This document shows, piece by piece, positions 1-48,600 of a stretch of 48,600 nt of DNA; position 1 is the stretch's first letter; every line of letters begins with the position of its first letter. The DNA comes from an uncultured Acidobacteriaceae bacterium (GTDB lineage Bacteria > Acidobacteriota > Terriglobia > Terriglobales > Acidobacteriaceae), in contig CAXTTZ010000002.1 in assembly GCA_964247325.1 (NCBI GenBank), positions 1 through 48,600 of the forward strand, in the 5' to 3' direction. The translations under genes were made by a program, and so were the position numbers. The notes beneath the pieces were generated by a model. The model was given only the letters and a program-made list of their open reading frames with translations. It did not search any database and was not told the origin of the DNA.

Positions 1-1810
1 CCCCTTCGCCGAACTGCAGCGCGTATAGCCGGCTATAGGTGCCCCCGCGCGCGATGAGCTCCTCGTGCGCCCCCTCCTCAGTAATCTCGCCGGCCTCCAA
101 CACCACAATGCGGTCCGCCCGCCGCACCGTCGACAGCCGGTGCGCAATCACCAGCACCGTCCGGTCCTGCATCAGGTTCGCAAGCGCTGCCTGCACCGCC
201 GCCTCGCTCTCCGTGTCAAGCGCCGAGGTCGCCTCATCCAACACCAGGATCGGAGCGTCCTTCACCAGCGCCCGCGCAATGGCCAACCGCTGCCGCTCGC
301 CGCCCGAAAGCCGCGTTCCCTTCTCGCCGATCACCGTGTCATACCCGTCCGGCAGCCGCAGGATAAAGTCATGGGCCAACGCCGCCCTTGCCGCCGCCTC
401 AATGCGCTCCAACGGCACGTCCGGCCGGCCGTACGCGATATTGTTACGCACCGAATCGTTGAACAGCACCGTCTCCTGCGTCACCTTGCCCACCTGCGCG
501 CGCACCGAAGCCACCGTCACCTCGCGCACATCCTGGCCGTCAATCAAAATCGCGCCGCCCGTCACGTCATAAAAGCGCGGCAGTAGGTTGGCCAAAGTAG
601 ACTTACCTGCCCCGCTCGGGCCGACCAGCGCCACCATCTCGCCTCGACCCACGCGCAGCGACACCCCGCGCAGCACTTCGCGTTGCGCCAAACCCCGCTC
701 ATACCCGAAGCGCACCTCGCGAAACTCCACCGTTTCGCGAAACGGGACGAGCGCCGGCGCGCCTTTGCGCTCCTGCACCTCGTCCTGCTCATCCATAAAA
801 CGGAAGATCTCCTGGCTCGCGCCGACCGCCTGCTGGAAGCTGTTGTAGTACAGCGGCATCTTGCGCACAGGGTCGTACAACGCGATGACCGCGATCAAAA
901 ACGCAATAAAACTGCCCGCCGTGTCCCCATGCAAAATGCGTTGCCGGCCAAACAGCAGCAGCAGCGCAATGCCCACCGCGCCCAGCGCGTCCATCAGCGG
1001 CGAAGAGATGGACTGCACTGCGACTGAACGCATATTCGCCGCCAACAATCGCGCCGCCGCGCTGCGGAACCGTCGCATCTCCCACGGCTCCATCCCAAAG
1101 GCCTTCACGATGCCATTCCCAGTGATGGTCTCCTGCACAAGGTTTTGAATCTCGGCCAGTTTGTCCTGCCCGCGGCGCGTCGTTTTGCGCACGCTGCGCC
1201 CGATGCGCCGAGCCGAGATCACAATCACCGGCACAAACAGCAGCAGCACCCAGGCCATCCGCCCGCCCGCAAGAACCACGGCGCCGATCATAAAAATTAG
1301 CGTAAAGATCTGTTGCAAAAAGTCGCCCAGCACAGTGGACATCGCATTTTGCACCCGCTCTACATCGTTGATCAGCGTGGACTGCAAGGTGCCCGTCGGT
1401 TGTCGCTGAAAGAAGCTCGTCGACCGCCGCAGCAGCGAGCCATACAGGTCATTGCGCAGGTCAGTCATCATGCCAAAGCCGGCGCGGTTGGCCAGCAGCG
1501 TCCCCGCATAGTCACACACGGCCTTTAGCCCAGCCGAGGCGACCAGCGCCAACGCCACCACCGTCCACGCATTATGAAAGCTGTGCGGCAGCCAGCGCTG
1601 CAGATCGACGCGGTGCGCCGTACGCGGCACCGCGAACACCAGCACCCGATCCGGCGACGCCACCGGGCTTAATACATGGTCCACAATCGGCTTGATCAGC
1701 AGAATGCGAAACGCCTGCATCGCTCCCACCACCGCCATCAGCAAAACGCTGATAAACACCTGCCCCCCATACGGCCGCATATACCGCAGCAAGCGTCCCA
1801 CGCGCCTCAT
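1..1810 (-). CDS. msbA: ABC transporter permease/ATP-binding fusion, MsbA (lipid A flippase)-like; 3' end runs off the window
   Basis: Manual translation from ATG at 1810 (MRRVGRLLRYMRPYGGQ...) gives an N-terminal TM region, then Walker A GPSGAGKST, signature LSGGERQR, Walker B ILVLDEATSALD and H-loop IAHRLST, ending ...YSRLYALQFGEG at the edge. Absent from the ORF track because no stop lies in the window. Confidence 0.85.
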   Translation of the reverse strand, partial: MRRVGRLLRYMRPYGGQVFISVLLMAVVGAMQAFRILLIKPIVDHVLSPVASPDRVLVFAVPRTAHRVDLQRWLPHSFHNAWTVVALALVASAGLKAVCDYAGTLLANRAGFGMMTDLRNDLYGSLLRRSTSFFQRQPTGTLQSTLINDVERVQNAMSTVLGDFLQQIFTLIFMIGAVVLAGGRMAWVLLLFVPVIVISARRIGRSVRKTTRRGQDKLAEIQNLVQETITGNGIVKAFGMEPWEMRRFRSAAARLLAANMRSVAVQSISSPLMDALGAVGIALLLLFGRQRILHGDTAGSFIAFLIAVIALYDPVRKMPLYYNSFQQAVGASQEIFRFMDEQDEVQERKGAPALVPFRETVEFREVRFGYERGLAQREVLRGVSLRVGRGEMVALVGPSGAGKSTLANLLPRFYDVTGGAILIDGQDVREVTVASVRAQVGKVTQETVLFNDSVRNNIAYGRPDVPLERIEAAARAALAHDFILRLPDGYDTVIGEKGTRLSGGERQRLAIARALVKDAPILVLDEATSALDTESEAAVQAALANLMQDRTVLVIAHRLSTVRRADRIVVLEAGEITEEGAHEELIARGGTYSRLYALQFGEG

Positions 1811-1955
1811 GACGCAAACCTCATTCGATGTACAAGACGTGCGGTCACCGGCTCCAGTCTACGCCGGAAGCAACTTCAGGTTTGGCCATCTCCGCTTAAC
1901 CTCAATATTTCTACTCTTGCGCGACTTCAGGTATTATCGTTCCGGATTTATCGTT

Positions 1956-2374
1956 ATGTTCGGTTCTAGTATTTATGTCGTGCAAGACTCCTCACACTTG
2001 GTCGTCATCGATCCGATAAGTTATTGGTCCGTTTTCTCAGGTGCTTTTGTCTTATACCCACTTTGGCTTTTTCTTACACCCAAGTATTTCAGCAAACGTA
2101 AAGCTCTCCTCTTGGCCTGCACCGCACTGCTCTGGTTATGCTTCACATCAATTACCCAGCTAACGCTGGACCGCACTACCGGCACAGCTCATTTTGAGCA
2201 GTTTATGTTTCTGCATTGGTCGAGATAGACCATGCCTTCGTCCGCACTGGTTCCACCACAAATCAACTCGCGCTACAATACACAGACGGCTCCGTTCTTC
2301 TATTCTCCATGCTTGACCAAATGCCCGGTAAAGATAACGCCTCATACGCTATCAACAGATTCCTCGGCCGTTAA
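1956..2374 (+). pseudogene. Frameshifted 2-TM membrane protein, paralog of the 4042..4595 gene
   Basis: MFGSSIYVVQDSSHLVVIDP...TQLTLDRTTG...HWSR stops at 2228, but the -1 frame continues EIDHAFVRTGSTTNQLALQYTDGSVLLFSMLDQMPGKDNASYAINRFLGR to TAA at 2374. Both halves align by eye with the 4042..4595 product. Confidence 0.65.
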
Positions 2375-2439
2375 GATTTGCAGTGTCTCCGCATGAAGGG
2401 CAAATAGCACTATCTTTTGATGCCCACAGCTAGAATCAG

Positions 2440-3135
2440 CTACCGTCCGATTGCGGAACGCAGCTGATCCATGTCGCCTGCCTCGGAACTGATCAAGAAC
2501 AGGCCACCATCTTGGGGACTCTCTCGGAGGTACACGCGAACGTTCTTCATCCAGCTTCGGTCGAAGGCTGAAGTCGGCTGGACATCATCTGCGCCCAACA
2601 AAGGAACGTAGAAGGGATGAGCGCGAAACGCAGGTTCCTGAATCGTAGGTAACCAAATGGAGCGCTGGTGCGCAAGGTATATCTCCGTGGAAACATCAAG
2701 TAAACAGCACAGCAGCGCACCCGAGCCGCAGTACGCTGGAAATGCTGAGGTAAGTGCGGCATCCTCGTCCATCAAGTAGAACAGGGTTTCATGCTGTAGA
2801 CGTGAGAACTCGTCCCAGCGGAGCTTGTCGAAATCAGACTGTTGAAGCAAACGCGGCGGACTTCCCGGACGCACACCAAGCCCAAGGTCCGGCATCCACT
2901 CCGCGGCATGATCTGTCAGTAGATTGACCTCCTCTACCGTATGCAGCGCCGAACCCTGGAGAAAAACAATTGGCCGCAGACGCTGTTCCTGCATGAGCGA
3001 TCCCACCCAACGTAACAACGCCTCGGTCAATTCCTGTTTCTCTTCCGTTTTCAGGGGAAACGTTGGATACGGGATCAGCGCGGCTTCAAAAGGAGCCACG
3101 CTCGAAACCGTTTGCAGCAAGATTGCCTTCGTCAT
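2440..3135 (-). CDS. Hypothetical protein (paralog of 3132..4049 product)
   Basis: 231-aa open frame; ATGA overlap with the upstream stop at 3132-3135 and a GAGG RBS; shares the P-x-F/Y-x3-PF-x2-PLL...W...YL-x-ES-x2-D-x-G motif with its neighbour. Confidence 0.75.
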   Translation of the reverse strand: MTKAILLQTVSSVAPFEAALIPYPTFPLKTEEKQELTEALLRWVGSLMQEQRLRPIVFLQGSALHTVEEVNLLTDHAAEWMPDLGLGVRPGSPPRLLQQSDFDKLRWDEFSRLQHETLFYLMDEDAALTSAFPAYCGSGALLCCLLDVSTEIYLAHQRSIWLPTIQEPAFRAHPFYVPLLGADDVQPTSAFDRSWMKNVRVYLRESPQDGGLFLISSEAGDMDQLRSAIGR

Positions 3136-4049
3136 GACTTTTTGACCTCTGGTGAAGGGTAGGGCCAAACGACATTTTGCCGCTCCAATGTTTCCAGCAC
3201 TTCGATCAAGACAGCATCGAACTCCGGGTTGCCAAATGCAAGCAGAACGCCTGCGTCTTCGCGGCTTTCGATCAGGTACCCGTCAAACACGCTAAACCAT
3301 AGGGCAAGCGTTTCGGGAGAAGCATCCATGAAATGCCGGGCCTGTAATAGGGGAAGAACAAAGGGCAGTCCCGAATATGCCGGGTCATCGAGTACAGCGC
3401 CGCCGAACACGGCCTTGCTCTTCGCCAAAAAGCCGTCCTGGAGTCTGTACAGGCCGTCTACAACGCCCTGCATATCATGGCCGTTCTCTTCGAGCCATGC
3501 CTTGGCCGAAGCAGGTATCTCAATGGCAGGCGCAGATGTTTGCACATCAGGTTTTAGCCAAAGCAGCATCATATCGCCAATGCCGAAAAAATCTTGACGC
3601 TGGCGTTCGTCCTGCTTTTGCAAAAACCAATAGGTATAATCGCCAATCCAGTCGGACAGCTTAAAGCCGCCATTCTTGATCGCGTTTTCTATGTCCTGGG
3701 CCGTGGGCGGTTTTACTTTTGTGCCGTCCGGCGGTATGGCATACCCGGCTAGGGGTTCGTACTCCAGGCTGGTCTGAAGAAAGCGTTCTGCTTGTTCTTC
3801 GGAGACAATGCGAAAGCGAATGAAGTTCTCCTGACGCAGTCCACGTTGGGCCAGCACTTCCTTGAGTACGTTGATAAAGGTATGAAACCACTGCTGCACC
3901 AAAAACGGCATCGGGTAAGGAAAGCCGCCGATCCAATACACGGAAGCCGTTTCGATCTTGCGTGATCGATGGAACGGAAAGATTTCTGCCGAACTCAAAC
4001 GCCGCCGAGGTGTCGGTGCGCTTGTGGTCTCAGTCGGTTTGTCACTCAT
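3132..4049 (-). CDS. Hypothetical protein (paralog of 2440..3135 product)
   Basis: 305-aa open frame from ATG 4049 (MSDKPTET...), overlapping the upstream stop at 4042-4044; no recognisable family. Confidence 0.75.
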   Translation of the reverse strand: MSDKPTETTSAPTPRRRLSSAEIFPFHRSRKIETASVYWIGGFPYPMPFLVQQWFHTFINVLKEVLAQRGLRQENFIRFRIVSEEQAERFLQTSLEYEPLAGYAIPPDGTKVKPPTAQDIENAIKNGGFKLSDWIGDYTYWFLQKQDERQRQDFFGIGDMMLLWLKPDVQTSAPAIEIPASAKAWLEENGHDMQGVVDGLYRLQDGFLAKSKAVFGGAVLDDPAYSGLPFVLPLLQARHFMDASPETLALWFSVFDGYLIESREDAGVLLAFGNPEFDAVLIEVLETLERQNVVWPYPSPEVKKS

Positions 4050-4595
4050 GGGCTGGCTCACCAGGTTGGGAAACATTCAAAAACTGGTTCACGGCAGCAA
4101 CGGCTTCACTCTGGTTGCCTTGATCCGTGAAACCTCCCAAACTGATACGATGGCCACCCTGGAGTACAATAACAAAGCTTACGGCCCCGCCGTCTGTCTC
4201 AAGGGTGGAATACGCTACATCCTGTAAATGATAGCTTTCTTCATCTGAGAGAAAAGGTAGGTGTTCGTTCTTTATCGTACAAATACCTGCTTGGCGATCC
4301 AGTAAAAGTGATGTTGGCTGCAAGGAGTAGTAAGTGATCACGGCCGAAAGGAACGCGATCACTCCTACAAGCAGATTTACCTTCCATCTCCAGGTCAGTT
4401 GCTGCTTTACATTCACCAGCTTACCTTGATAAAGAATTGTTTCCCCAGGCCTCGTTAGCCAAGCACCAAGGGAACCCATCAACCACCATATGCAATAATG
4501 TTTACGACAATGAAGAACACACCCATGAAGTAATTGGGAGGGTCGTCGATTCGCAGCGCGTAGTTATTCAGCCATGTGATGTGAAACGAACCCAC
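4042..4595 (-). pseudogene. 2-TM membrane protein with C-terminal soluble (PH-like?) domain; one apparent frameshift near 4494
   Basis: GTG at 4595 sits 5 nt after AGGAG and reads MGSFHITWLNNYALRIDDPPNYFMGVFFIVVNII. Restoring one missing base (ATT ATT [T]GC) joins it to the 4042..4482 ORF (CIWWLMGSLGAW...LLVGVIAFLSAVITYY...SLLLDRQAG...AVNQFL). May be intact if the indel is a sequencing error. Confidence 0.65.
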
Positions 4596-4603
4596 GCCTT
4601 CTC

Positions 4604-5334
4604 CTACGCAAAAGGACTGTCGGCGTTTGCTGCAACACCTGCGTTGCCGTCAAAAGTAATCACTTTAGCCCAAAGAACTGCAGCTAAAATTCTAGTGAGC
4701 GTGAAATCAGTCGCGGCTGCTTGGAATTTAGCATCTGTAGCTTTCACGGATTTTCAGCAACAAGAGCTTTACTCGCCAGAACGCCGAGTTTGCCCTCCAT
4801 GGTTGTGTATGAAAGATTAAGACCAGGATAGAAGCCGAAGTTAGCAGCAAAGACGTTCGTAAACCAAAAGCTACTAGTTTTGTGATGGAATTTATAATAA
4901 TGATGAACGTGCTCTTGTATGCTAGTCAGAATTGTAGGCTGGTGAATCTGCTCCGGTTGATGATGATCTTCCGTTCGCGTGTGCACAAAAGTGTCGTTGC
5001 GCGGCGAGATATTCACTTGATGGTGCACGCCAATATGCGTCGTATTCGTCGTCCCCACGATGGTGTGCTGGTGATTCGTCTTGATCAGTTCAGTACGGCT
5101 GCCCGTGACGGTCAGCTTGTCATCCTTGAGCACATTCTTGGTGTCGTTACCTTCGAATTGATCCCACACGTCGCCATGCACCAAAGACACACAGGCTCCC
5201 GTGGTCCCGCTGAGCGCGGTAGGACTGGTCATGGCGCGGGGATTGAGATTCTTAAACGGCAGCTGCTGGGCGTCGTTTGCATACCCATTTGGCCGCGTTT
5301 GCGTCAGCACCGACCCGGTAAAGACGTTCACCAT
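4604..5334 (-). CDS. Stand-alone gp5/VgrG C-terminal-like beta-helix (spike-like) protein; apparent frameshift at 4751-4754
   Basis: GGAGG RBS and ATG at 5334; 8-residue repeats LVHGDVWD/QFEGNDTK/NVLKDDKL/TVTGSRTE/LIKTNHQH/TIVGTTNT/THIGVHHQ. The frame stops at 4744, but adding one A to an A4 run gives ...AEKSVKATDAKFQAAATDFTLTRILAAVLWAKVITFDGNAGVAANADSPFA, with its stop at 4604 overlapping the next RBS. Confidence 0.6.
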
Positions 5335-5563
5335 GGTACCCTCCACAGTACCACAACCCTGAGCGGCGAATTCCAGCCTAGAAATGCGCCGACAGCTGAG
5401 ATCGTTGCACACCAATTGCCTTCCAAGGGCTAATCTTTCTTCATGAACGCACAAGATCACAGCACGGGCAACAGCGCATCACCTTTTGTCGTGTAAGCCT
5501 GAAGTACCTCGCTAAGTCGTGTGTCCAACGTACTTTAGGTCACAAGTACCCGGGGGAGGGTAC

Positions 5564-6925
5564 CTACACCCGGGCATCCTTCTCCCGCGCCAAGAACCGC
5601 TCCATAAACTTGGTATCAAACTGCCCCGACCGAAACTCCGGATCGGCAAAGATTCGCTGGTGCAGCGGGATGGTCGTATGGATGCCCTGCACCACGAACT
5701 GACTCAGCGCGCGCTGCATCTTGTCCATCGCCTCCTCGCGGTCCTTACCGTGGCAGATCAGCTTGGCGATCAGCGAATCATAATACTGCGGCACCACGCC
5801 CTCAGCGTACTGCGCCGTGTCAACGCGCACGCCGTTGCCGCCGGGCACGTTGTAGACGGTGATCTTTCCCGGGCTCGGCGTGAACTTCTCCGGGTGCTCC
5901 GCATTGATGCGGCACTCGATCGCGTGCCCGACGATCTCCGGCCGCTTGGGCAAAATCTCCGCGAGCTTCTCGCCCGAAGCGATGCGCAGCTGCGCCTTTA
6001 CCAGGTCGACACCGGTGACCATCTCCGTCACAGGGTGCTCGACCTGAATGCGCGTATTCATCTCGATAAAGTAAATGGACCCATCCTCGTCCATCAGAAA
6101 CTCAATCGTGCCGGCGTTCCAGTAGCCGATCTCCTTCAAGCTTCGCTCGATTGTCTTGCCCAGCTGCTCGCGCAGCTTGGGCGTCACCTGCAGGCTCGGC
6201 GCCTCTTCGATCAGCTTCTGGTGCCGCCGCTGGATGGAGCACTCGCGCTCCCCCAAGCTCATCACATTGCCGTGCTCATCGGCCAGCACCTGAAACTCGA
6301 TGTGCCGCGGCCGCTCGATGAATTTCTCCATATACAGCTCGCCGTTGCCGAACGCATTGAGCGCCTCGGTAGAGGCCTGCTGAAACAGTCCCGGTAGCTC
6401 TTCCTTGCTGCGCACGATGCGCATGCCGCGCCCGCCGCCGCCGGCCACAGCCTTCAAAATGACCGGGTACCCCACCGCGCGCGCCCACTCCAGCGCTGCG
6501 CCTTCACTTTCAATGACGCCGTCGGAGCCGGGCAGAATCGGCACCTTCACCTTCTTCATGGTCTGCCGCGCCGTGGACTTTTCGCCCATCATCCGCGTCA
6601 CCTCTGGCGGCGGCCCGATAAACTTGATGTTCGAAGCCCGGCACACCTCGGCAAAGTTCGCGTTCTCGCTCAGAAGCCCGTAGCCCGGATGAATCGCCTC
6701 CGCCCCAGCGATCTCCGCAGCCGAGATCACCGCCGGTACGTTGAGATAGCTGTCCGCCGAACGCGGCGGCCCGATGCAAATCGCCTCGTCCGCAAAGCGT
6801 ACATGCAAGCTGTTGCGGTCGGCCTCCGAGTACACGGCCACCGTACGCACGCCCAGCTCCTTGCATGCGGAGATGACCCGCAGCGCAATCTCTCCTCGGT
6901 TGGCAATCAAAACCTTACGAAACAT
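5564..6925 (-). CDS. accC: Acetyl-CoA carboxylase, biotin carboxylase subunit
   Basis: [63 protein letters not shown]. Confidence 0.97.
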
Positions 6926-7014
6926 CGTTATCTTTCTTCTTTACCCTTGTCATAAGACCTGCGTTTGCGGCCAGCCGCAGCTGTCACTCTCATCGTACGA
7001 ACCACGCACAAGCG

Positions 7015-7572
7015 CTATTGCCTGATCGCGAACAGCGCTTGCCCGTACTCCACTGGCTGCCCGGCGCGAACCAGCATCTTGACCACCTCGCCGGCCGCAT
7101 CGCACTCGATCTCGTTCATGATCTTCATGGCCTCTACGATGCAAAGCACCTTGCCCAGCGAAACGGTATCCCCGATCCTCACAAAGGGCTCGGACCCTGG
7201 GGAAGCCGCGTCATAAAACGTTCCTACCAACGGCGACTTCACAATATGCAGCTCGGGCTCAGGTTCCGCGTCGGCCTGCGCCTCTGCCGCTGCTGAAAGC
7301 ACAGGGGTCAGGTGAGCCGGCTCGTTTGCAGACGCCTCCACCCCCGGCAACGTCGGCATGGGCGCAGCCGCCCTGCTCGCACCGAGCAGCTGCGCGAGCT
7401 GCGCCAGATCGAGTCCTACACCCGCAGCTGTGGCTTGGTTCTCCGCGCCGGCAAACTTCAGCTTGATTTTCAGCTCCGGCCGTTCCATGTCGAACTGCGC
7501 CACGCCGCTCGCTTTCAAAAACTCCACAAGCTCGCGAAGCTCCTTCAGATCGCTCAAATCCCCTTCACCCAT
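7015..7572 (-). CDS. accB: Acetyl-CoA carboxylase biotin carboxyl carrier protein
   Basis: Biotinylation motif EAMKIMN, SPLVGTFY, Ala/Pro linker; directly upstream of accC. Confidence 0.95.
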   Translation of the reverse strand: MGEGDLSDLKELRELVEFLKASGVAQFDMERPELKIKLKFAGAENQATAAGVGLDLAQLAQLLGASRAAAPMPTLPGVEASANEPAHLTPVLSAAAEAQADAEPEPELHIVKSPLVGTFYDAASPGSEPFVRIGDTVSLGKVLCIVEAMKIMNEIECDAAGEVVKMLVRAGQPVEYGQALFAIRQ

Positions 7573-7613
7573 GAATCAAAACTCTCCAAAATGCAGTCAC
7601 AACCCAAACATCT

Positions 7614-8714
7614 TCATAGCTCGGTCCAAACCTTCGGACTCCTCGCGGTTAGCACCTCACCGCCCGACTCCGTTACAAGCACCATGTCTTCGATGCGCAC
7701 ACCAAAGGTGTCGAGCAGATAGGCGCCCGGCTCAATGGTAACCACCATACCCGGCTCCAGCGTTTGCTCTACCTTGGCTGCCAAACGCGGACCCTCGTGA
7801 ATCTCTAATCCCACGCCATGGCCGGTAGAATGCGCAAACGCCTTGCCCAGCCCGGCTCGCTTCAGCACGGACCGTGCGGCCCGGTCCACCGCGCCGCAGG
7901 TTACTCCCGGCCCAACCGCGGTGACCGCAGCCTCTTGCGCCTCCAGCACAGCAGCATACACCGCCCGCGCCCGCGGCGTAGGTCGCCCGAGGTGCACGGT
8001 GCGTGTCATATCAGAACAATAGCCGTCCAGCACAACACCAAAATCCAACGTGGCAAACCCGCGCCGTGGCAACTCCTGCGTTGTTGCCCGCCCATGCGGC
8101 AAGGCACTCCGTTTGCCGCTCGCGACGATCGTCTCAAAGCTCATGGCTTCGGCTCCTGCCTGGCGAGCGGCGTACTCCAGCTCTAGAGCCACCTCTACCT
8201 CCCTGCGCCCTGGCACCATGTGCACGAGCACGCCTTCAAACAACGTGCATCCCAGCTCGGCCGCGCGACGAATCTTTGCTATCTCACCGTCATCCTTGAT
8301 CTCGCGCAGCTTCGCTACCAAATCCTCCGTTGCAACGAAGAAGCCACGCCGCGCTGCTGCGCCCAGCTCTTTCGGCAGCACTGCGCGCAGGGTCTCCAGC
8401 GCGGCAACCGTGGTATGCCGGGCATCAAAGGCACAACGGGTCGCTCCACGTGCCCGTAGCCACTCAAACCCCAGCACCGCTGCGGACTTTTTCCCAATCA
8501 CCACTCGCAGATCCGGCGCCTCAGCCTTGGCCTGGGCCGTGTAGCGGCCGTCGGTACATAGCGCTACTCGCCCACCGACGATCGCCACCGCTCCGTTCGA
8601 GCCGGTGAAGCCGCTGAGCCAGCGCACATCCGGGCCATGCGTTACCAGCAGCCCGTCCGCGCCTGCCTCCGAGGCCGCGCGCATGGCCTTTCTCCGGCGA
8701 TCCCGTGAGGTCAT
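7614..8714 (-). CDS. Xaa-Pro aminopeptidase/dipeptidase, M24B family
   Basis: Creatinase-like N-terminus (WLSGFTGS, TDGRY) and metal ligand motifs LDFG, SDMTRT, HSTGHGVGLEIHE, TIEPG, GVRIED. Confidence 0.93.
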   Translation of the reverse strand: MTSRDRRRKAMRAASEAGADGLLVTHGPDVRWLSGFTGSNGAVAIVGGRVALCTDGRYTAQAKAEAPDLRVVIGKKSAAVLGFEWLRARGATRCAFDARHTTVAALETLRAVLPKELGAAARRGFFVATEDLVAKLREIKDDGEIAKIRRAAELGCTLFEGVLVHMVPGRREVEVALELEYAARQAGAEAMSFETIVASGKRSALPHGRATTQELPRRGFATLDFGVVLDGYCSDMTRTVHLGRPTPRARAVYAAVLEAQEAAVTAVGPGVTCGAVDRAARSVLKRAGLGKAFAHSTGHGVGLEIHEGPRLAAKVEQTLEPGMVVTIEPGAYLLDTFGVRIEDMVLVTESGGEVLTARSPKVWTEL

Positions 8715-8803
8715 CCATCCATTCTACCGTTTGGGCACGCGCCTCCCCCGAAGGTGGCAGGCTCTTTCGCAGCGAATTGCCCATTTCCTCGCTATCATGG
8801 GCT

Positions 8804-9694
8804 ATGCCTGTTGAGCAGCTCGCTCCGCCGGAGCCTACGATCTCATCCTTGCACCATACCCGCCGCGCCTTTCTGCTGGGGGCCGGGGCAGCGGCGGTGG
8901 GTGTAGGCGCGTTTGCTGGCACCCATGGCCGCCACGAGCTGGAGGTTGTCGAACGCACCTTCGCCCTCGCCAACCTCCCCGATGCTTTTGTGGGCATGCG
9001 TCTCGTGCAGATCTCTGATATCCATCTCGAAGAGTTCACTGAGGCTTTTTACCTGGAACGCGTGGTCGACCAGGTGAATGCTCTTAACCCCGACATGGTC
9101 CTGCTCACCGGCGACTTCATTAGCCGCGGTCCTGCGTCGAAGAAAGTTGCCCTCCACGCCGCCGGCACCGCTGCCGAAATTCTTTCCAACATCCGCGCGC
9201 CCCGGGTCGCTATCCTCGGCAACCACGATGTGGGTGTTAATGCCGACCGCGTCGTCCGCGAGCTGCAGTCCAAAGGCACACCTGTGCTTGTCGACAGCTA
9301 TCTCCCGCTCGAGCGTAAGCGCGAACGCCTCTACATCTGTGGCTCCGATGACGCCGGCGTCCGCACCCCCGATCCCAGCCTCGCGATTCCCGCCGACCCG
9401 CGCGCGCCCGTCATCTACCTCGTCCACGAACCTGACTTCATCGACATCTTCGTCCACCATCCACGCTTCCCGCTGGTCGACCTCATGCTCTCGGGCCACA
9501 CCCACGGCGGCCAAATCCGGCTGCCGCTCATCGGTCCGCTCGTGCTTCCGCCCATGGGCAAGCGCTACGTCGAAGGCCTGTACAGCTTCGGCAAGCTCCA
9601 ACTTTATGTGAACCGCGGTATCGGCACGGTAGGTCTTCCCTTCCGTCTCAACTGCCCTTCCGAGATCACCCACATCACCCTTGAACGTGCTTGA
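8804..9694 (+). CDS. Tat-exported calcineurin-like metallophosphoesterase (YkuE-like)
   Basis: Twin-arginine signal TRRAFLLGAGAAAVG; motifs SDIH, TGD, GNHD, HEPD, GHTHGGQ, NRGIG. Confidence 0.9.
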   Translation: MPVEQLAPPEPTISSLHHTRRAFLLGAGAAAVGVGAFAGTHGRHELEVVERTFALANLPDAFVGMRLVQISDIHLEEFTEAFYLERVVDQVNALNPDMVLLTGDFISRGPASKKVALHAAGTAAEILSNIRAPRVAILGNHDVGVNADRVVRELQSKGTPVLVDSYLPLERKRERLYICGSDDAGVRTPDPSLAIPADPRAPVIYLVHEPDFIDIFVHHPRFPLVDLMLSGHTHGGQIRLPLIGPLVLPPMGKRYVEGLYSFGKLQLYVNRGIGTVGLPFRLNCPSEITHITLERA

Positions 9695-9775
9695 GCTTCA
9701 CTTTTGTGCGCCGCGGGGTATGCGCCCATGTACCCTACCTGCTGCGACGGCGCTCGGACCACTACACTAACAGTT

Positions 9776-11851
9776 ATGCACCTTCGGCCGTTTGCCAGCC
9801 GCCTCGCTGTTCCTCTTCCCTCGATTCGCGTGCTGAGCGCCATTACGGCCTTCTCTGCCAGCTGTTCGTTCGCCCAAATGGCTCCAACCCCCGCCGTGCC
9901 CCCGGCGCAACCAGCACCCGCCAGCAGTCTGCCCTCGGTACCCGCGCCCGTTCCGGCCCAAACGCCCGCCTCTCCTGAGGTGCAAACGCCCGCTCCCTTT
10001 CCGGCGCAAACCACAACGCCTGTCGAGCCTGCCTACCAGGATCCGCTCGAAAAACCTCTGCCCACACCCACTGCGCCTGCCAGCCCCGCGCCGCAGCCGG
10101 TAGAGATGCCCCCTCCCGCTACTGTTGCTTCTCTGCCCTCCATAGCCGTCGACTACCCCACGCCCACGGTCGTCTTTCACGACAATCTTGGCTCGGCCTA
10201 TATCAACGACGACGACACGATCTACCCCATGGCTCTGCGACTTTACTCACTCGGCTACCTAGACTCGGCCTTTATTGGCATGCGGCCCTGGACGCGGCGC
10301 AGCCTCTTCCACATGCTCCAAAAAACCGCGCCGGCGATCCAAGCCGATGACAATGACGAAGCGCTGGGCATCTATGAGCAGCTCATGCGCTATCTGCGCG
10401 CTGAAGATCCCGACGTGCCCGAATCGGCTACGAACTCGCTCCCCAGCCCAGCCGGCGAACCCCAGCGCGGCTCGGTGTACGGCGTCCACACCGTGTACAC
10501 ACGCTTGATGGGCGTCACCGGATTGACCTTGCGGGACAGCTACCACCTGGGTCAAAGCGTTGTGAATGACTACGCTCGTCCGTACCAGCCCGGCTTCAAT
10601 AACATCACAGGCTTTTCCACGCTGAACGAAACTGGGCGCTTTTCCTTGTATGCCCGCGGCGAGTACCAACACGCTCCCAGCGCTGCCGGGTACGATCTTC
10701 CGCTGGCGAGCTATGTCTCCTCTATCGATCAAATCAAATTCGCGGCGCCGAACGCTCCGGCTGACACTGTGCCCTACGGCCCTATACCGTCCTCCAACCC
10801 TTTTCGGCTCCAAGAAGCCGCGCTCTCCTTTCACGTGCTCGGCCATGAGTTTACCGGTGGTAAGTCGGACGCCTGGCTTGGGCCGGCAGCCGGCGGCGCC
10901 ATGGCTTGGAGCAACAACGCCGAAAACATCTACTCGTTTCGCATCAACCGCGTCGAGCCGCTCTATGTCCCGTTGCTCGACAAGGTGCTGGGCCCGGTTC
11001 GCTATGATTTCTTCGTTGGCTCCCTCAAAGGGCACACCGCCCCCAACCAGCCGTGGATTCACTCTGCTATGTTTGCCTTCCGGCCGTCCTCAAACTTTGA
11101 GTTCGGCTTTCAGCGCACCGTCATCTGGGGCGGCCGGGGCCACGAGCCCGTTACCTTCCACACATTTCTGCGCAGTTTCTTTTCCTTTAGTGACACCACC
11201 GGCAATCTCGCCGAAAAGCTAAGTGCAAATGACCCCGGTGCCCGCTTTAGCGACTTCAGCTTTTCGTGGCGGCTGCCGTATCTGCGCAAGTACGTCACCC
11301 TGTACACCGATTCCATCTGCCATGACGATGTCACGCCTGTTAGCGCTCCACGCCGCGCTGCCTACCGGCCCGGTATTTACCTTTCGCAGATTCCGGGCCT
11401 GCGCAAATTTGATCTCCGTGCCGAGGCCACCAGCACTGACACCTCCACACTGCGCAGCATCGGCGGCACCTTCAATTATTTTGAAGGTCTGCAACCGCAG
11501 GGTTACACCAATAAGGGCTTTCTGCTGGGCGACTGGGTCGGCCGCGAAGCCAAAGGCGGTCAAGCTTGGTTAACCTACCATCTGTCCCCCAATGAATGGG
11601 TGCAGCTGGCGTACCTGAATAAGAAGACGCCAAAGGACTTCATTGCAAGCGGCACCACGCAGAACCAGATCAAAGCCGAGGTGGTCAAGCGTTTGCGTCC
11701 GGATGTGGAACTTGACGCCTGGTTCCAGTACGAGCGCTGGGACGCCCCGATCTACAAGGCAACGCACCAAAACGACACCGTCATCGCCGCCCAGTTCACC
11801 TTTTACCCTAAGCTCCGCTCCGCCCCCACTCTACGCGGCACAGGCTGGTAG
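9776..11851 (+). CDS. wzi: Capsule assembly Wzi family outer-membrane protein
   Basis: Signal peptide, Pro-rich linker, RPWTR, WLGP...GAMAWSNNAE, FEFGFQRTVIWGG and YTNKGFLLG motifs typical of the Wzi family; adjacent to the EPS locus. Start codon uncertain. Confidence 0.8.
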   Translation: MHLRPFASRLAVPLPSIRVLSAITAFSASCSFAQMAPTPAVPPAQPAPASSLPSVPAPVPAQTPASPEVQTPAPFPAQTTTPVEPAYQDPLEKPLPTPTAPASPAPQPVEMPPPATVASLPSIAVDYPTPTVVFHDNLGSAYINDDDTIYPMALRLYSLGYLDSAFIGMRPWTRRSLFHMLQKTAPAIQADDNDEALGIYEQLMRYLRAEDPDVPESATNSLPSPAGEPQRGSVYGVHTVYTRLMGVTGLTLRDSYHLGQSVVNDYARPYQPGFNNITGFSTLNETGRFSLYARGEYQHAPSAAGYDLPLASYVSSIDQIKFAAPNAPADTVPYGPIPSSNPFRLQEAALSFHVLGHEFTGGKSDAWLGPAAGGAMAWSNNAENIYSFRINRVEPLYVPLLDKVLGPVRYDFFVGSLKGHTAPNQPWIHSAMFAFRPSSNFEFGFQRTVIWGGRGHEPVTFHTFLRSFFSFSDTTGNLAEKLSANDPGARFSDFSFSWRLPYLRKYVTLYTDSICHDDVTPVSAPRRAAYRPGIYLSQIPGLRKFDLRAEATSTDTSTLRSIGGTFNYFEGLQPQGYTNKGFLLGDWVGREAKGGQAWLTYHLSPNEWVQLAYLNKKTPKDFIASGTTQNQIKAEVVKRLRPDVELDAWFQYERWDAPIYKATHQNDTVIAAQFTFYPKLRSAPTLRGTGW

Positions 11852-11915
11852 GGAGCTGTGGGAGTGGAAGACGATGGATGAATTTGCCCAGCAGCTCCTC
11901 TTTTTTGAAACTGTT

Positions 11916-12010
11916 GTTGTCATCCCGTAGCGCAGCGGAGGAATCTGCTGTTTGCTCTGTGTTTCATTGCCTCTACATGCAAATAGCAGATTTCCTTCGG
12001 GAATGACTAC
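11916..12010. repeat. Intergenic palindromic (REP-like) element between convergent genes
   Basis: GTCATCCCG (11919) pairs with CGGGAATGAC (11998-12007), and GGAATCTGCT (11940) pairs with AGCAGATTTCC (11985), forming a long imperfect hairpin with an internal GCGCAGCGGAGG. Confidence 0.7.
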
Positions 12011-12138
12011 CAGAAAAAGCAGGAACTGCACGTTTCGGAAAGAGCGCAAGGGGTTTAACAATTAGTGCGTAGGTAGAGCGTGACATGTATTTAGCGTAAA
12101 GGCATGGCGGCTGCGCCCAACGTTGGCTACCGCGCACT

Positions 12139-13095
12139 CTACACTGCTTGCGCCACCGGCTGCTTTTCCGCCTCCACACACGCTTCGAAGTAGGCCAGCG
12201 AGCGTTGCAATCCCTCGCGCAATGGCACCACCGGCGTCCAGCCCAGTAGACGTTGCGCCTTGGAGATGTCCGGCCGGCGCTGCTTGGGATCATCCTGCGG
12301 CAACGGCTTGAAGGTGATCTCGCACTTGGAGCCGAGGAGGTTTTGAATCTCCTGGGCACACTCCAGAATGGTCCATTCCGTCGGGTTTCCGATGTTGGTC
12401 GGATCGTGCTCGTCCGACTTCGCCAGCCGCACAATGCCCTCGATCAAGTCCGACACATAGCAAAAGCTGCGCGTTTGCGACCCGTCCCCATACACCGTCA
12501 ACGGCTCGCCGCGGAGCGCCTGCATCATCAGGTTTGAGATCACACGGCCATCGTTGGCCTGGAGCCGCGGTCCATAGGTGTTAAAGATCCGCACCAGATG
12601 TGTGTTGACCTTGTGGTATCGCCGGTAAGCGGCGACGGCGGCTTCAGAAAAACGCTTTGCCTCGTCATACACTGACCGCGGCCCGATCGGGTTCACGTTG
12701 CCCCAATAGCTTTCCACCTGAGGGTGCACCTCAGGATCGCCATAGCACTCCGAGGTCGACGCGTGGAGATAACCCGCGTCGTAACGCCGCGCAATCTCTA
12801 GAGTTTGCAGCGTTCCCGCCGAACCAACCTGCAGCGTTTCAATGCCAAGCCGGATGTAATCCACCGGGCTCGCGGGCGAAGCAAAGTTGTAGACAAACTC
12901 AACCGGTCCCGGGTCATAGGGCTGGCAAATGTCGACCTGTTCGAAGCGAAAACGAGGTTCTTTCGCCAGATGCTGCAGATTTTGCAGGCTCCCGGTTGAA
13001 AGATTGTCGACCCCCAGCACCTCATGCCCTTCGCCTAGCAGCTTGTCGCAAAGGTGCGACCCAAGAAATCCTGCCGCTCCTGTTACCAAAATCAT
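12139..13095 (-). CDS. UDP-glucuronate decarboxylase (UDP-xylose synthase) family NAD-dependent enzyme
   Basis: [61 protein letters not shown]. Confidence 0.92.
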
Positions 13096-13129
13096 GACCG
13101 CTCCTTTGCGCCCGACGCCTGCTGCGTGT

Positions 13130-14539
13130 TCATGCGCTCACCGCCAAGGGCTCGCGCACGGGCGTCGCCGCGGAACGCCCCACGCTGATGTAGGTAAATC
13201 CATGCTCAAGCATCTGCTTGGGCTCATACAGGTTGCGACCGTCCACGATGATGGGGTATCGCATCAGCTCGTGAAGCTGCGCCAAGTCTAAAGCCGCAAA
13301 TTCCTTCCAATCGGTAAGGATAAGCAGCGCATCGGCGTCGCGTGCAGCGTCCTGGGCAGAGGCGGCATAGCGCATCTGCGCGCTTTCGGGCAGCTCCGCG
13401 CGCGCGCGGTCCATGGCAGCGGGGTCGTAGGCGTCCACGCTGCAACCTTCGCTCAACAGCATCTCAATCAGATCGAGGGCTGGGGACTCACGAATATCGT
13501 CGGTCTCGCCTTTAAACGCCAATCCCAATACCGCCAGCCGCTTGCCGCGCAGGGTCCAAAGCGCGGAGCGCACCTTGGACAGAAAGCGCTTCTTCTGCGC
13601 AACGTTGATCTTTTCGACCTCTTTGAGTAGGCAGAAGTCCACGCCCAATTGCTCTGCGACTGACCGAAATGCAGCTACATCCTTGGGGAAACAGGATCCG
13701 CCATAACCAATGCCCGGCCGCAGAAACTTTGGACCGATACGCGAATCGAGCCCAATGCCGCGCGCCACCTGCTCCACATCGGCGTCGGCCGCCTCGCACA
13801 GGTTGGCCACCGCGTTGATGAACGAGATCTTGAGCGCCAGGAAGGAGTTCGACGCGTGTTTGATGATCTCCGCACTCTTGGTCGAAGTCAGCAGCAGCTG
13901 CGGAGGCTGCGCTGCCGTGCAGACACCCGGAATGACATGGCCGGTCTCGTAATAGCTACCCTCAGTCAGCGGGGCGTAGATGGATTTGAGCACAGCGGCT
14001 GCCCGGCTGCTATCGGCGCCGACCACGATCCGATCCGGATGTAGGAAGTCTTCCACCGCCGTACCTTCCCGCAAAAATTCGGGGTTCGACACCACATCGA
14101 ACATCTCGCGGCGCACGCCGTTTCGCTCGATCACGCGCCGGATCCACTCATTGGTATAGACCGGGACCGTGCTTTTTTCCACAATCACTTTGTAGGAGGT
14201 AATATGCCGCGCGATCTCGCTGGCCACGGCCTCCACATAGGACAGATCGGCATCCCCTGTCTCCGATTGCGGGGTGCCGACCGCGATGAAGATCGCATCG
14301 CTTTGCTGCGTGGCTTCCGCCAGATCGGTGGTAAAGCGAACCTTTTGATTTCGGTAGCGTTCCAGCAACTCCGGCAGGTGATTCTCGTGAATGAGCGTAT
14401 CGCCGCCGCGCAGCGCTGCCACCTTGCGCTCGTCGTTGTCGACGCATACCACCTGATGACCCATCTCCGCGAAACAAACGGCGGCCACAAGACCAACATA
14501 GCCGGAGCCCACGACAGCAATCTGATTCCCTGCGCTCAT
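13130..14539 (-). CDS. ugd: UDP-glucose 6-dehydrogenase
   Basis: [43 protein letters not shown]; GGAG RBS before ATG 14539. Confidence 0.95.
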
Positions 14540-14663
14540 TTTTCTCCCAAACTCCACAACATCGACTAAGTAGAACTATCCTAAGCCACACAGGTGCTTC
14601 CTCATATACCCATTCGGGCAACCTTTGGTAACCTCGTGTTATCTCTCGGGTAAACTGGAGTCA

Positions 14664-16913
14664 ATGACGCCGTTTCATCTCGAGTCAAGCAGCGTGGCTC
14701 CGGCCCCTGCCGCTGGGGCACCGTTCGATACCCCGAGCGCCGACACCAGTCTTTCCGACTCGATTCTTGTTCTCCGGAAACGCAAATGGCTCATCATCGG
14801 CGCGGCGCTGCTGGGCGGGCTGTACGGTTATTACAAGGCGGAAACGCAGCCTCGGCTATATGAGGCTTACGGCAATATCGAGATACGCAGCGGTGCTGCC
14901 TCCGAGTACCGCGTCGCCCCGACGCCCCTAGCCGAAGACACCTATGACATCCCGACCCAGACCGCCATTTTGAAGAGCGACAGCCTCCTGCTTACGGTGG
15001 CGCGCGATCTGGATCTTCCTAACAATCCGGTCTTTACCGGCGCGCGCGGCCCCACGCCACACGTCAGCCTCGAGGACCTTGCCGTGCGCGAGGGCACCAT
15101 CAATGCGCTGCAGGGCGACATCACGGTTGCGCCGATCCCGAAGACCGACATCGTCCGCATCTCGTGCAAAACGCTCAATGCAAAGCTTTCGGCCGAGATC
15201 ATCAACAAGCTCGTGCAGGAGTACATCCAGCGCAGCTTCCAGTCTCGCTTCGACGCGACCAAGCTTGTTTCCAACTGGCTTTCCAATCAGTTGGGTGACC
15301 TGAAACAGCAGGTGGAAACCTCGCAAGAGCAGCTGATCGACCTGGGCAAGCGGCTCGGCGTTTTGGGCTTCGACACGAGCCACAACGAGATCACCACGGG
15401 CATCGACGACCTGACCCGCGCCGCCGGCCAAGCGCAGATCGCGCGCATCATCGCCGAGTCGCGCTATCGCGTGCTGGAGGGCATGGACCCTAACGCGCTG
15501 GACGCCTCGATCGGCAGCATCGGCACGGGCAGCGACGCGACCCTGAACACGTTGCGGGCGCAGCGCGAACAGTTGCGCGCGCAGTTGGCCGGCGTGGACA
15601 CCACGGCTGGCCCCAACCTGCCGCGCGAAAAGGCTCTACGGGCGCAGCTTGATACCCTGGACCACGGCATTGCGGAGGAGCAAAGCCGGCTGCTGACCCA
15701 GGCCAAGGAAAATTTGGTCGCCGCCCGGGCCAACGAGACGCAAACGCGCGGTGCGCTCGAAGCCGCAAAGTCTGATGCCTATAAGCTGCGCAACGATCTA
15801 GTCGAGTACACCATCCGGCAGCGTGAGTTCGACTCCAACCGGACGTTATACGAAGGGCTGCTGCAACGGCTGCGCACAGCCGGCGTGCAAGCCGGGCTGG
15901 AGTCGCAGGAGATCGATATTGTAGACAACGCGACGCCTCCGGTTTCGCCGTCGCTGGAGCCGAAAGGCCGCATGCTGCTAATCAACATCCTCGTCTTTTC
16001 CGGAGTGGCCGTAATCCTTGCCTTCATCCTTGAAAGCCTGGACACCAGCTTGAGCAGTGTGGCGGAGATCGAAACGATCTCCGGACTGCCCTCCTTGGCG
16101 CTCATTCCCAAGGCGCGGCGGCCGGCGGATGCGGGCACGCTCAGCCCCGCGCAGCGCAACCTCCTTGTGCTTTCCAGCCCAAAATCGCAGTTTGCCGAGG
16201 CGTTTCGCGCCCTGCGCACCTCGCTGCTGCTGTCGGTCGCCGGCCGCGAGCCGCAGCTCATTCTTTTGACCAGCGCGACCCCGTCCGAAGGCAAGACGAC
16301 TGCCTCGCTCAACCTTGCGGCCGTGCTCGCTCAGCGGGGCGTGCGCGTGTTGCTGATCGACGCCGACCTGCGCCGGCCGACGGTGCATCACCGCTTCGGT
16401 TTGAACGGCAAAGTCGGGCTCACCTCGGTGCTTACCGGCAGCTTGCCGCTTAGCGAAGCGGTCCAAACACTGCCCGAGCTGCCGACCTTGGACGTGTTGG
16501 CCAGCGGGCCCATTCCACCGTTCCCGACCGAAATGCTCAGCTCCGACGCCATGCGCCAGCTACTCGAGGAGTATAAAGGCTTGTACACCCATATCGTGAT
16601 GGATTCGCCACCGCTGCTTTCAGTGACCGATAGCGTGGTGCTGGCGCGCGGCGCCGATGCGGTGGTGCTGATCGTGCGCTACGGCAAATCGACCAAGCAC
16701 GCCGTCCGCCGGGCGCGCGACCTCCTGGTGCGCTCGGGCGCCAAGCTGTCCGGTCTGGCCCTCAACGCGGTCGATCTAAACTCGCCGGAGTACTACGCGT
16801 ACTATGGGTACTCGGGCTATGCCGGCTACGGCTCGGGGGGCGTGGAGAGCAAGGCGTGGGACCCCGAAGCCGGCTCGGCAGCAGGCGGCACGCGGCCGGG
16901 AGGCAAGCTATGA
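14664..16913 (+). CDS. wzc: Polysaccharide co-polymerase/BY-kinase (Wzc/GumC-type)
   Basis: Two TM helices flanking a coiled coil; AEAFRALRT, Walker A SATPSEGKTT, A' LLIDAD, B IVMDSPP, and a C-terminal Tyr cluster EYYAYYGYSGYAGY. Confidence 0.93.
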   Translation: MTPFHLESSSVAPAPAAGAPFDTPSADTSLSDSILVLRKRKWLIIGAALLGGLYGYYKAETQPRLYEAYGNIEIRSGAASEYRVAPTPLAEDTYDIPTQTAILKSDSLLLTVARDLDLPNNPVFTGARGPTPHVSLEDLAVREGTINALQGDITVAPIPKTDIVRISCKTLNAKLSAEIINKLVQEYIQRSFQSRFDATKLVSNWLSNQLGDLKQQVETSQEQLIDLGKRLGVLGFDTSHNEITTGIDDLTRAAGQAQIARIIAESRYRVLEGMDPNALDASIGSIGTGSDATLNTLRAQREQLRAQLAGVDTTAGPNLPREKALRAQLDTLDHGIAEEQSRLLTQAKENLVAARANETQTRGALEAAKSDAYKLRNDLVEYTIRQREFDSNRTLYEGLLQRLRTAGVQAGLESQEIDIVDNATPPVSPSLEPKGRMLLINILVFSGVAVILAFILESLDTSLSSVAEIETISGLPSLALIPKARRPADAGTLSPAQRNLLVLSSPKSQFAEAFRALRTSLLLSVAGREPQLILLTSATPSEGKTTASLNLAAVLAQRGVRVLLIDADLRRPTVHHRFGLNGKVGLTSVLTGSLPLSEAVQTLPELPTLDVLASGPIPPFPTEMLSSDAMRQLLEEYKGLYTHIVMDSPPLLSVTDSVVLARGADAVVLIVRYGKSTKHAVRRARDLLVRSGAKLSGLALNAVDLNSPEYYAYYGYSGYAGYGSGGVESKAWDPEAGSAAGGTRPGGKL

Positions 16914-17908
16914 GCTTCGTGAGCTTGCGGCTAATGCCGCTATGGCGCTTTGGGCTTATCTTCGTTCTGCTGGCGAGCTTGGCCCTCCGTACCACGGCGG
17001 CGGCGCAATACAACGGCCCACCCACGGCGGCTGACCGCTCCGCCTCTGCCACGGTGACGACCGACACGGCGGTCCTAAACCCGACCTCGCCCGATACGGT
17101 ACTGAACGTCGGTGATCTGGTCTCCGTTCGGCTGTTTGGCGACCCTGACTACACGGCCAACACGCGGCTCGGCGCGGATGGCACGGTGCTTTTGCCTTTG
17201 ATCGGCAGCGTTGCATTGCGCGGCGTCAACGTTCGCGACGCCGAGCAGCTGATCGCGCAAAAGCTCCAAACGGCAGGCATGTATCGCAACCCCCAGGTCA
17301 TTTTGCAGATCACGGAAGGGCCGGCAGCGGTGGTCACGCTTGCCGGCGAGATGCACGCCGTTGTACCGATCATTGGTTCGCGCAACCTGTTCTCCGTGCT
17401 CGCTGCCGGCGGCGGCCTGCCCTCCACAGCCAGCCGCACCGTCACCATCCTGCGGCCGGGTCAGGCCGAGCCCCTCTCGGTGGATATCGGCAACGACCCT
17501 GCCCACAGCGCTTCGGCGAACATCCCGGTCTTCGCGGGCGATACCCTGCTCATTTCACGGATCGGCGTCGTGTATGTGCTCGGCGAGTTTCGTGCTCCCG
17601 GCCTGGTGCCGCTGACCAACTACGGTCCGCTGACCTTGACGCAGGTGTCCGCCGTGGTGGGCGGCCCGCTGTTCGATGCCAAGTATAAGGAGTTGCACCT
17701 CATTCGCACCGCCGGCGACCGCCGCACCGTTACCACGCTCAACATCCGCGATGTGCTGTACGGCCGCGTACCGGACCCCATCATGCAGCCGAACGACATC
17801 GTATTTCTGCCGCCCAGCGTGCTCAAGGCCTCGGTCAGCAACGGCAGCCTCGGCTCCATTCTGGGTGTCATCTCGTTTGCGCTGGCCGCCGTGTCGACCT
17901 TTCGCTGA
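16910..17908 (+). CDS. wza: Polysaccharide export (OPX/Wza-like) protein with SLBB domains
   Basis: Poly_export motif LNVGDLVSV...DGTVLLPLIGSV...YRNPQV, SLBB repeats (VYVLGEFRAPG, PNDIVFLP); ATGA overlap with wzc. Confidence 0.85.
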   Translation: MSFVSLRLMPLWRFGLIFVLLASLALRTTAAAQYNGPPTAADRSASATVTTDTAVLNPTSPDTVLNVGDLVSVRLFGDPDYTANTRLGADGTVLLPLIGSVALRGVNVRDAEQLIAQKLQTAGMYRNPQVILQITEGPAAVVTLAGEMHAVVPIIGSRNLFSVLAAGGGLPSTASRTVTILRPGQAEPLSVDIGNDPAHSASANIPVFAGDTLLISRIGVVYVLGEFRAPGLVPLTNYGPLTLTQVSAVVGGPLFDAKYKELHLIRTAGDRRTVTTLNIRDVLYGRVPDPIMQPNDIVFLPPSVLKASVSNGSLGSILGVISFALAAVSTFR

Positions 17909-17914
17909 GGCCGT

Positions 17915-19159
17915 GTGAACGAAGGCATCGCTGGAACAGACCGGCGGGTCCGGCTCGCCTATCTGGTCAGCCACCCGATCCAATACCAGGCGCCGCTGCT
18001 GCGCCGTATCGCCCAGGAGCCGGACATCGACCTCCTCGTGCTGTTCGGCTCCCATTTTTCGGTGAGGTCGCATCATGACGAAGGTTTCGGCATGACGTTT
18101 GCCTGGGACATTCCGCTGCTGGAGGGCTACCAATCGCGTTTGCTGCCTGCATGGCGCGATCCCGGCACGGTGTCGGCCACCACGCCGTGGAGCCGTGGCC
18201 TCCTGCGCGCCCTGTGCGCCGCCGACGGCTCGCCCGCTTTTGACGCGCTGTGGGTGCATGGGTATGCAAGCCTTAACTCGCTCGGGGCCATGCTGGCGGC
18301 CAAGGCCCTGGGCATTCCGGTGCTGCTGCGCGCCGAGAGCTGGCTCGCGGATCGTCCCCGGACGTGGCGAACGCTGCTTGGCAAGCGGGCCTTCTTCGCC
18401 GCCCTGCGGCCGCTCGTTTCCGGTGTGCTGCCCATTGGCTCGCAAAATGCCCAGTATTGGCGACAGTACCTCCGTGCGGGCGTGCCGCAGTTTGCTATGC
18501 CCTATGCGGTCGACAACGCGTTCTTTGCGGAGCAAACCAGCTTGGCCGAGGCCCGATTGCCGGCGCTGCGCGCGGAGTTGGACCTCGTTCCGGGGCGGCC
18601 CGTGATTCTGTTTGCCTCCAAGCTCCAGGCCCGCAAGCATGCAGACGATCTTCTAGCGGCGTTCAGCAAGCTTTGCGAGCGTGGGTCATGCTATGCGCCT
18701 CCATACTTGGTTGTCGTGGGCGACGGGCCGGAGCGGGCGGCGCTCGAGGCCCAGGCGCGGGCCCTGAACCTAACAGCCGCGGTGCGCTTTGCCGGCTTTC
18801 GCAACCAAACCGAGCTGCCCGGCTTCTTCGCTTTGGCTGAAGTTTTTGTGTTGCCCGCACAGCACGAGCCGTGGGGCTTGGTGGTGAACGAGGCCATGGC
18901 CGCGGGCCGGCCCGTGGTGGTGTCGAGCGACGTCGGCGCCGCCGCCGATCTGGTGCAAGACAGCGTAAACGGCTTTGTGTACCCTACCGGAAACCTCGAT
19001 GCGCTTGCCTCGGCGCTGGCCGCCGTGCTCGGCTCCCCGACAACCGCGGCGGCCATGGGAAGAGCGGCTGCCGAACATATGCGCACCTGGGACTTTGAGG
19101 CCGACCTCGCCGGACTGCGCCGCGCCTTGGCCTCCGTCACCGGAAAAATACGGGCCTGA
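17915..19159 (+). CDS. Glycosyltransferase, GT4 family
   Basis: SHPIQYQAPL N-terminus, VVGDGPER, FVLP..HEPWGLVVNEAMAAG (EX7E). Confidence 0.92.
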   Translation: MNEGIAGTDRRVRLAYLVSHPIQYQAPLLRRIAQEPDIDLLVLFGSHFSVRSHHDEGFGMTFAWDIPLLEGYQSRLLPAWRDPGTVSATTPWSRGLLRALCAADGSPAFDALWVHGYASLNSLGAMLAAKALGIPVLLRAESWLADRPRTWRTLLGKRAFFAALRPLVSGVLPIGSQNAQYWRQYLRAGVPQFAMPYAVDNAFFAEQTSLAEARLPALRAELDLVPGRPVILFASKLQARKHADDLLAAFSKLCERGSCYAPPYLVVVGDGPERAALEAQARALNLTAAVRFAGFRNQTELPGFFALAEVFVLPAQHEPWGLVVNEAMAAGRPVVVSSDVGAAADLVQDSVNGFVYPTGNLDALASALAAVLGSPTTAAAMGRAAAEHMRTWDFEADLAGLRRALASVTGKIRA

Positions 19160-19164
19160 CCTCC

Positions 19165-20322
19165 ATGCGCCTTCTGCACATCATCGGCAGCCTCGATCCC
19201 GCGGCGGGGGGTCCTACCGAAGCCGTACGCCTGCTCGTGCGCTATCAGCCGCCCGGCTACACGTCGGAGGCCGTCACGCTCGACGAACCTGGCTCGGCCT
19301 TCCTAAAGGATTTAGACTTTCCGGTTCACGCTCTGGGCGGCCGGCACGCTTGGCACTCACTGCGACTCCTGCGCTGGTTGCGTGCCCAGCGTCACCGGTT
19401 CGACGGTGCCCTCGTGCACGGACTTTGGCAACCGATCGGCCCCGCCGCCCTTTGGGCTTTGCGGCATCGTGTTCCCTACATTGTCTTTGCGCACGGGATG
19501 CTTGATCCGTACTTCAAGCGCTACCACCGCCTGAAGCACCTGAAAAAATGGCCATACTGGCTCTTAGTGGAGTTTTGGGTGTTGCGCTCGGCTCACCGCG
19601 TCCTGTTCACCACTACCTTGGAGCGCGACCTTGCGCGGCTAAGCTTCCGGCTGCACAGCTGGCGTCCGCTGGTCGTACCTCTGGGCACCGAGCCGCCCGC
19701 AGCGCCCCCGGCCGCGCTGCTGCGGGCCTTCGCCGCGCACTGCCCGGAGCTTGCGGGCAAACGCTTTCTTCTGTTTCTTGGCCGGATTCACCCGAAGAAA
19801 GGCTGCGATCTGCTCACGCAGGCCTTTGCCGAGCTTGCGGCGGCACACCCCGATCTGCATCTGGTGATCGCTGGCCCTGACCCCGCGCACTGGCGGCAGC
19901 AACTCCTCACGCCTCTGGTCACAGCGGGCGTCGCCGATCGCGTCCACTGGCCGGGCATGCTGCACGGGGGTGCAAAATGGGGCGCACTCGCGGCGTGCAA
20001 GGCCTTTGTGCTGCCCTCGCATCAGGAGAACTTCGGCATGGCCGCCGTAGAGGCGCTCGCCTCCGGCAAGCCCGTGCTGCTGGCCGAGCCGGTCAATCTC
20101 GCCCCGGAGCTTGCCCGCGCCGGGTGCGCGCTGGTTGAACCCGACACACTCGACGGCACGCGCCGCCTGCTCGCCCGTTGGCTCGCGCTGACCCCCACCG
20201 AACGCCGCGACATGGGCGAGCGCGCCTTGGCTACCTTCGCGGCCTGCTACGATATGCGCCGCAACGCTGAGGCAATCCTGCGCGTCTTTGAGACTTTCAG
20301 CAGCAGAAGGGATGGTCGGTAA
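19165..20322 (+). CDS. Glycosyltransferase, GT4 family
   Basis: AAGGP, HGLWQ, HGMLDP, FLGRIHPKKG, LPSHQENFGMAAVEALA (EX7E). Confidence 0.92.
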   Translation: MRLLHIIGSLDPAAGGPTEAVRLLVRYQPPGYTSEAVTLDEPGSAFLKDLDFPVHALGGRHAWHSLRLLRWLRAQRHRFDGALVHGLWQPIGPAALWALRHRVPYIVFAHGMLDPYFKRYHRLKHLKKWPYWLLVEFWVLRSAHRVLFTTTLERDLARLSFRLHSWRPLVVPLGTEPPAAPPAALLRAFAAHCPELAGKRFLLFLGRIHPKKGCDLLTQAFAELAAAHPDLHLVIAGPDPAHWRQQLLTPLVTAGVADRVHWPGMLHGGAKWGALAACKAFVLPSHQENFGMAAVEALASGKPVLLAEPVNLAPELARAGCALVEPDTLDGTRRLLARWLALTPTERRDMGERALATFAACYDMRRNAEAILRVFETFSSRRDGR

Positions 20323-20933
20323 TGCGACGCGCGCCCGACTACCACGCCGGCGAACACGCACCCGACCCGGGCGGCGATGCCTACACGCGCCCGGCCTTTC
20401 CGCTCAGCAATCGCGCACGCCGCGCCGTGTGGAACCTTTGCTGGCTTCTGCTGTACCGGCCTTCGCCGCGGCCGCTGCATCGCTGGCGCGCGCTGTTGTT
20501 GCGGCTTTTTGGCGCGCAGCTCGGGCCTCACTGCCACTTCTATCCCGGCTCGCGCGTATGGGCACCCTGGAATCTCCGATGCGAAGACCACGTAGCGGCC
20601 GGAGATGGCGCCGAGATCTACAACCCCGCGCTAATTGAGCTGCGGTCCCACGTTATTCTCTCGCAAAACAGCTATCTGTGCGGCGCTACCCACGACTACA
20701 ACGACCCCGCATTTCCCCTGCTCGCCTTTCGTATGCGTGTGGAGCGCTATGCCTGGATCTGCGCGCGCGCCGCGGTCGCCCCCGGGGTGCACGTGGGCGA
20801 AGGGGCCGTGCTGGGCCTGGGTGCGGTTGCCACGCGCGATCTCCAGCCCTGGACCGTCTACAGCGGCAACCCCGCGCAGCCGCAGCGCAATCGCACGCCG
20901 CCTCCTGATCTCGCCCGTGAGGCCGCTGCATGA
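20322..20933 (+). CDS. WcaF-like hexapeptide-repeat acetyltransferase
   Basis: PSPRPLHRWRALLLRLFGA, PWNL, SQNSYLCGATHDY, WICA..APGVHVGEGAVLG, YSGNPA. Confidence 0.88.
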   Translation: MRRAPDYHAGEHAPDPGGDAYTRPAFPLSNRARRAVWNLCWLLLYRPSPRPLHRWRALLLRLFGAQLGPHCHFYPGSRVWAPWNLRCEDHVAAGDGAEIYNPALIELRSHVILSQNSYLCGATHDYNDPAFPLLAFRMRVERYAWICARAAVAPGVHVGEGAVLGLGAVATRDLQPWTVYSGNPAQPQRNRTPPPDLAREAAA

Positions 20934-21757
20934 TCTCTGTCCTGATTCTCACCCTGAACGAAGAACAGGACCTGCCCGGCTGCCTCGCCTCAGTCCGTTG
21001 GTGCGATGATGTGCACCTCCTCGACTCGGGCAGCACGGACCGCACCGTCGAGATTGCTCATGCCGCGCAGGCCAAGGTCACCCAACGCGCCTTTGACAGC
21101 TACGCACGCCAACGCAACGCAGCCATGCAGCTGCCCTTCCGTTACCCTTGGGTCTTCGTGCTCGATGCCGATGAGCGCGTCACGCCGGAGCTTGCCGCCG
21201 AACTGCCGCAGGCCGTCGCCCGTGTCGGCCCGGAGACGGCCGCCTTTCGGGTGCGCCGGCGCGATTTCCTTTGGGGCGTTTGGCTCAAGCGCGCGCAGCT
21301 GACGCCGCTGTATGTGCGACTCCTGCGTCCCAACCGCGTTCACTACACCCGCGACATCAATGAGATCGCTGAAGTCGATGGCAAGGTGGGCGATCTCCTT
21401 GCACCCTTGGACCACCTGGCCTTCTCGAAAGGCCTAAGCCACTGGGTCGCCAAGCACAACCTGTACTCCACGCGCGAGGCCGAGCTGCTGGCGAGCGGCG
21501 ACGCGGTTCGCGCGGCCTCCTGGCGAAATGCGCTCTTTGCGCGAGACTTCCATGCGCGCCGCGTCGCCCAGAAAGCGCTGTTCTATACCCTTCCCGGGCG
21601 CCCGCTCATCAAATGGCTGTATATGGTCGTGCTGCGTGGGGCTGTACTTGATGGGCCGGCCGGCGTCACCTATGCGACGCTGCAGGCATTTTATGAGTAC
21701 CTCATCGAAGCCAAACGCAAGGAGCTGATGAGAAAACGGGCGGGTCAACCCATCTGA
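20930..21757 (+). CDS. Glycosyltransferase, GT2 family (beta-1,4-glucosyltransferase-like)
   Basis: ISVLILTLNEE, LDSGSTDRT, QRN, WVFVLDADE, KHNLYS. Confidence 0.92.
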   Translation: MISVLILTLNEEQDLPGCLASVRWCDDVHLLDSGSTDRTVEIAHAAQAKVTQRAFDSYARQRNAAMQLPFRYPWVFVLDADERVTPELAAELPQAVARVGPETAAFRVRRRDFLWGVWLKRAQLTPLYVRLLRPNRVHYTRDINEIAEVDGKVGDLLAPLDHLAFSKGLSHWVAKHNLYSTREAELLASGDAVRAASWRNALFARDFHARRVAQKALFYTLPGRPLIKWLYMVVLRGAVLDGPAGVTYATLQAFYEYLIEAKRKELMRKRAGQPI

Positions 21758-21782
21758 CCGCGGCCTTATGGCTGAATTTCCT

Positions 21783-22163
21783 CTATGCCCTCAGCTTTGC
21801 CAGGAGATCGGTCGGGTGCACGGGCTTAGCTAAAATCTCAAACTCGTGGCCCTGGGCGCGAGCGCGCTCCAGCAGGTCTGCCGTGGCTGCCTGGCCGGAA
21901 AATAGCAAGATCTTGCACTTGGGTAGCTTGGAGCGTGTTTGGATGGCTGCTTCAATGCCCGTCATGCCGGTCATAATGACGTCAGAGATCAGCATATCCG
22001 GCTGAAAGGTTTCCAGCGCGTCGATCGCTTTTTCGCCGCTGTACACCGCACGGGCCTCAAACCCTGCCTGATTCAGGATGATGGCCAACGTATTTGCAAT
22101 TACCTGTTCGTCATCGGCGACGAGAACGCGCGGCTTGCTGCTAGTCGTGGTGTTGTCTGCCAT
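21783..22163 (-). CDS. Single-domain (CheY-like) response regulator
   Basis: VLVADDE, phosphoacceptor ISDVIM, FSG, KP; no output domain. Confidence 0.9.
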   Translation of the reverse strand: MADNTTTSSKPRVLVADDEQVIANTLAIILNQAGFEARAVYSGEKAIDALETFQPDMLISDVIMTGMTGIEAAIQTRSKLPKCKILLFSGQAATADLLERARAQGHEFEILAKPVHPTDLLAKLRA

Positions 22164-22366
22164 GAATGTGTTCCTGCAATCCTTCCTAAAGCCAGCTCGA
22201 AACGAACATACGATGTGGTCGCCCCCAGGGGCGATGCACTTGGCTCATCTTACGCTGTTCGCGGGAGTTTCGCCTGTAGCGACCGCATGCATTTCGAAAA
22301 CTTTGGTTTCATCGTTTGAATCTTCCGTTCCGACCCGCCTGCCCTAGGGTGGTACCCTGGAAGCCG

Positions 22367-23164
22367 ATGGTCGATCTACACCACCATCTGCTTCCCGGCC
22401 TCGACGACGGTTCCCCTGACCTCCCTACCTCGGTCGAGATGGCGCGCCTGGCTGCTGCCGATGGCATCACCCACGTCGTCTGCACGCCGCATGCCAATAG
22501 CCGCTTCGCCTATGACCGCAAGCTGGTCGGCGAGCTTGCCGAAGAGTTGCAGTCAGAGCTCGACCTGGCGCGCATCCCGCTCACCCTCGGCCAGGGCTGC
22601 GACTTCCACATCAGCTACGACAACGTCCAAGACGCCCTGGCCGATCCCAAGCGCTTTGCCATCAACGGCCACGGCTACCTTTTGATCGAACTTCCCGATC
22701 TCAGCCTTTCGCCGCACCTGCAAGAAACTTTCTACGAGCTGCGCCTCGCTGGCCTCACGCCCATCCTCACCCACCCCGAACGCAACCCCACCCTGCAGCG
22801 TGACCCAGACCGCCTTTTGCCCTGGCTGCGCGACGGCCTGCTGCTGCAGGTGACCGCCGGCTCCGTGCTGGGCCGCATGGGCAAACACGCCGAAAAGGTC
22901 GCCAAACGTCTGCTCAAAGATCGCTGGGTCCACTTTCTCGCCACTGACGCGCACAACACCACCAGCCGCCCGCCACTGATGCGCGAAGCTCACGACCTCG
23001 TCGCCCGACGCTACGGCCAGGACTACGCCGACCGGCTGTGCCTGGACAATCCGCTCGCCGTCTTCGAAGGCCGCCCCCTGCCCGAACAGGAGGCCCCCGC
23101 CGGCCTCGACAACGACGCGATCCCGCTCAAAGAAAGCTGGTGGCAGCGGCTGATCCGGCTGTAA
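22367..23164 (+). CDS. PHP-family protein tyrosine phosphatase (CpsB/CapC/YwqE-like)
   Basis: DLHHHLLPGLDDG, CTPH, LIELP, THPERN, ATDAH..SRPP. Confidence 0.92.
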   Translation: MVDLHHHLLPGLDDGSPDLPTSVEMARLAAADGITHVVCTPHANSRFAYDRKLVGELAEELQSELDLARIPLTLGQGCDFHISYDNVQDALADPKRFAINGHGYLLIELPDLSLSPHLQETFYELRLAGLTPILTHPERNPTLQRDPDRLLPWLRDGLLLQVTAGSVLGRMGKHAEKVAKRLLKDRWVHFLATDAHNTTSRPPLMREAHDLVARRYGQDYADRLCLDNPLAVFEGRPLPEQEAPAGLDNDAIPLKESWWQRLIRL

Positions 23165-23195
23165 GCCGCCGCTTGCCGCGCCGGGTTTCAGATGG

Positions 23196-24578
23196 CTAGA
23201 ACTGATCCCGCGCTGCTGCGGCGTGCGGTGCGTTACGCAAGAACTCCGTCAAGAGATAACGAGATTTGAAGACGAAAAAGAGCCGGTTGTCCTGATCGGA
23301 GTCGGCCATCAAGGCCCGGTGCTGTAGGTAAAAAGGACTGTTCCGGTCAAGCTCTACTTGGGCAATAAAGGTATTGTTGGTGTCGCTCCCATTGGCATTG
23401 CGGATCACGCTTACATCGCGCACGCTGGAGACCGCCTCGGACGGCACGAAGAACTTCAGGTAGCCGCCTTCCAGGTACGGCAACCGCGCCGGTCTCAAAT
23501 TACTGGGCTGGTTCTGCGATACGTAGCCAAGCCCGGTGTCAAAAACAATCAACGTGCCGGAAACGCCCATGATTGCTTTGAAACTGTTCACAAGCTTATT
23601 GGAAGGGTTGTGCCTTTCCAGGAACGCCGCATCGAGGCGGGCGATCTCACGCTTGCCGCTCGGCGCAGCGCCGGAGGCTACAGCAGCGGGGGCCTGTGCC
23701 GGCAAGCTGCTCGCCTCTCCTTCGACGCTGGCCCGCTCGCGGCCTGCGCGTAGGTTGCCCACGTAGTCGGCATAGTCCTGGGCCAACCGGAAGGCGGGCC
23801 CCACGGGCTCCAAGGGAAGCAGAACGAAGGTGAAATATCGATCCTTTTGTGGTGTATATTGCAGCTCCTCGTAAGGTAGGTAGCCTTTTTGCAACGGACT
23901 GTCCAGCCTCACATGCACATGCATAAACGTTTCCCGCGCGCCTGCCGCTTCAATGCTTAGAACATCGCCGAGCGGAAAGCGAATGGAAACATCAGGGTTG
24001 TCGTACTGCATGTGGTCTGGAAAGAACGTAAGCAGACCGTCAGTGTTGCGCAGAGCCACGTGCAAGATCTTGCCGAACGAGGGATGGACCGCATCGGAGC
24101 CGGTTACCCCCACCGCGGCTTGGTCGCGTTCCGCCCGGTGCGCCCGAATGAAGCCTTGGAACTGCTTCGCGCTTACCGTGGCAGGCTCGACCGGCTGACC
24201 CGGCTGCAGCGAGACCACAAGCATCTGCTCGGCTTGGCCGATGCTGTTAAAGCGCGTCCGGACCAGGCTCGGATACGCGCGCGGAAACTTCGAGGTTTGC
24301 GTGAGCACAAGCGTTAAAAATGCATCGCGCGTGCCCGAGAACTCGACGGCGTTGATATCATCCGCCGGCAACGCGAAGACAAAGTCGGGCGAGTTGAAGG
24401 TCGCACCGGCGGCGGCAAGCGTCAGCGTGCCCGACCCTGCAGGACCTCCATTGCCGACCGAAGCCTGCAGCGTCCTGGTTGAATAGGTGCTTTGGGCAAA
24501 AACTTGGTTGACGGGGAAAACGAAACCAGAGGCGAGAACAAAGCAAAGCAAGACACAAATCACGCAAGACGGACGCAT
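23196..24578 (-). CDS. Hypothetical exported protein with three internal repeats
   Basis: Signal peptide ending VFA-Q; 460-aa open frame; three similar G-x-L...F/Y...P...V segments. Confidence 0.75.
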   Translation of the reverse strand: MRPSCVICVLLCFVLASGFVFPVNQVFAQSTYSTRTLQASVGNGGPAGSGTLTLAAAGATFNSPDFVFALPADDINAVEFSGTRDAFLTLVLTQTSKFPRAYPSLVRTRFNSIGQAEQMLVVSLQPGQPVEPATVSAKQFQGFIRAHRAERDQAAVGVTGSDAVHPSFGKILHVALRNTDGLLTFFPDHMQYDNPDVSIRFPLGDVLSIEAAGARETFMHVHVRLDSPLQKGYLPYEELQYTPQKDRYFTFVLLPLEPVGPAFRLAQDYADYVGNLRAGRERASVEGEASSLPAQAPAAVASGAAPSGKREIARLDAAFLERHNPSNKLVNSFKAIMGVSGTLIVFDTGLGYVSQNQPSNLRPARLPYLEGGYLKFFVPSEAVSSVRDVSVIRNANGSDTNNTFIAQVELDRNSPFYLQHRALMADSDQDNRLFFVFKSRYLLTEFLRNAPHAAAARDQF

Positions 24579-24657
24579 CGGAGGCCTTTAAAAGTGTTTC
24601 CGCGCAGTATCGCACCTTTCTTCGTTCGCTGTCTGCCCGCGTATAGTTCGCTGCGCC

Positions 24658-25419
24658 TTATAGCCCCAGTCCGCCGTCGACCGCTACAAGCTGCCCTGTG
24701 ATGAACCGCGGCGCAGTAGCAAAAAACAGCACCGCCGCGGCCACATCCTCGGGCGTCCCGTTGCGCTGCATGGGCGTTTTTGCGGCGAAGGACTCATACC
24801 CCGCCGCGTTTTCACCTGAGGTCACGATCATGCCCGGCGCGACGCAGTTCACGCTAATCGCCGGCGCCCACGCCTTGGCCATGGTTTGCGAAAGCATGTG
24901 CAGGGCCGCCTTGGAGGTGCAATAGTGGCCATGCGTCGCCCATGGATGCATGCCGCCCAGCGAGCCGATGTTCACGATCCGCCCGTCACCGGAAGCCGTT
25001 AGGTGTGGATGTGCGGCTTTGGCCATCAAGAACGGGCCACGCGTGTTGGTCTCAAACATCGCATCCCACTGCGCGACCGAGATCGTCTCCAGCGGCACGG
25101 TTTCAAAAGCGCCTGCATTATTGACCAGCAGATCCAAGCCGCCAAAGGCCACGACGGTGGCCTCGACTGCCCCGGCCACACTGCCTTCACTGCACACATC
25201 GCAGCCTAGCGCCATCGCCCTGACGCCCAGTGCTTCAAGCTCCCGCACGGTGTGAAGAGCCTCTTCGGCGTGCCTCGAGGTGATCGCGACCTCCGCGCCC
25301 GCCTTTGCCAGCGCCAGCGCCAGGTGCCTGCCGATGCGCTTTGCCCCGCCTGTCACCAATGCCCGTTTGCCCTGCAGCAACCTCGCACCCGGCAGCGGAA
25401 GCTCGCTTTTCGGGCTCAC
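24658..25419 (-). CDS. SDR oxidoreductase, pteridine reductase/FolM-like
   Basis: TGGAKRIG, NNAG, YCTSK, VNCVAPG, ITGQLVAVDGG. Confidence 0.88.
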   Translation of the reverse strand: MSPKSELPLPGARLLQGKRALVTGGAKRIGRHLALALAKAGAEVAITSRHAEEALHTVRELEALGVRAMALGCDVCSEGSVAGAVEATVVAFGGLDLLVNNAGAFETVPLETISVAQWDAMFETNTRGPFLMAKAAHPHLTASGDGRIVNIGSLGGMHPWATHGHYCTSKAALHMLSQTMAKAWAPAISVNCVAPGMIVTSGENAAGYESFAAKTPMQRNGTPEDVAAAVLFFATAPRFITGQLVAVDGGLGL

Positions 25420-26027
25420 CTTGGCGACCCTGGGGCGGCTGTAGGCGCGCTGCCGTTCGCTGGCGCGGTTGCCGGCGTGTTGGCCGGCGGCGTGGTTTGC
25501 AAGGGAGTCATGGGGGAGGCAGGCGCGGGCACCTCGGCAGTTGGCGCGGCTTTTTTGTGCTCCTGCACCCCCGGCTGCACGTTGGCCGGCTCGGTACCGC
25601 CTTTTTCCTCATAGGCCGAAACCTGTGTGCGCGGCCGCTGCATCTTCACCAGCACCTCCTTGCCGGCGTCGGTCAGGTCGAACTCACTCGCGTAGGTGGC
25701 AAAACCGTTCGCCAGCACCTGCACGGTCACATGGCTGCCCACTTCGAGCAGATCGATCTTGGCCTGACCCTCCGGATCAGTCTTCATCTCCAGCACGCCG
25801 TTGGTCGCTCCCTCGCGCGAGGACCGGAAGATCACTGAAGCATTGGGCAGCGGCTTGCCATTGAAGTTCTTTTCGACCGTGATGACCACCTCGGCGGTGG
25901 GCGGCGGCGGCTTGTAGCCTCGCCCATGCCGCTCGGTCTGCCCCCCCGCCAGCCCCGTGCAAAAAACTGCACCGCCAACAACCCACCCCCGCACAGGACC
26001 CCGTAGAAGTTCCAGCCAATGACCCAT
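25416..26027 (-). CDS. Exported protein with carboxypeptidase-regulatory-like beta-sandwich and Pro/Ala-rich tail
   Basis: NGKPLPNASVIF...KTDPEG...VQVLANGFAT pattern; stop overlaps the SDR start (GTGA). Start codon uncertain. Confidence 0.7.
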   Translation of the reverse strand: MGHWLELLRGPVRGWVVGGAVFCTGLAGGQTERHGRGYKPPPPTAEVVITVEKNFNGKPLPNASVIFRSSREGATNGVLEMKTDPEGQAKIDLLEVGSHVTVQVLANGFATYASEFDLTDAGKEVLVKMQRPRTQVSAYEEKGGTEPANVQPGVQEHKKAAPTAEVPAPASPMTPLQTTPPANTPATAPANGSAPTAAPGSPR

Positions 26028-26128
26028 GCAGGCCATTTTACAGGGCAGGTCTGAGGTTTGGCCGCAGGACTTTCTTGCCGTAGCGGCTAAAACCTGAGCG
26101 GCATTCACTAATATTTCATCTGCCCGCA

Positions 26129-26158
26129 TTGACACGCCTACGTCAGACTGGTTACATT
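26129..26158 (+). promoter_or_regulatory. Sigma70-type promoter of groESL
   Basis: TTGACA (26129-26134), 18-nt spacer, TACATT (26153-26158), overlapping CIRCE. Confidence 0.7.
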
Positions 26159-26183
26159 AGCAGTCGGTACGGAAGAGTGCTAA
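26157..26183 (+). promoter_or_regulatory. CIRCE element (HrcA operator)
   Basis: TTAGCAGTC-N9-GAGTGCTAA, one mismatch to the consensus TTAGCACTC-N9-GAGTGCTAA, upstream of groES. Confidence 0.92.
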
Positions 26184-26254
26184 CGGAGCGCACGCGCTTC
26201 TCCTGTGCGCATCCGAAACCCCTTCCACCTCATGTTTCAAGGAGACAACGCATT

Positions 26255-26551
26255 ATGGCTTCCAGCACATTCACGCCGTTGCACGACCGCATCCTGGTTC
26301 AGCGCCTCGAAGAGGGCGAATCGATGCGCGGCGGCATCATTATCCCCGATTCGGCCAAAGAAAAGCCCTCGCAGGGCAAAGTCATCTCGGTCGGCAAGGG
26401 TAAGTCCAACGACGAAGGCAAGGTCTTCCCGCTCGACGTAAAGGCCGGCGACACGGTGCTCTTCGGCAAGTATTCGGGCACCGAGATCAAGCTCGACGGC
26501 GATGATTACCTGATCATGCGTGAAGAAGAAGTTCTGGGCGTCTTGGCATAA
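26255..26551 (+). CDS. groES: Co-chaperonin GroES
   Basis: [38 protein letters not shown]; AAGGAG RBS. Confidence 0.98.
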
Positions 26552-26602
26552 AGCAAAATAATCGTTGTTCGCGGAAAGACTCGTTGCTCGTGAGCAAACT
26601 AG

Positions 26603-28351
<1,749 letters not shown>

Positions 28352-28390
28352 TCCTTGGCGGACGGCCACACGCGGCTTCGCCGCAAAACA

Positions 28391-28420
28391 GAAAGCCCCG
28401 GAGCGATCCGGGGCTTTCTC
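28391..28420 (+). terminator. Intrinsic terminator after groEL
   Basis: Hairpin GAAAGCCCCGGA-GCGA-TCCGGGGCTTTC with a short U tract. Confidence 0.75.
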
Positions 28421-28436
28421 ATACTGGAGTCGGTAG

Positions 28437-29309
28437 ATGACAGTTTGCGGCCATTGTCGGTTGTGCGGCGCATACGGACCATTGACTGAGGAGCACACGC
28501 CGCCTCGCCGCGCCTTTAACGATTCGATGATTTTCTTGCGTAGAGCCGATACCAGAAATGGCCAACTATCCTTTCCAGAGCGCTCCATGTACAAAAAAGG
28601 CTTCGCTCAACGCACTCTGTGCGAGACCTGTAACAATCGCGCCGGACGGAAATTTGCCGATAGCTATGTGCGCCTAACCAAGCGTGTCGCGACCCAACTC
28701 GATTTCGCGGTCTTCGGCGATCACCTGCATATTATGGGAGTTGAGAAGCCCGCGCATATCGTTCAACAGGTACTACTTCAGTTCGTCACTCTCATAAACG
28801 AAGGCTTTGTCACTGTAAATGAATGGTTGCGTTCAAGCATTTTAGAACGGCAGCCATCCCTGCCTCCGGACTTAAGACTCTACCTATTCGCAACAAAGAC
28901 GAAGAATGTACGTTCGACTGGCCTAGTTGCCGCATACTTATCTGAAGCAAAGCGTCACGACATATTTGCTGAATTTGCCTTTTGGCCTCTAGGGTGCGTT
29001 CTCGCTTTCTCAGATCTGGATACCAGGTTCCTTACACCCATCCATCATTGGACCGATGTGTCAGTTAAATCGAATGCGACAAGGGATTTGGTATTGAGAA
29101 TCAACCACACTGAAAATTCTGCAGCTCTCGATTACAGAAGTTCCGCCCAAGTGGTGCGTGATCAGGAAGCGTACACACCCTTAATCGTCGAACCGGGTGC
29201 CTTAGCTAATATGCAAGCCGAGTGGTTCAAGCGGTCTGGTTCGAGTCACTCAGAACCCAGCTTAAGGTATCTGACTCCACCAAATACGCGGTTTGTGACT
29301 TCTAAATAG
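28437..29309 (+). CDS. Orphan HNH-type (zinc-finger beta-beta-alpha) endonuclease-like protein
   Basis: CRLC...TEEHTPP...TLCETCNN motif at the N-terminus, followed by a ~200-aa unknown domain; GGAG RBS; more AT-rich than groEL. Confidence 0.7.
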   Translation: MTVCGHCRLCGAYGPLTEEHTPPRRAFNDSMIFLRRADTRNGQLSFPERSMYKKGFAQRTLCETCNNRAGRKFADSYVRLTKRVATQLDFAVFGDHLHIMGVEKPAHIVQQVLLQFVTLINEGFVTVNEWLRSSILERQPSLPPDLRLYLFATKTKNVRSTGLVAAYLSEAKRHDIFAEFAFWPLGCVLAFSDLDTRFLTPIHHWTDVSVKSNATRDLVLRINHTENSAALDYRSSAQVVRDQEAYTPLIVEPGALANMQAEWFKRSGSSHSEPSLRYLTPPNTRFVTSK

Positions 29310-29411
29310 CTGAGTGCGGCTTCACCGCGCATTAGTGATGATTTCACCGCCACCACGTCAGTATCAGATTCCGAGCTGCGGCTAAGCGATGTCCCCTAGG
29401 CAGCGAATAGC

Positions 29412-29438
29412 AACGAAAGCCTCGCCGAGGCTTTCGTT
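29412..29438. terminator. Bidirectional terminator-like hairpin between convergent genes
   Basis: AACGAAAGCCTCG-C-CGAGGCTTTCGTT perfect inverted repeat. Confidence 0.7.
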
Positions 29439-29452
29439 AAATAACGAGCTGC

Positions 29453-30400
29453 CTACTCGCTGGCCTGCTCCACTAGCCCAGGATGCACGCCCTGCGGTGC
29501 GTGCACCTTTACGCCAGGCTGCTCGCTTTTTAGCTTGATCTCGGCCAACGTGTTTTTCTTTTCATGATTGGCGCTGGCCGGGAAGGTCACAAGATAGCTT
29601 TCGCCGATGGCTTTGCGGAACTCGTCGAGGTAGGGCGTCAAGCTTGGCGGGGTAATACGGCCCTGGTAGAAGCTTTCGCCGCCGGTCGCCTCGGCTACCT
29701 GGTTCAGATAGCTTTGCCCGCTGAAGTTGGCGAGCCCGCCGCGAATGCCCGCATCGCCGTAGTAAATCGAGTACACGGCCACGCCGGCGCGCTCGGCGTC
29801 ATCCTGCGCGGCTTGCACGTAAGGGCTATCCTGGTTCAGCGGTGACACGCTGCCGTTGTAAGGGTCCACGCCGTTGGTGATCATGAGCACCATCCGCGCG
29901 CCAGGCGCCTTTGACGGCCAGTGCTTCACAAACTCCTGCATGCAGAAGTACGGGCTGGCGCTGATGCCTGGCGACGAGAGCGGCACGCGCAGGTTGTCCG
30001 CCGCGGTGCGATGATCGGTGGTGAAACCGCCTTTGGAAGATACTGTGCCGTTCTGCATGTAGCCCACCAGCACCGACACGTTCGGCGGCAGGCTGGTCAC
30101 AAACTTCTGCACATCCTGCAACTGCACACTGAACTGCGAGCGCAGCCCATCGTCGATCAGGATCGCGACCTGCGCCCCTTGCTGCGCCACCGGCGCGACC
30201 GACGAGATCTGCGCGGCATGACCATTCACCTCGAGCTTCAGCGCAGCCGGATTGAATGGCTCGTTGTTCTTGGATTGCACCTGAATCAGCGCCGTCGTGG
30301 GAACGGGGCCCTCGTTGGGCAGCTCCTGCGCCAGCACCGGAACAGCCAGCGCGGCTAAACTGACAGCACTTGCAAACAAGGAAAATCGATTCATTCTCAT
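29453..30400 (-). CDS. Exported VWA-related protein (Acidobacteria-type)
   Basis: Signal peptide VLA-Q; VAILIDD, LMITNGVDP, GVAVYSIY and LNQVAEATGGESFY, typical of a VWA fold; AGGTGAGG RBS. Confidence 0.72.
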   Translation of the reverse strand: MRMNRFSLFASAVSLAALAVPVLAQELPNEGPVPTTALIQVQSKNNEPFNPAALKLEVNGHAAQISSVAPVAQQGAQVAILIDDGLRSQFSVQLQDVQKFVTSLPPNVSVLVGYMQNGTVSSKGGFTTDHRTAADNLRVPLSSPGISASPYFCMQEFVKHWPSKAPGARMVLMITNGVDPYNGSVSPLNQDSPYVQAAQDDAERAGVAVYSIYYGDAGIRGGLANFSGQSYLNQVAEATGGESFYQGRITPPSLTPYLDEFRKAIGESYLVTFPASANHEKKNTLAEIKLKSEQPGVKVHAPQGVHPGLVEQASE

Positions 30401-30488
30401 GGCGAACCTCACCTTTATCAGATGAGAAACACGGTGGGAAGAAGCAAAGTTGCGCGTGATCCTGTCAAGAATCACGCGCAGTTCTCCG

Positions 30489-32981
30489 CTACTCGCCGCC
30501 TAGCCGCACCTTCACGCCGGCACGCACGGTCAACGGCAGCCCTGGGTAGCCGATCGGCCCGATGTGCTGGTTGTTGAGCAGGTTATCAAGCTGCGTGAAT
30601 AACGAAACGTGGTCGCGCACCTGGTACACTCCGCCCAGATCGAGCTTCAAATAGCCGAAGTCCAAGTTACGGTTCGGCAGCAGCAGCGAGTTGCCGCCCC
30701 CGAGGTCCGACCCGACCAAAAAGGTCGAATCGTCCGCCCGGCTAGCCAGCGCGCCCTTCAGCATGAGGTTGAGCCGTTGGCGCTTGTAGTCCACAGCAAA
30801 GAACCCGGTATGCGGCGGCCGCCGAAACGGCCGCGCCCCCACCAGCGGCGACAGCCCGCCAATGGCAACACCCGGCAGATTCGGGTTTTCGGTCGGCGTT
30901 CCTTGCCGCACCGCTGTCGCGTCGCCCGTAAACGACTGGCTCACGAGCGAGTCCAGGTACGTGTAGCCGCCGTGCACAAAAAACCCGCGCGGCGCCTGCC
31001 AGGTCACCTCGAGCTCCGCGCCCTGCGCCCGGTACGCCAGCGAGTTCAGAATCGCACCGAACAGAAACACGTTTGGATTGGTGGGCGCGAAGCCGAAGTA
31101 GGTTTGCAGATCCGCCGAACCCACATCCTCGAGCTGGTGCGAGAACTGATTGTGAAAGTAGTCCACCGACACGCGCAGCTTTTGTCCAAACAGCCCCTGA
31201 TCGAGCCCGGCATCGAGCGAACGCGCCCGCTCCGGGCCGAGCGGCTGGATGCCATAGAGCGCGATGTCCGCCGTGTCGCCGAAACTCGTCAGCTGCCGGT
31301 ACAGACTCGTGAACTCGGTCGCGAGCGAAGGCTCCTGCACGCCCGTCGCTAGGTTCAGGCGTAGTTTGGTTCCGCCGAGGCGCGCCGGCCCCGGTCGCAG
31401 CAGCACCCACGCCAGCCCTAGCCGCGGCTCCCCTGCGTAGCCGTAGAGATGATTCTTCTGCAGCGAGCCACCGAAGTTGTAAAAGATCCGGCTCTTGATG
31501 TCGCCCTGGAACTGCAGGTCCCACTCGTAGTTCGTGCGCTGAATCTGTTCCTGCGTGCCAAAAGCTCCGAAAGAAACGAAGCTGCCACGCTCGTTGTCGT
31601 ACCGAAAACCGAACAGCGCCGCGATGTGCTTAGGAAAGGTGTAGTCCGACTGGTAGTACAACTCGTCGCGATTCGACACCTGGTCGTTGCTCGTGCTGAA
31701 GAGCGAGGCTTGCCCGGTCGCCGTATAACCATTCGCGCCGCGGATCGTGACGGGATTGCCGAAGTACTCCGTGAAGGGCCCAAAGCTCGAAGAAAACGTC
31801 ACCGGTGTGCCCTGCTGGCCGAAGTACGCAGCCTGCAACCGCTTGCGCGCGACGCCGTAGCGCACGAGGTTGTGCCAATCGCGCTCCGTGCGGTCCTCGA
31901 CCGTGACATTGCCGTAGAGGTCCTGGTCGCCCTGCCTGCCCTGTTGCGTCAGGCCGTAAAAATCGTAGGCATTCGGCAAACCCTCGGCCGAAACGCCGTC
32001 GCGCACCGTCGCGCGCACGCTGGCGCCCTTGACCAGGTCATAGCCGAGGTTCGCGACGGCCGTGGAGTTATGGTACCGGTCGTTGGGCAGCGCATTAGAG
32101 GTATCAAACCTGGAGTAACCGCCGAAGTAGTCGAGCTTGCGCGCCGTGCCCCCGACGGTGGCCTCGTTGCGCCAGCTGTGGAGGTTTCCAGCGTCGCCCG
32201 AGTAGTTCAGCACGGGCTTCAGCGTCGTGCCGCGCGGCGTTGTCAAGCTCACCACACCCGACTGCGAATCACTCCCATACAGGGCACTGTTCGGATCGCG
32301 ATAGATCTCCACCCGTGCAATGCCCGTGCTCGCGACGGTCCCAAAATCGAAGCTCCCGCCCACATCCTCCGCAGGCACGCCATCGACCAATACCTTGTTG
32401 CCATCCGACGGCCCACCGCGCAGAAATAGCGAGGTCGCGCTGCCGGCTTGGCCGCTCTGCACCACGTTCACGCCAGGTGACTGCCGCAGCTCGCTCACCA
32501 GTCCCACGCGCGTGCTCAGGTCGCTGGCCTGGATCAGCGTCACCGGCGCGGTTAGCTGCGGCAGCGGCGTTGGCAAGCCGCTGGCCGTTACCGACACCTG
32601 CTGCTGCACCGTGGTGGCCGAGAGCACCACATCCTGCGCCACAACCTCCAGCGAGCCGCCGTAGAAGTCCTCCCCGATGCCCGGCAGATACCCTCCCGCC
32701 GAACCCAGCAACGTGAAACGGCCGCTCGCACCCGATCGCAACTCAAAGCTGCCGTCCGGCCCGGCATAGGCCACCCCAATCACGTGGCCGGCTTGTACCA
32801 ACTGCACTCGCCCACCCGGCACGGCCCTGTCCAGGGCATCGACCACACGGCCGCGCACCACCACCGCCCCTGCTGGCGCAGCGCCCAAGGCAGCCCCCAC
32901 AAGCACAACGAGCGACGGCCGCAGCGCACAGGCGGGCCTACGAAAATACGGCACAAACGGTTGTAGAAAAAAGCGCAACAT
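30489..32981 (-). CDS. TonB-dependent receptor, probable corrinoid (BtuB-like) transporter
   Basis: Signal peptide, N-terminal beta-sandwich, plug motifs VSVTAS, SLFLRGG, VLVDGVP, SALYGSD, and a barrel C-terminus; preceded by a cobalamin riboswitch. Confidence 0.88.
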   Translation of the reverse strand: MLRFFLQPFVPYFRRPACALRPSLVVLVGAALGAAPAGAVVVRGRVVDALDRAVPGGRVQLVQAGHVIGVAYAGPDGSFELRSGASGRFTLLGSAGGYLPGIGEDFYGGSLEVVAQDVVLSATTVQQQVSVTASGLPTPLPQLTAPVTLIQASDLSTRVGLVSELRQSPGVNVVQSGQAGSATSLFLRGGPSDGNKVLVDGVPAEDVGGSFDFGTVASTGIARVEIYRDPNSALYGSDSQSGVVSLTTPRGTTLKPVLNYSGDAGNLHSWRNEATVGGTARKLDYFGGYSRFDTSNALPNDRYHNSTAVANLGYDLVKGASVRATVRDGVSAEGLPNAYDFYGLTQQGRQGDQDLYGNVTVEDRTERDWHNLVRYGVARKRLQAAYFGQQGTPVTFSSSFGPFTEYFGNPVTIRGANGYTATGQASLFSTSNDQVSNRDELYYQSDYTFPKHIAALFGFRYDNERGSFVSFGAFGTQEQIQRTNYEWDLQFQGDIKSRIFYNFGGSLQKNHLYGYAGEPRLGLAWVLLRPGPARLGGTKLRLNLATGVQEPSLATEFTSLYRQLTSFGDTADIALYGIQPLGPERARSLDAGLDQGLFGQKLRVSVDYFHNQFSHQLEDVGSADLQTYFGFAPTNPNVFLFGAILNSLAYRAQGAELEVTWQAPRGFFVHGGYTYLDSLVSQSFTGDATAVRQGTPTENPNLPGVAIGGLSPLVGARPFRRPPHTGFFAVDYKRQRLNLMLKGALASRADDSTFLVGSDLGGGNSLLLPNRNLDFGYLKLDLGGVYQVRDHVSLFTQLDNLLNNQHIGPIGYPGLPLTVRAGVKVRLGGE

Positions 32982-33027
32982 CAGGTCTCCTCCGCTCTCC
33001 CCCGAGAGCGTGGCGAGGCATCGGCTG

Positions 33028-33285
33028 GGGAACCGGTCTCCTGACTGGCGCACTCGCCAAGCCGATCCTTCGCGGCCAGCCCTTCCCGACGACCCAAGGT
33101 CTTCAGTGAGCTGGCTGAATCAGCTTCATCCCCCAACCGCCGTGGCCGACGGCCGAAGATGTGCGCTTCACAGTTGCGGGGCAGTGGCGGACTTTCACCG
33201 CGCTTCCCAAAACATTCCCAAGCGGTTTGCGAAAACGTAGTAGCCGGCACACGAGCGCGACCAGGATGGGGCGACCTCCAGTGTA
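33028..33285 (-). ncRNA. Cobalamin (B12) riboswitch
   Basis: Minus strand reads GGGAAGCGCGGTGAAAGTCCGCCACTGCCCCGCAACTGTGA...CACTG...GGGAAGG...AGTCAGGAGACCG (B12 box) in the receptor leader; 5' boundary approximate. Confidence 0.92.
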
Positions 33286-33365
33286 CGGCAGTTTACGCGT
33301 GCGGCCCCGATGGCTTCGGATTCCCGGAGTCGCGCGAGCCGCTGCTTAACTGCTCACGCTCACAC

Positions 33366-34172
33366 TCAATTTGCTGAAGGTTTGTCGATGTGCTCGACAA
33401 TAAACACGGTTTCAGCAATGCGTCTTGGCACGATCTGTAGACCAAGCTGTTCTTGCACGGCGGTAAAGATTTCCGGGGCATCGCTGGTCGTACTGGCTGA
33501 CCCGTCTGGGTTTTCACGGCTCCAACGAAGTTGAAAATCATAGTTTCCACTTAGCCCCGTACTGTCGCGAACCAACTCGCGTGCCTCGGTGGACAAAAGC
33601 ATGTTGCATAAGTCCGGCATCGAGATGTTCTTCGCATCCAGTTGATAGCGAGCCGTGATGCGCCATTGTGGCTGCTGGGCTTCGCCTACCGTGGGGCGTA
33701 GTGCTTCCGGCTTTGGACCACCTTTCTTAACCACCAAAGCATATTCCGGGAAGGTTCGGGATTCCGTGTGCAGGCTAAGTGCGAACCGCTCTTTTAAAAC
33801 ATCGCGAAGCAGGGCGTTCTGCTCAGCTGGTTTAAGGGAACCATATGCAGCTATATCGGCCTCGCTCACTTTAGCCGTAATGTCGTACTGTTCCCTTCTC
33901 ACCCAATCGGGAGCTCCAAAAACAAAACTGTCCAATGCGATCCCATATGCAGTCTGGAGCAGAAACATGGTAGACATTGATTGCCCGGTGATTCCGTCCG
34001 GAAGAGGTTTATAGACAGATCGAACCTGCGGCGTGCTCGGTCGAATCGACACCACAGAGAAATGAATGGGCGGTGTCCTAACCTGGATTGAACTCTCCTG
34101 TGCCCGTGCCGAGCCACACATCGCCAAACCAAGACAGCATCGAAGCAAAATACTTCCCATGTATCTCTGCAT
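33366..34172 (-). CDS. TIGR03435-family (soil Acidobacteria-associated) exported protein
   Basis: FSVVSIRPS, LLQTAYG, PDWV..QYDITAK, LKERFAL, DSTGLSGNYDFQLRW, IFTAVQEQLGL, VEHIDKPSAN. Confidence 0.88.
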   Translation of the reverse strand: MQRYMGSILLRCCLGLAMCGSARAQESSIQVRTPPIHFSVVSIRPSTPQVRSVYKPLPDGITGQSMSTMFLLQTAYGIALDSFVFGAPDWVRREQYDITAKVSEADIAAYGSLKPAEQNALLRDVLKERFALSLHTESRTFPEYALVVKKGGPKPEALRPTVGEAQQPQWRITARYQLDAKNISMPDLCNMLLSTEARELVRDSTGLSGNYDFQLRWSRENPDGSASTTSDAPEIFTAVQEQLGLQIVPRRIAETVFIVEHIDKPSAN

Positions 34173-34233
34173 GCCTATTCCTTCGTTACGTCGCCTTGCC
34201 GGGTGAGCTACGCAGGATAGGACGCAGTATCGC

Positions 34234-35202
34234 TCAAAACGTCAGCAGCACCTTGCCGGTCGTCTTGCGCGCTTGCAGATCCTCATGCGCCTGCCGCGCT
34301 TCGGCCAGGGGATAGCGGTGACCGATTCGCACCTTTAACTCGCCCTTGACCACCCAATCGAAGACCTCTGCAGCCCGCCGCTCCAACTCAGCCCGGGTTC
34401 GCGTGTAGTCCTTCAGCGTCGGCCGCGTGACGTAAAGCGAACCGAGCGTTGAAAGCCGGATCAGATCAAATGCTGGCACCGCGCCGCTTGACGCCCCGTA
34501 CAGCGCCAACAATCCGCGCGGCTGCAGCGAGCACAGCGAATCCTCAAAGGTCGTCTTGCCCACGGAGTCGTATACCACGGGCAGCCCAGCGCCGCCGGTC
34601 TCCTGCCGCACCGCATCAAGGAAGTTTTCCTGCGTGTACACGATCGCGCGATCGGCACCAGCTTCGCGCGAAAGCTCGGCCTTCTCCTCGGTCGACACGG
34701 TCGTCAGCACGCGCGCCCCGAGCCGCTTGGCAATCTGCGTCAGCAGCAGCCCCACCCCGCCCGCGCCGGCGTGCACCAGCACGGTATCCCCGGGCCGAAT
34801 CCGGTAGGTGTCGTAGGCCAGGTAGTGCGCCGTAAGTCCCTGCAGCAGCACAGCCGCGGCTAGCTCGAAGCTAATGCCTTCGGGCAAGCGCAGCAGCTCC
34901 AACGCAGGCGCCAAGGCCAGCTCCGCATAGGTGCCCCGTGTGCCCTGCCACGCCACACGATCGCCCACGGCTAATTCCGTCACGCCCGGCCCCAAGGCTT
35001 CGACCGTACCCGCGGCCTCTTGCCCTGGAACGAAGGGCAGCGGCGAGGGGTAGCGACCTTCCCGTAGGTAGGTGTCAATGAAGTTGACCCCCGAGGCCTG
35101 AATGCGGACCAGCACCTGGCCCGGCCCAGGCTCTTGCACTGGCAGATCGGTCAAGGTGAGGACCTCAGGTCCTCCCGTTCGGTTTACTTGAATGGCGCGC
35201 AC
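34234..35202 (-). CDS. qor: NADPH:quinone oxidoreductase (zeta-crystallin/MDR family)
   Basis: GGPEVL, GVNFIDTY, LQGLTAHYL, HAGAGGVG, YDSVGKTTF, GSLYVTRP, RKTTGKVLL. Confidence 0.93.
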   Translation of the reverse strand: MRAIQVNRTGGPEVLTLTDLPVQEPGPGQVLVRIQASGVNFIDTYLREGRYPSPLPFVPGQEAAGTVEALGPGVTELAVGDRVAWQGTRGTYAELALAPALELLRLPEGISFELAAAVLLQGLTAHYLAYDTYRIRPGDTVLVHAGAGGVGLLLTQIAKRLGARVLTTVSTEEKAELSREAGADRAIVYTQENFLDAVRQETGGAGLPVVYDSVGKTTFEDSLCSLQPRGLLALYGASSGAVPAFDLIRLSTLGSLYVTRPTLKDYTRTRAELERRAAEVFDWVVKGELKVRIGHRYPLAEARQAHEDLQARKTTGKVLLTF

Positions 35203-35268
35203 GTTTTCTCCCCTTCGGCCATCCGGCGAGGGATGGTGCTCGTTCAGTGGATTGGCCCAGCAGTTCCC

Positions 35269-36246
35269 TTAGCGAATCAGATGCTCTTCGGAGGGCCGCA
35301 TCCGCACCACGCGATCAATCGCATAGGGCGAGCGCTGCCCTTGTGCAAAGAAGTGCCGCACCTGCAGCTCGCCCAGCAGGCCGATGCCCACCAGCTGCAC
35401 GCCCGCTAGAATCAGCACCGCCGCAATCACAAACCAAGGCGCATGCTGCCCAGCGACCGCGCCATGCGAAATTAGCTTGGCCAGCAGCAGCCAAAGCGCA
35501 ATCGCACCACCGCTCAGCACGCTCACCGAGCCGACCCCGCCGAAGAAATGCAGCGGTCGCGTCATATATTTGAGCAAAAATCGGATCGTAACCAGGTCGA
35601 ACATGACCCGGAAAGTGCGCGAGATCCCATAATGGCTCTGCCCCGCTTCGCGCGCCGGGTTCGAGATCGGCACCTCGCAGATGGTCGCGCCGTACCAGCT
35701 CGCCAGCGCCGGAATGAACCGGTGCATCTCGCCGTAAAGGGGTATGTTCTGGATCACCTCGCGCCGGTACGCTTTAAAGGTGGTGCCAAAATCGTGAATC
35801 TCTACCCCGGAAAGCCGCCGCATGAGCCAGTTGGCCGCTGTCGAGGGCACGCGCCGCAGCACCAGGTTGTCGGCCCGCTGCGCTCGCCAGCCGCTCACCA
35901 CGTCATAGCCCTCTTCGAGCTTGGCCATAAACTGCGGGATTTCGGCCGGATCATGCTGTAGATCGCCGTCCATGGCCAGAATGAAGTCGCCCGTCGCATG
36001 GTCAAATCCGGCAGCCAAAGCGGAGGTCTGCCCAAAGTTGCGCCGCAGCTTGATCAGCAGCACCCGCGAGTCCACCGCTGCGATCTCCTCCAGCAAACGG
36101 TACGTGCGGTCGCGCGAACCGTCATCGACAAACACCAGCTCAAAGCTCTCGCTGATGGTCTCCATCACCTCTTTTACGCGATCGTACAGCCGCGTCACGC
36201 TCTGTTCCTCGTTATGGAACGGCACAACAATGGAGTATTTCGGCAT
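35269..36246 (-). CDS. GT2 polyprenyl-phosphate glycosyltransferase (ArnC/GtrB-like)
   Basis: SIVVPFHNEE, VDDGSRD, RNFGQTSALAAG, MDGDLQHDP, GEMHRFIP, two C-terminal TM helices. Confidence 0.9.
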   Translation of the reverse strand: MPKYSIVVPFHNEEQSVTRLYDRVKEVMETISESFELVFVDDGSRDRTYRLLEEIAAVDSRVLLIKLRRNFGQTSALAAGFDHATGDFILAMDGDLQHDPAEIPQFMAKLEEGYDVVSGWRAQRADNLVLRRVPSTAANWLMRRLSGVEIHDFGTTFKAYRREVIQNIPLYGEMHRFIPALASWYGATICEVPISNPAREAGQSHYGISRTFRVMFDLVTIRFLLKYMTRPLHFFGGVGSVSVLSGGAIALWLLLAKLISHGAVAGQHAPWFVIAAVLILAGVQLVGIGLLGELQVRHFFAQGQRSPYAIDRVVRMRPSEEHLIR

Positions 36247-36314
36247 CCCTCCATTCTAAACCCGCGCCCGCCACCCAACCCAGCCGCGCCTTCGCGCTAC
36301 ACTAGAAGGCACAT

Positions 36315-36391
36315 GGCCCGGTAGCTCAGATGCATAGAGCGGCGCACTCCTAAGGCGAAGGTCGCAGGTTGGACTCCTGCCCGGGCCACCA
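36315..36391 (+). tRNA. tRNA-Arg(CCT), non-canonical
   Basis: Cloverleaf GGCCCGG/CCGGGCC-ACCA, D stem GCTC/GAGC, anticodon loop CTCCTAA, T stem GCAGG/CCTGC; deviations C19, G56, G27.A43, A31.G39. Confidence 0.85.
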
Positions 36392-36488
36392 TCAAACGAA
36401 ACGATTCCAACTGCTTAAGGCGCGCAGGAAATGGAAGCTTTCAAGGTAGCTGGAGAGCTGTGCCGTTTTTGTGTCACTTAATTTCTGA

Positions 36489-36926
36489 TCAATGCGTTGC
36501 TGAGCGAAGCTTGCGGGTACGTATTATTTGGCGAGCAAAGAGATACAGCAAGAAGCCAATGGGGCCAAGCAAGAACGTCAACACGAGCAACGGGATCATC
36601 CACCCGTGGGCGATCCCGTTTCGCTTAGCGTCGTTCAACTCCCAGGCACCTACGAATAGGTCGAAGGCAAGATAGTGCACCCACCCTGCTGTAAGCAACC
36701 ATGGGTTGCGAAAGAGCAGGGCTACGTCTGCAAGGGATCCGAACCCGCCGGCGTGACCCTGCCAGTGTAGACACACAAGCAGGAGGTAAATGAGAGCAAG
36801 TGTGCCGGGGAAGATGTACCTGCCGGCAATGGTCGCCACCTGTTTGTACCAGCCTACTGTGATAAGGATTACCCATCCCAAACTGGCAAATGCGCCCGAG
36901 TAACTAAAGACCTGATCGGGGGTCAT
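36489..36926 (-). CDS. ABA4-like (DUF4281) membrane protein
   Basis: GGFGSLADVALLF, AGWVHYLAFDLFVGAW, LTFLLGPIGFLLY. Confidence 0.88.
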   Translation of the reverse strand: MTPDQVFSYSGAFASLGWVILITVGWYKQVATIAGRYIFPGTLALIYLLLVCLHWQGHAGGFGSLADVALLFRNPWLLTAGWVHYLAFDLFVGAWELNDAKRNGIAHGWMIPLLVLTFLLGPIGFLLYLFARQIIRTRKLRSATH

Positions 36927-37891
36927 ATTGTAACCTCACTTTCTTGTACGTTGCTGACGCGGAGCTTCTGCATCGACAAAACCATCGCAAATGCGACAAA
37001 GGAGGCTACGCCCCATGCAGCCCAGACACTCAGGACCGGAGCCGAATAATCTGTGATAGGAAGTCCAGCAAGCGCTTCCAGGAGCGTCATCAAGAATAAG
37101 ACACCGTAACTGACCGCCGTGATCGAGATCAGCCAAACTTTTTGTCTCATCTCGAGACGGGCAAAGCTCAGACAAAGGGCAAGCAGGACGAGTATCTGCA
37201 AGGCATGTAAGCCAAGGAAGTGGGCAACTCGAATGTCTCCATACTGAGTGCTCCAACCGAGAAAAGGTAGACCTTTGCCCCCGTCGATGCCACCAACTGA
37301 ATGTGCTCCCACCACAGTTACATGCTGGCCTGCTGCTTGGGCCTTTTGTTGAGCAGGTGTGGGGCGAACCATAAGCGCCCCCGTTCCCGCGCCCAATACA
37401 ATCAGTACCATGCCGGCGCGGACCGCCGTTGTGAATGAACGATCTCCGTACTTTTGGAAGAAGGTCGCAACGGCTAAGACTATGCTTGCGAGCCAAACCG
37501 TACCTACGCCAACGCCCATCAGGGTATACACAGTGGTATCGAAAGACGTCGCGATGTTGAAGTGACTGGTTGTGTGCCGGAAGGCTTGAAGGTCGATGCA
37601 ACCGACTTCCAGAACAAGAACGAAGCTCGTCACGCCTGCTACGATCTGGAGCAGTTTGCGCCAGATCGAGGTCCACCGAACGATTGTGATGACGCTGAGC
37701 GCGTAGATACCAGTCGATAGCGCAAACTTCATCGGCTTATCCCATGCAGGAGCACCTGTGATCAGGGTGTGATCGGTGAGGAGGCCGATCGTGCAGATTA
37801 TCAGATCAAGAAGCATGGCGGCTGTGGTCAGGAACAAGATTGGTGCGATGTGAAACCAGTCTCGCGTAAGTGAACGTGTGCGCTGCAACAT
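36923..37891 (-). CDS. Multi-pass membrane protein, typical partner of ABA4-like genes
   Basis: GAPAWDKPMKFALS, QAFRHTTSHFN, GAHSVGGIDGG.GLPFLGWST.GDIRVAHFLGLHALQ; ATGA overlap with the ABA4-like gene. Confidence 0.8.
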   Translation of the reverse strand: MLQRTRSLTRDWFHIAPILFLTTAAMLLDLIICTIGLLTDHTLITGAPAWDKPMKFALSTGIYALSVITIVRWTSIWRKLLQIVAGVTSFVLVLEVGCIDLQAFRHTTSHFNIATSFDTTVYTLMGVGVGTVWLASIVLAVATFFQKYGDRSFTTAVRAGMVLIVLGAGTGALMVRPTPAQQKAQAAGQHVTVVGAHSVGGIDGGKGLPFLGWSTQYGDIRVAHFLGLHALQILVLLALCLSFARLEMRQKVWLISITAVSYGVLFLMTLLEALAGLPITDYSAPVLSVWAAWGVASFVAFAMVLSMQKLRVSNVQESEVTI

Positions 37892-38052
37892 CGGAGTCTC
37901 GTCTCTCTGCCTACAAGTGCAGGCCTAGTACTTAGTGCTACGGTGGCGAGTGCAGGGACAAAACTCGTCAGCGGGAGAAAGATCGGGGCATCTACAGGTA
38001 GCACGACATGGGTCCCCTGCGCTGCACTCGCCCCGAGTAGGCCAAAGCCTCT

Positions 38053-38193
38053 TCATCCGACAAGAGCCCGGCTAAGACCCACCCCAACGGGTATGGCGCC
38101 GGCACTTGATTGCGCCAGAAGCAAGCATCTGTTTCCGGCAAGGGCGAGGCTGACTACAACTGCACCCGCAAGCGGCTTGCATGTCATCTTCAT
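38053..38193 (-). pseudogene. 46-aa ORF consisting mostly of a signal peptide (probable gene remnant)
   Basis: AAAGGAG RBS, then MKMTCKPLAGAVVVSLALAGNRCLLLAQSSAGAIPVGVGLSRALVG*. Confidence 0.4.
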
Positions 38194-38258
38194 GTTGGCT
38201 CCTTTGGCCGTGGCGGCTCAGTTCTGTACATTCTGCCACTCTTCCGTATGAATACAAT

Positions 38259-38278
38259 AAACCGTACACGTACGGTTT
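38259..38278. promoter_or_regulatory. Palindromic operator (probable TetR site)
   Basis: AAACCGTAC-AC-GTACGGTTT; the 12-mer ACCGTACACGTA recurs at 38388-38399. Confidence 0.6.
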
Positions 38279-38387
38279 TACTGCACATCGCCGTATTTGT
38301 ACAGCGATGCTCGCAATTCTCAGTTTTACTGACTTTTCTTCTGGGTGCAGCATTGGTTGTGCAATGGCGGTCAGGGTTCCTTTCGGC

Positions 38388-38403
38388 ACCGTACACGTAT
38401 AAT
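38388..38403 (+). promoter_or_regulatory. Second operator copy overlapping the TATAAT -10 box of the tetR gene
   Basis: ACCGTACACGTA overlaps TATAAT at 38398-38403, 32 nt upstream of ATG 38436. Confidence 0.55.
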
Positions 38404-38435
38404 GAAAGAAAGTGTGAAGAGGGGGACGCATCGAG

Positions 38436-39056
38436 ATGCCGGCCACAGAGCGTCGGGAACGCGAGAAGCAGGAGTTAAGGCAAAAGATCCTGCGTGCTGC
38501 CAGTGAAATCATTAAGGAGGAGGGATATGACGCCCTCACGATCCGCAAAATCGCGACCCGCCTTGATTACTCACCGATGGCGCTATACAGCCACTTTGTC
38601 GACAAACAGGCCATCCTGCTGGCCTTAGCGGGAGAGGTCTACAAAAAAATAGAGGACGAGCGCCTGCGTCGCAGCAAAAACCCATTAACAATGCTTCGAA
38701 GAGCTTTGTTGTTGTACATCGACTTTGGCCTCAGGCATGCGTCCGAGTATCAATTGGTCTTCATGACCCGATTCCCTGAACCGTCGAGCGCCTTGGAGGA
38801 GGAATACACAAAATCTGATAAGGCAGGGTATCAGTCATTTGGACGACTTACTGGATACGTCGCGGCCTGCGTGTCAGATAATAAGATGAAAGGGGATCCC
38901 TTTGAAATCGCGACGGTCCTCTGGGCTGGGGTCCACGGAGTCGTCTCACTCTTAATCACCCAAACGGGTTTCCCTTTTGGTCAGCGAACGGCGTATGCGA
39001 CACGAGTAGTTGATACTCTGCTCAGGGGCGTGATCTCGGACAACAAAAAGCTGTGA
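38436..39056 (+). CDS. TetR/AcrR family regulator (WHG-type C-terminal domain)
   Basis: HTH ILRAA..EGYDALTIRKIA..YSPMALYSHFVDK; YQLVF; LWAGVHG. Confidence 0.92.
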   Translation: MPATERREREKQELRQKILRAASEIIKEEGYDALTIRKIATRLDYSPMALYSHFVDKQAILLALAGEVYKKIEDERLRRSKNPLTMLRRALLLYIDFGLRHASEYQLVFMTRFPEPSSALEEEYTKSDKAGYQSFGRLTGYVAACVSDNKMKGDPFEIATVLWAGVHGVVSLLITQTGFPFGQRTAYATRVVDTLLRGVISDNKKL

Positions 39057-39557
39057 AGGCCGTCGCTGCTCTGTAAAGCGCAGTATGGCTCCTGTTTGGG
39101 ATCAACAGGTAAAAACTCCTCTAGGGTGACCAACAGAGCGACCTCCTGTCACGAGGTGAGGCGGCACAGGCTTTCCCCTTTGCCGCGGCAAAGCTAAGCC
39201 TGCACCACGAAAATCTGGATGCAGGCGCCGCATGCCGACACCGGCTCTTAAATGCGTCGCAGTGTTCGCACGGCGGAACTCGGATCGATGCGAGAACTTT
39301 TCGGCTCTCACCCCAACACGGCTTTGGCATTGCTCTGTCCAAAGCGGAGAGCGGCAAGAGCGTTACATGGAAGCAGAACAAGGGCAAGCTCTGGCCGCAG
39401 CAGCGCGCCTACAGTGTCCCAACCTTGCTGTCACCAGAGGCAGTTTGCTAGCCAGGCAGATGGTCATTTTACCTCTTCGGAGGCGGAACACTCCACAACC
39501 GAGGTCGATTCTGTAGCCCCGTACTGACCTCTGCCACAAGCTACCAAGACTTGCTGA

Positions 39558-40426
39558 TCAAGGAGCTTGCAATACACCCTCTAGGTAGGTGCGCAATTTA
39601 ATTGGCTCACGTCCGATGATCTGTTCGAGGGTGGAGCTCGTAGACGCAAACTCACCGGCCCTGGCCGCTCTGTAGAGCCCCATAGACATGGCGATTGCGC
39701 CATGAGGGAGCCCCATGGCGCTCAGCTGAGCCTGTTGTTCTTCGTCCGCGAGCAACTTGCGAGTGACATTTCTCTGCGTGATAGAGGAGAGCATGCGTGC
39801 GACATCCGTGAGGTCGAAGGCTTCTCTTGCTGTTAGCGGTGGCGTCGGACCCTCGAAGCTGCCCTCATTTAGAGCAATTCGTGCGTCTGCCTCGGCGAGA
39901 TCGGCATGGGTGGTCCACGCAACCTTGCCATCTTCCGCAGCGACGAGACTGCCAGTCTCGGCAGCTTTGCCGATCAGTCTTGGACGGTTGAGGCGTAAAA
40001 GCCGTGCCGCAAAGAAGTCCATCTGAGGCCTGATAAGGCCAACATCTCTTCGGTTACGGCGTGATCCCGCATCGGCGGGAAGGCAGATGTAGCACTCGCT
40101 CCCATGTGGCTGGTATACAGAACCCGCTCTACACCGGCAGACTTCGCTGCAAGAATCGCCGCCTGATGCTGCGCAAGCGGGTCGCCGCCGTAGGCACGAG
40201 CGTTGGAAGAGATAAGAAGGATCCGCGTGGCGCCCTCGAAGGCTGCCTTCAAGATTTCGGGCTGTGCGAAGTCGGCCTGTCGTACCTGAACACCTTGCAA
40301 GACGAGATCTTCAGCTTTCTCGAGATCACGCGCGCAGGCTGCGAACTGATCCTTCGATAGCAGTTTCAACAGCCGTTCCACAATTGCATGGCCCAACTGT
40401 CCCGTAGCGCCTGTGACGATAATCAT
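39558..40426 (-). pseudogene. NmrA-like/atypical SDR NAD(P)H oxidoreductase (YtfG-like), frameshifted near 39982
   Basis: IIVTGATGQLG...VLYTS...H..TE...LRHGFY in one frame and LIGKAAETG...DGKVAWTTHADLAEA in the -1 frame; one added C restores ASTVPRLIG. Confidence 0.8.
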
Positions 40427-40727
40427 GATTTCTCTTCCCTTTCACTCGTTGGGCAGATCTCGTTAGGGAAAGCGGTCTTACGCCTCTTTCCTTAGAGATC
40501 AATTTAAGCATCCGTATGCTTTTCAAGCTCGATGCCAAGCTCTTCAACGTGGCTTGCGTTCAGAACCTCGCCCCTTTCAAGCAATGGTGGTTTGAAAGCG
40601 TGTTATCGGCATGATGCGGATTCACCTCTGTGGATAGCTATGAGGCATAAACGAAAGGAGCAGTACATCAGCCCCCAAGTATGCTCCGTGGCCTCTTTGA
40701 ATTGTTTCGTGAGCACTCCAAAATATC

Positions 40728-40743
40728 CGTACATTGGTGTACG
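40728..40743. promoter_or_regulatory. Palindrome upstream of the monooxygenase operon
   Basis: CGTACA-TTGG-TGTACG in an AT-rich promoter region; half-site shared with the 38259 operator. Confidence 0.4.
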
Positions 40744-40825
40744 TTTATATTGTATACTGGTTCACAAGATGGAAAGCAAGGAGCGGAGAGTGAGTCTGTG
40801 TCGCCCAATGCCCAGAGGATAAGAC

Positions 40826-41977
40826 ATGAAAACCACAGCAGGACTGAGAACAGAGGGAACAATCGCTATCGTCGGTGCAGGCCCTGCCGGGTTAACGCTG
40901 GCCCGCATCTTGAACCGTGATGGTTTCAACGTGAAGGTGTACGAACGCGATGCATCTTCGACCGCGCGCTCGCAAGGTGGCAGTCTGGACCTTCGGCCCG
41001 ACTCCGGCCAACAGGCAATCACCGCAGCGGGGCTTATGGAAGAGTTCACACGTCATTCCAGGAGCGAAGCCAGTGCCTTCAGATTAATCGACTCGCAAGG
41101 CGTTGAGGACCCGGAAGCCGGCCAGGAGACGCATGAGGACGCGGGCCCGGAGATCGACCGCGGTGACCTTCGCCAACTCCTAATCGATGCGCTGCCCGTG
41201 GGGACGATCGCCTGGGGTCATACCCTGAAGACTGTGACTAAGGCTGATGGCGACCGCTGGACGCTAAGCTTCGAACATCAGGAAACCGTCACTGCGGACC
41301 TGGTCGTGGGCGCTGACGGCATCGGGTCGAAGGTCCGGAAGCAACTGACATCTGAACAACCTCGCTATACCGGCATCACGATGCTGGCAGGCAACATCCG
41401 CAAAGACCTTTGGCGCGGATCAAAGATTTCCGACATGCTCGGTGAAGGCTCGGTCATGTTCGCTGGAGAAGAAAAGACAATCTTTGTGCAGCGCTTCAAT
41501 CGCGATCTCATTTTGCTGTACTACTCCATGAAGGTACAGGAGAGCTGGCCTGCTTCCAGTAGTTTCGAGTTAACGGACAAACCCGCCGTGCTGACAAGCA
41601 TCAAGGAAGCGTTTAGGGACTGGTCTCCCACACTGCTCGATATGCTGACGGAAGTCGAAGACAACTTCGTGCGTTGGCCTGTCTCCGTCATGCCCCCCGA
41701 CTGCGGATGGCAGACCCAGCCCGGCTTGACGATGATTGGTGATGCCGCGCACGTCATGCCGCCTTTCACGGGCAAAGGCGTAAATCTCGCACTTTATGAC
41801 GCCCTGCAGCTCGCGCAGGCGTTAACCACGAACCCAGCAGCCGAGGTGAACCAGACCATTGCTGAGTTTGAGAAGACGATGCAGGACCGCACTCGCAAGG
41901 AAATAGGCGAATGCCTCGGCGTCGGCGAACACTTTTACGGTCTGCACATGGACTTCTCAGAGATAACTTCCGCATAG
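40826..41977 (+). CDS. FAD-dependent monooxygenase, Tet(X)-like group A flavoprotein
   Basis: GAGPAG, YERD...GGSLDL, PEIDRGDLR, VVGADGIGS, IGDAAHVMPPFTGKGVN. Confidence 0.88.
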   Translation: MKTTAGLRTEGTIAIVGAGPAGLTLARILNRDGFNVKVYERDASSTARSQGGSLDLRPDSGQQAITAAGLMEEFTRHSRSEASAFRLIDSQGVEDPEAGQETHEDAGPEIDRGDLRQLLIDALPVGTIAWGHTLKTVTKADGDRWTLSFEHQETVTADLVVGADGIGSKVRKQLTSEQPRYTGITMLAGNIRKDLWRGSKISDMLGEGSVMFAGEEKTIFVQRFNRDLILLYYSMKVQESWPASSSFELTDKPAVLTSIKEAFRDWSPTLLDMLTEVEDNFVRWPVSVMPPDCGWQTQPGLTMIGDAAHVMPPFTGKGVNLALYDALQLAQALTTNPAAEVNQTIAEFEKTMQDRTRKEIGECLGVGEHFYGLHMDFSEITSA

Positions 41978-41994
41978 CCCAGAAAGGTGCAGCC

Positions 41995-42458
41995 ACGAAT
42001 TCGCAAACTTCCCCAGCAGTCGACCTGGCTTCGCTGATGGATGCCATGTACCGTTTCGGCACCGGTGTCGATCAGGGAGACACTGGCTTGCTGGCGTCGG
42101 CCTTCCATGTATCGGCCGTCATTGACTTCACCCCTTGCGGCCGCAAACTCGGACTGGACTTCCCGGTTTTGACTGGAAAAGATTTCGATCGTAGGTCTTC
42201 TGGGTTCGGCTCACCTGACGCAGCAGACGAGCCATGTCATCACAAACGGCCGAGCCGAACAGACTAAGAACTCGGCCGAGCTTCAGGTACTTGGTTGAAG
42301 CCACACACCTGCTCCTTGCCGAACCCACAAGGCGCTTTCGGATGATGAACTGGTACACCGTTCAGCTAGAGCGAAGCGAGAGCTGTTGGACCATTCACCA
42401 TCTTTCCATCGACAACATTTGGTTCGATGGTGATCCGCAGGTGCTGCTTGGCAAGTAA
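41995..42458 (+). pseudogene. SnoaL/NTF2-like protein, decayed (ACG at expected start, two frameshifts)
   Basis: DAMYRFGTGVDQGD..AF..AVIDF, then a shifted frame QQTSHVITNGRA, then a second shift to VEATH..MNWY..W.I..L.IDNIWFDGDPQVL; indels near 42183 and 42290. Confidence 0.75.
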
Positions 42459-42491
42459 TCAGAATACAGCTCCGCAACTTCGAGCGATCCG

Positions 42492-42956
42492 TTGCAATTG
42501 GTTCATGAGTTCACCTGCCATGTAGCTTGTGGCGCGCCGCACGACGTCGGTAAGGGTCCTCTCGGGCACAGGCATTACTATTCCATGACTACCGGGACTG
42601 TAACCGGACCGAGGCTGAACGGGGCGCTTCTCGGGGAGGGAGGAGACTGGATGCTGACTTCACCGGATGGCTTTATGCGCATGAATGTGCGCATTCAGAT
42701 TCAAACCACCGATGGCGCGGTGTTGTGCGCACACTACTTCGGTTTAGCAGAAACAACCTCCTCGATGATCGAAGCTACAACACAGTGCAAGGAAACCTCA
42801 TTCACCGACCAGTCCATCCGCAGCCACTGGCTTCTTGAATCCGGAGCCGAGCAGTACGCGTGGGTCAACCAGGCTGTCTTCGTTGGTGCAGGACGAGTGC
42901 TGCCGTTCGCCCCGGGCGTGCTCGGCTTCGAGCATAGGGTTTATCGAGTGGCTTAG
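42492..42956 (+). CDS. DUF3237 family protein
   Basis: VGKGPLGHR, GTVTGPRLNG, GGDW, IQTTDGAVL, QYAWVNQAVFVGAG, HRVYRV; TTG start. Confidence 0.82.
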   Translation: MQLVHEFTCHVACGAPHDVGKGPLGHRHYYSMTTGTVTGPRLNGALLGEGGDWMLTSPDGFMRMNVRIQIQTTDGAVLCAHYFGLAETTSSMIEATTQCKETSFTDQSIRSHWLLESGAEQYAWVNQAVFVGAGRVLPFAPGVLGFEHRVYRVA

Positions 42957-42972
42957 CAGCGAGAGCATTGCT

Positions 42973-43503
42973 TCAAGCCGGTCCGAGTCCAGTCATGAGC
43001 AAGTTGAATCGATGCTCGAAACCGGATTTCGGATCGACTGCGCCGTCCAGGCGAGAATGCGAAGACAACATGCGGCACACAATCAGGATGTCCGTCCCGG
43101 TAATCTTCCGGTCGATCAACTTCTTTTTCTGCGCGGCAGCCAGATATGGGTTAATCACTTCGATCATGCGGGCTTCGTTTTTGCCCTTGTCATAGTCGTG
43201 CATATCCGCCAAGCTGATGAGGAACTTATCGCACACGCGCATCAGCTCGGCAAAAAGACGAATAAAAGCTAACGGCTCTTTCTTGCTTTCGATCGTAAGA
43301 GCATCGGCAAGCTCGTTCAGATCGTTCTCAAGCACCGCCTCATAAATTGCCTGTCGATCCGCGAAATTCCGATAGAGCGTTCCACGTGTGACGCCCGCCC
43401 GTTCGGCAATCATCTCCATGGGCACGTCACCGCCCATGGTCCGCATGATTTCGCTGGCGGCCGTGATGAGCTGCTGTCGGTTTTTTCGTGCATCGCTACG
43501 CAT
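42973..43503 (-). CDS. TetR/AcrR family regulator
   Basis: MRSDARKNRQQLITAA, IAERAGVTRGTLYRNFADR. Confidence 0.9.
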   Translation of the reverse strand: MRSDARKNRQQLITAASEIMRTMGGDVPMEMIAERAGVTRGTLYRNFADRQAIYEAVLENDLNELADALTIESKKEPLAFIRLFAELMRVCDKFLISLADMHDYDKGKNEARMIEVINPYLAAAQKKKLIDRKITGTDILIVCRMLSSHSRLDGAVDPKSGFEHRFNLLMTGLGPA

Positions 43504-43732
43504 GGCTCTTGTGACTATGACCGCTTTGCGAAACCTTGTTTGCAGAACCCTTCTTTACGGCATATTTCTTTGCCGGCACTGTGGCTCGATCCTCCGAAGA
43601 CGACACATGGGCGACCACTGACGCTGCCAGCTTCCGCGCTTCAGCCGTGGTGAACATGCTGGGAGACTTGAGAACGTTCTGTGCGAGCTTCTCGATCTTG
43701 GGTGACCTGATCGCTGCGGGAGCTTTGGGCAT
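43496..43732 (-). CDS. Small basic hypothetical protein overlapping the tetR start
   Basis: 78 aa, KLAQNVLKSP...EARKLAASVV; its stop overlaps the tetR ATG region by 8 nt. Confidence 0.45.
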   Translation of the reverse strand: MPKAPAAIRSPKIEKLAQNVLKSPSMFTTAEARKLAASVVAHVSSSEDRATVPAKKYAVKKGSANKVSQSGHSHKSHA

Positions 43733-43799
43733 TTCTAGATTTTACTTGCGTACGAGCACAGTTTTCGCTGAGGTCTAGAGATCGTTCGGCTATGAAGAT

Positions 43800-44195
43800 C
43801 GAAGGGCTGCCGCTCTGTCACGTTCACGTTGTCGTACGCGCCGCCCCTCGGCTGTCACGACTCCCAGATCATAAAAAGGGGGTACATCGATCGCTGACGG
43901 CAGCATCGATGCCGAGGCCGTGGTCGCAGAAGGGCCACAATACCCACGCCAACGTTACCCGCGGCAAGCAAATGGGGTCGCTGTCGTCATCCCTTTGCGC
44001 CGCTCCTGATAAGCCGACCCAACCACGACCGATCGCTTTATCGTCAGCGCAAACGCATCGAACGCTGCTTCAGCCACCTCAAGCAGTTCCGTCGGCTCGC
44101 CACCCGCTACTGCCGACTCCGCTGCTCGTTCTAGGCAACCGTCGCCATCACCTGCGCCGTCATCCACCTCAGGCAATACGTCGACGTAGCCGTAA
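43800..44195 (+). mobile_element. IS5-family (IS427-group-like) transposase C-terminal remnant
   Basis: From 44039: YRQRKRIERCFSHLKQFRRLATRY...F*, the Y-x2-R-x3-E-x6-K-type signature with an internal stop; upstream VAVVIP fragment in a broken frame. Boundaries approximate. Confidence 0.75.
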
Positions 44196-44442
44196 GCTGC
44201 AGTGCAGAGATCTGCATCAGTTTGTCATCGCCTGTCGCTATTACGGCAGGTTCCTTGATTTCGCAAACCTTTTGAGAAGTTCGCAAGTTTCTGAAGCGCT
44301 TAGATACGGGCATAATGCAGCGTGCATCCATGCACCCTGCCACCCCAGCCGGCGATAGCCAACAAGGATGACAGGGCAAACATGAAAGTTTCAACGATGC
44401 GTTTCCATACATCGCTTTGTTCACCGGTCGGCGGTTCTGGTT

Positions 44443-47400
44443 TTACCAGTACACCTTCGCGGAGAGCTGGATTTGACGGGGCAGGTTGCTCTGTCCGCCC
44501 GGCTTGAACACTTCGCCAAAGGTTGAGTTCTGTGGATTATTGTCGAATTGCTGTTGGAAGAGGGGGTGATTGAGCACATTAAACCCCTCGATGCGTGTTT
44601 GCAGGTTGATTCCCTCCGCAATCGCAAAGTTCTTCGAAAAGTTTACGTCGAACTGATGACTGGGATTTAGACGAATGCCGCTATACGTGACGTTTTGACC
44701 GGGTGCATAGCCGGGCCGCTGAACGAAGTCGGGCGTGTTGTTGCATACTGGCAGTGGTATTTTGCCTTTGCCGTCTACAGACTGCACCCAGGAATGCGAG
44801 CCGTCGTTCGCGGTGGTTTGCGTGCAGGCCCGCACACCGACAATGGTCAGGTTGTCCGCCGTGGTGTGCCGCGGCACATAGGATGGACCGACCCAGTCAT
44901 ACCCTCCCGGAACTGCCCACGGGGCGCCCGTCTGGTAGATGTAGAGACTTCCCAGTTCCCAGCCACCAATCGCCCCGTCGACGATGCGATTGGTTTTGCC
45001 AAGGAACTGACGCCCACGACCGACCGGTAGGAAATATACGCCCGAAATAGTGACGCGGGTAGGCGGAGTGTTTGGATCAAGAGCGCGGTACGGGATACCA
45101 TAGACTTGATCCGTCCAGCCACCCGACATCATCTGCTTGGCCCATGTGTAGGTTCCGTGCAGCGTGAGACCGCCGTTGATGCGGTGAACGGCCGTTACCT
45201 GCAACGCGTTGTAGGTGGACGCCCCGGTGTTCATGTTGGTCTCAGTGATATCGCCGAACGCCGGAAAGGGTCTGGCTAGATTGCCCTGCTGGATCGTTGA
45301 GGCGGAGTAATACCCGGTTCCGTTGAAGGCCGCTACGTTGTAGAACGGATTGGCCGCCCAATTTGACGAGTTGCTGCAAAGGTCCTCATTGCCGCCCGCG
45401 TACACGTTGCAGGCCTGGTAGGCAGCCAGAGGCCACGGATTAATGTTGTAGCTGGTGTCGTTATTGTAGGTGTGGCTTCCCGCGTAGCTCACCTCAAGCG
45501 TGTCGGCTTTCAGGAACTGCCGCTCGAAACCGAAGGAGTACGTCATGAAGCCTGGCTGCTTGTAGTGCGGGTTGACGAAGGAAAAGCCGTTACCGATCCC
45601 TGTCATCAGGCCCAACGAAGCACCGGTAGGCTGCACAACCGTCGGGAACGGATTGGAGGCGTTCATCAGCGGCGTCTTGCCGCCGTCGTTAGTGGCAACA
45701 TAGCTGGTGCTTGCAGAAAAGCCATACATTCCGTTTGTCGGTTCGGAGTTACGGAACATGATCCCGTAGCCGCCGCGCAGCACCGTTCTGTTATCCAGGG
45801 CATAGGCGAAGCCGACGCGGGGTTGAATCGCGCCCAGGTAGAGGGAGTAGGGTGTGGTTGGATTGCCGTTCACGCCCGCGTAGGTGATGCCGCCCTTGAT
45901 CGGACCCAAACCAGGAGCAACGGCACGATTGATCATGCTATTCACCGGGTTGACTGCGGTGGTATTAAACACGTACTGCTGCTTGTTGTGCCGTTCGGTC
46001 TGAGGGGTAGAAAGATCCCACCGCGCACCCAGATTTAGCGTGAGCTTCGGGGTGACCTTCCAGTCGTCTTGAACAAACGGAGCGTAATAGTGATACGACA
46101 TGAAGTTGGTTGGCACAATATTTGTGCTGCCGTTGCTGAAGGTTCCCGTCTCCATCGAGGCCACGGAGTTGCCGCTGTAAACGTTCCACTGGCCTTCCTG
46201 GTAGTTCGACTGCGTCCACCAACGATCCGTCCAGAAGGTGGGACCCTGACCGTTTTGCACAGAAGCGTTCTGAGCCAGCCGGAGATCCAGGCCGGAGTGG
46301 ATGGAATGTTTACCCTTTGTCCAGGAGATGGTGGGCAGTAGACCTAGAAGGTTATGCACCTCTTCGCTGGGGCCGCCATTGCCGATCGAAGTGAACTCGT
46401 TGGGAGTGAATGAGGGCAGGTGATTCGCGCCTTGCCCGAGCTGGGCGATCAGCGCGGGCGAGAAGCCAATGGTCGACGTGTCGAAACCCTGCGGTCCGTC
46501 ATGCCAGAAATCGACCCGGACGTTTACCGTTCCACGAACGTCAAAGACCAGTTTCGGCGTGAAGGTATGCGTGTAGTCGGTGGCATACGTTTCGCTGCGC
46601 TCACCATGGGGCAAAGCTCCTTCGGCAGCCGCGCCGGTAAAGCCGTTGTTGGAACGGATCTCCTGGCGCTCCCAGTAACCGAAGCGCAAGTTGAACCGGT
46701 CATTGGGACCGAAGACCTCGTCCCACTTCGCGAGCACGTTGCGGTAGTTATCTGTGGTCGGAACCGCAACCTCGTAGTTGTTCGCAAACGGGTTCTGTCC
46801 CGCGGGCGGCGTTACGTTGGGCTTGGGGTACAGGCTTAAGACAGCCTTTGCGGTCGGATTGATCCGCGAAGCGGGGATGATGTTCCCGGGAAAGGGATCA
46901 CGCACCAGGTTTCCTTTCGCATCGGCATGCAGCGTCAGCGGATCGTAGATCGTCATCGGCGCGAGTTGCGATCCGGTCCAATACTGGAGGTTGCTGAAGT
47001 CCCCGTTGATCCAGGCAGGATCAGGAACCGACTCCGTAATTGTGTTGGGCACCACCTCTTTCCATCGCTCATACTGCAGCACAAAGAAGGATTTGTTTCT
47101 GCCGTCGTAGACCTTTGGCACAAAGACCGGACCGTCCAGCTCGGCACCGTACTGATCCTGCGTATGTTTTGGTTTGGCGATGTTTTGGCCTTGCGAACGG
47201 TAGTAATCGTTGCTCCATAGATCGGCGTCAAGCCACGAGCGGCGTGCATACTCGTACACGTCGCCGTGAAGGCGATTGGTGCCGGATTTGAGCACCACAT
47301 CTTCCACGCCACCCTGCGCGCGCCCGTACTGCGCATCGTAGGGGTTGGCCACGATCCTGAACTCCTGCACGGCATCGACGGGAGGGACGTACCCGATGCT

Positions 47401-48099
47401 GCCGTTGCCGCGGGGAGATTCATTCGTTACGCCATCCATTAACAGCGCCGTGTTGCCGGCTCCGCCACCGTTGATGGAGAGATTGGCCTGGGTATCGTCA
47501 AAAGGTCGCTGCCATTGCAGTGCCCCGCTCCAGGTAGCGCCCGCGGTCAGCTGCGAAAGCATACCGGGATCGCGTCCGTTCAGGGGGAGCTCCGTCACGC
47601 GCGTGTTTTCGACGACCTCGCCACGGTCTGATTTGTCAAAATCGACAACGGCAGCGGCGTTCACGACGACTGTCTCCGACGCTGCGCCTAGCTGGAGCGC
47701 GAAGTTGACCGTGGCCGTTTGGCCGACCTCCAGCGTGACACCCGTGCGGACCGTCTCTGCAAATCCGGGCGCCGACGCCCTGATCTGGTAGGTGCCGACC
47801 TTCAGGTACGGAATACTGTAATCTCCCGTCCCTGTTGCTGCTGTTTTCGTGTCCACGTTGGTTTCAACGTTGTGCACAACGATGCTGGCCTGCGGAACAA
47901 TGGCGCCGGTCTGATCCGTCACCCGGCCTGTAAACGCCTGACTCCAGGCACGGGTCGAGCTAAGCCCGGCCAGAGCTAGAACCAGCAAGGGGAGTGTGAT
48001 GCTCGTTTTGTGCTTACTTTGGGACGGGATACTGTCTGCCTCTACGAGCGGAGGGCTGCATGGGCCGGCTTCCGTGTGTGTCTTGGGAATGTGCTTCAT
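44443..48099 (-). CDS. TonB-dependent receptor, Oar-like with N-terminal carboxypeptidase-regulatory domain
   Basis: Signal AWS-Q, FTGRVTDQTGA, ELPLNGR, MDGVTN, DAVQEFRI, YDAQYGR, KSGTNRLHG, FVQDDWKVTPKLTLNLGARW, PRQIQLSAKVYW. Confidence 0.93.
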   Translation of the reverse strand: MKHIPKTHTEAGPCSPPLVEADSIPSQSKHKTSITLPLLVLALAGLSSTRAWSQAFTGRVTDQTGAIVPQASIVVHNVETNVDTKTAATGTGDYSIPYLKVGTYQIRASAPGFAETVRTGVTLEVGQTATVNFALQLGAASETVVVNAAAVVDFDKSDRGEVVENTRVTELPLNGRDPGMLSQLTAGATWSGALQWQRPFDDTQANLSINGGGAGNTALLMDGVTNESPRGNGSIGYVPPVDAVQEFRIVANPYDAQYGRAQGGVEDVVLKSGTNRLHGDVYEYARRSWLDADLWSNDYYRSQGQNIAKPKHTQDQYGAELDGPVFVPKVYDGRNKSFFVLQYERWKEVVPNTITESVPDPAWINGDFSNLQYWTGSQLAPMTIYDPLTLHADAKGNLVRDPFPGNIIPASRINPTAKAVLSLYPKPNVTPPAGQNPFANNYEVAVPTTDNYRNVLAKWDEVFGPNDRFNLRFGYWERQEIRSNNGFTGAAAEGALPHGERSETYATDYTHTFTPKLVFDVRGTVNVRVDFWHDGPQGFDTSTIGFSPALIAQLGQGANHLPSFTPNEFTSIGNGGPSEEVHNLLGLLPTISWTKGKHSIHSGLDLRLAQNASVQNGQGPTFWTDRWWTQSNYQEGQWNVYSGNSVASMETGTFSNGSTNIVPTNFMSYHYYAPFVQDDWKVTPKLTLNLGARWDLSTPQTERHNKQQYVFNTTAVNPVNSMINRAVAPGLGPIKGGITYAGVNGNPTTPYSLYLGAIQPRVGFAYALDNRTVLRGGYGIMFRNSEPTNGMYGFSASTSYVATNDGGKTPLMNASNPFPTVVQPTGASLGLMTGIGNGFSFVNPHYKQPGFMTYSFGFERQFLKADTLEVSYAGSHTYNNDTSYNINPWPLAAYQACNVYAGGNEDLCSNSSNWAANPFYNVAAFNGTGYYSASTIQQGNLARPFPAFGDITETNMNTGASTYNALQVTAVHRINGGLTLHGTYTWAKQMMSGGWTDQVYGIPYRALDPNTPPTRVTISGVYFLPVGRGRQFLGKTNRIVDGAIGGWELGSLYIYQTGAPWAVPGGYDWVGPSYVPRHTTADNLTIVGVRACTQTTANDGSHSWVQSVDGKGKIPLPVCNNTPDFVQRPGYAPGQNVTYSGIRLNPSHQFDVNFSKNFAIAEGINLQTRIEGFNVLNHPLFQQQFDNNPQNSTFGEVFKPGGQSNLPRQIQLSAKVYW

Positions 48100-48511
48100 T
48101 ACTTTGATGACCTCACAAAAATTCTGCTGACGCCCACTCCGTGGAGTGTTTCGGCACCTTGAAAGGGTTAGTGGCTTTAGCGGAGAGAAGTGTAGAAACC
48201 ACGCTGGAGAGTTGACATCGCCAGGAAGATTACTTTTCGCGTACGTCTTTTGGGTGATGCGAAGTAACCTATGGCCCAGCCCCATGCGCAGCCGGCAGCC
48301 TAGAATTCCCTCACAATGAGGCGATCATTTAGCACGATGTGTTGTAGACAAGTTTTGGGCGTCCGATCCCTATCAACAGCAAGGCGTAAGGAACCACATG
48401 CCCCCGCAGCCAGCGAGCATGCGTCCTTCGCGTCGCCCTGCGATGTCGAAAGGCTGTCCGAGCATGTACGGCACTGGATGAGCTTGGGCTTGGTTACGCC
48501 TGCCTCAGGAG

Positions 48512-48586
48512 TGGTGGCCAGAGACGGGATCGAACCGCCGACGCCGGCCTTTTCAGGGCCGCGCTCTACCACTGAGCTATCTGGCC
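48512..48586 (-). tRNA. tRNA-Phe(GAA)
   Basis: GGCCAGA-TA-GCTC-AGTGGTA-GAGC-G-CGGCC-CTGAAAA-GGCCG-GCGTC-GGCGG-TTCGATC-CCGTC-TCTGGCC-ACCA. Confidence 0.97.
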
Positions 48587-48600
48587 TTCCGCGAGGAAGT

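Follow-up and report, generated by a model that had tools for sequence, protein, structure and literature searches.

An orphan T6SS spike island in Acidobacteria and its probable, separately encoded beta-helix needle

The window analyzed here, a whole stretch of 48,600 nucleotides from an uncultured Acidobacteriaceae bacterium, contains an orphan spike island between positions 1956 and 5334. It is part of an acidobacterial T6SS, the core cluster of which is found elsewhere in this genome, on contig C3. We see in this inserted block a novel form of T6SS spike, in which a trimer of gene 1 would dock head-to-tail, as a needle, on a short VgrG hub made elsewhere, genes 3 and 4 would load the needle as adaptors, and the membrane proteins encoded by genes 2 and 5 may confer immunity. 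Taken as a whole, this reading is in our judgment probable. Gene content, synteny, co-occurrence and repeat periodicity are observed; docking and folds are predictions; the replacement of PAAR and the adaptor and immunity roles are inferences from these. A bolder form of the reading, in which a PAAR-free T6SS with one short VgrG hub uses interchangeable, polymorphic needles as an antibacterial membrane-damaging weapon, with a two-subunit DUF4123-like adaptor and two alternative families of small inner-membrane immunity proteins in arrays, is offered tentatively, as somewhat less than evenly probable.

Layout and insertion of the island

A sequence-only reading had described four tightly coupled minus-strand genes in an AT-rich block, and the description stands (Table 1). 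The TAG of gene 1 overlaps an AGGAG, ATGAGTGA is common to genes 2 and 3 and ATGA to genes 3 and 4, and the GC content is 51.3% versus 63.8% and 62.4% in the flanks. The block had also been placed as an insertion between accC and msbA. The site holds, the two flanking genes being 189 bp apart in one of five same-genus genomes tested (G458) and unlinked in the remaining four, whereas the name msbA does not come from Pfam, which gives ABC_membrane and ABC_tran only. The island ends carry no clear target-site repeat, and comparison with plasmid and phage records gave no match. In line with what was claimed for the window, a Pfam scan of its 27 other ORFs of at least 180 aa found no T6SS or phage family. 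The gene order is conserved elsewhere: in 33/33 loci retrieved by a full gene 3, gene 1 lies upstream of it and gene 4 is the next gene downstream.

Table 1. Features of the island and its flanks
Feature	Coordinates	Strand	Assignment	Basis
Gene 1	4604..5334	-	Likely separately encoded trimeric beta-helix needle	Weak Pfam Gp5_trimer_C/Gp5_C, T4 gp5 profile match, periodicity, complex model of a relative's pair, P0189
Gene 2	4042..4595	-	Two-transmembrane protein with beta-rich C-terminal domain; candidate immunity protein	Orthologue L016:10168-10698, hydropathy, Atlas structures, copy number
Gene 3	3132..4049	-	305 aa, intact; remote DUF4123/Tap-like adaptor candidate	Structure model, Tap3 top match, co-occurrence with TssC
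Gene 4	2440..3135	-	231 aa, intact; gene 3 paralogue, remote DUF4123/Tap-like adaptor candidate	HHalign, orthologue model
Gene 5	1956..2374	+	Divergent extra gene 2 family member	Profile matches
accC (biotin carboxylase)	5564..6925	-	Right flank of insertion	Pfam; adjoins ABC gene in G458
MsbA-like ABC transporter	2..1810	-	Left flank of insertion	Pfam ABC_membrane and ABC_tran only

The two single-base indels repaired in the earlier reading correspond to frame changes in gene 1 at about 4753, judged against intact orthologues, and in gene 2 at about 4491, and a natural, intact, near-identical protein of 243 aa (P0189) matches the two pieces of gene 1 at 99% and 98%. A third frameshift, absent from the earlier reading, lies in gene 5 near 2192, a position at which one base is missing from a run X1 contig with a depth of 2.8. 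Near-identical strains are intact at two of the three sites; the public contigs reach the gene 5 break, not those in genes 1 and 2. Three breaks within 3.4 kb are not background, because only one other frame change was found among 61 gene places compared (72 kb), and general assembly error was rejected on this ground. With genes 1, 2 and 5 frameshifted, this copy of the island is therefore either mis-assembled or decaying.

Linkage to a T6SS

The block belongs to a T6SS because the same genome carries a core cluster, because gene 3 and the sheath protein TssC co-occur, and because a short VgrG lies directly upstream in most relatives. On C3, tblastn with L018 proteins located tssB, tssC, two copies of hcp, tssE/F-like genes, tssG, tssK and clpV, so that sheath (TssB/TssC), tube (Hcp), baseplate (TssG/TssK) and ClpV are present; Pfam matches over the cut-off are VipA, TssC, TssG and VasE. 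The proteins that we take to be Hcp, TssE and TssF, from position and general resemblance, are without a family match. Of the parts expected in a canonical T6SS-i, ImpA_N (TssA) was found in none of five genomes and IcmF_C (membrane-complex TssM) in one, far from the cluster, with positive controls in both searches and divergent forms being possible. Co-occurrence with T6SS loci had been proposed as a check, and the gene 3 profile and TssC matched the identical 23 of 401 genomes (23/23 in both directions); a weak match in G187 was lost in the profile search. In L018, L174 and L178 the core cluster itself contains the cassette. Of the earlier suggestions, a novel secreted needle system standing by itself finds no support; an orphan cassette that extends a spike, with partners resembling chaperones and immunity proteins, is supported, the toxin and immunity roles being putative.

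A predicted needle on a short VgrG hub

Gene 1 is likely a gp5-like beta needle, encoded separately and assembling as a trimer. The proposed beta-helix trimer gains support from a profile match to T4 gp5 (E 6.6e-8, PDB profile search), with which gene 1 shares VxGxxxxx octads, from a period of 8 (Gly autocorrelation 0.45 at lag 8) and from a trimer predicted for a relative's protein (pLDDT 73-78); the Pfam matches to Gp5_trimer_C/Gp5_C are weak. A predicted VgrG-docking arm at the N terminus (about residues 23-56) is followed by 8-residue gp5-type repeats and then by 7-residue beta repeats. For the C-terminal part, profile matches to P22 gp26 (E 3.5e-5) and to designed coiled coils provided a coiled-coil lead, which was rejected because the hydrophobic period in 28 sequences is 7/3 (power 7.0-8.0), not 3.5 (1.1), a pattern that favors beta repeats as the preferred assignment. 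Gene 1 does not match a canonical single-chain VgrG, which joins gp27 hub, OB fold and beta-helix: Pfam finds Gp5_C repeats only, with no gp27 hub or OB fold, and in relatives hub and OB fold sit in the upstream short VgrG, whose chain runs from the OB fold into a short beta-prism and stops there.

Of the 33 loci selected by a full gene 3, 28 have a VgrG upstream. Among loci picked by their VgrG, gene 1 comes next, together with the paralogous genes 3 and 4, in 31/33 with a short VgrG and in 0/7 with a C-terminal extension of at least 190 aa, counts for which the alignment (A8) was built from VgrGs adjoining gene 3 and in which kin are not independent. In L170, no needle gene follows the short VgrG. 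Searches gave no VgrG match in the island's own assembly (71.6% complete), and 4/4 relatives with orphan islands possess one.

In a complex model from locus L070, three copies of VgrG residues 432-519 and three of gene 1 reached an ipSAE of 0.82, the best of three controls reaching 0.01; the mark used is passed by 116/157 solved and 2/215 mismatched pairs, counts that apply only roughly here. Docking runs had at least 68% of contacts in common, with a partner pLDDT of at least 73. In the model the first repeat of the needle continues the VgrG prism, and the N-terminal arms run along alternate prism residues, which we read as the outer face. With about 24 repeats and a rise of about 4.8 A, the needle would lengthen the spike by an estimated 110-120 A. 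The interface spans gene 1 residues 23-56 and includes the conserved columns D23 (27/28), L32 (25/28) and G56 (28/28). Gene 1 is predicted, then, to clamp onto the tip of the short VgrG through this conserved arm, with the qualification that the pair modeled is a relative's and that resemblance to gp5/VgrG spikes of solved structure can produce a passing score.

The adaptor pair

Genes 3 and 4 are likely DUF4123-like adaptors that would load the needle, a putative role to which their predicted folds point. That they are paralogues, as first noticed, is clear from HHalign (99.6%, E 6e-25, 213 columns). The gene 3 model (pLDDT 93) has Tap3 as its top match among 48,161 chains (Z 5.4, next 4.3; rmsd 4.3; 134 aligned), and Tap3 is also the top match of a gene 4 orthologue model (Z 6.8, next 4.7; rmsd 4.0; 133 aligned), both Z scores being under 8. 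Aligned to DUF4123 by HHalign, gene 4 gave 65% (E 6e-5, 98 columns) and a score of 37, versus at most 20.5 in 50 shuffles, and gene 3 gave 3.6%. Searches of Pfam, NCBIfam, PDB sequence, Foldseek pdb and viral, and ESM Atlas returned no named match for either gene, and Foldseek at E 0.001 returned none; PF13503 had no Pfam match in the two genes or their orthologues, nor in the island's own genome.

The likeness to DUF4123/Tap/TEC adaptors, including Tap3 (PDB 9r8g) and TecT/co-TecT, extends to the predicted core fold, the position beside vgrG and the two-gene layout, as far as the accessible text of the sources describes these (PMC12909789, PMC11582642). Unlike those adaptors, however, genes 3 and 4 lack a PF13503 match and a helical C-terminal lobe, and both would carry the alpha/beta lobe that is conserved at the N terminus of DUF4123 adaptors, whereas co-TecT is described as the effector-binding lobe. 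The short VgrGs also lack the C-terminal helix-turn-helix extension that is the known DUF4123 binding site (PMC11582642).

Membrane partners and the role of the needle

Hydropathy analysis gives gene 2 two transmembrane segments, and its structure neighbors in an Atlas search are Ycf4/EROS (TM 0.67-0.71). Gene 5, noticed earlier as a second copy of gene 2, was undetected as such in pairwise comparison, but it is a family member by profile, in two pieces (E 5e-11 and 4.9e-12). Elsewhere a further family, X, can occupy the gene 2 position. At least two gene 2/X copies occur in 8/35 loci, with up to 11 X. At the cognate position in 34 loci, 20 have gene 2 only, 9 X only, 1 both and 4 neither, so that exactly one is present in 29; with trailing arrays included, both occur in 3 loci. 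In being variable and often duplicated, gene 2 may behave like an immunity gene, and we consider genes 2 and 5 possible membrane immunity proteins. The correlation of the gene 1 C-half with gene 2 (Mantel 0.55, 15 loci) is not above that with the gene 3 control (0.75), the cassette moving as a block, and covariation specific to genes 1 and 2 was not found.

The strongest rival keeps the same architecture with a purely structural needle; genes 2, 5 and X would be membrane assembly or anchoring factors, and killing would fall to VgrG-fused and Hcp-linked effectors. We put it not far short of an even chance. Some VgrGs of the same T6SS are fused to effectors and followed by a partner gene, domain-family searches with gene 1 brought up no catalytic toxin domain, and the predicted gene 2 structure resembles membrane assembly factors, all of which fit this rival, as do the loci with neither partner and the lower correlation with gene 2. 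A structural part, however, would hardly need a C-half diverging to about 21% identity, and the variable, arrayed duplicates, the near-exclusive choice of gene 2 or X at the cognate position and the spare gene 2 paralogue in the window argue against this rival.

The tip of the spike

On the reading in which gene 1 is a docked needle, it would take the place of the PAAR tip. PAAR was found in 7/25 carrier genomes, a DUF4280 search without a working positive control being uninformative, and one 99% complete genome (G099) has one VgrG and two gene 1 islands without a PF05488 or PF13665 match. Neither genes 1-5 nor their orthologues match the PAAR, DUF4150 or DUF4280 families in Pfam. We infer that the needle likely replaces the usual PAAR tip, an unrecognized tip protein being possible. 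One hub likely can take alternative needles, and needle islands would therefore spread and accumulate like effector islands.

The known spike types have an HxH apex, described as metal bound, or a monomeric PAAR tip (PMC12407873). Neither type, as the available text presents them, accommodates another trimer set on top of the spike and tapering to 7-residue repeats, and a detachable trimeric needle with a docking arm would finish and diversify the spike differently.

Relation to known systems

A close parallel is the Francisella T6SS-ii, with PdpA and a 164-aa VgrG and with the PAAR-like IglG proposed for the tip (PMC5924787). There too, in the part of that account available, the spike is split into a hub and a separately encoded beta-helix needle. 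Francisella has one fixed pair, however, whereas here a recognizable VgrG hub keeps its OB fold and short prism, and the needle, which has a predicted docking arm, varies in sequence, occurs in several copies, is mobile and comes together with membrane partners and an adaptor-like pair.

In Serratia marcescens, VgrG1 has a long beta-prism but no toxin domain, and this prism is the proposed membrane-depolarizing effector, to which Vai1, a single-transmembrane periplasmic beta protein adjoining vgrG, gives immunity (PMC13373197). This layout, as described in the accessible text, resembles that of family X, although gene 2 and X have no Vai1/DUF3192 match in Pfam. The Serratia extension is part of VgrG, with a DUF4150 PAAR as tip and DUF2169 Tvp proteins, whereas the needle here is separate. 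A second rival is that gene 1 is a TvpC-like assembly template, a VgrG mimic held in a pre-complex with genes 3 and 4 and displaced rather than fired. In its favor, TvpC proteins form short trimers that resemble VgrG, and their genes lie downstream of vgrG next to those of accessory proteins (PMC13373197). We think this improbable: gene 1 lacks an OB fold, DUF6484 or DUF3540 match, the pairing of DUF2169 TvpA with DUF4150 PAAR that marks a Tvp system is missing (no DUF2169 match in genes 3 and 4; no DUF4150/PF13665 in 5/5 genomes tested, with a positive control), and the predicted complex seats gene 1 on VgrG, not in its stead. A prophage or tailocin tail remnant, to which Gp5 repeats, low GC and the inserted position might point, is very unlikely: the window scan found no phage genes, none of 50,697 phage records matched, a fold search with gene 4 gave no viral match, and co-occurrence with TssC is strict. 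Synteny already contradicts it.

If true, the reading of the docked needle as a weapon would make it a third type of injection-system tip and the Serratia idea of a needle as toxin directly testable; since the needle has a gene of its own, the question of whether a beta-prism can itself be the toxin is open to a clean test. A predicted role is also provided for four unnamed protein families (needle, adaptor pair and two membrane partner families) in a major soil phylum. A search of mainly open-access literature found neither a description of the island nor an acidobacterial T6SS treated at such a level of detail. By TssB, the T6SSs of Acidobacteria and Gemmatimonadetes form a branch of subtype i4b (PMC9113992); in the available text of that paper we found no analysis of their spike, adaptors or effectors. 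In Gemmatimonadota loci, VgrG is about 100 aa longer and genes 1, 3 and 4 do not adjoin it.

Affiliation with the T6SS

The island between accC and an MsbA-like ABC transporter gene, which encodes a probable beta-helix needle (gene 1), a membrane protein (gene 2), a paralogous pair (genes 3 and 4) and a convergent relative of gene 2 (gene 5), is best called a new variant form of the T6SS spike. Re-examination upheld the four minus-strand genes and overlaps described in a sequence-only reading, as well as the low GC of the block (51% versus 62 to 64% in the flanks). The proposal of a stand-alone system is not supported, as T6SS genes adjoin relatives of gene 3 and the source genome (G000) has a T6SS core cluster on contig C3, with seven orphan hcp copies elsewhere. 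The co-occurrence check speaks against it too: among 401 genomes of the order, kin among them not being independent, the gene 3 profile and TssC occur in the identical 23 and in no others. In a phylum sample, 8 of 401 genomes match, and there are 359 protein matches among 50% representatives; those records that carry a name come from Acidobacteriaceae, Bryobacteraceae and other Acidobacteriota. The G000 assembly, which is 71.6% complete, yielded no VgrG.

The T6SS of this lineage is on record as a TssB branch, in the portion of PMC9113992 available. Its core cluster, in G000 and at loci L096-L100, has no recognizable TssA, TssJ, TssL or TssM, with ImpA_N in none and IcmF_C in one of five genomes; its VWA and FHA proteins may serve in place of the membrane anchor. 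The divergent ubiquitin-like conjugation set beside the cluster in L099, with similar genes in L096, L097, L098, L024 and L025, could be a regulatory module of the acidobacterial T6SS. The orphan hcp genes lie on C4, C10, C27, C61, C62, C72 and C294; of the five inspected, several have a candidate toxin and small signal-peptide proteins after them, with up to four repeats on C10.

Coordinates of features in the window and related loci
Feature	Location	Content
Genes 1-4	window 5334-2440, minus strand
Gene 5	window 1956-2374, plus strand	distant gene 2 family member
Capsular polysaccharide cluster	window 9704-23164	Wzi, epimerase, UDP-glucose dehydrogenase, export protein, glycosyltransferases, CpsB
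groEL	window 26678-28351
TonB-dependent receptor-like genes	window 30489-33053 and 44443-48285
T6SS core cluster	G000 C3:21267-37956	two hcp genes, VWA protein, two FHA proteins, PP2C phosphatase
Ubiquitin-like set	L099:4986-8601	ThiF/E1 (E 9e-13), E2-like (UQ_con, E 5e-5), weak Prok-RING, 93-aa Ubl candidate, Ser/Thr kinase
Tandem needles	L156:4135-6515	three different needle-like genes after one short vgrG

Synteny and linkage to VgrG

The expected gene order recurs in relatives: gene 1, [gene 2], gene 3 and gene 4 follow one another in all 33 stretches fetched around full gene 3 (two with gene 3 fragments being excluded), with VgrG upstream in 28. A second route, a scan of 18 of 64 parts with a query made from VgrGs beside gene 3, gave 80 VgrG loci, and L137-L192 were examined; the two sets likely overlap. 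Here gene 1 and the gene 3/4 pair come after 31 of 33 complete short VgrGs, which end after the OB fold and a short beta-prism; L156 has three gene 1-like ORFs, as judged by eye, and the short VgrG of L170 has no gene 1 after it. Gene 1 comes next in none of seven VgrGs with a long C-terminal extension and in one of two with 38 to 52 extra residues. Excluded from these counts are four loci whose VgrG is incomplete or was not called, the six core loci of Gemmatimonadota and the weak OB-only matches. One genome, 99% complete (G099), has a single VgrG and two needle islands that both lie apart from it, which suggests that the needle is used in trans with a VgrG encoded elsewhere.

Other arrangements were seen. 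The tandem needles of L156 are possibly a heterotrimer or alternatives; L166 has two needles, and in L175 one vgrG precedes two complete islands. VgrG-effector fusions with varied C-terminal domains occur in L017, L137, L145, L162, L168, L172, L173 and L186; several have a likely immunity gene behind them, which in L017 encodes ankyrin repeats. L172 and L173, titled Janthinobacterium lividum MAG, bear the island and the same VgrG type; a mistaken label or a transfer of the island could explain this. In Gemmatimonadota (L181, L182, L184, L185, L187 and L188), the VgrG of a related T6SS is about 100 to 118 aa longer and lies within the core cluster, with genes 1, 3 and 4 absent nearby, possibly the unsplit state of the spike.

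The needle and its predicted docking

Gene 1 is spike-like, as proposed, its profile matching the T4 gp5 beta-helix. Residues 56-135 have period 8 and the C-half period 7/3, typical of beta repeats rather than a coiled coil. Family members are mostly 225 to 273 aa, a few reaching 1090. Lengthened needles (396 to 1090 aa) form a subfamily in L024, L025, L078, L080, L159, L161, L164 and L165, mostly with a giant protein of ~1600 aa ahead (a Ser/Thr kinase in L024) and gene 2 after gene 4.

A model of three cognate VgrG tips and three needles from L070 gave an ipSAE of 0.82 versus 0.01 for the best control, with contact agreement of at least 68% and partner pLDDT of at least 73. The ipSAE mark, which 116 of 157 solved pairs attain but only 2 of 215 mismatched ones, is roughly applicable here, and the score may come partly from likeness to solved spikes. 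In the model, VgrG 512-519 pairs with needle residues 49-56, and needle residues 23-46 contact alternate VgrG residues in 454-510. Since those left uncontacted are the hydrophobic ones, we infer that the needle arms would clasp the outside of the VgrG prism. Arm residues rank among the most conserved of the family.

Candidate adaptor and immunity proteins

Genes 3 and 4 are full-length paralogues with confident predicted structures and no family match. Against nine acidobacterial DUF4123 proteins, gene 4 aligned over 98 ungapped columns (65%, E 6e-5), scoring 37 versus at most 20.5 in 50 shuffles; gene 3 reached only 3.6%. Each of these DUF4123-type signals is modest, and they are mutually consistent and compatible with context. 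DUF4123 proteins connect spike proteins with cargo, according to the available parts of PMC11582642 and PMC12909789. Gene 1 is the likely client of the pair, which remains beside it in islands lacking VgrG; two trailing pairs without gene 1 (L066 and L069) are exceptions.

The gene 2 protein spans the membrane with two segments, and its predicted fold is close to Ycf4/EROS. A second membrane-protein family, family X, combines a single transmembrane segment with a beta-rich body. In 10 of 34 loci it lies between vgrG and gene 1, mostly in place of gene 2. Both families are duplicated, and some islands are trailed by arrays that include stubs of vgrG and gene 4, a pattern familiar from polymorphic toxins and their immunity arrays. 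Against an immunity role stand four of the 34 loci with neither family, the absence of a toxin domain from gene 1 and the lack of visible pair-specific covariation, and we give it about an even chance. The whole model, in which the needle itself would be the toxin, is more doubtful. It has a precedent in Serratia VgrG1, where the beta-prism extension is the proposed depolarizing effector and Vai1 the immunity protein (PMC13373197, in the part available).

Relation to known systems

PAAR (PF05488) occurs in 7 of 25 carrier genomes and nowhere within the fetched islands; PF13665 is in none of five genomes. The tests run place the island outside the PAAR, Tvp and PF13503 families, and it would work like a VgrG-adaptor-effector-immunity island. 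In the accessible portions of the sources, a division of the spike into hub and needle has a known case in Francisella (PMC5924787), and adaptors are known from work on DUF4123 and DUF2169 (PMC11883445), with nothing further on the island in PMC3482391, 10.1101/2024.12.19.629468 or PMC13584744. The published text available does not describe a needle that is polymorphic, mobile and arm-docked and comes with an adaptor pair, though supplements could list such loci.

Insertion site and frame breaks

The site is an insertion, as the sequence-only reading held, because in one of five same-genus genomes tested (G458) 189 bp separate accC from the ABC transporter gene. Frame breaks are present in genes 1 (near 4753) and 2 (near 4491), and gene 5, confirmed as a true though distant relative within the gene 2 family, carries a frameshift too. 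A natural 243-aa protein (P0189) has 98 to 99% identity to both gene 1 pieces, and at position 2192 in gene 5 a contig of run X1 (depth 2.8) has one base fewer; two of the three breaks are therefore absent from near-identical strains. Among 61 gene places compared, only one other frame change appeared, and the breaks fit local mis-assembly and recent decay alike. The capsule cluster, groEL and TonB-dependent receptor-like genes of the window are ordinary.
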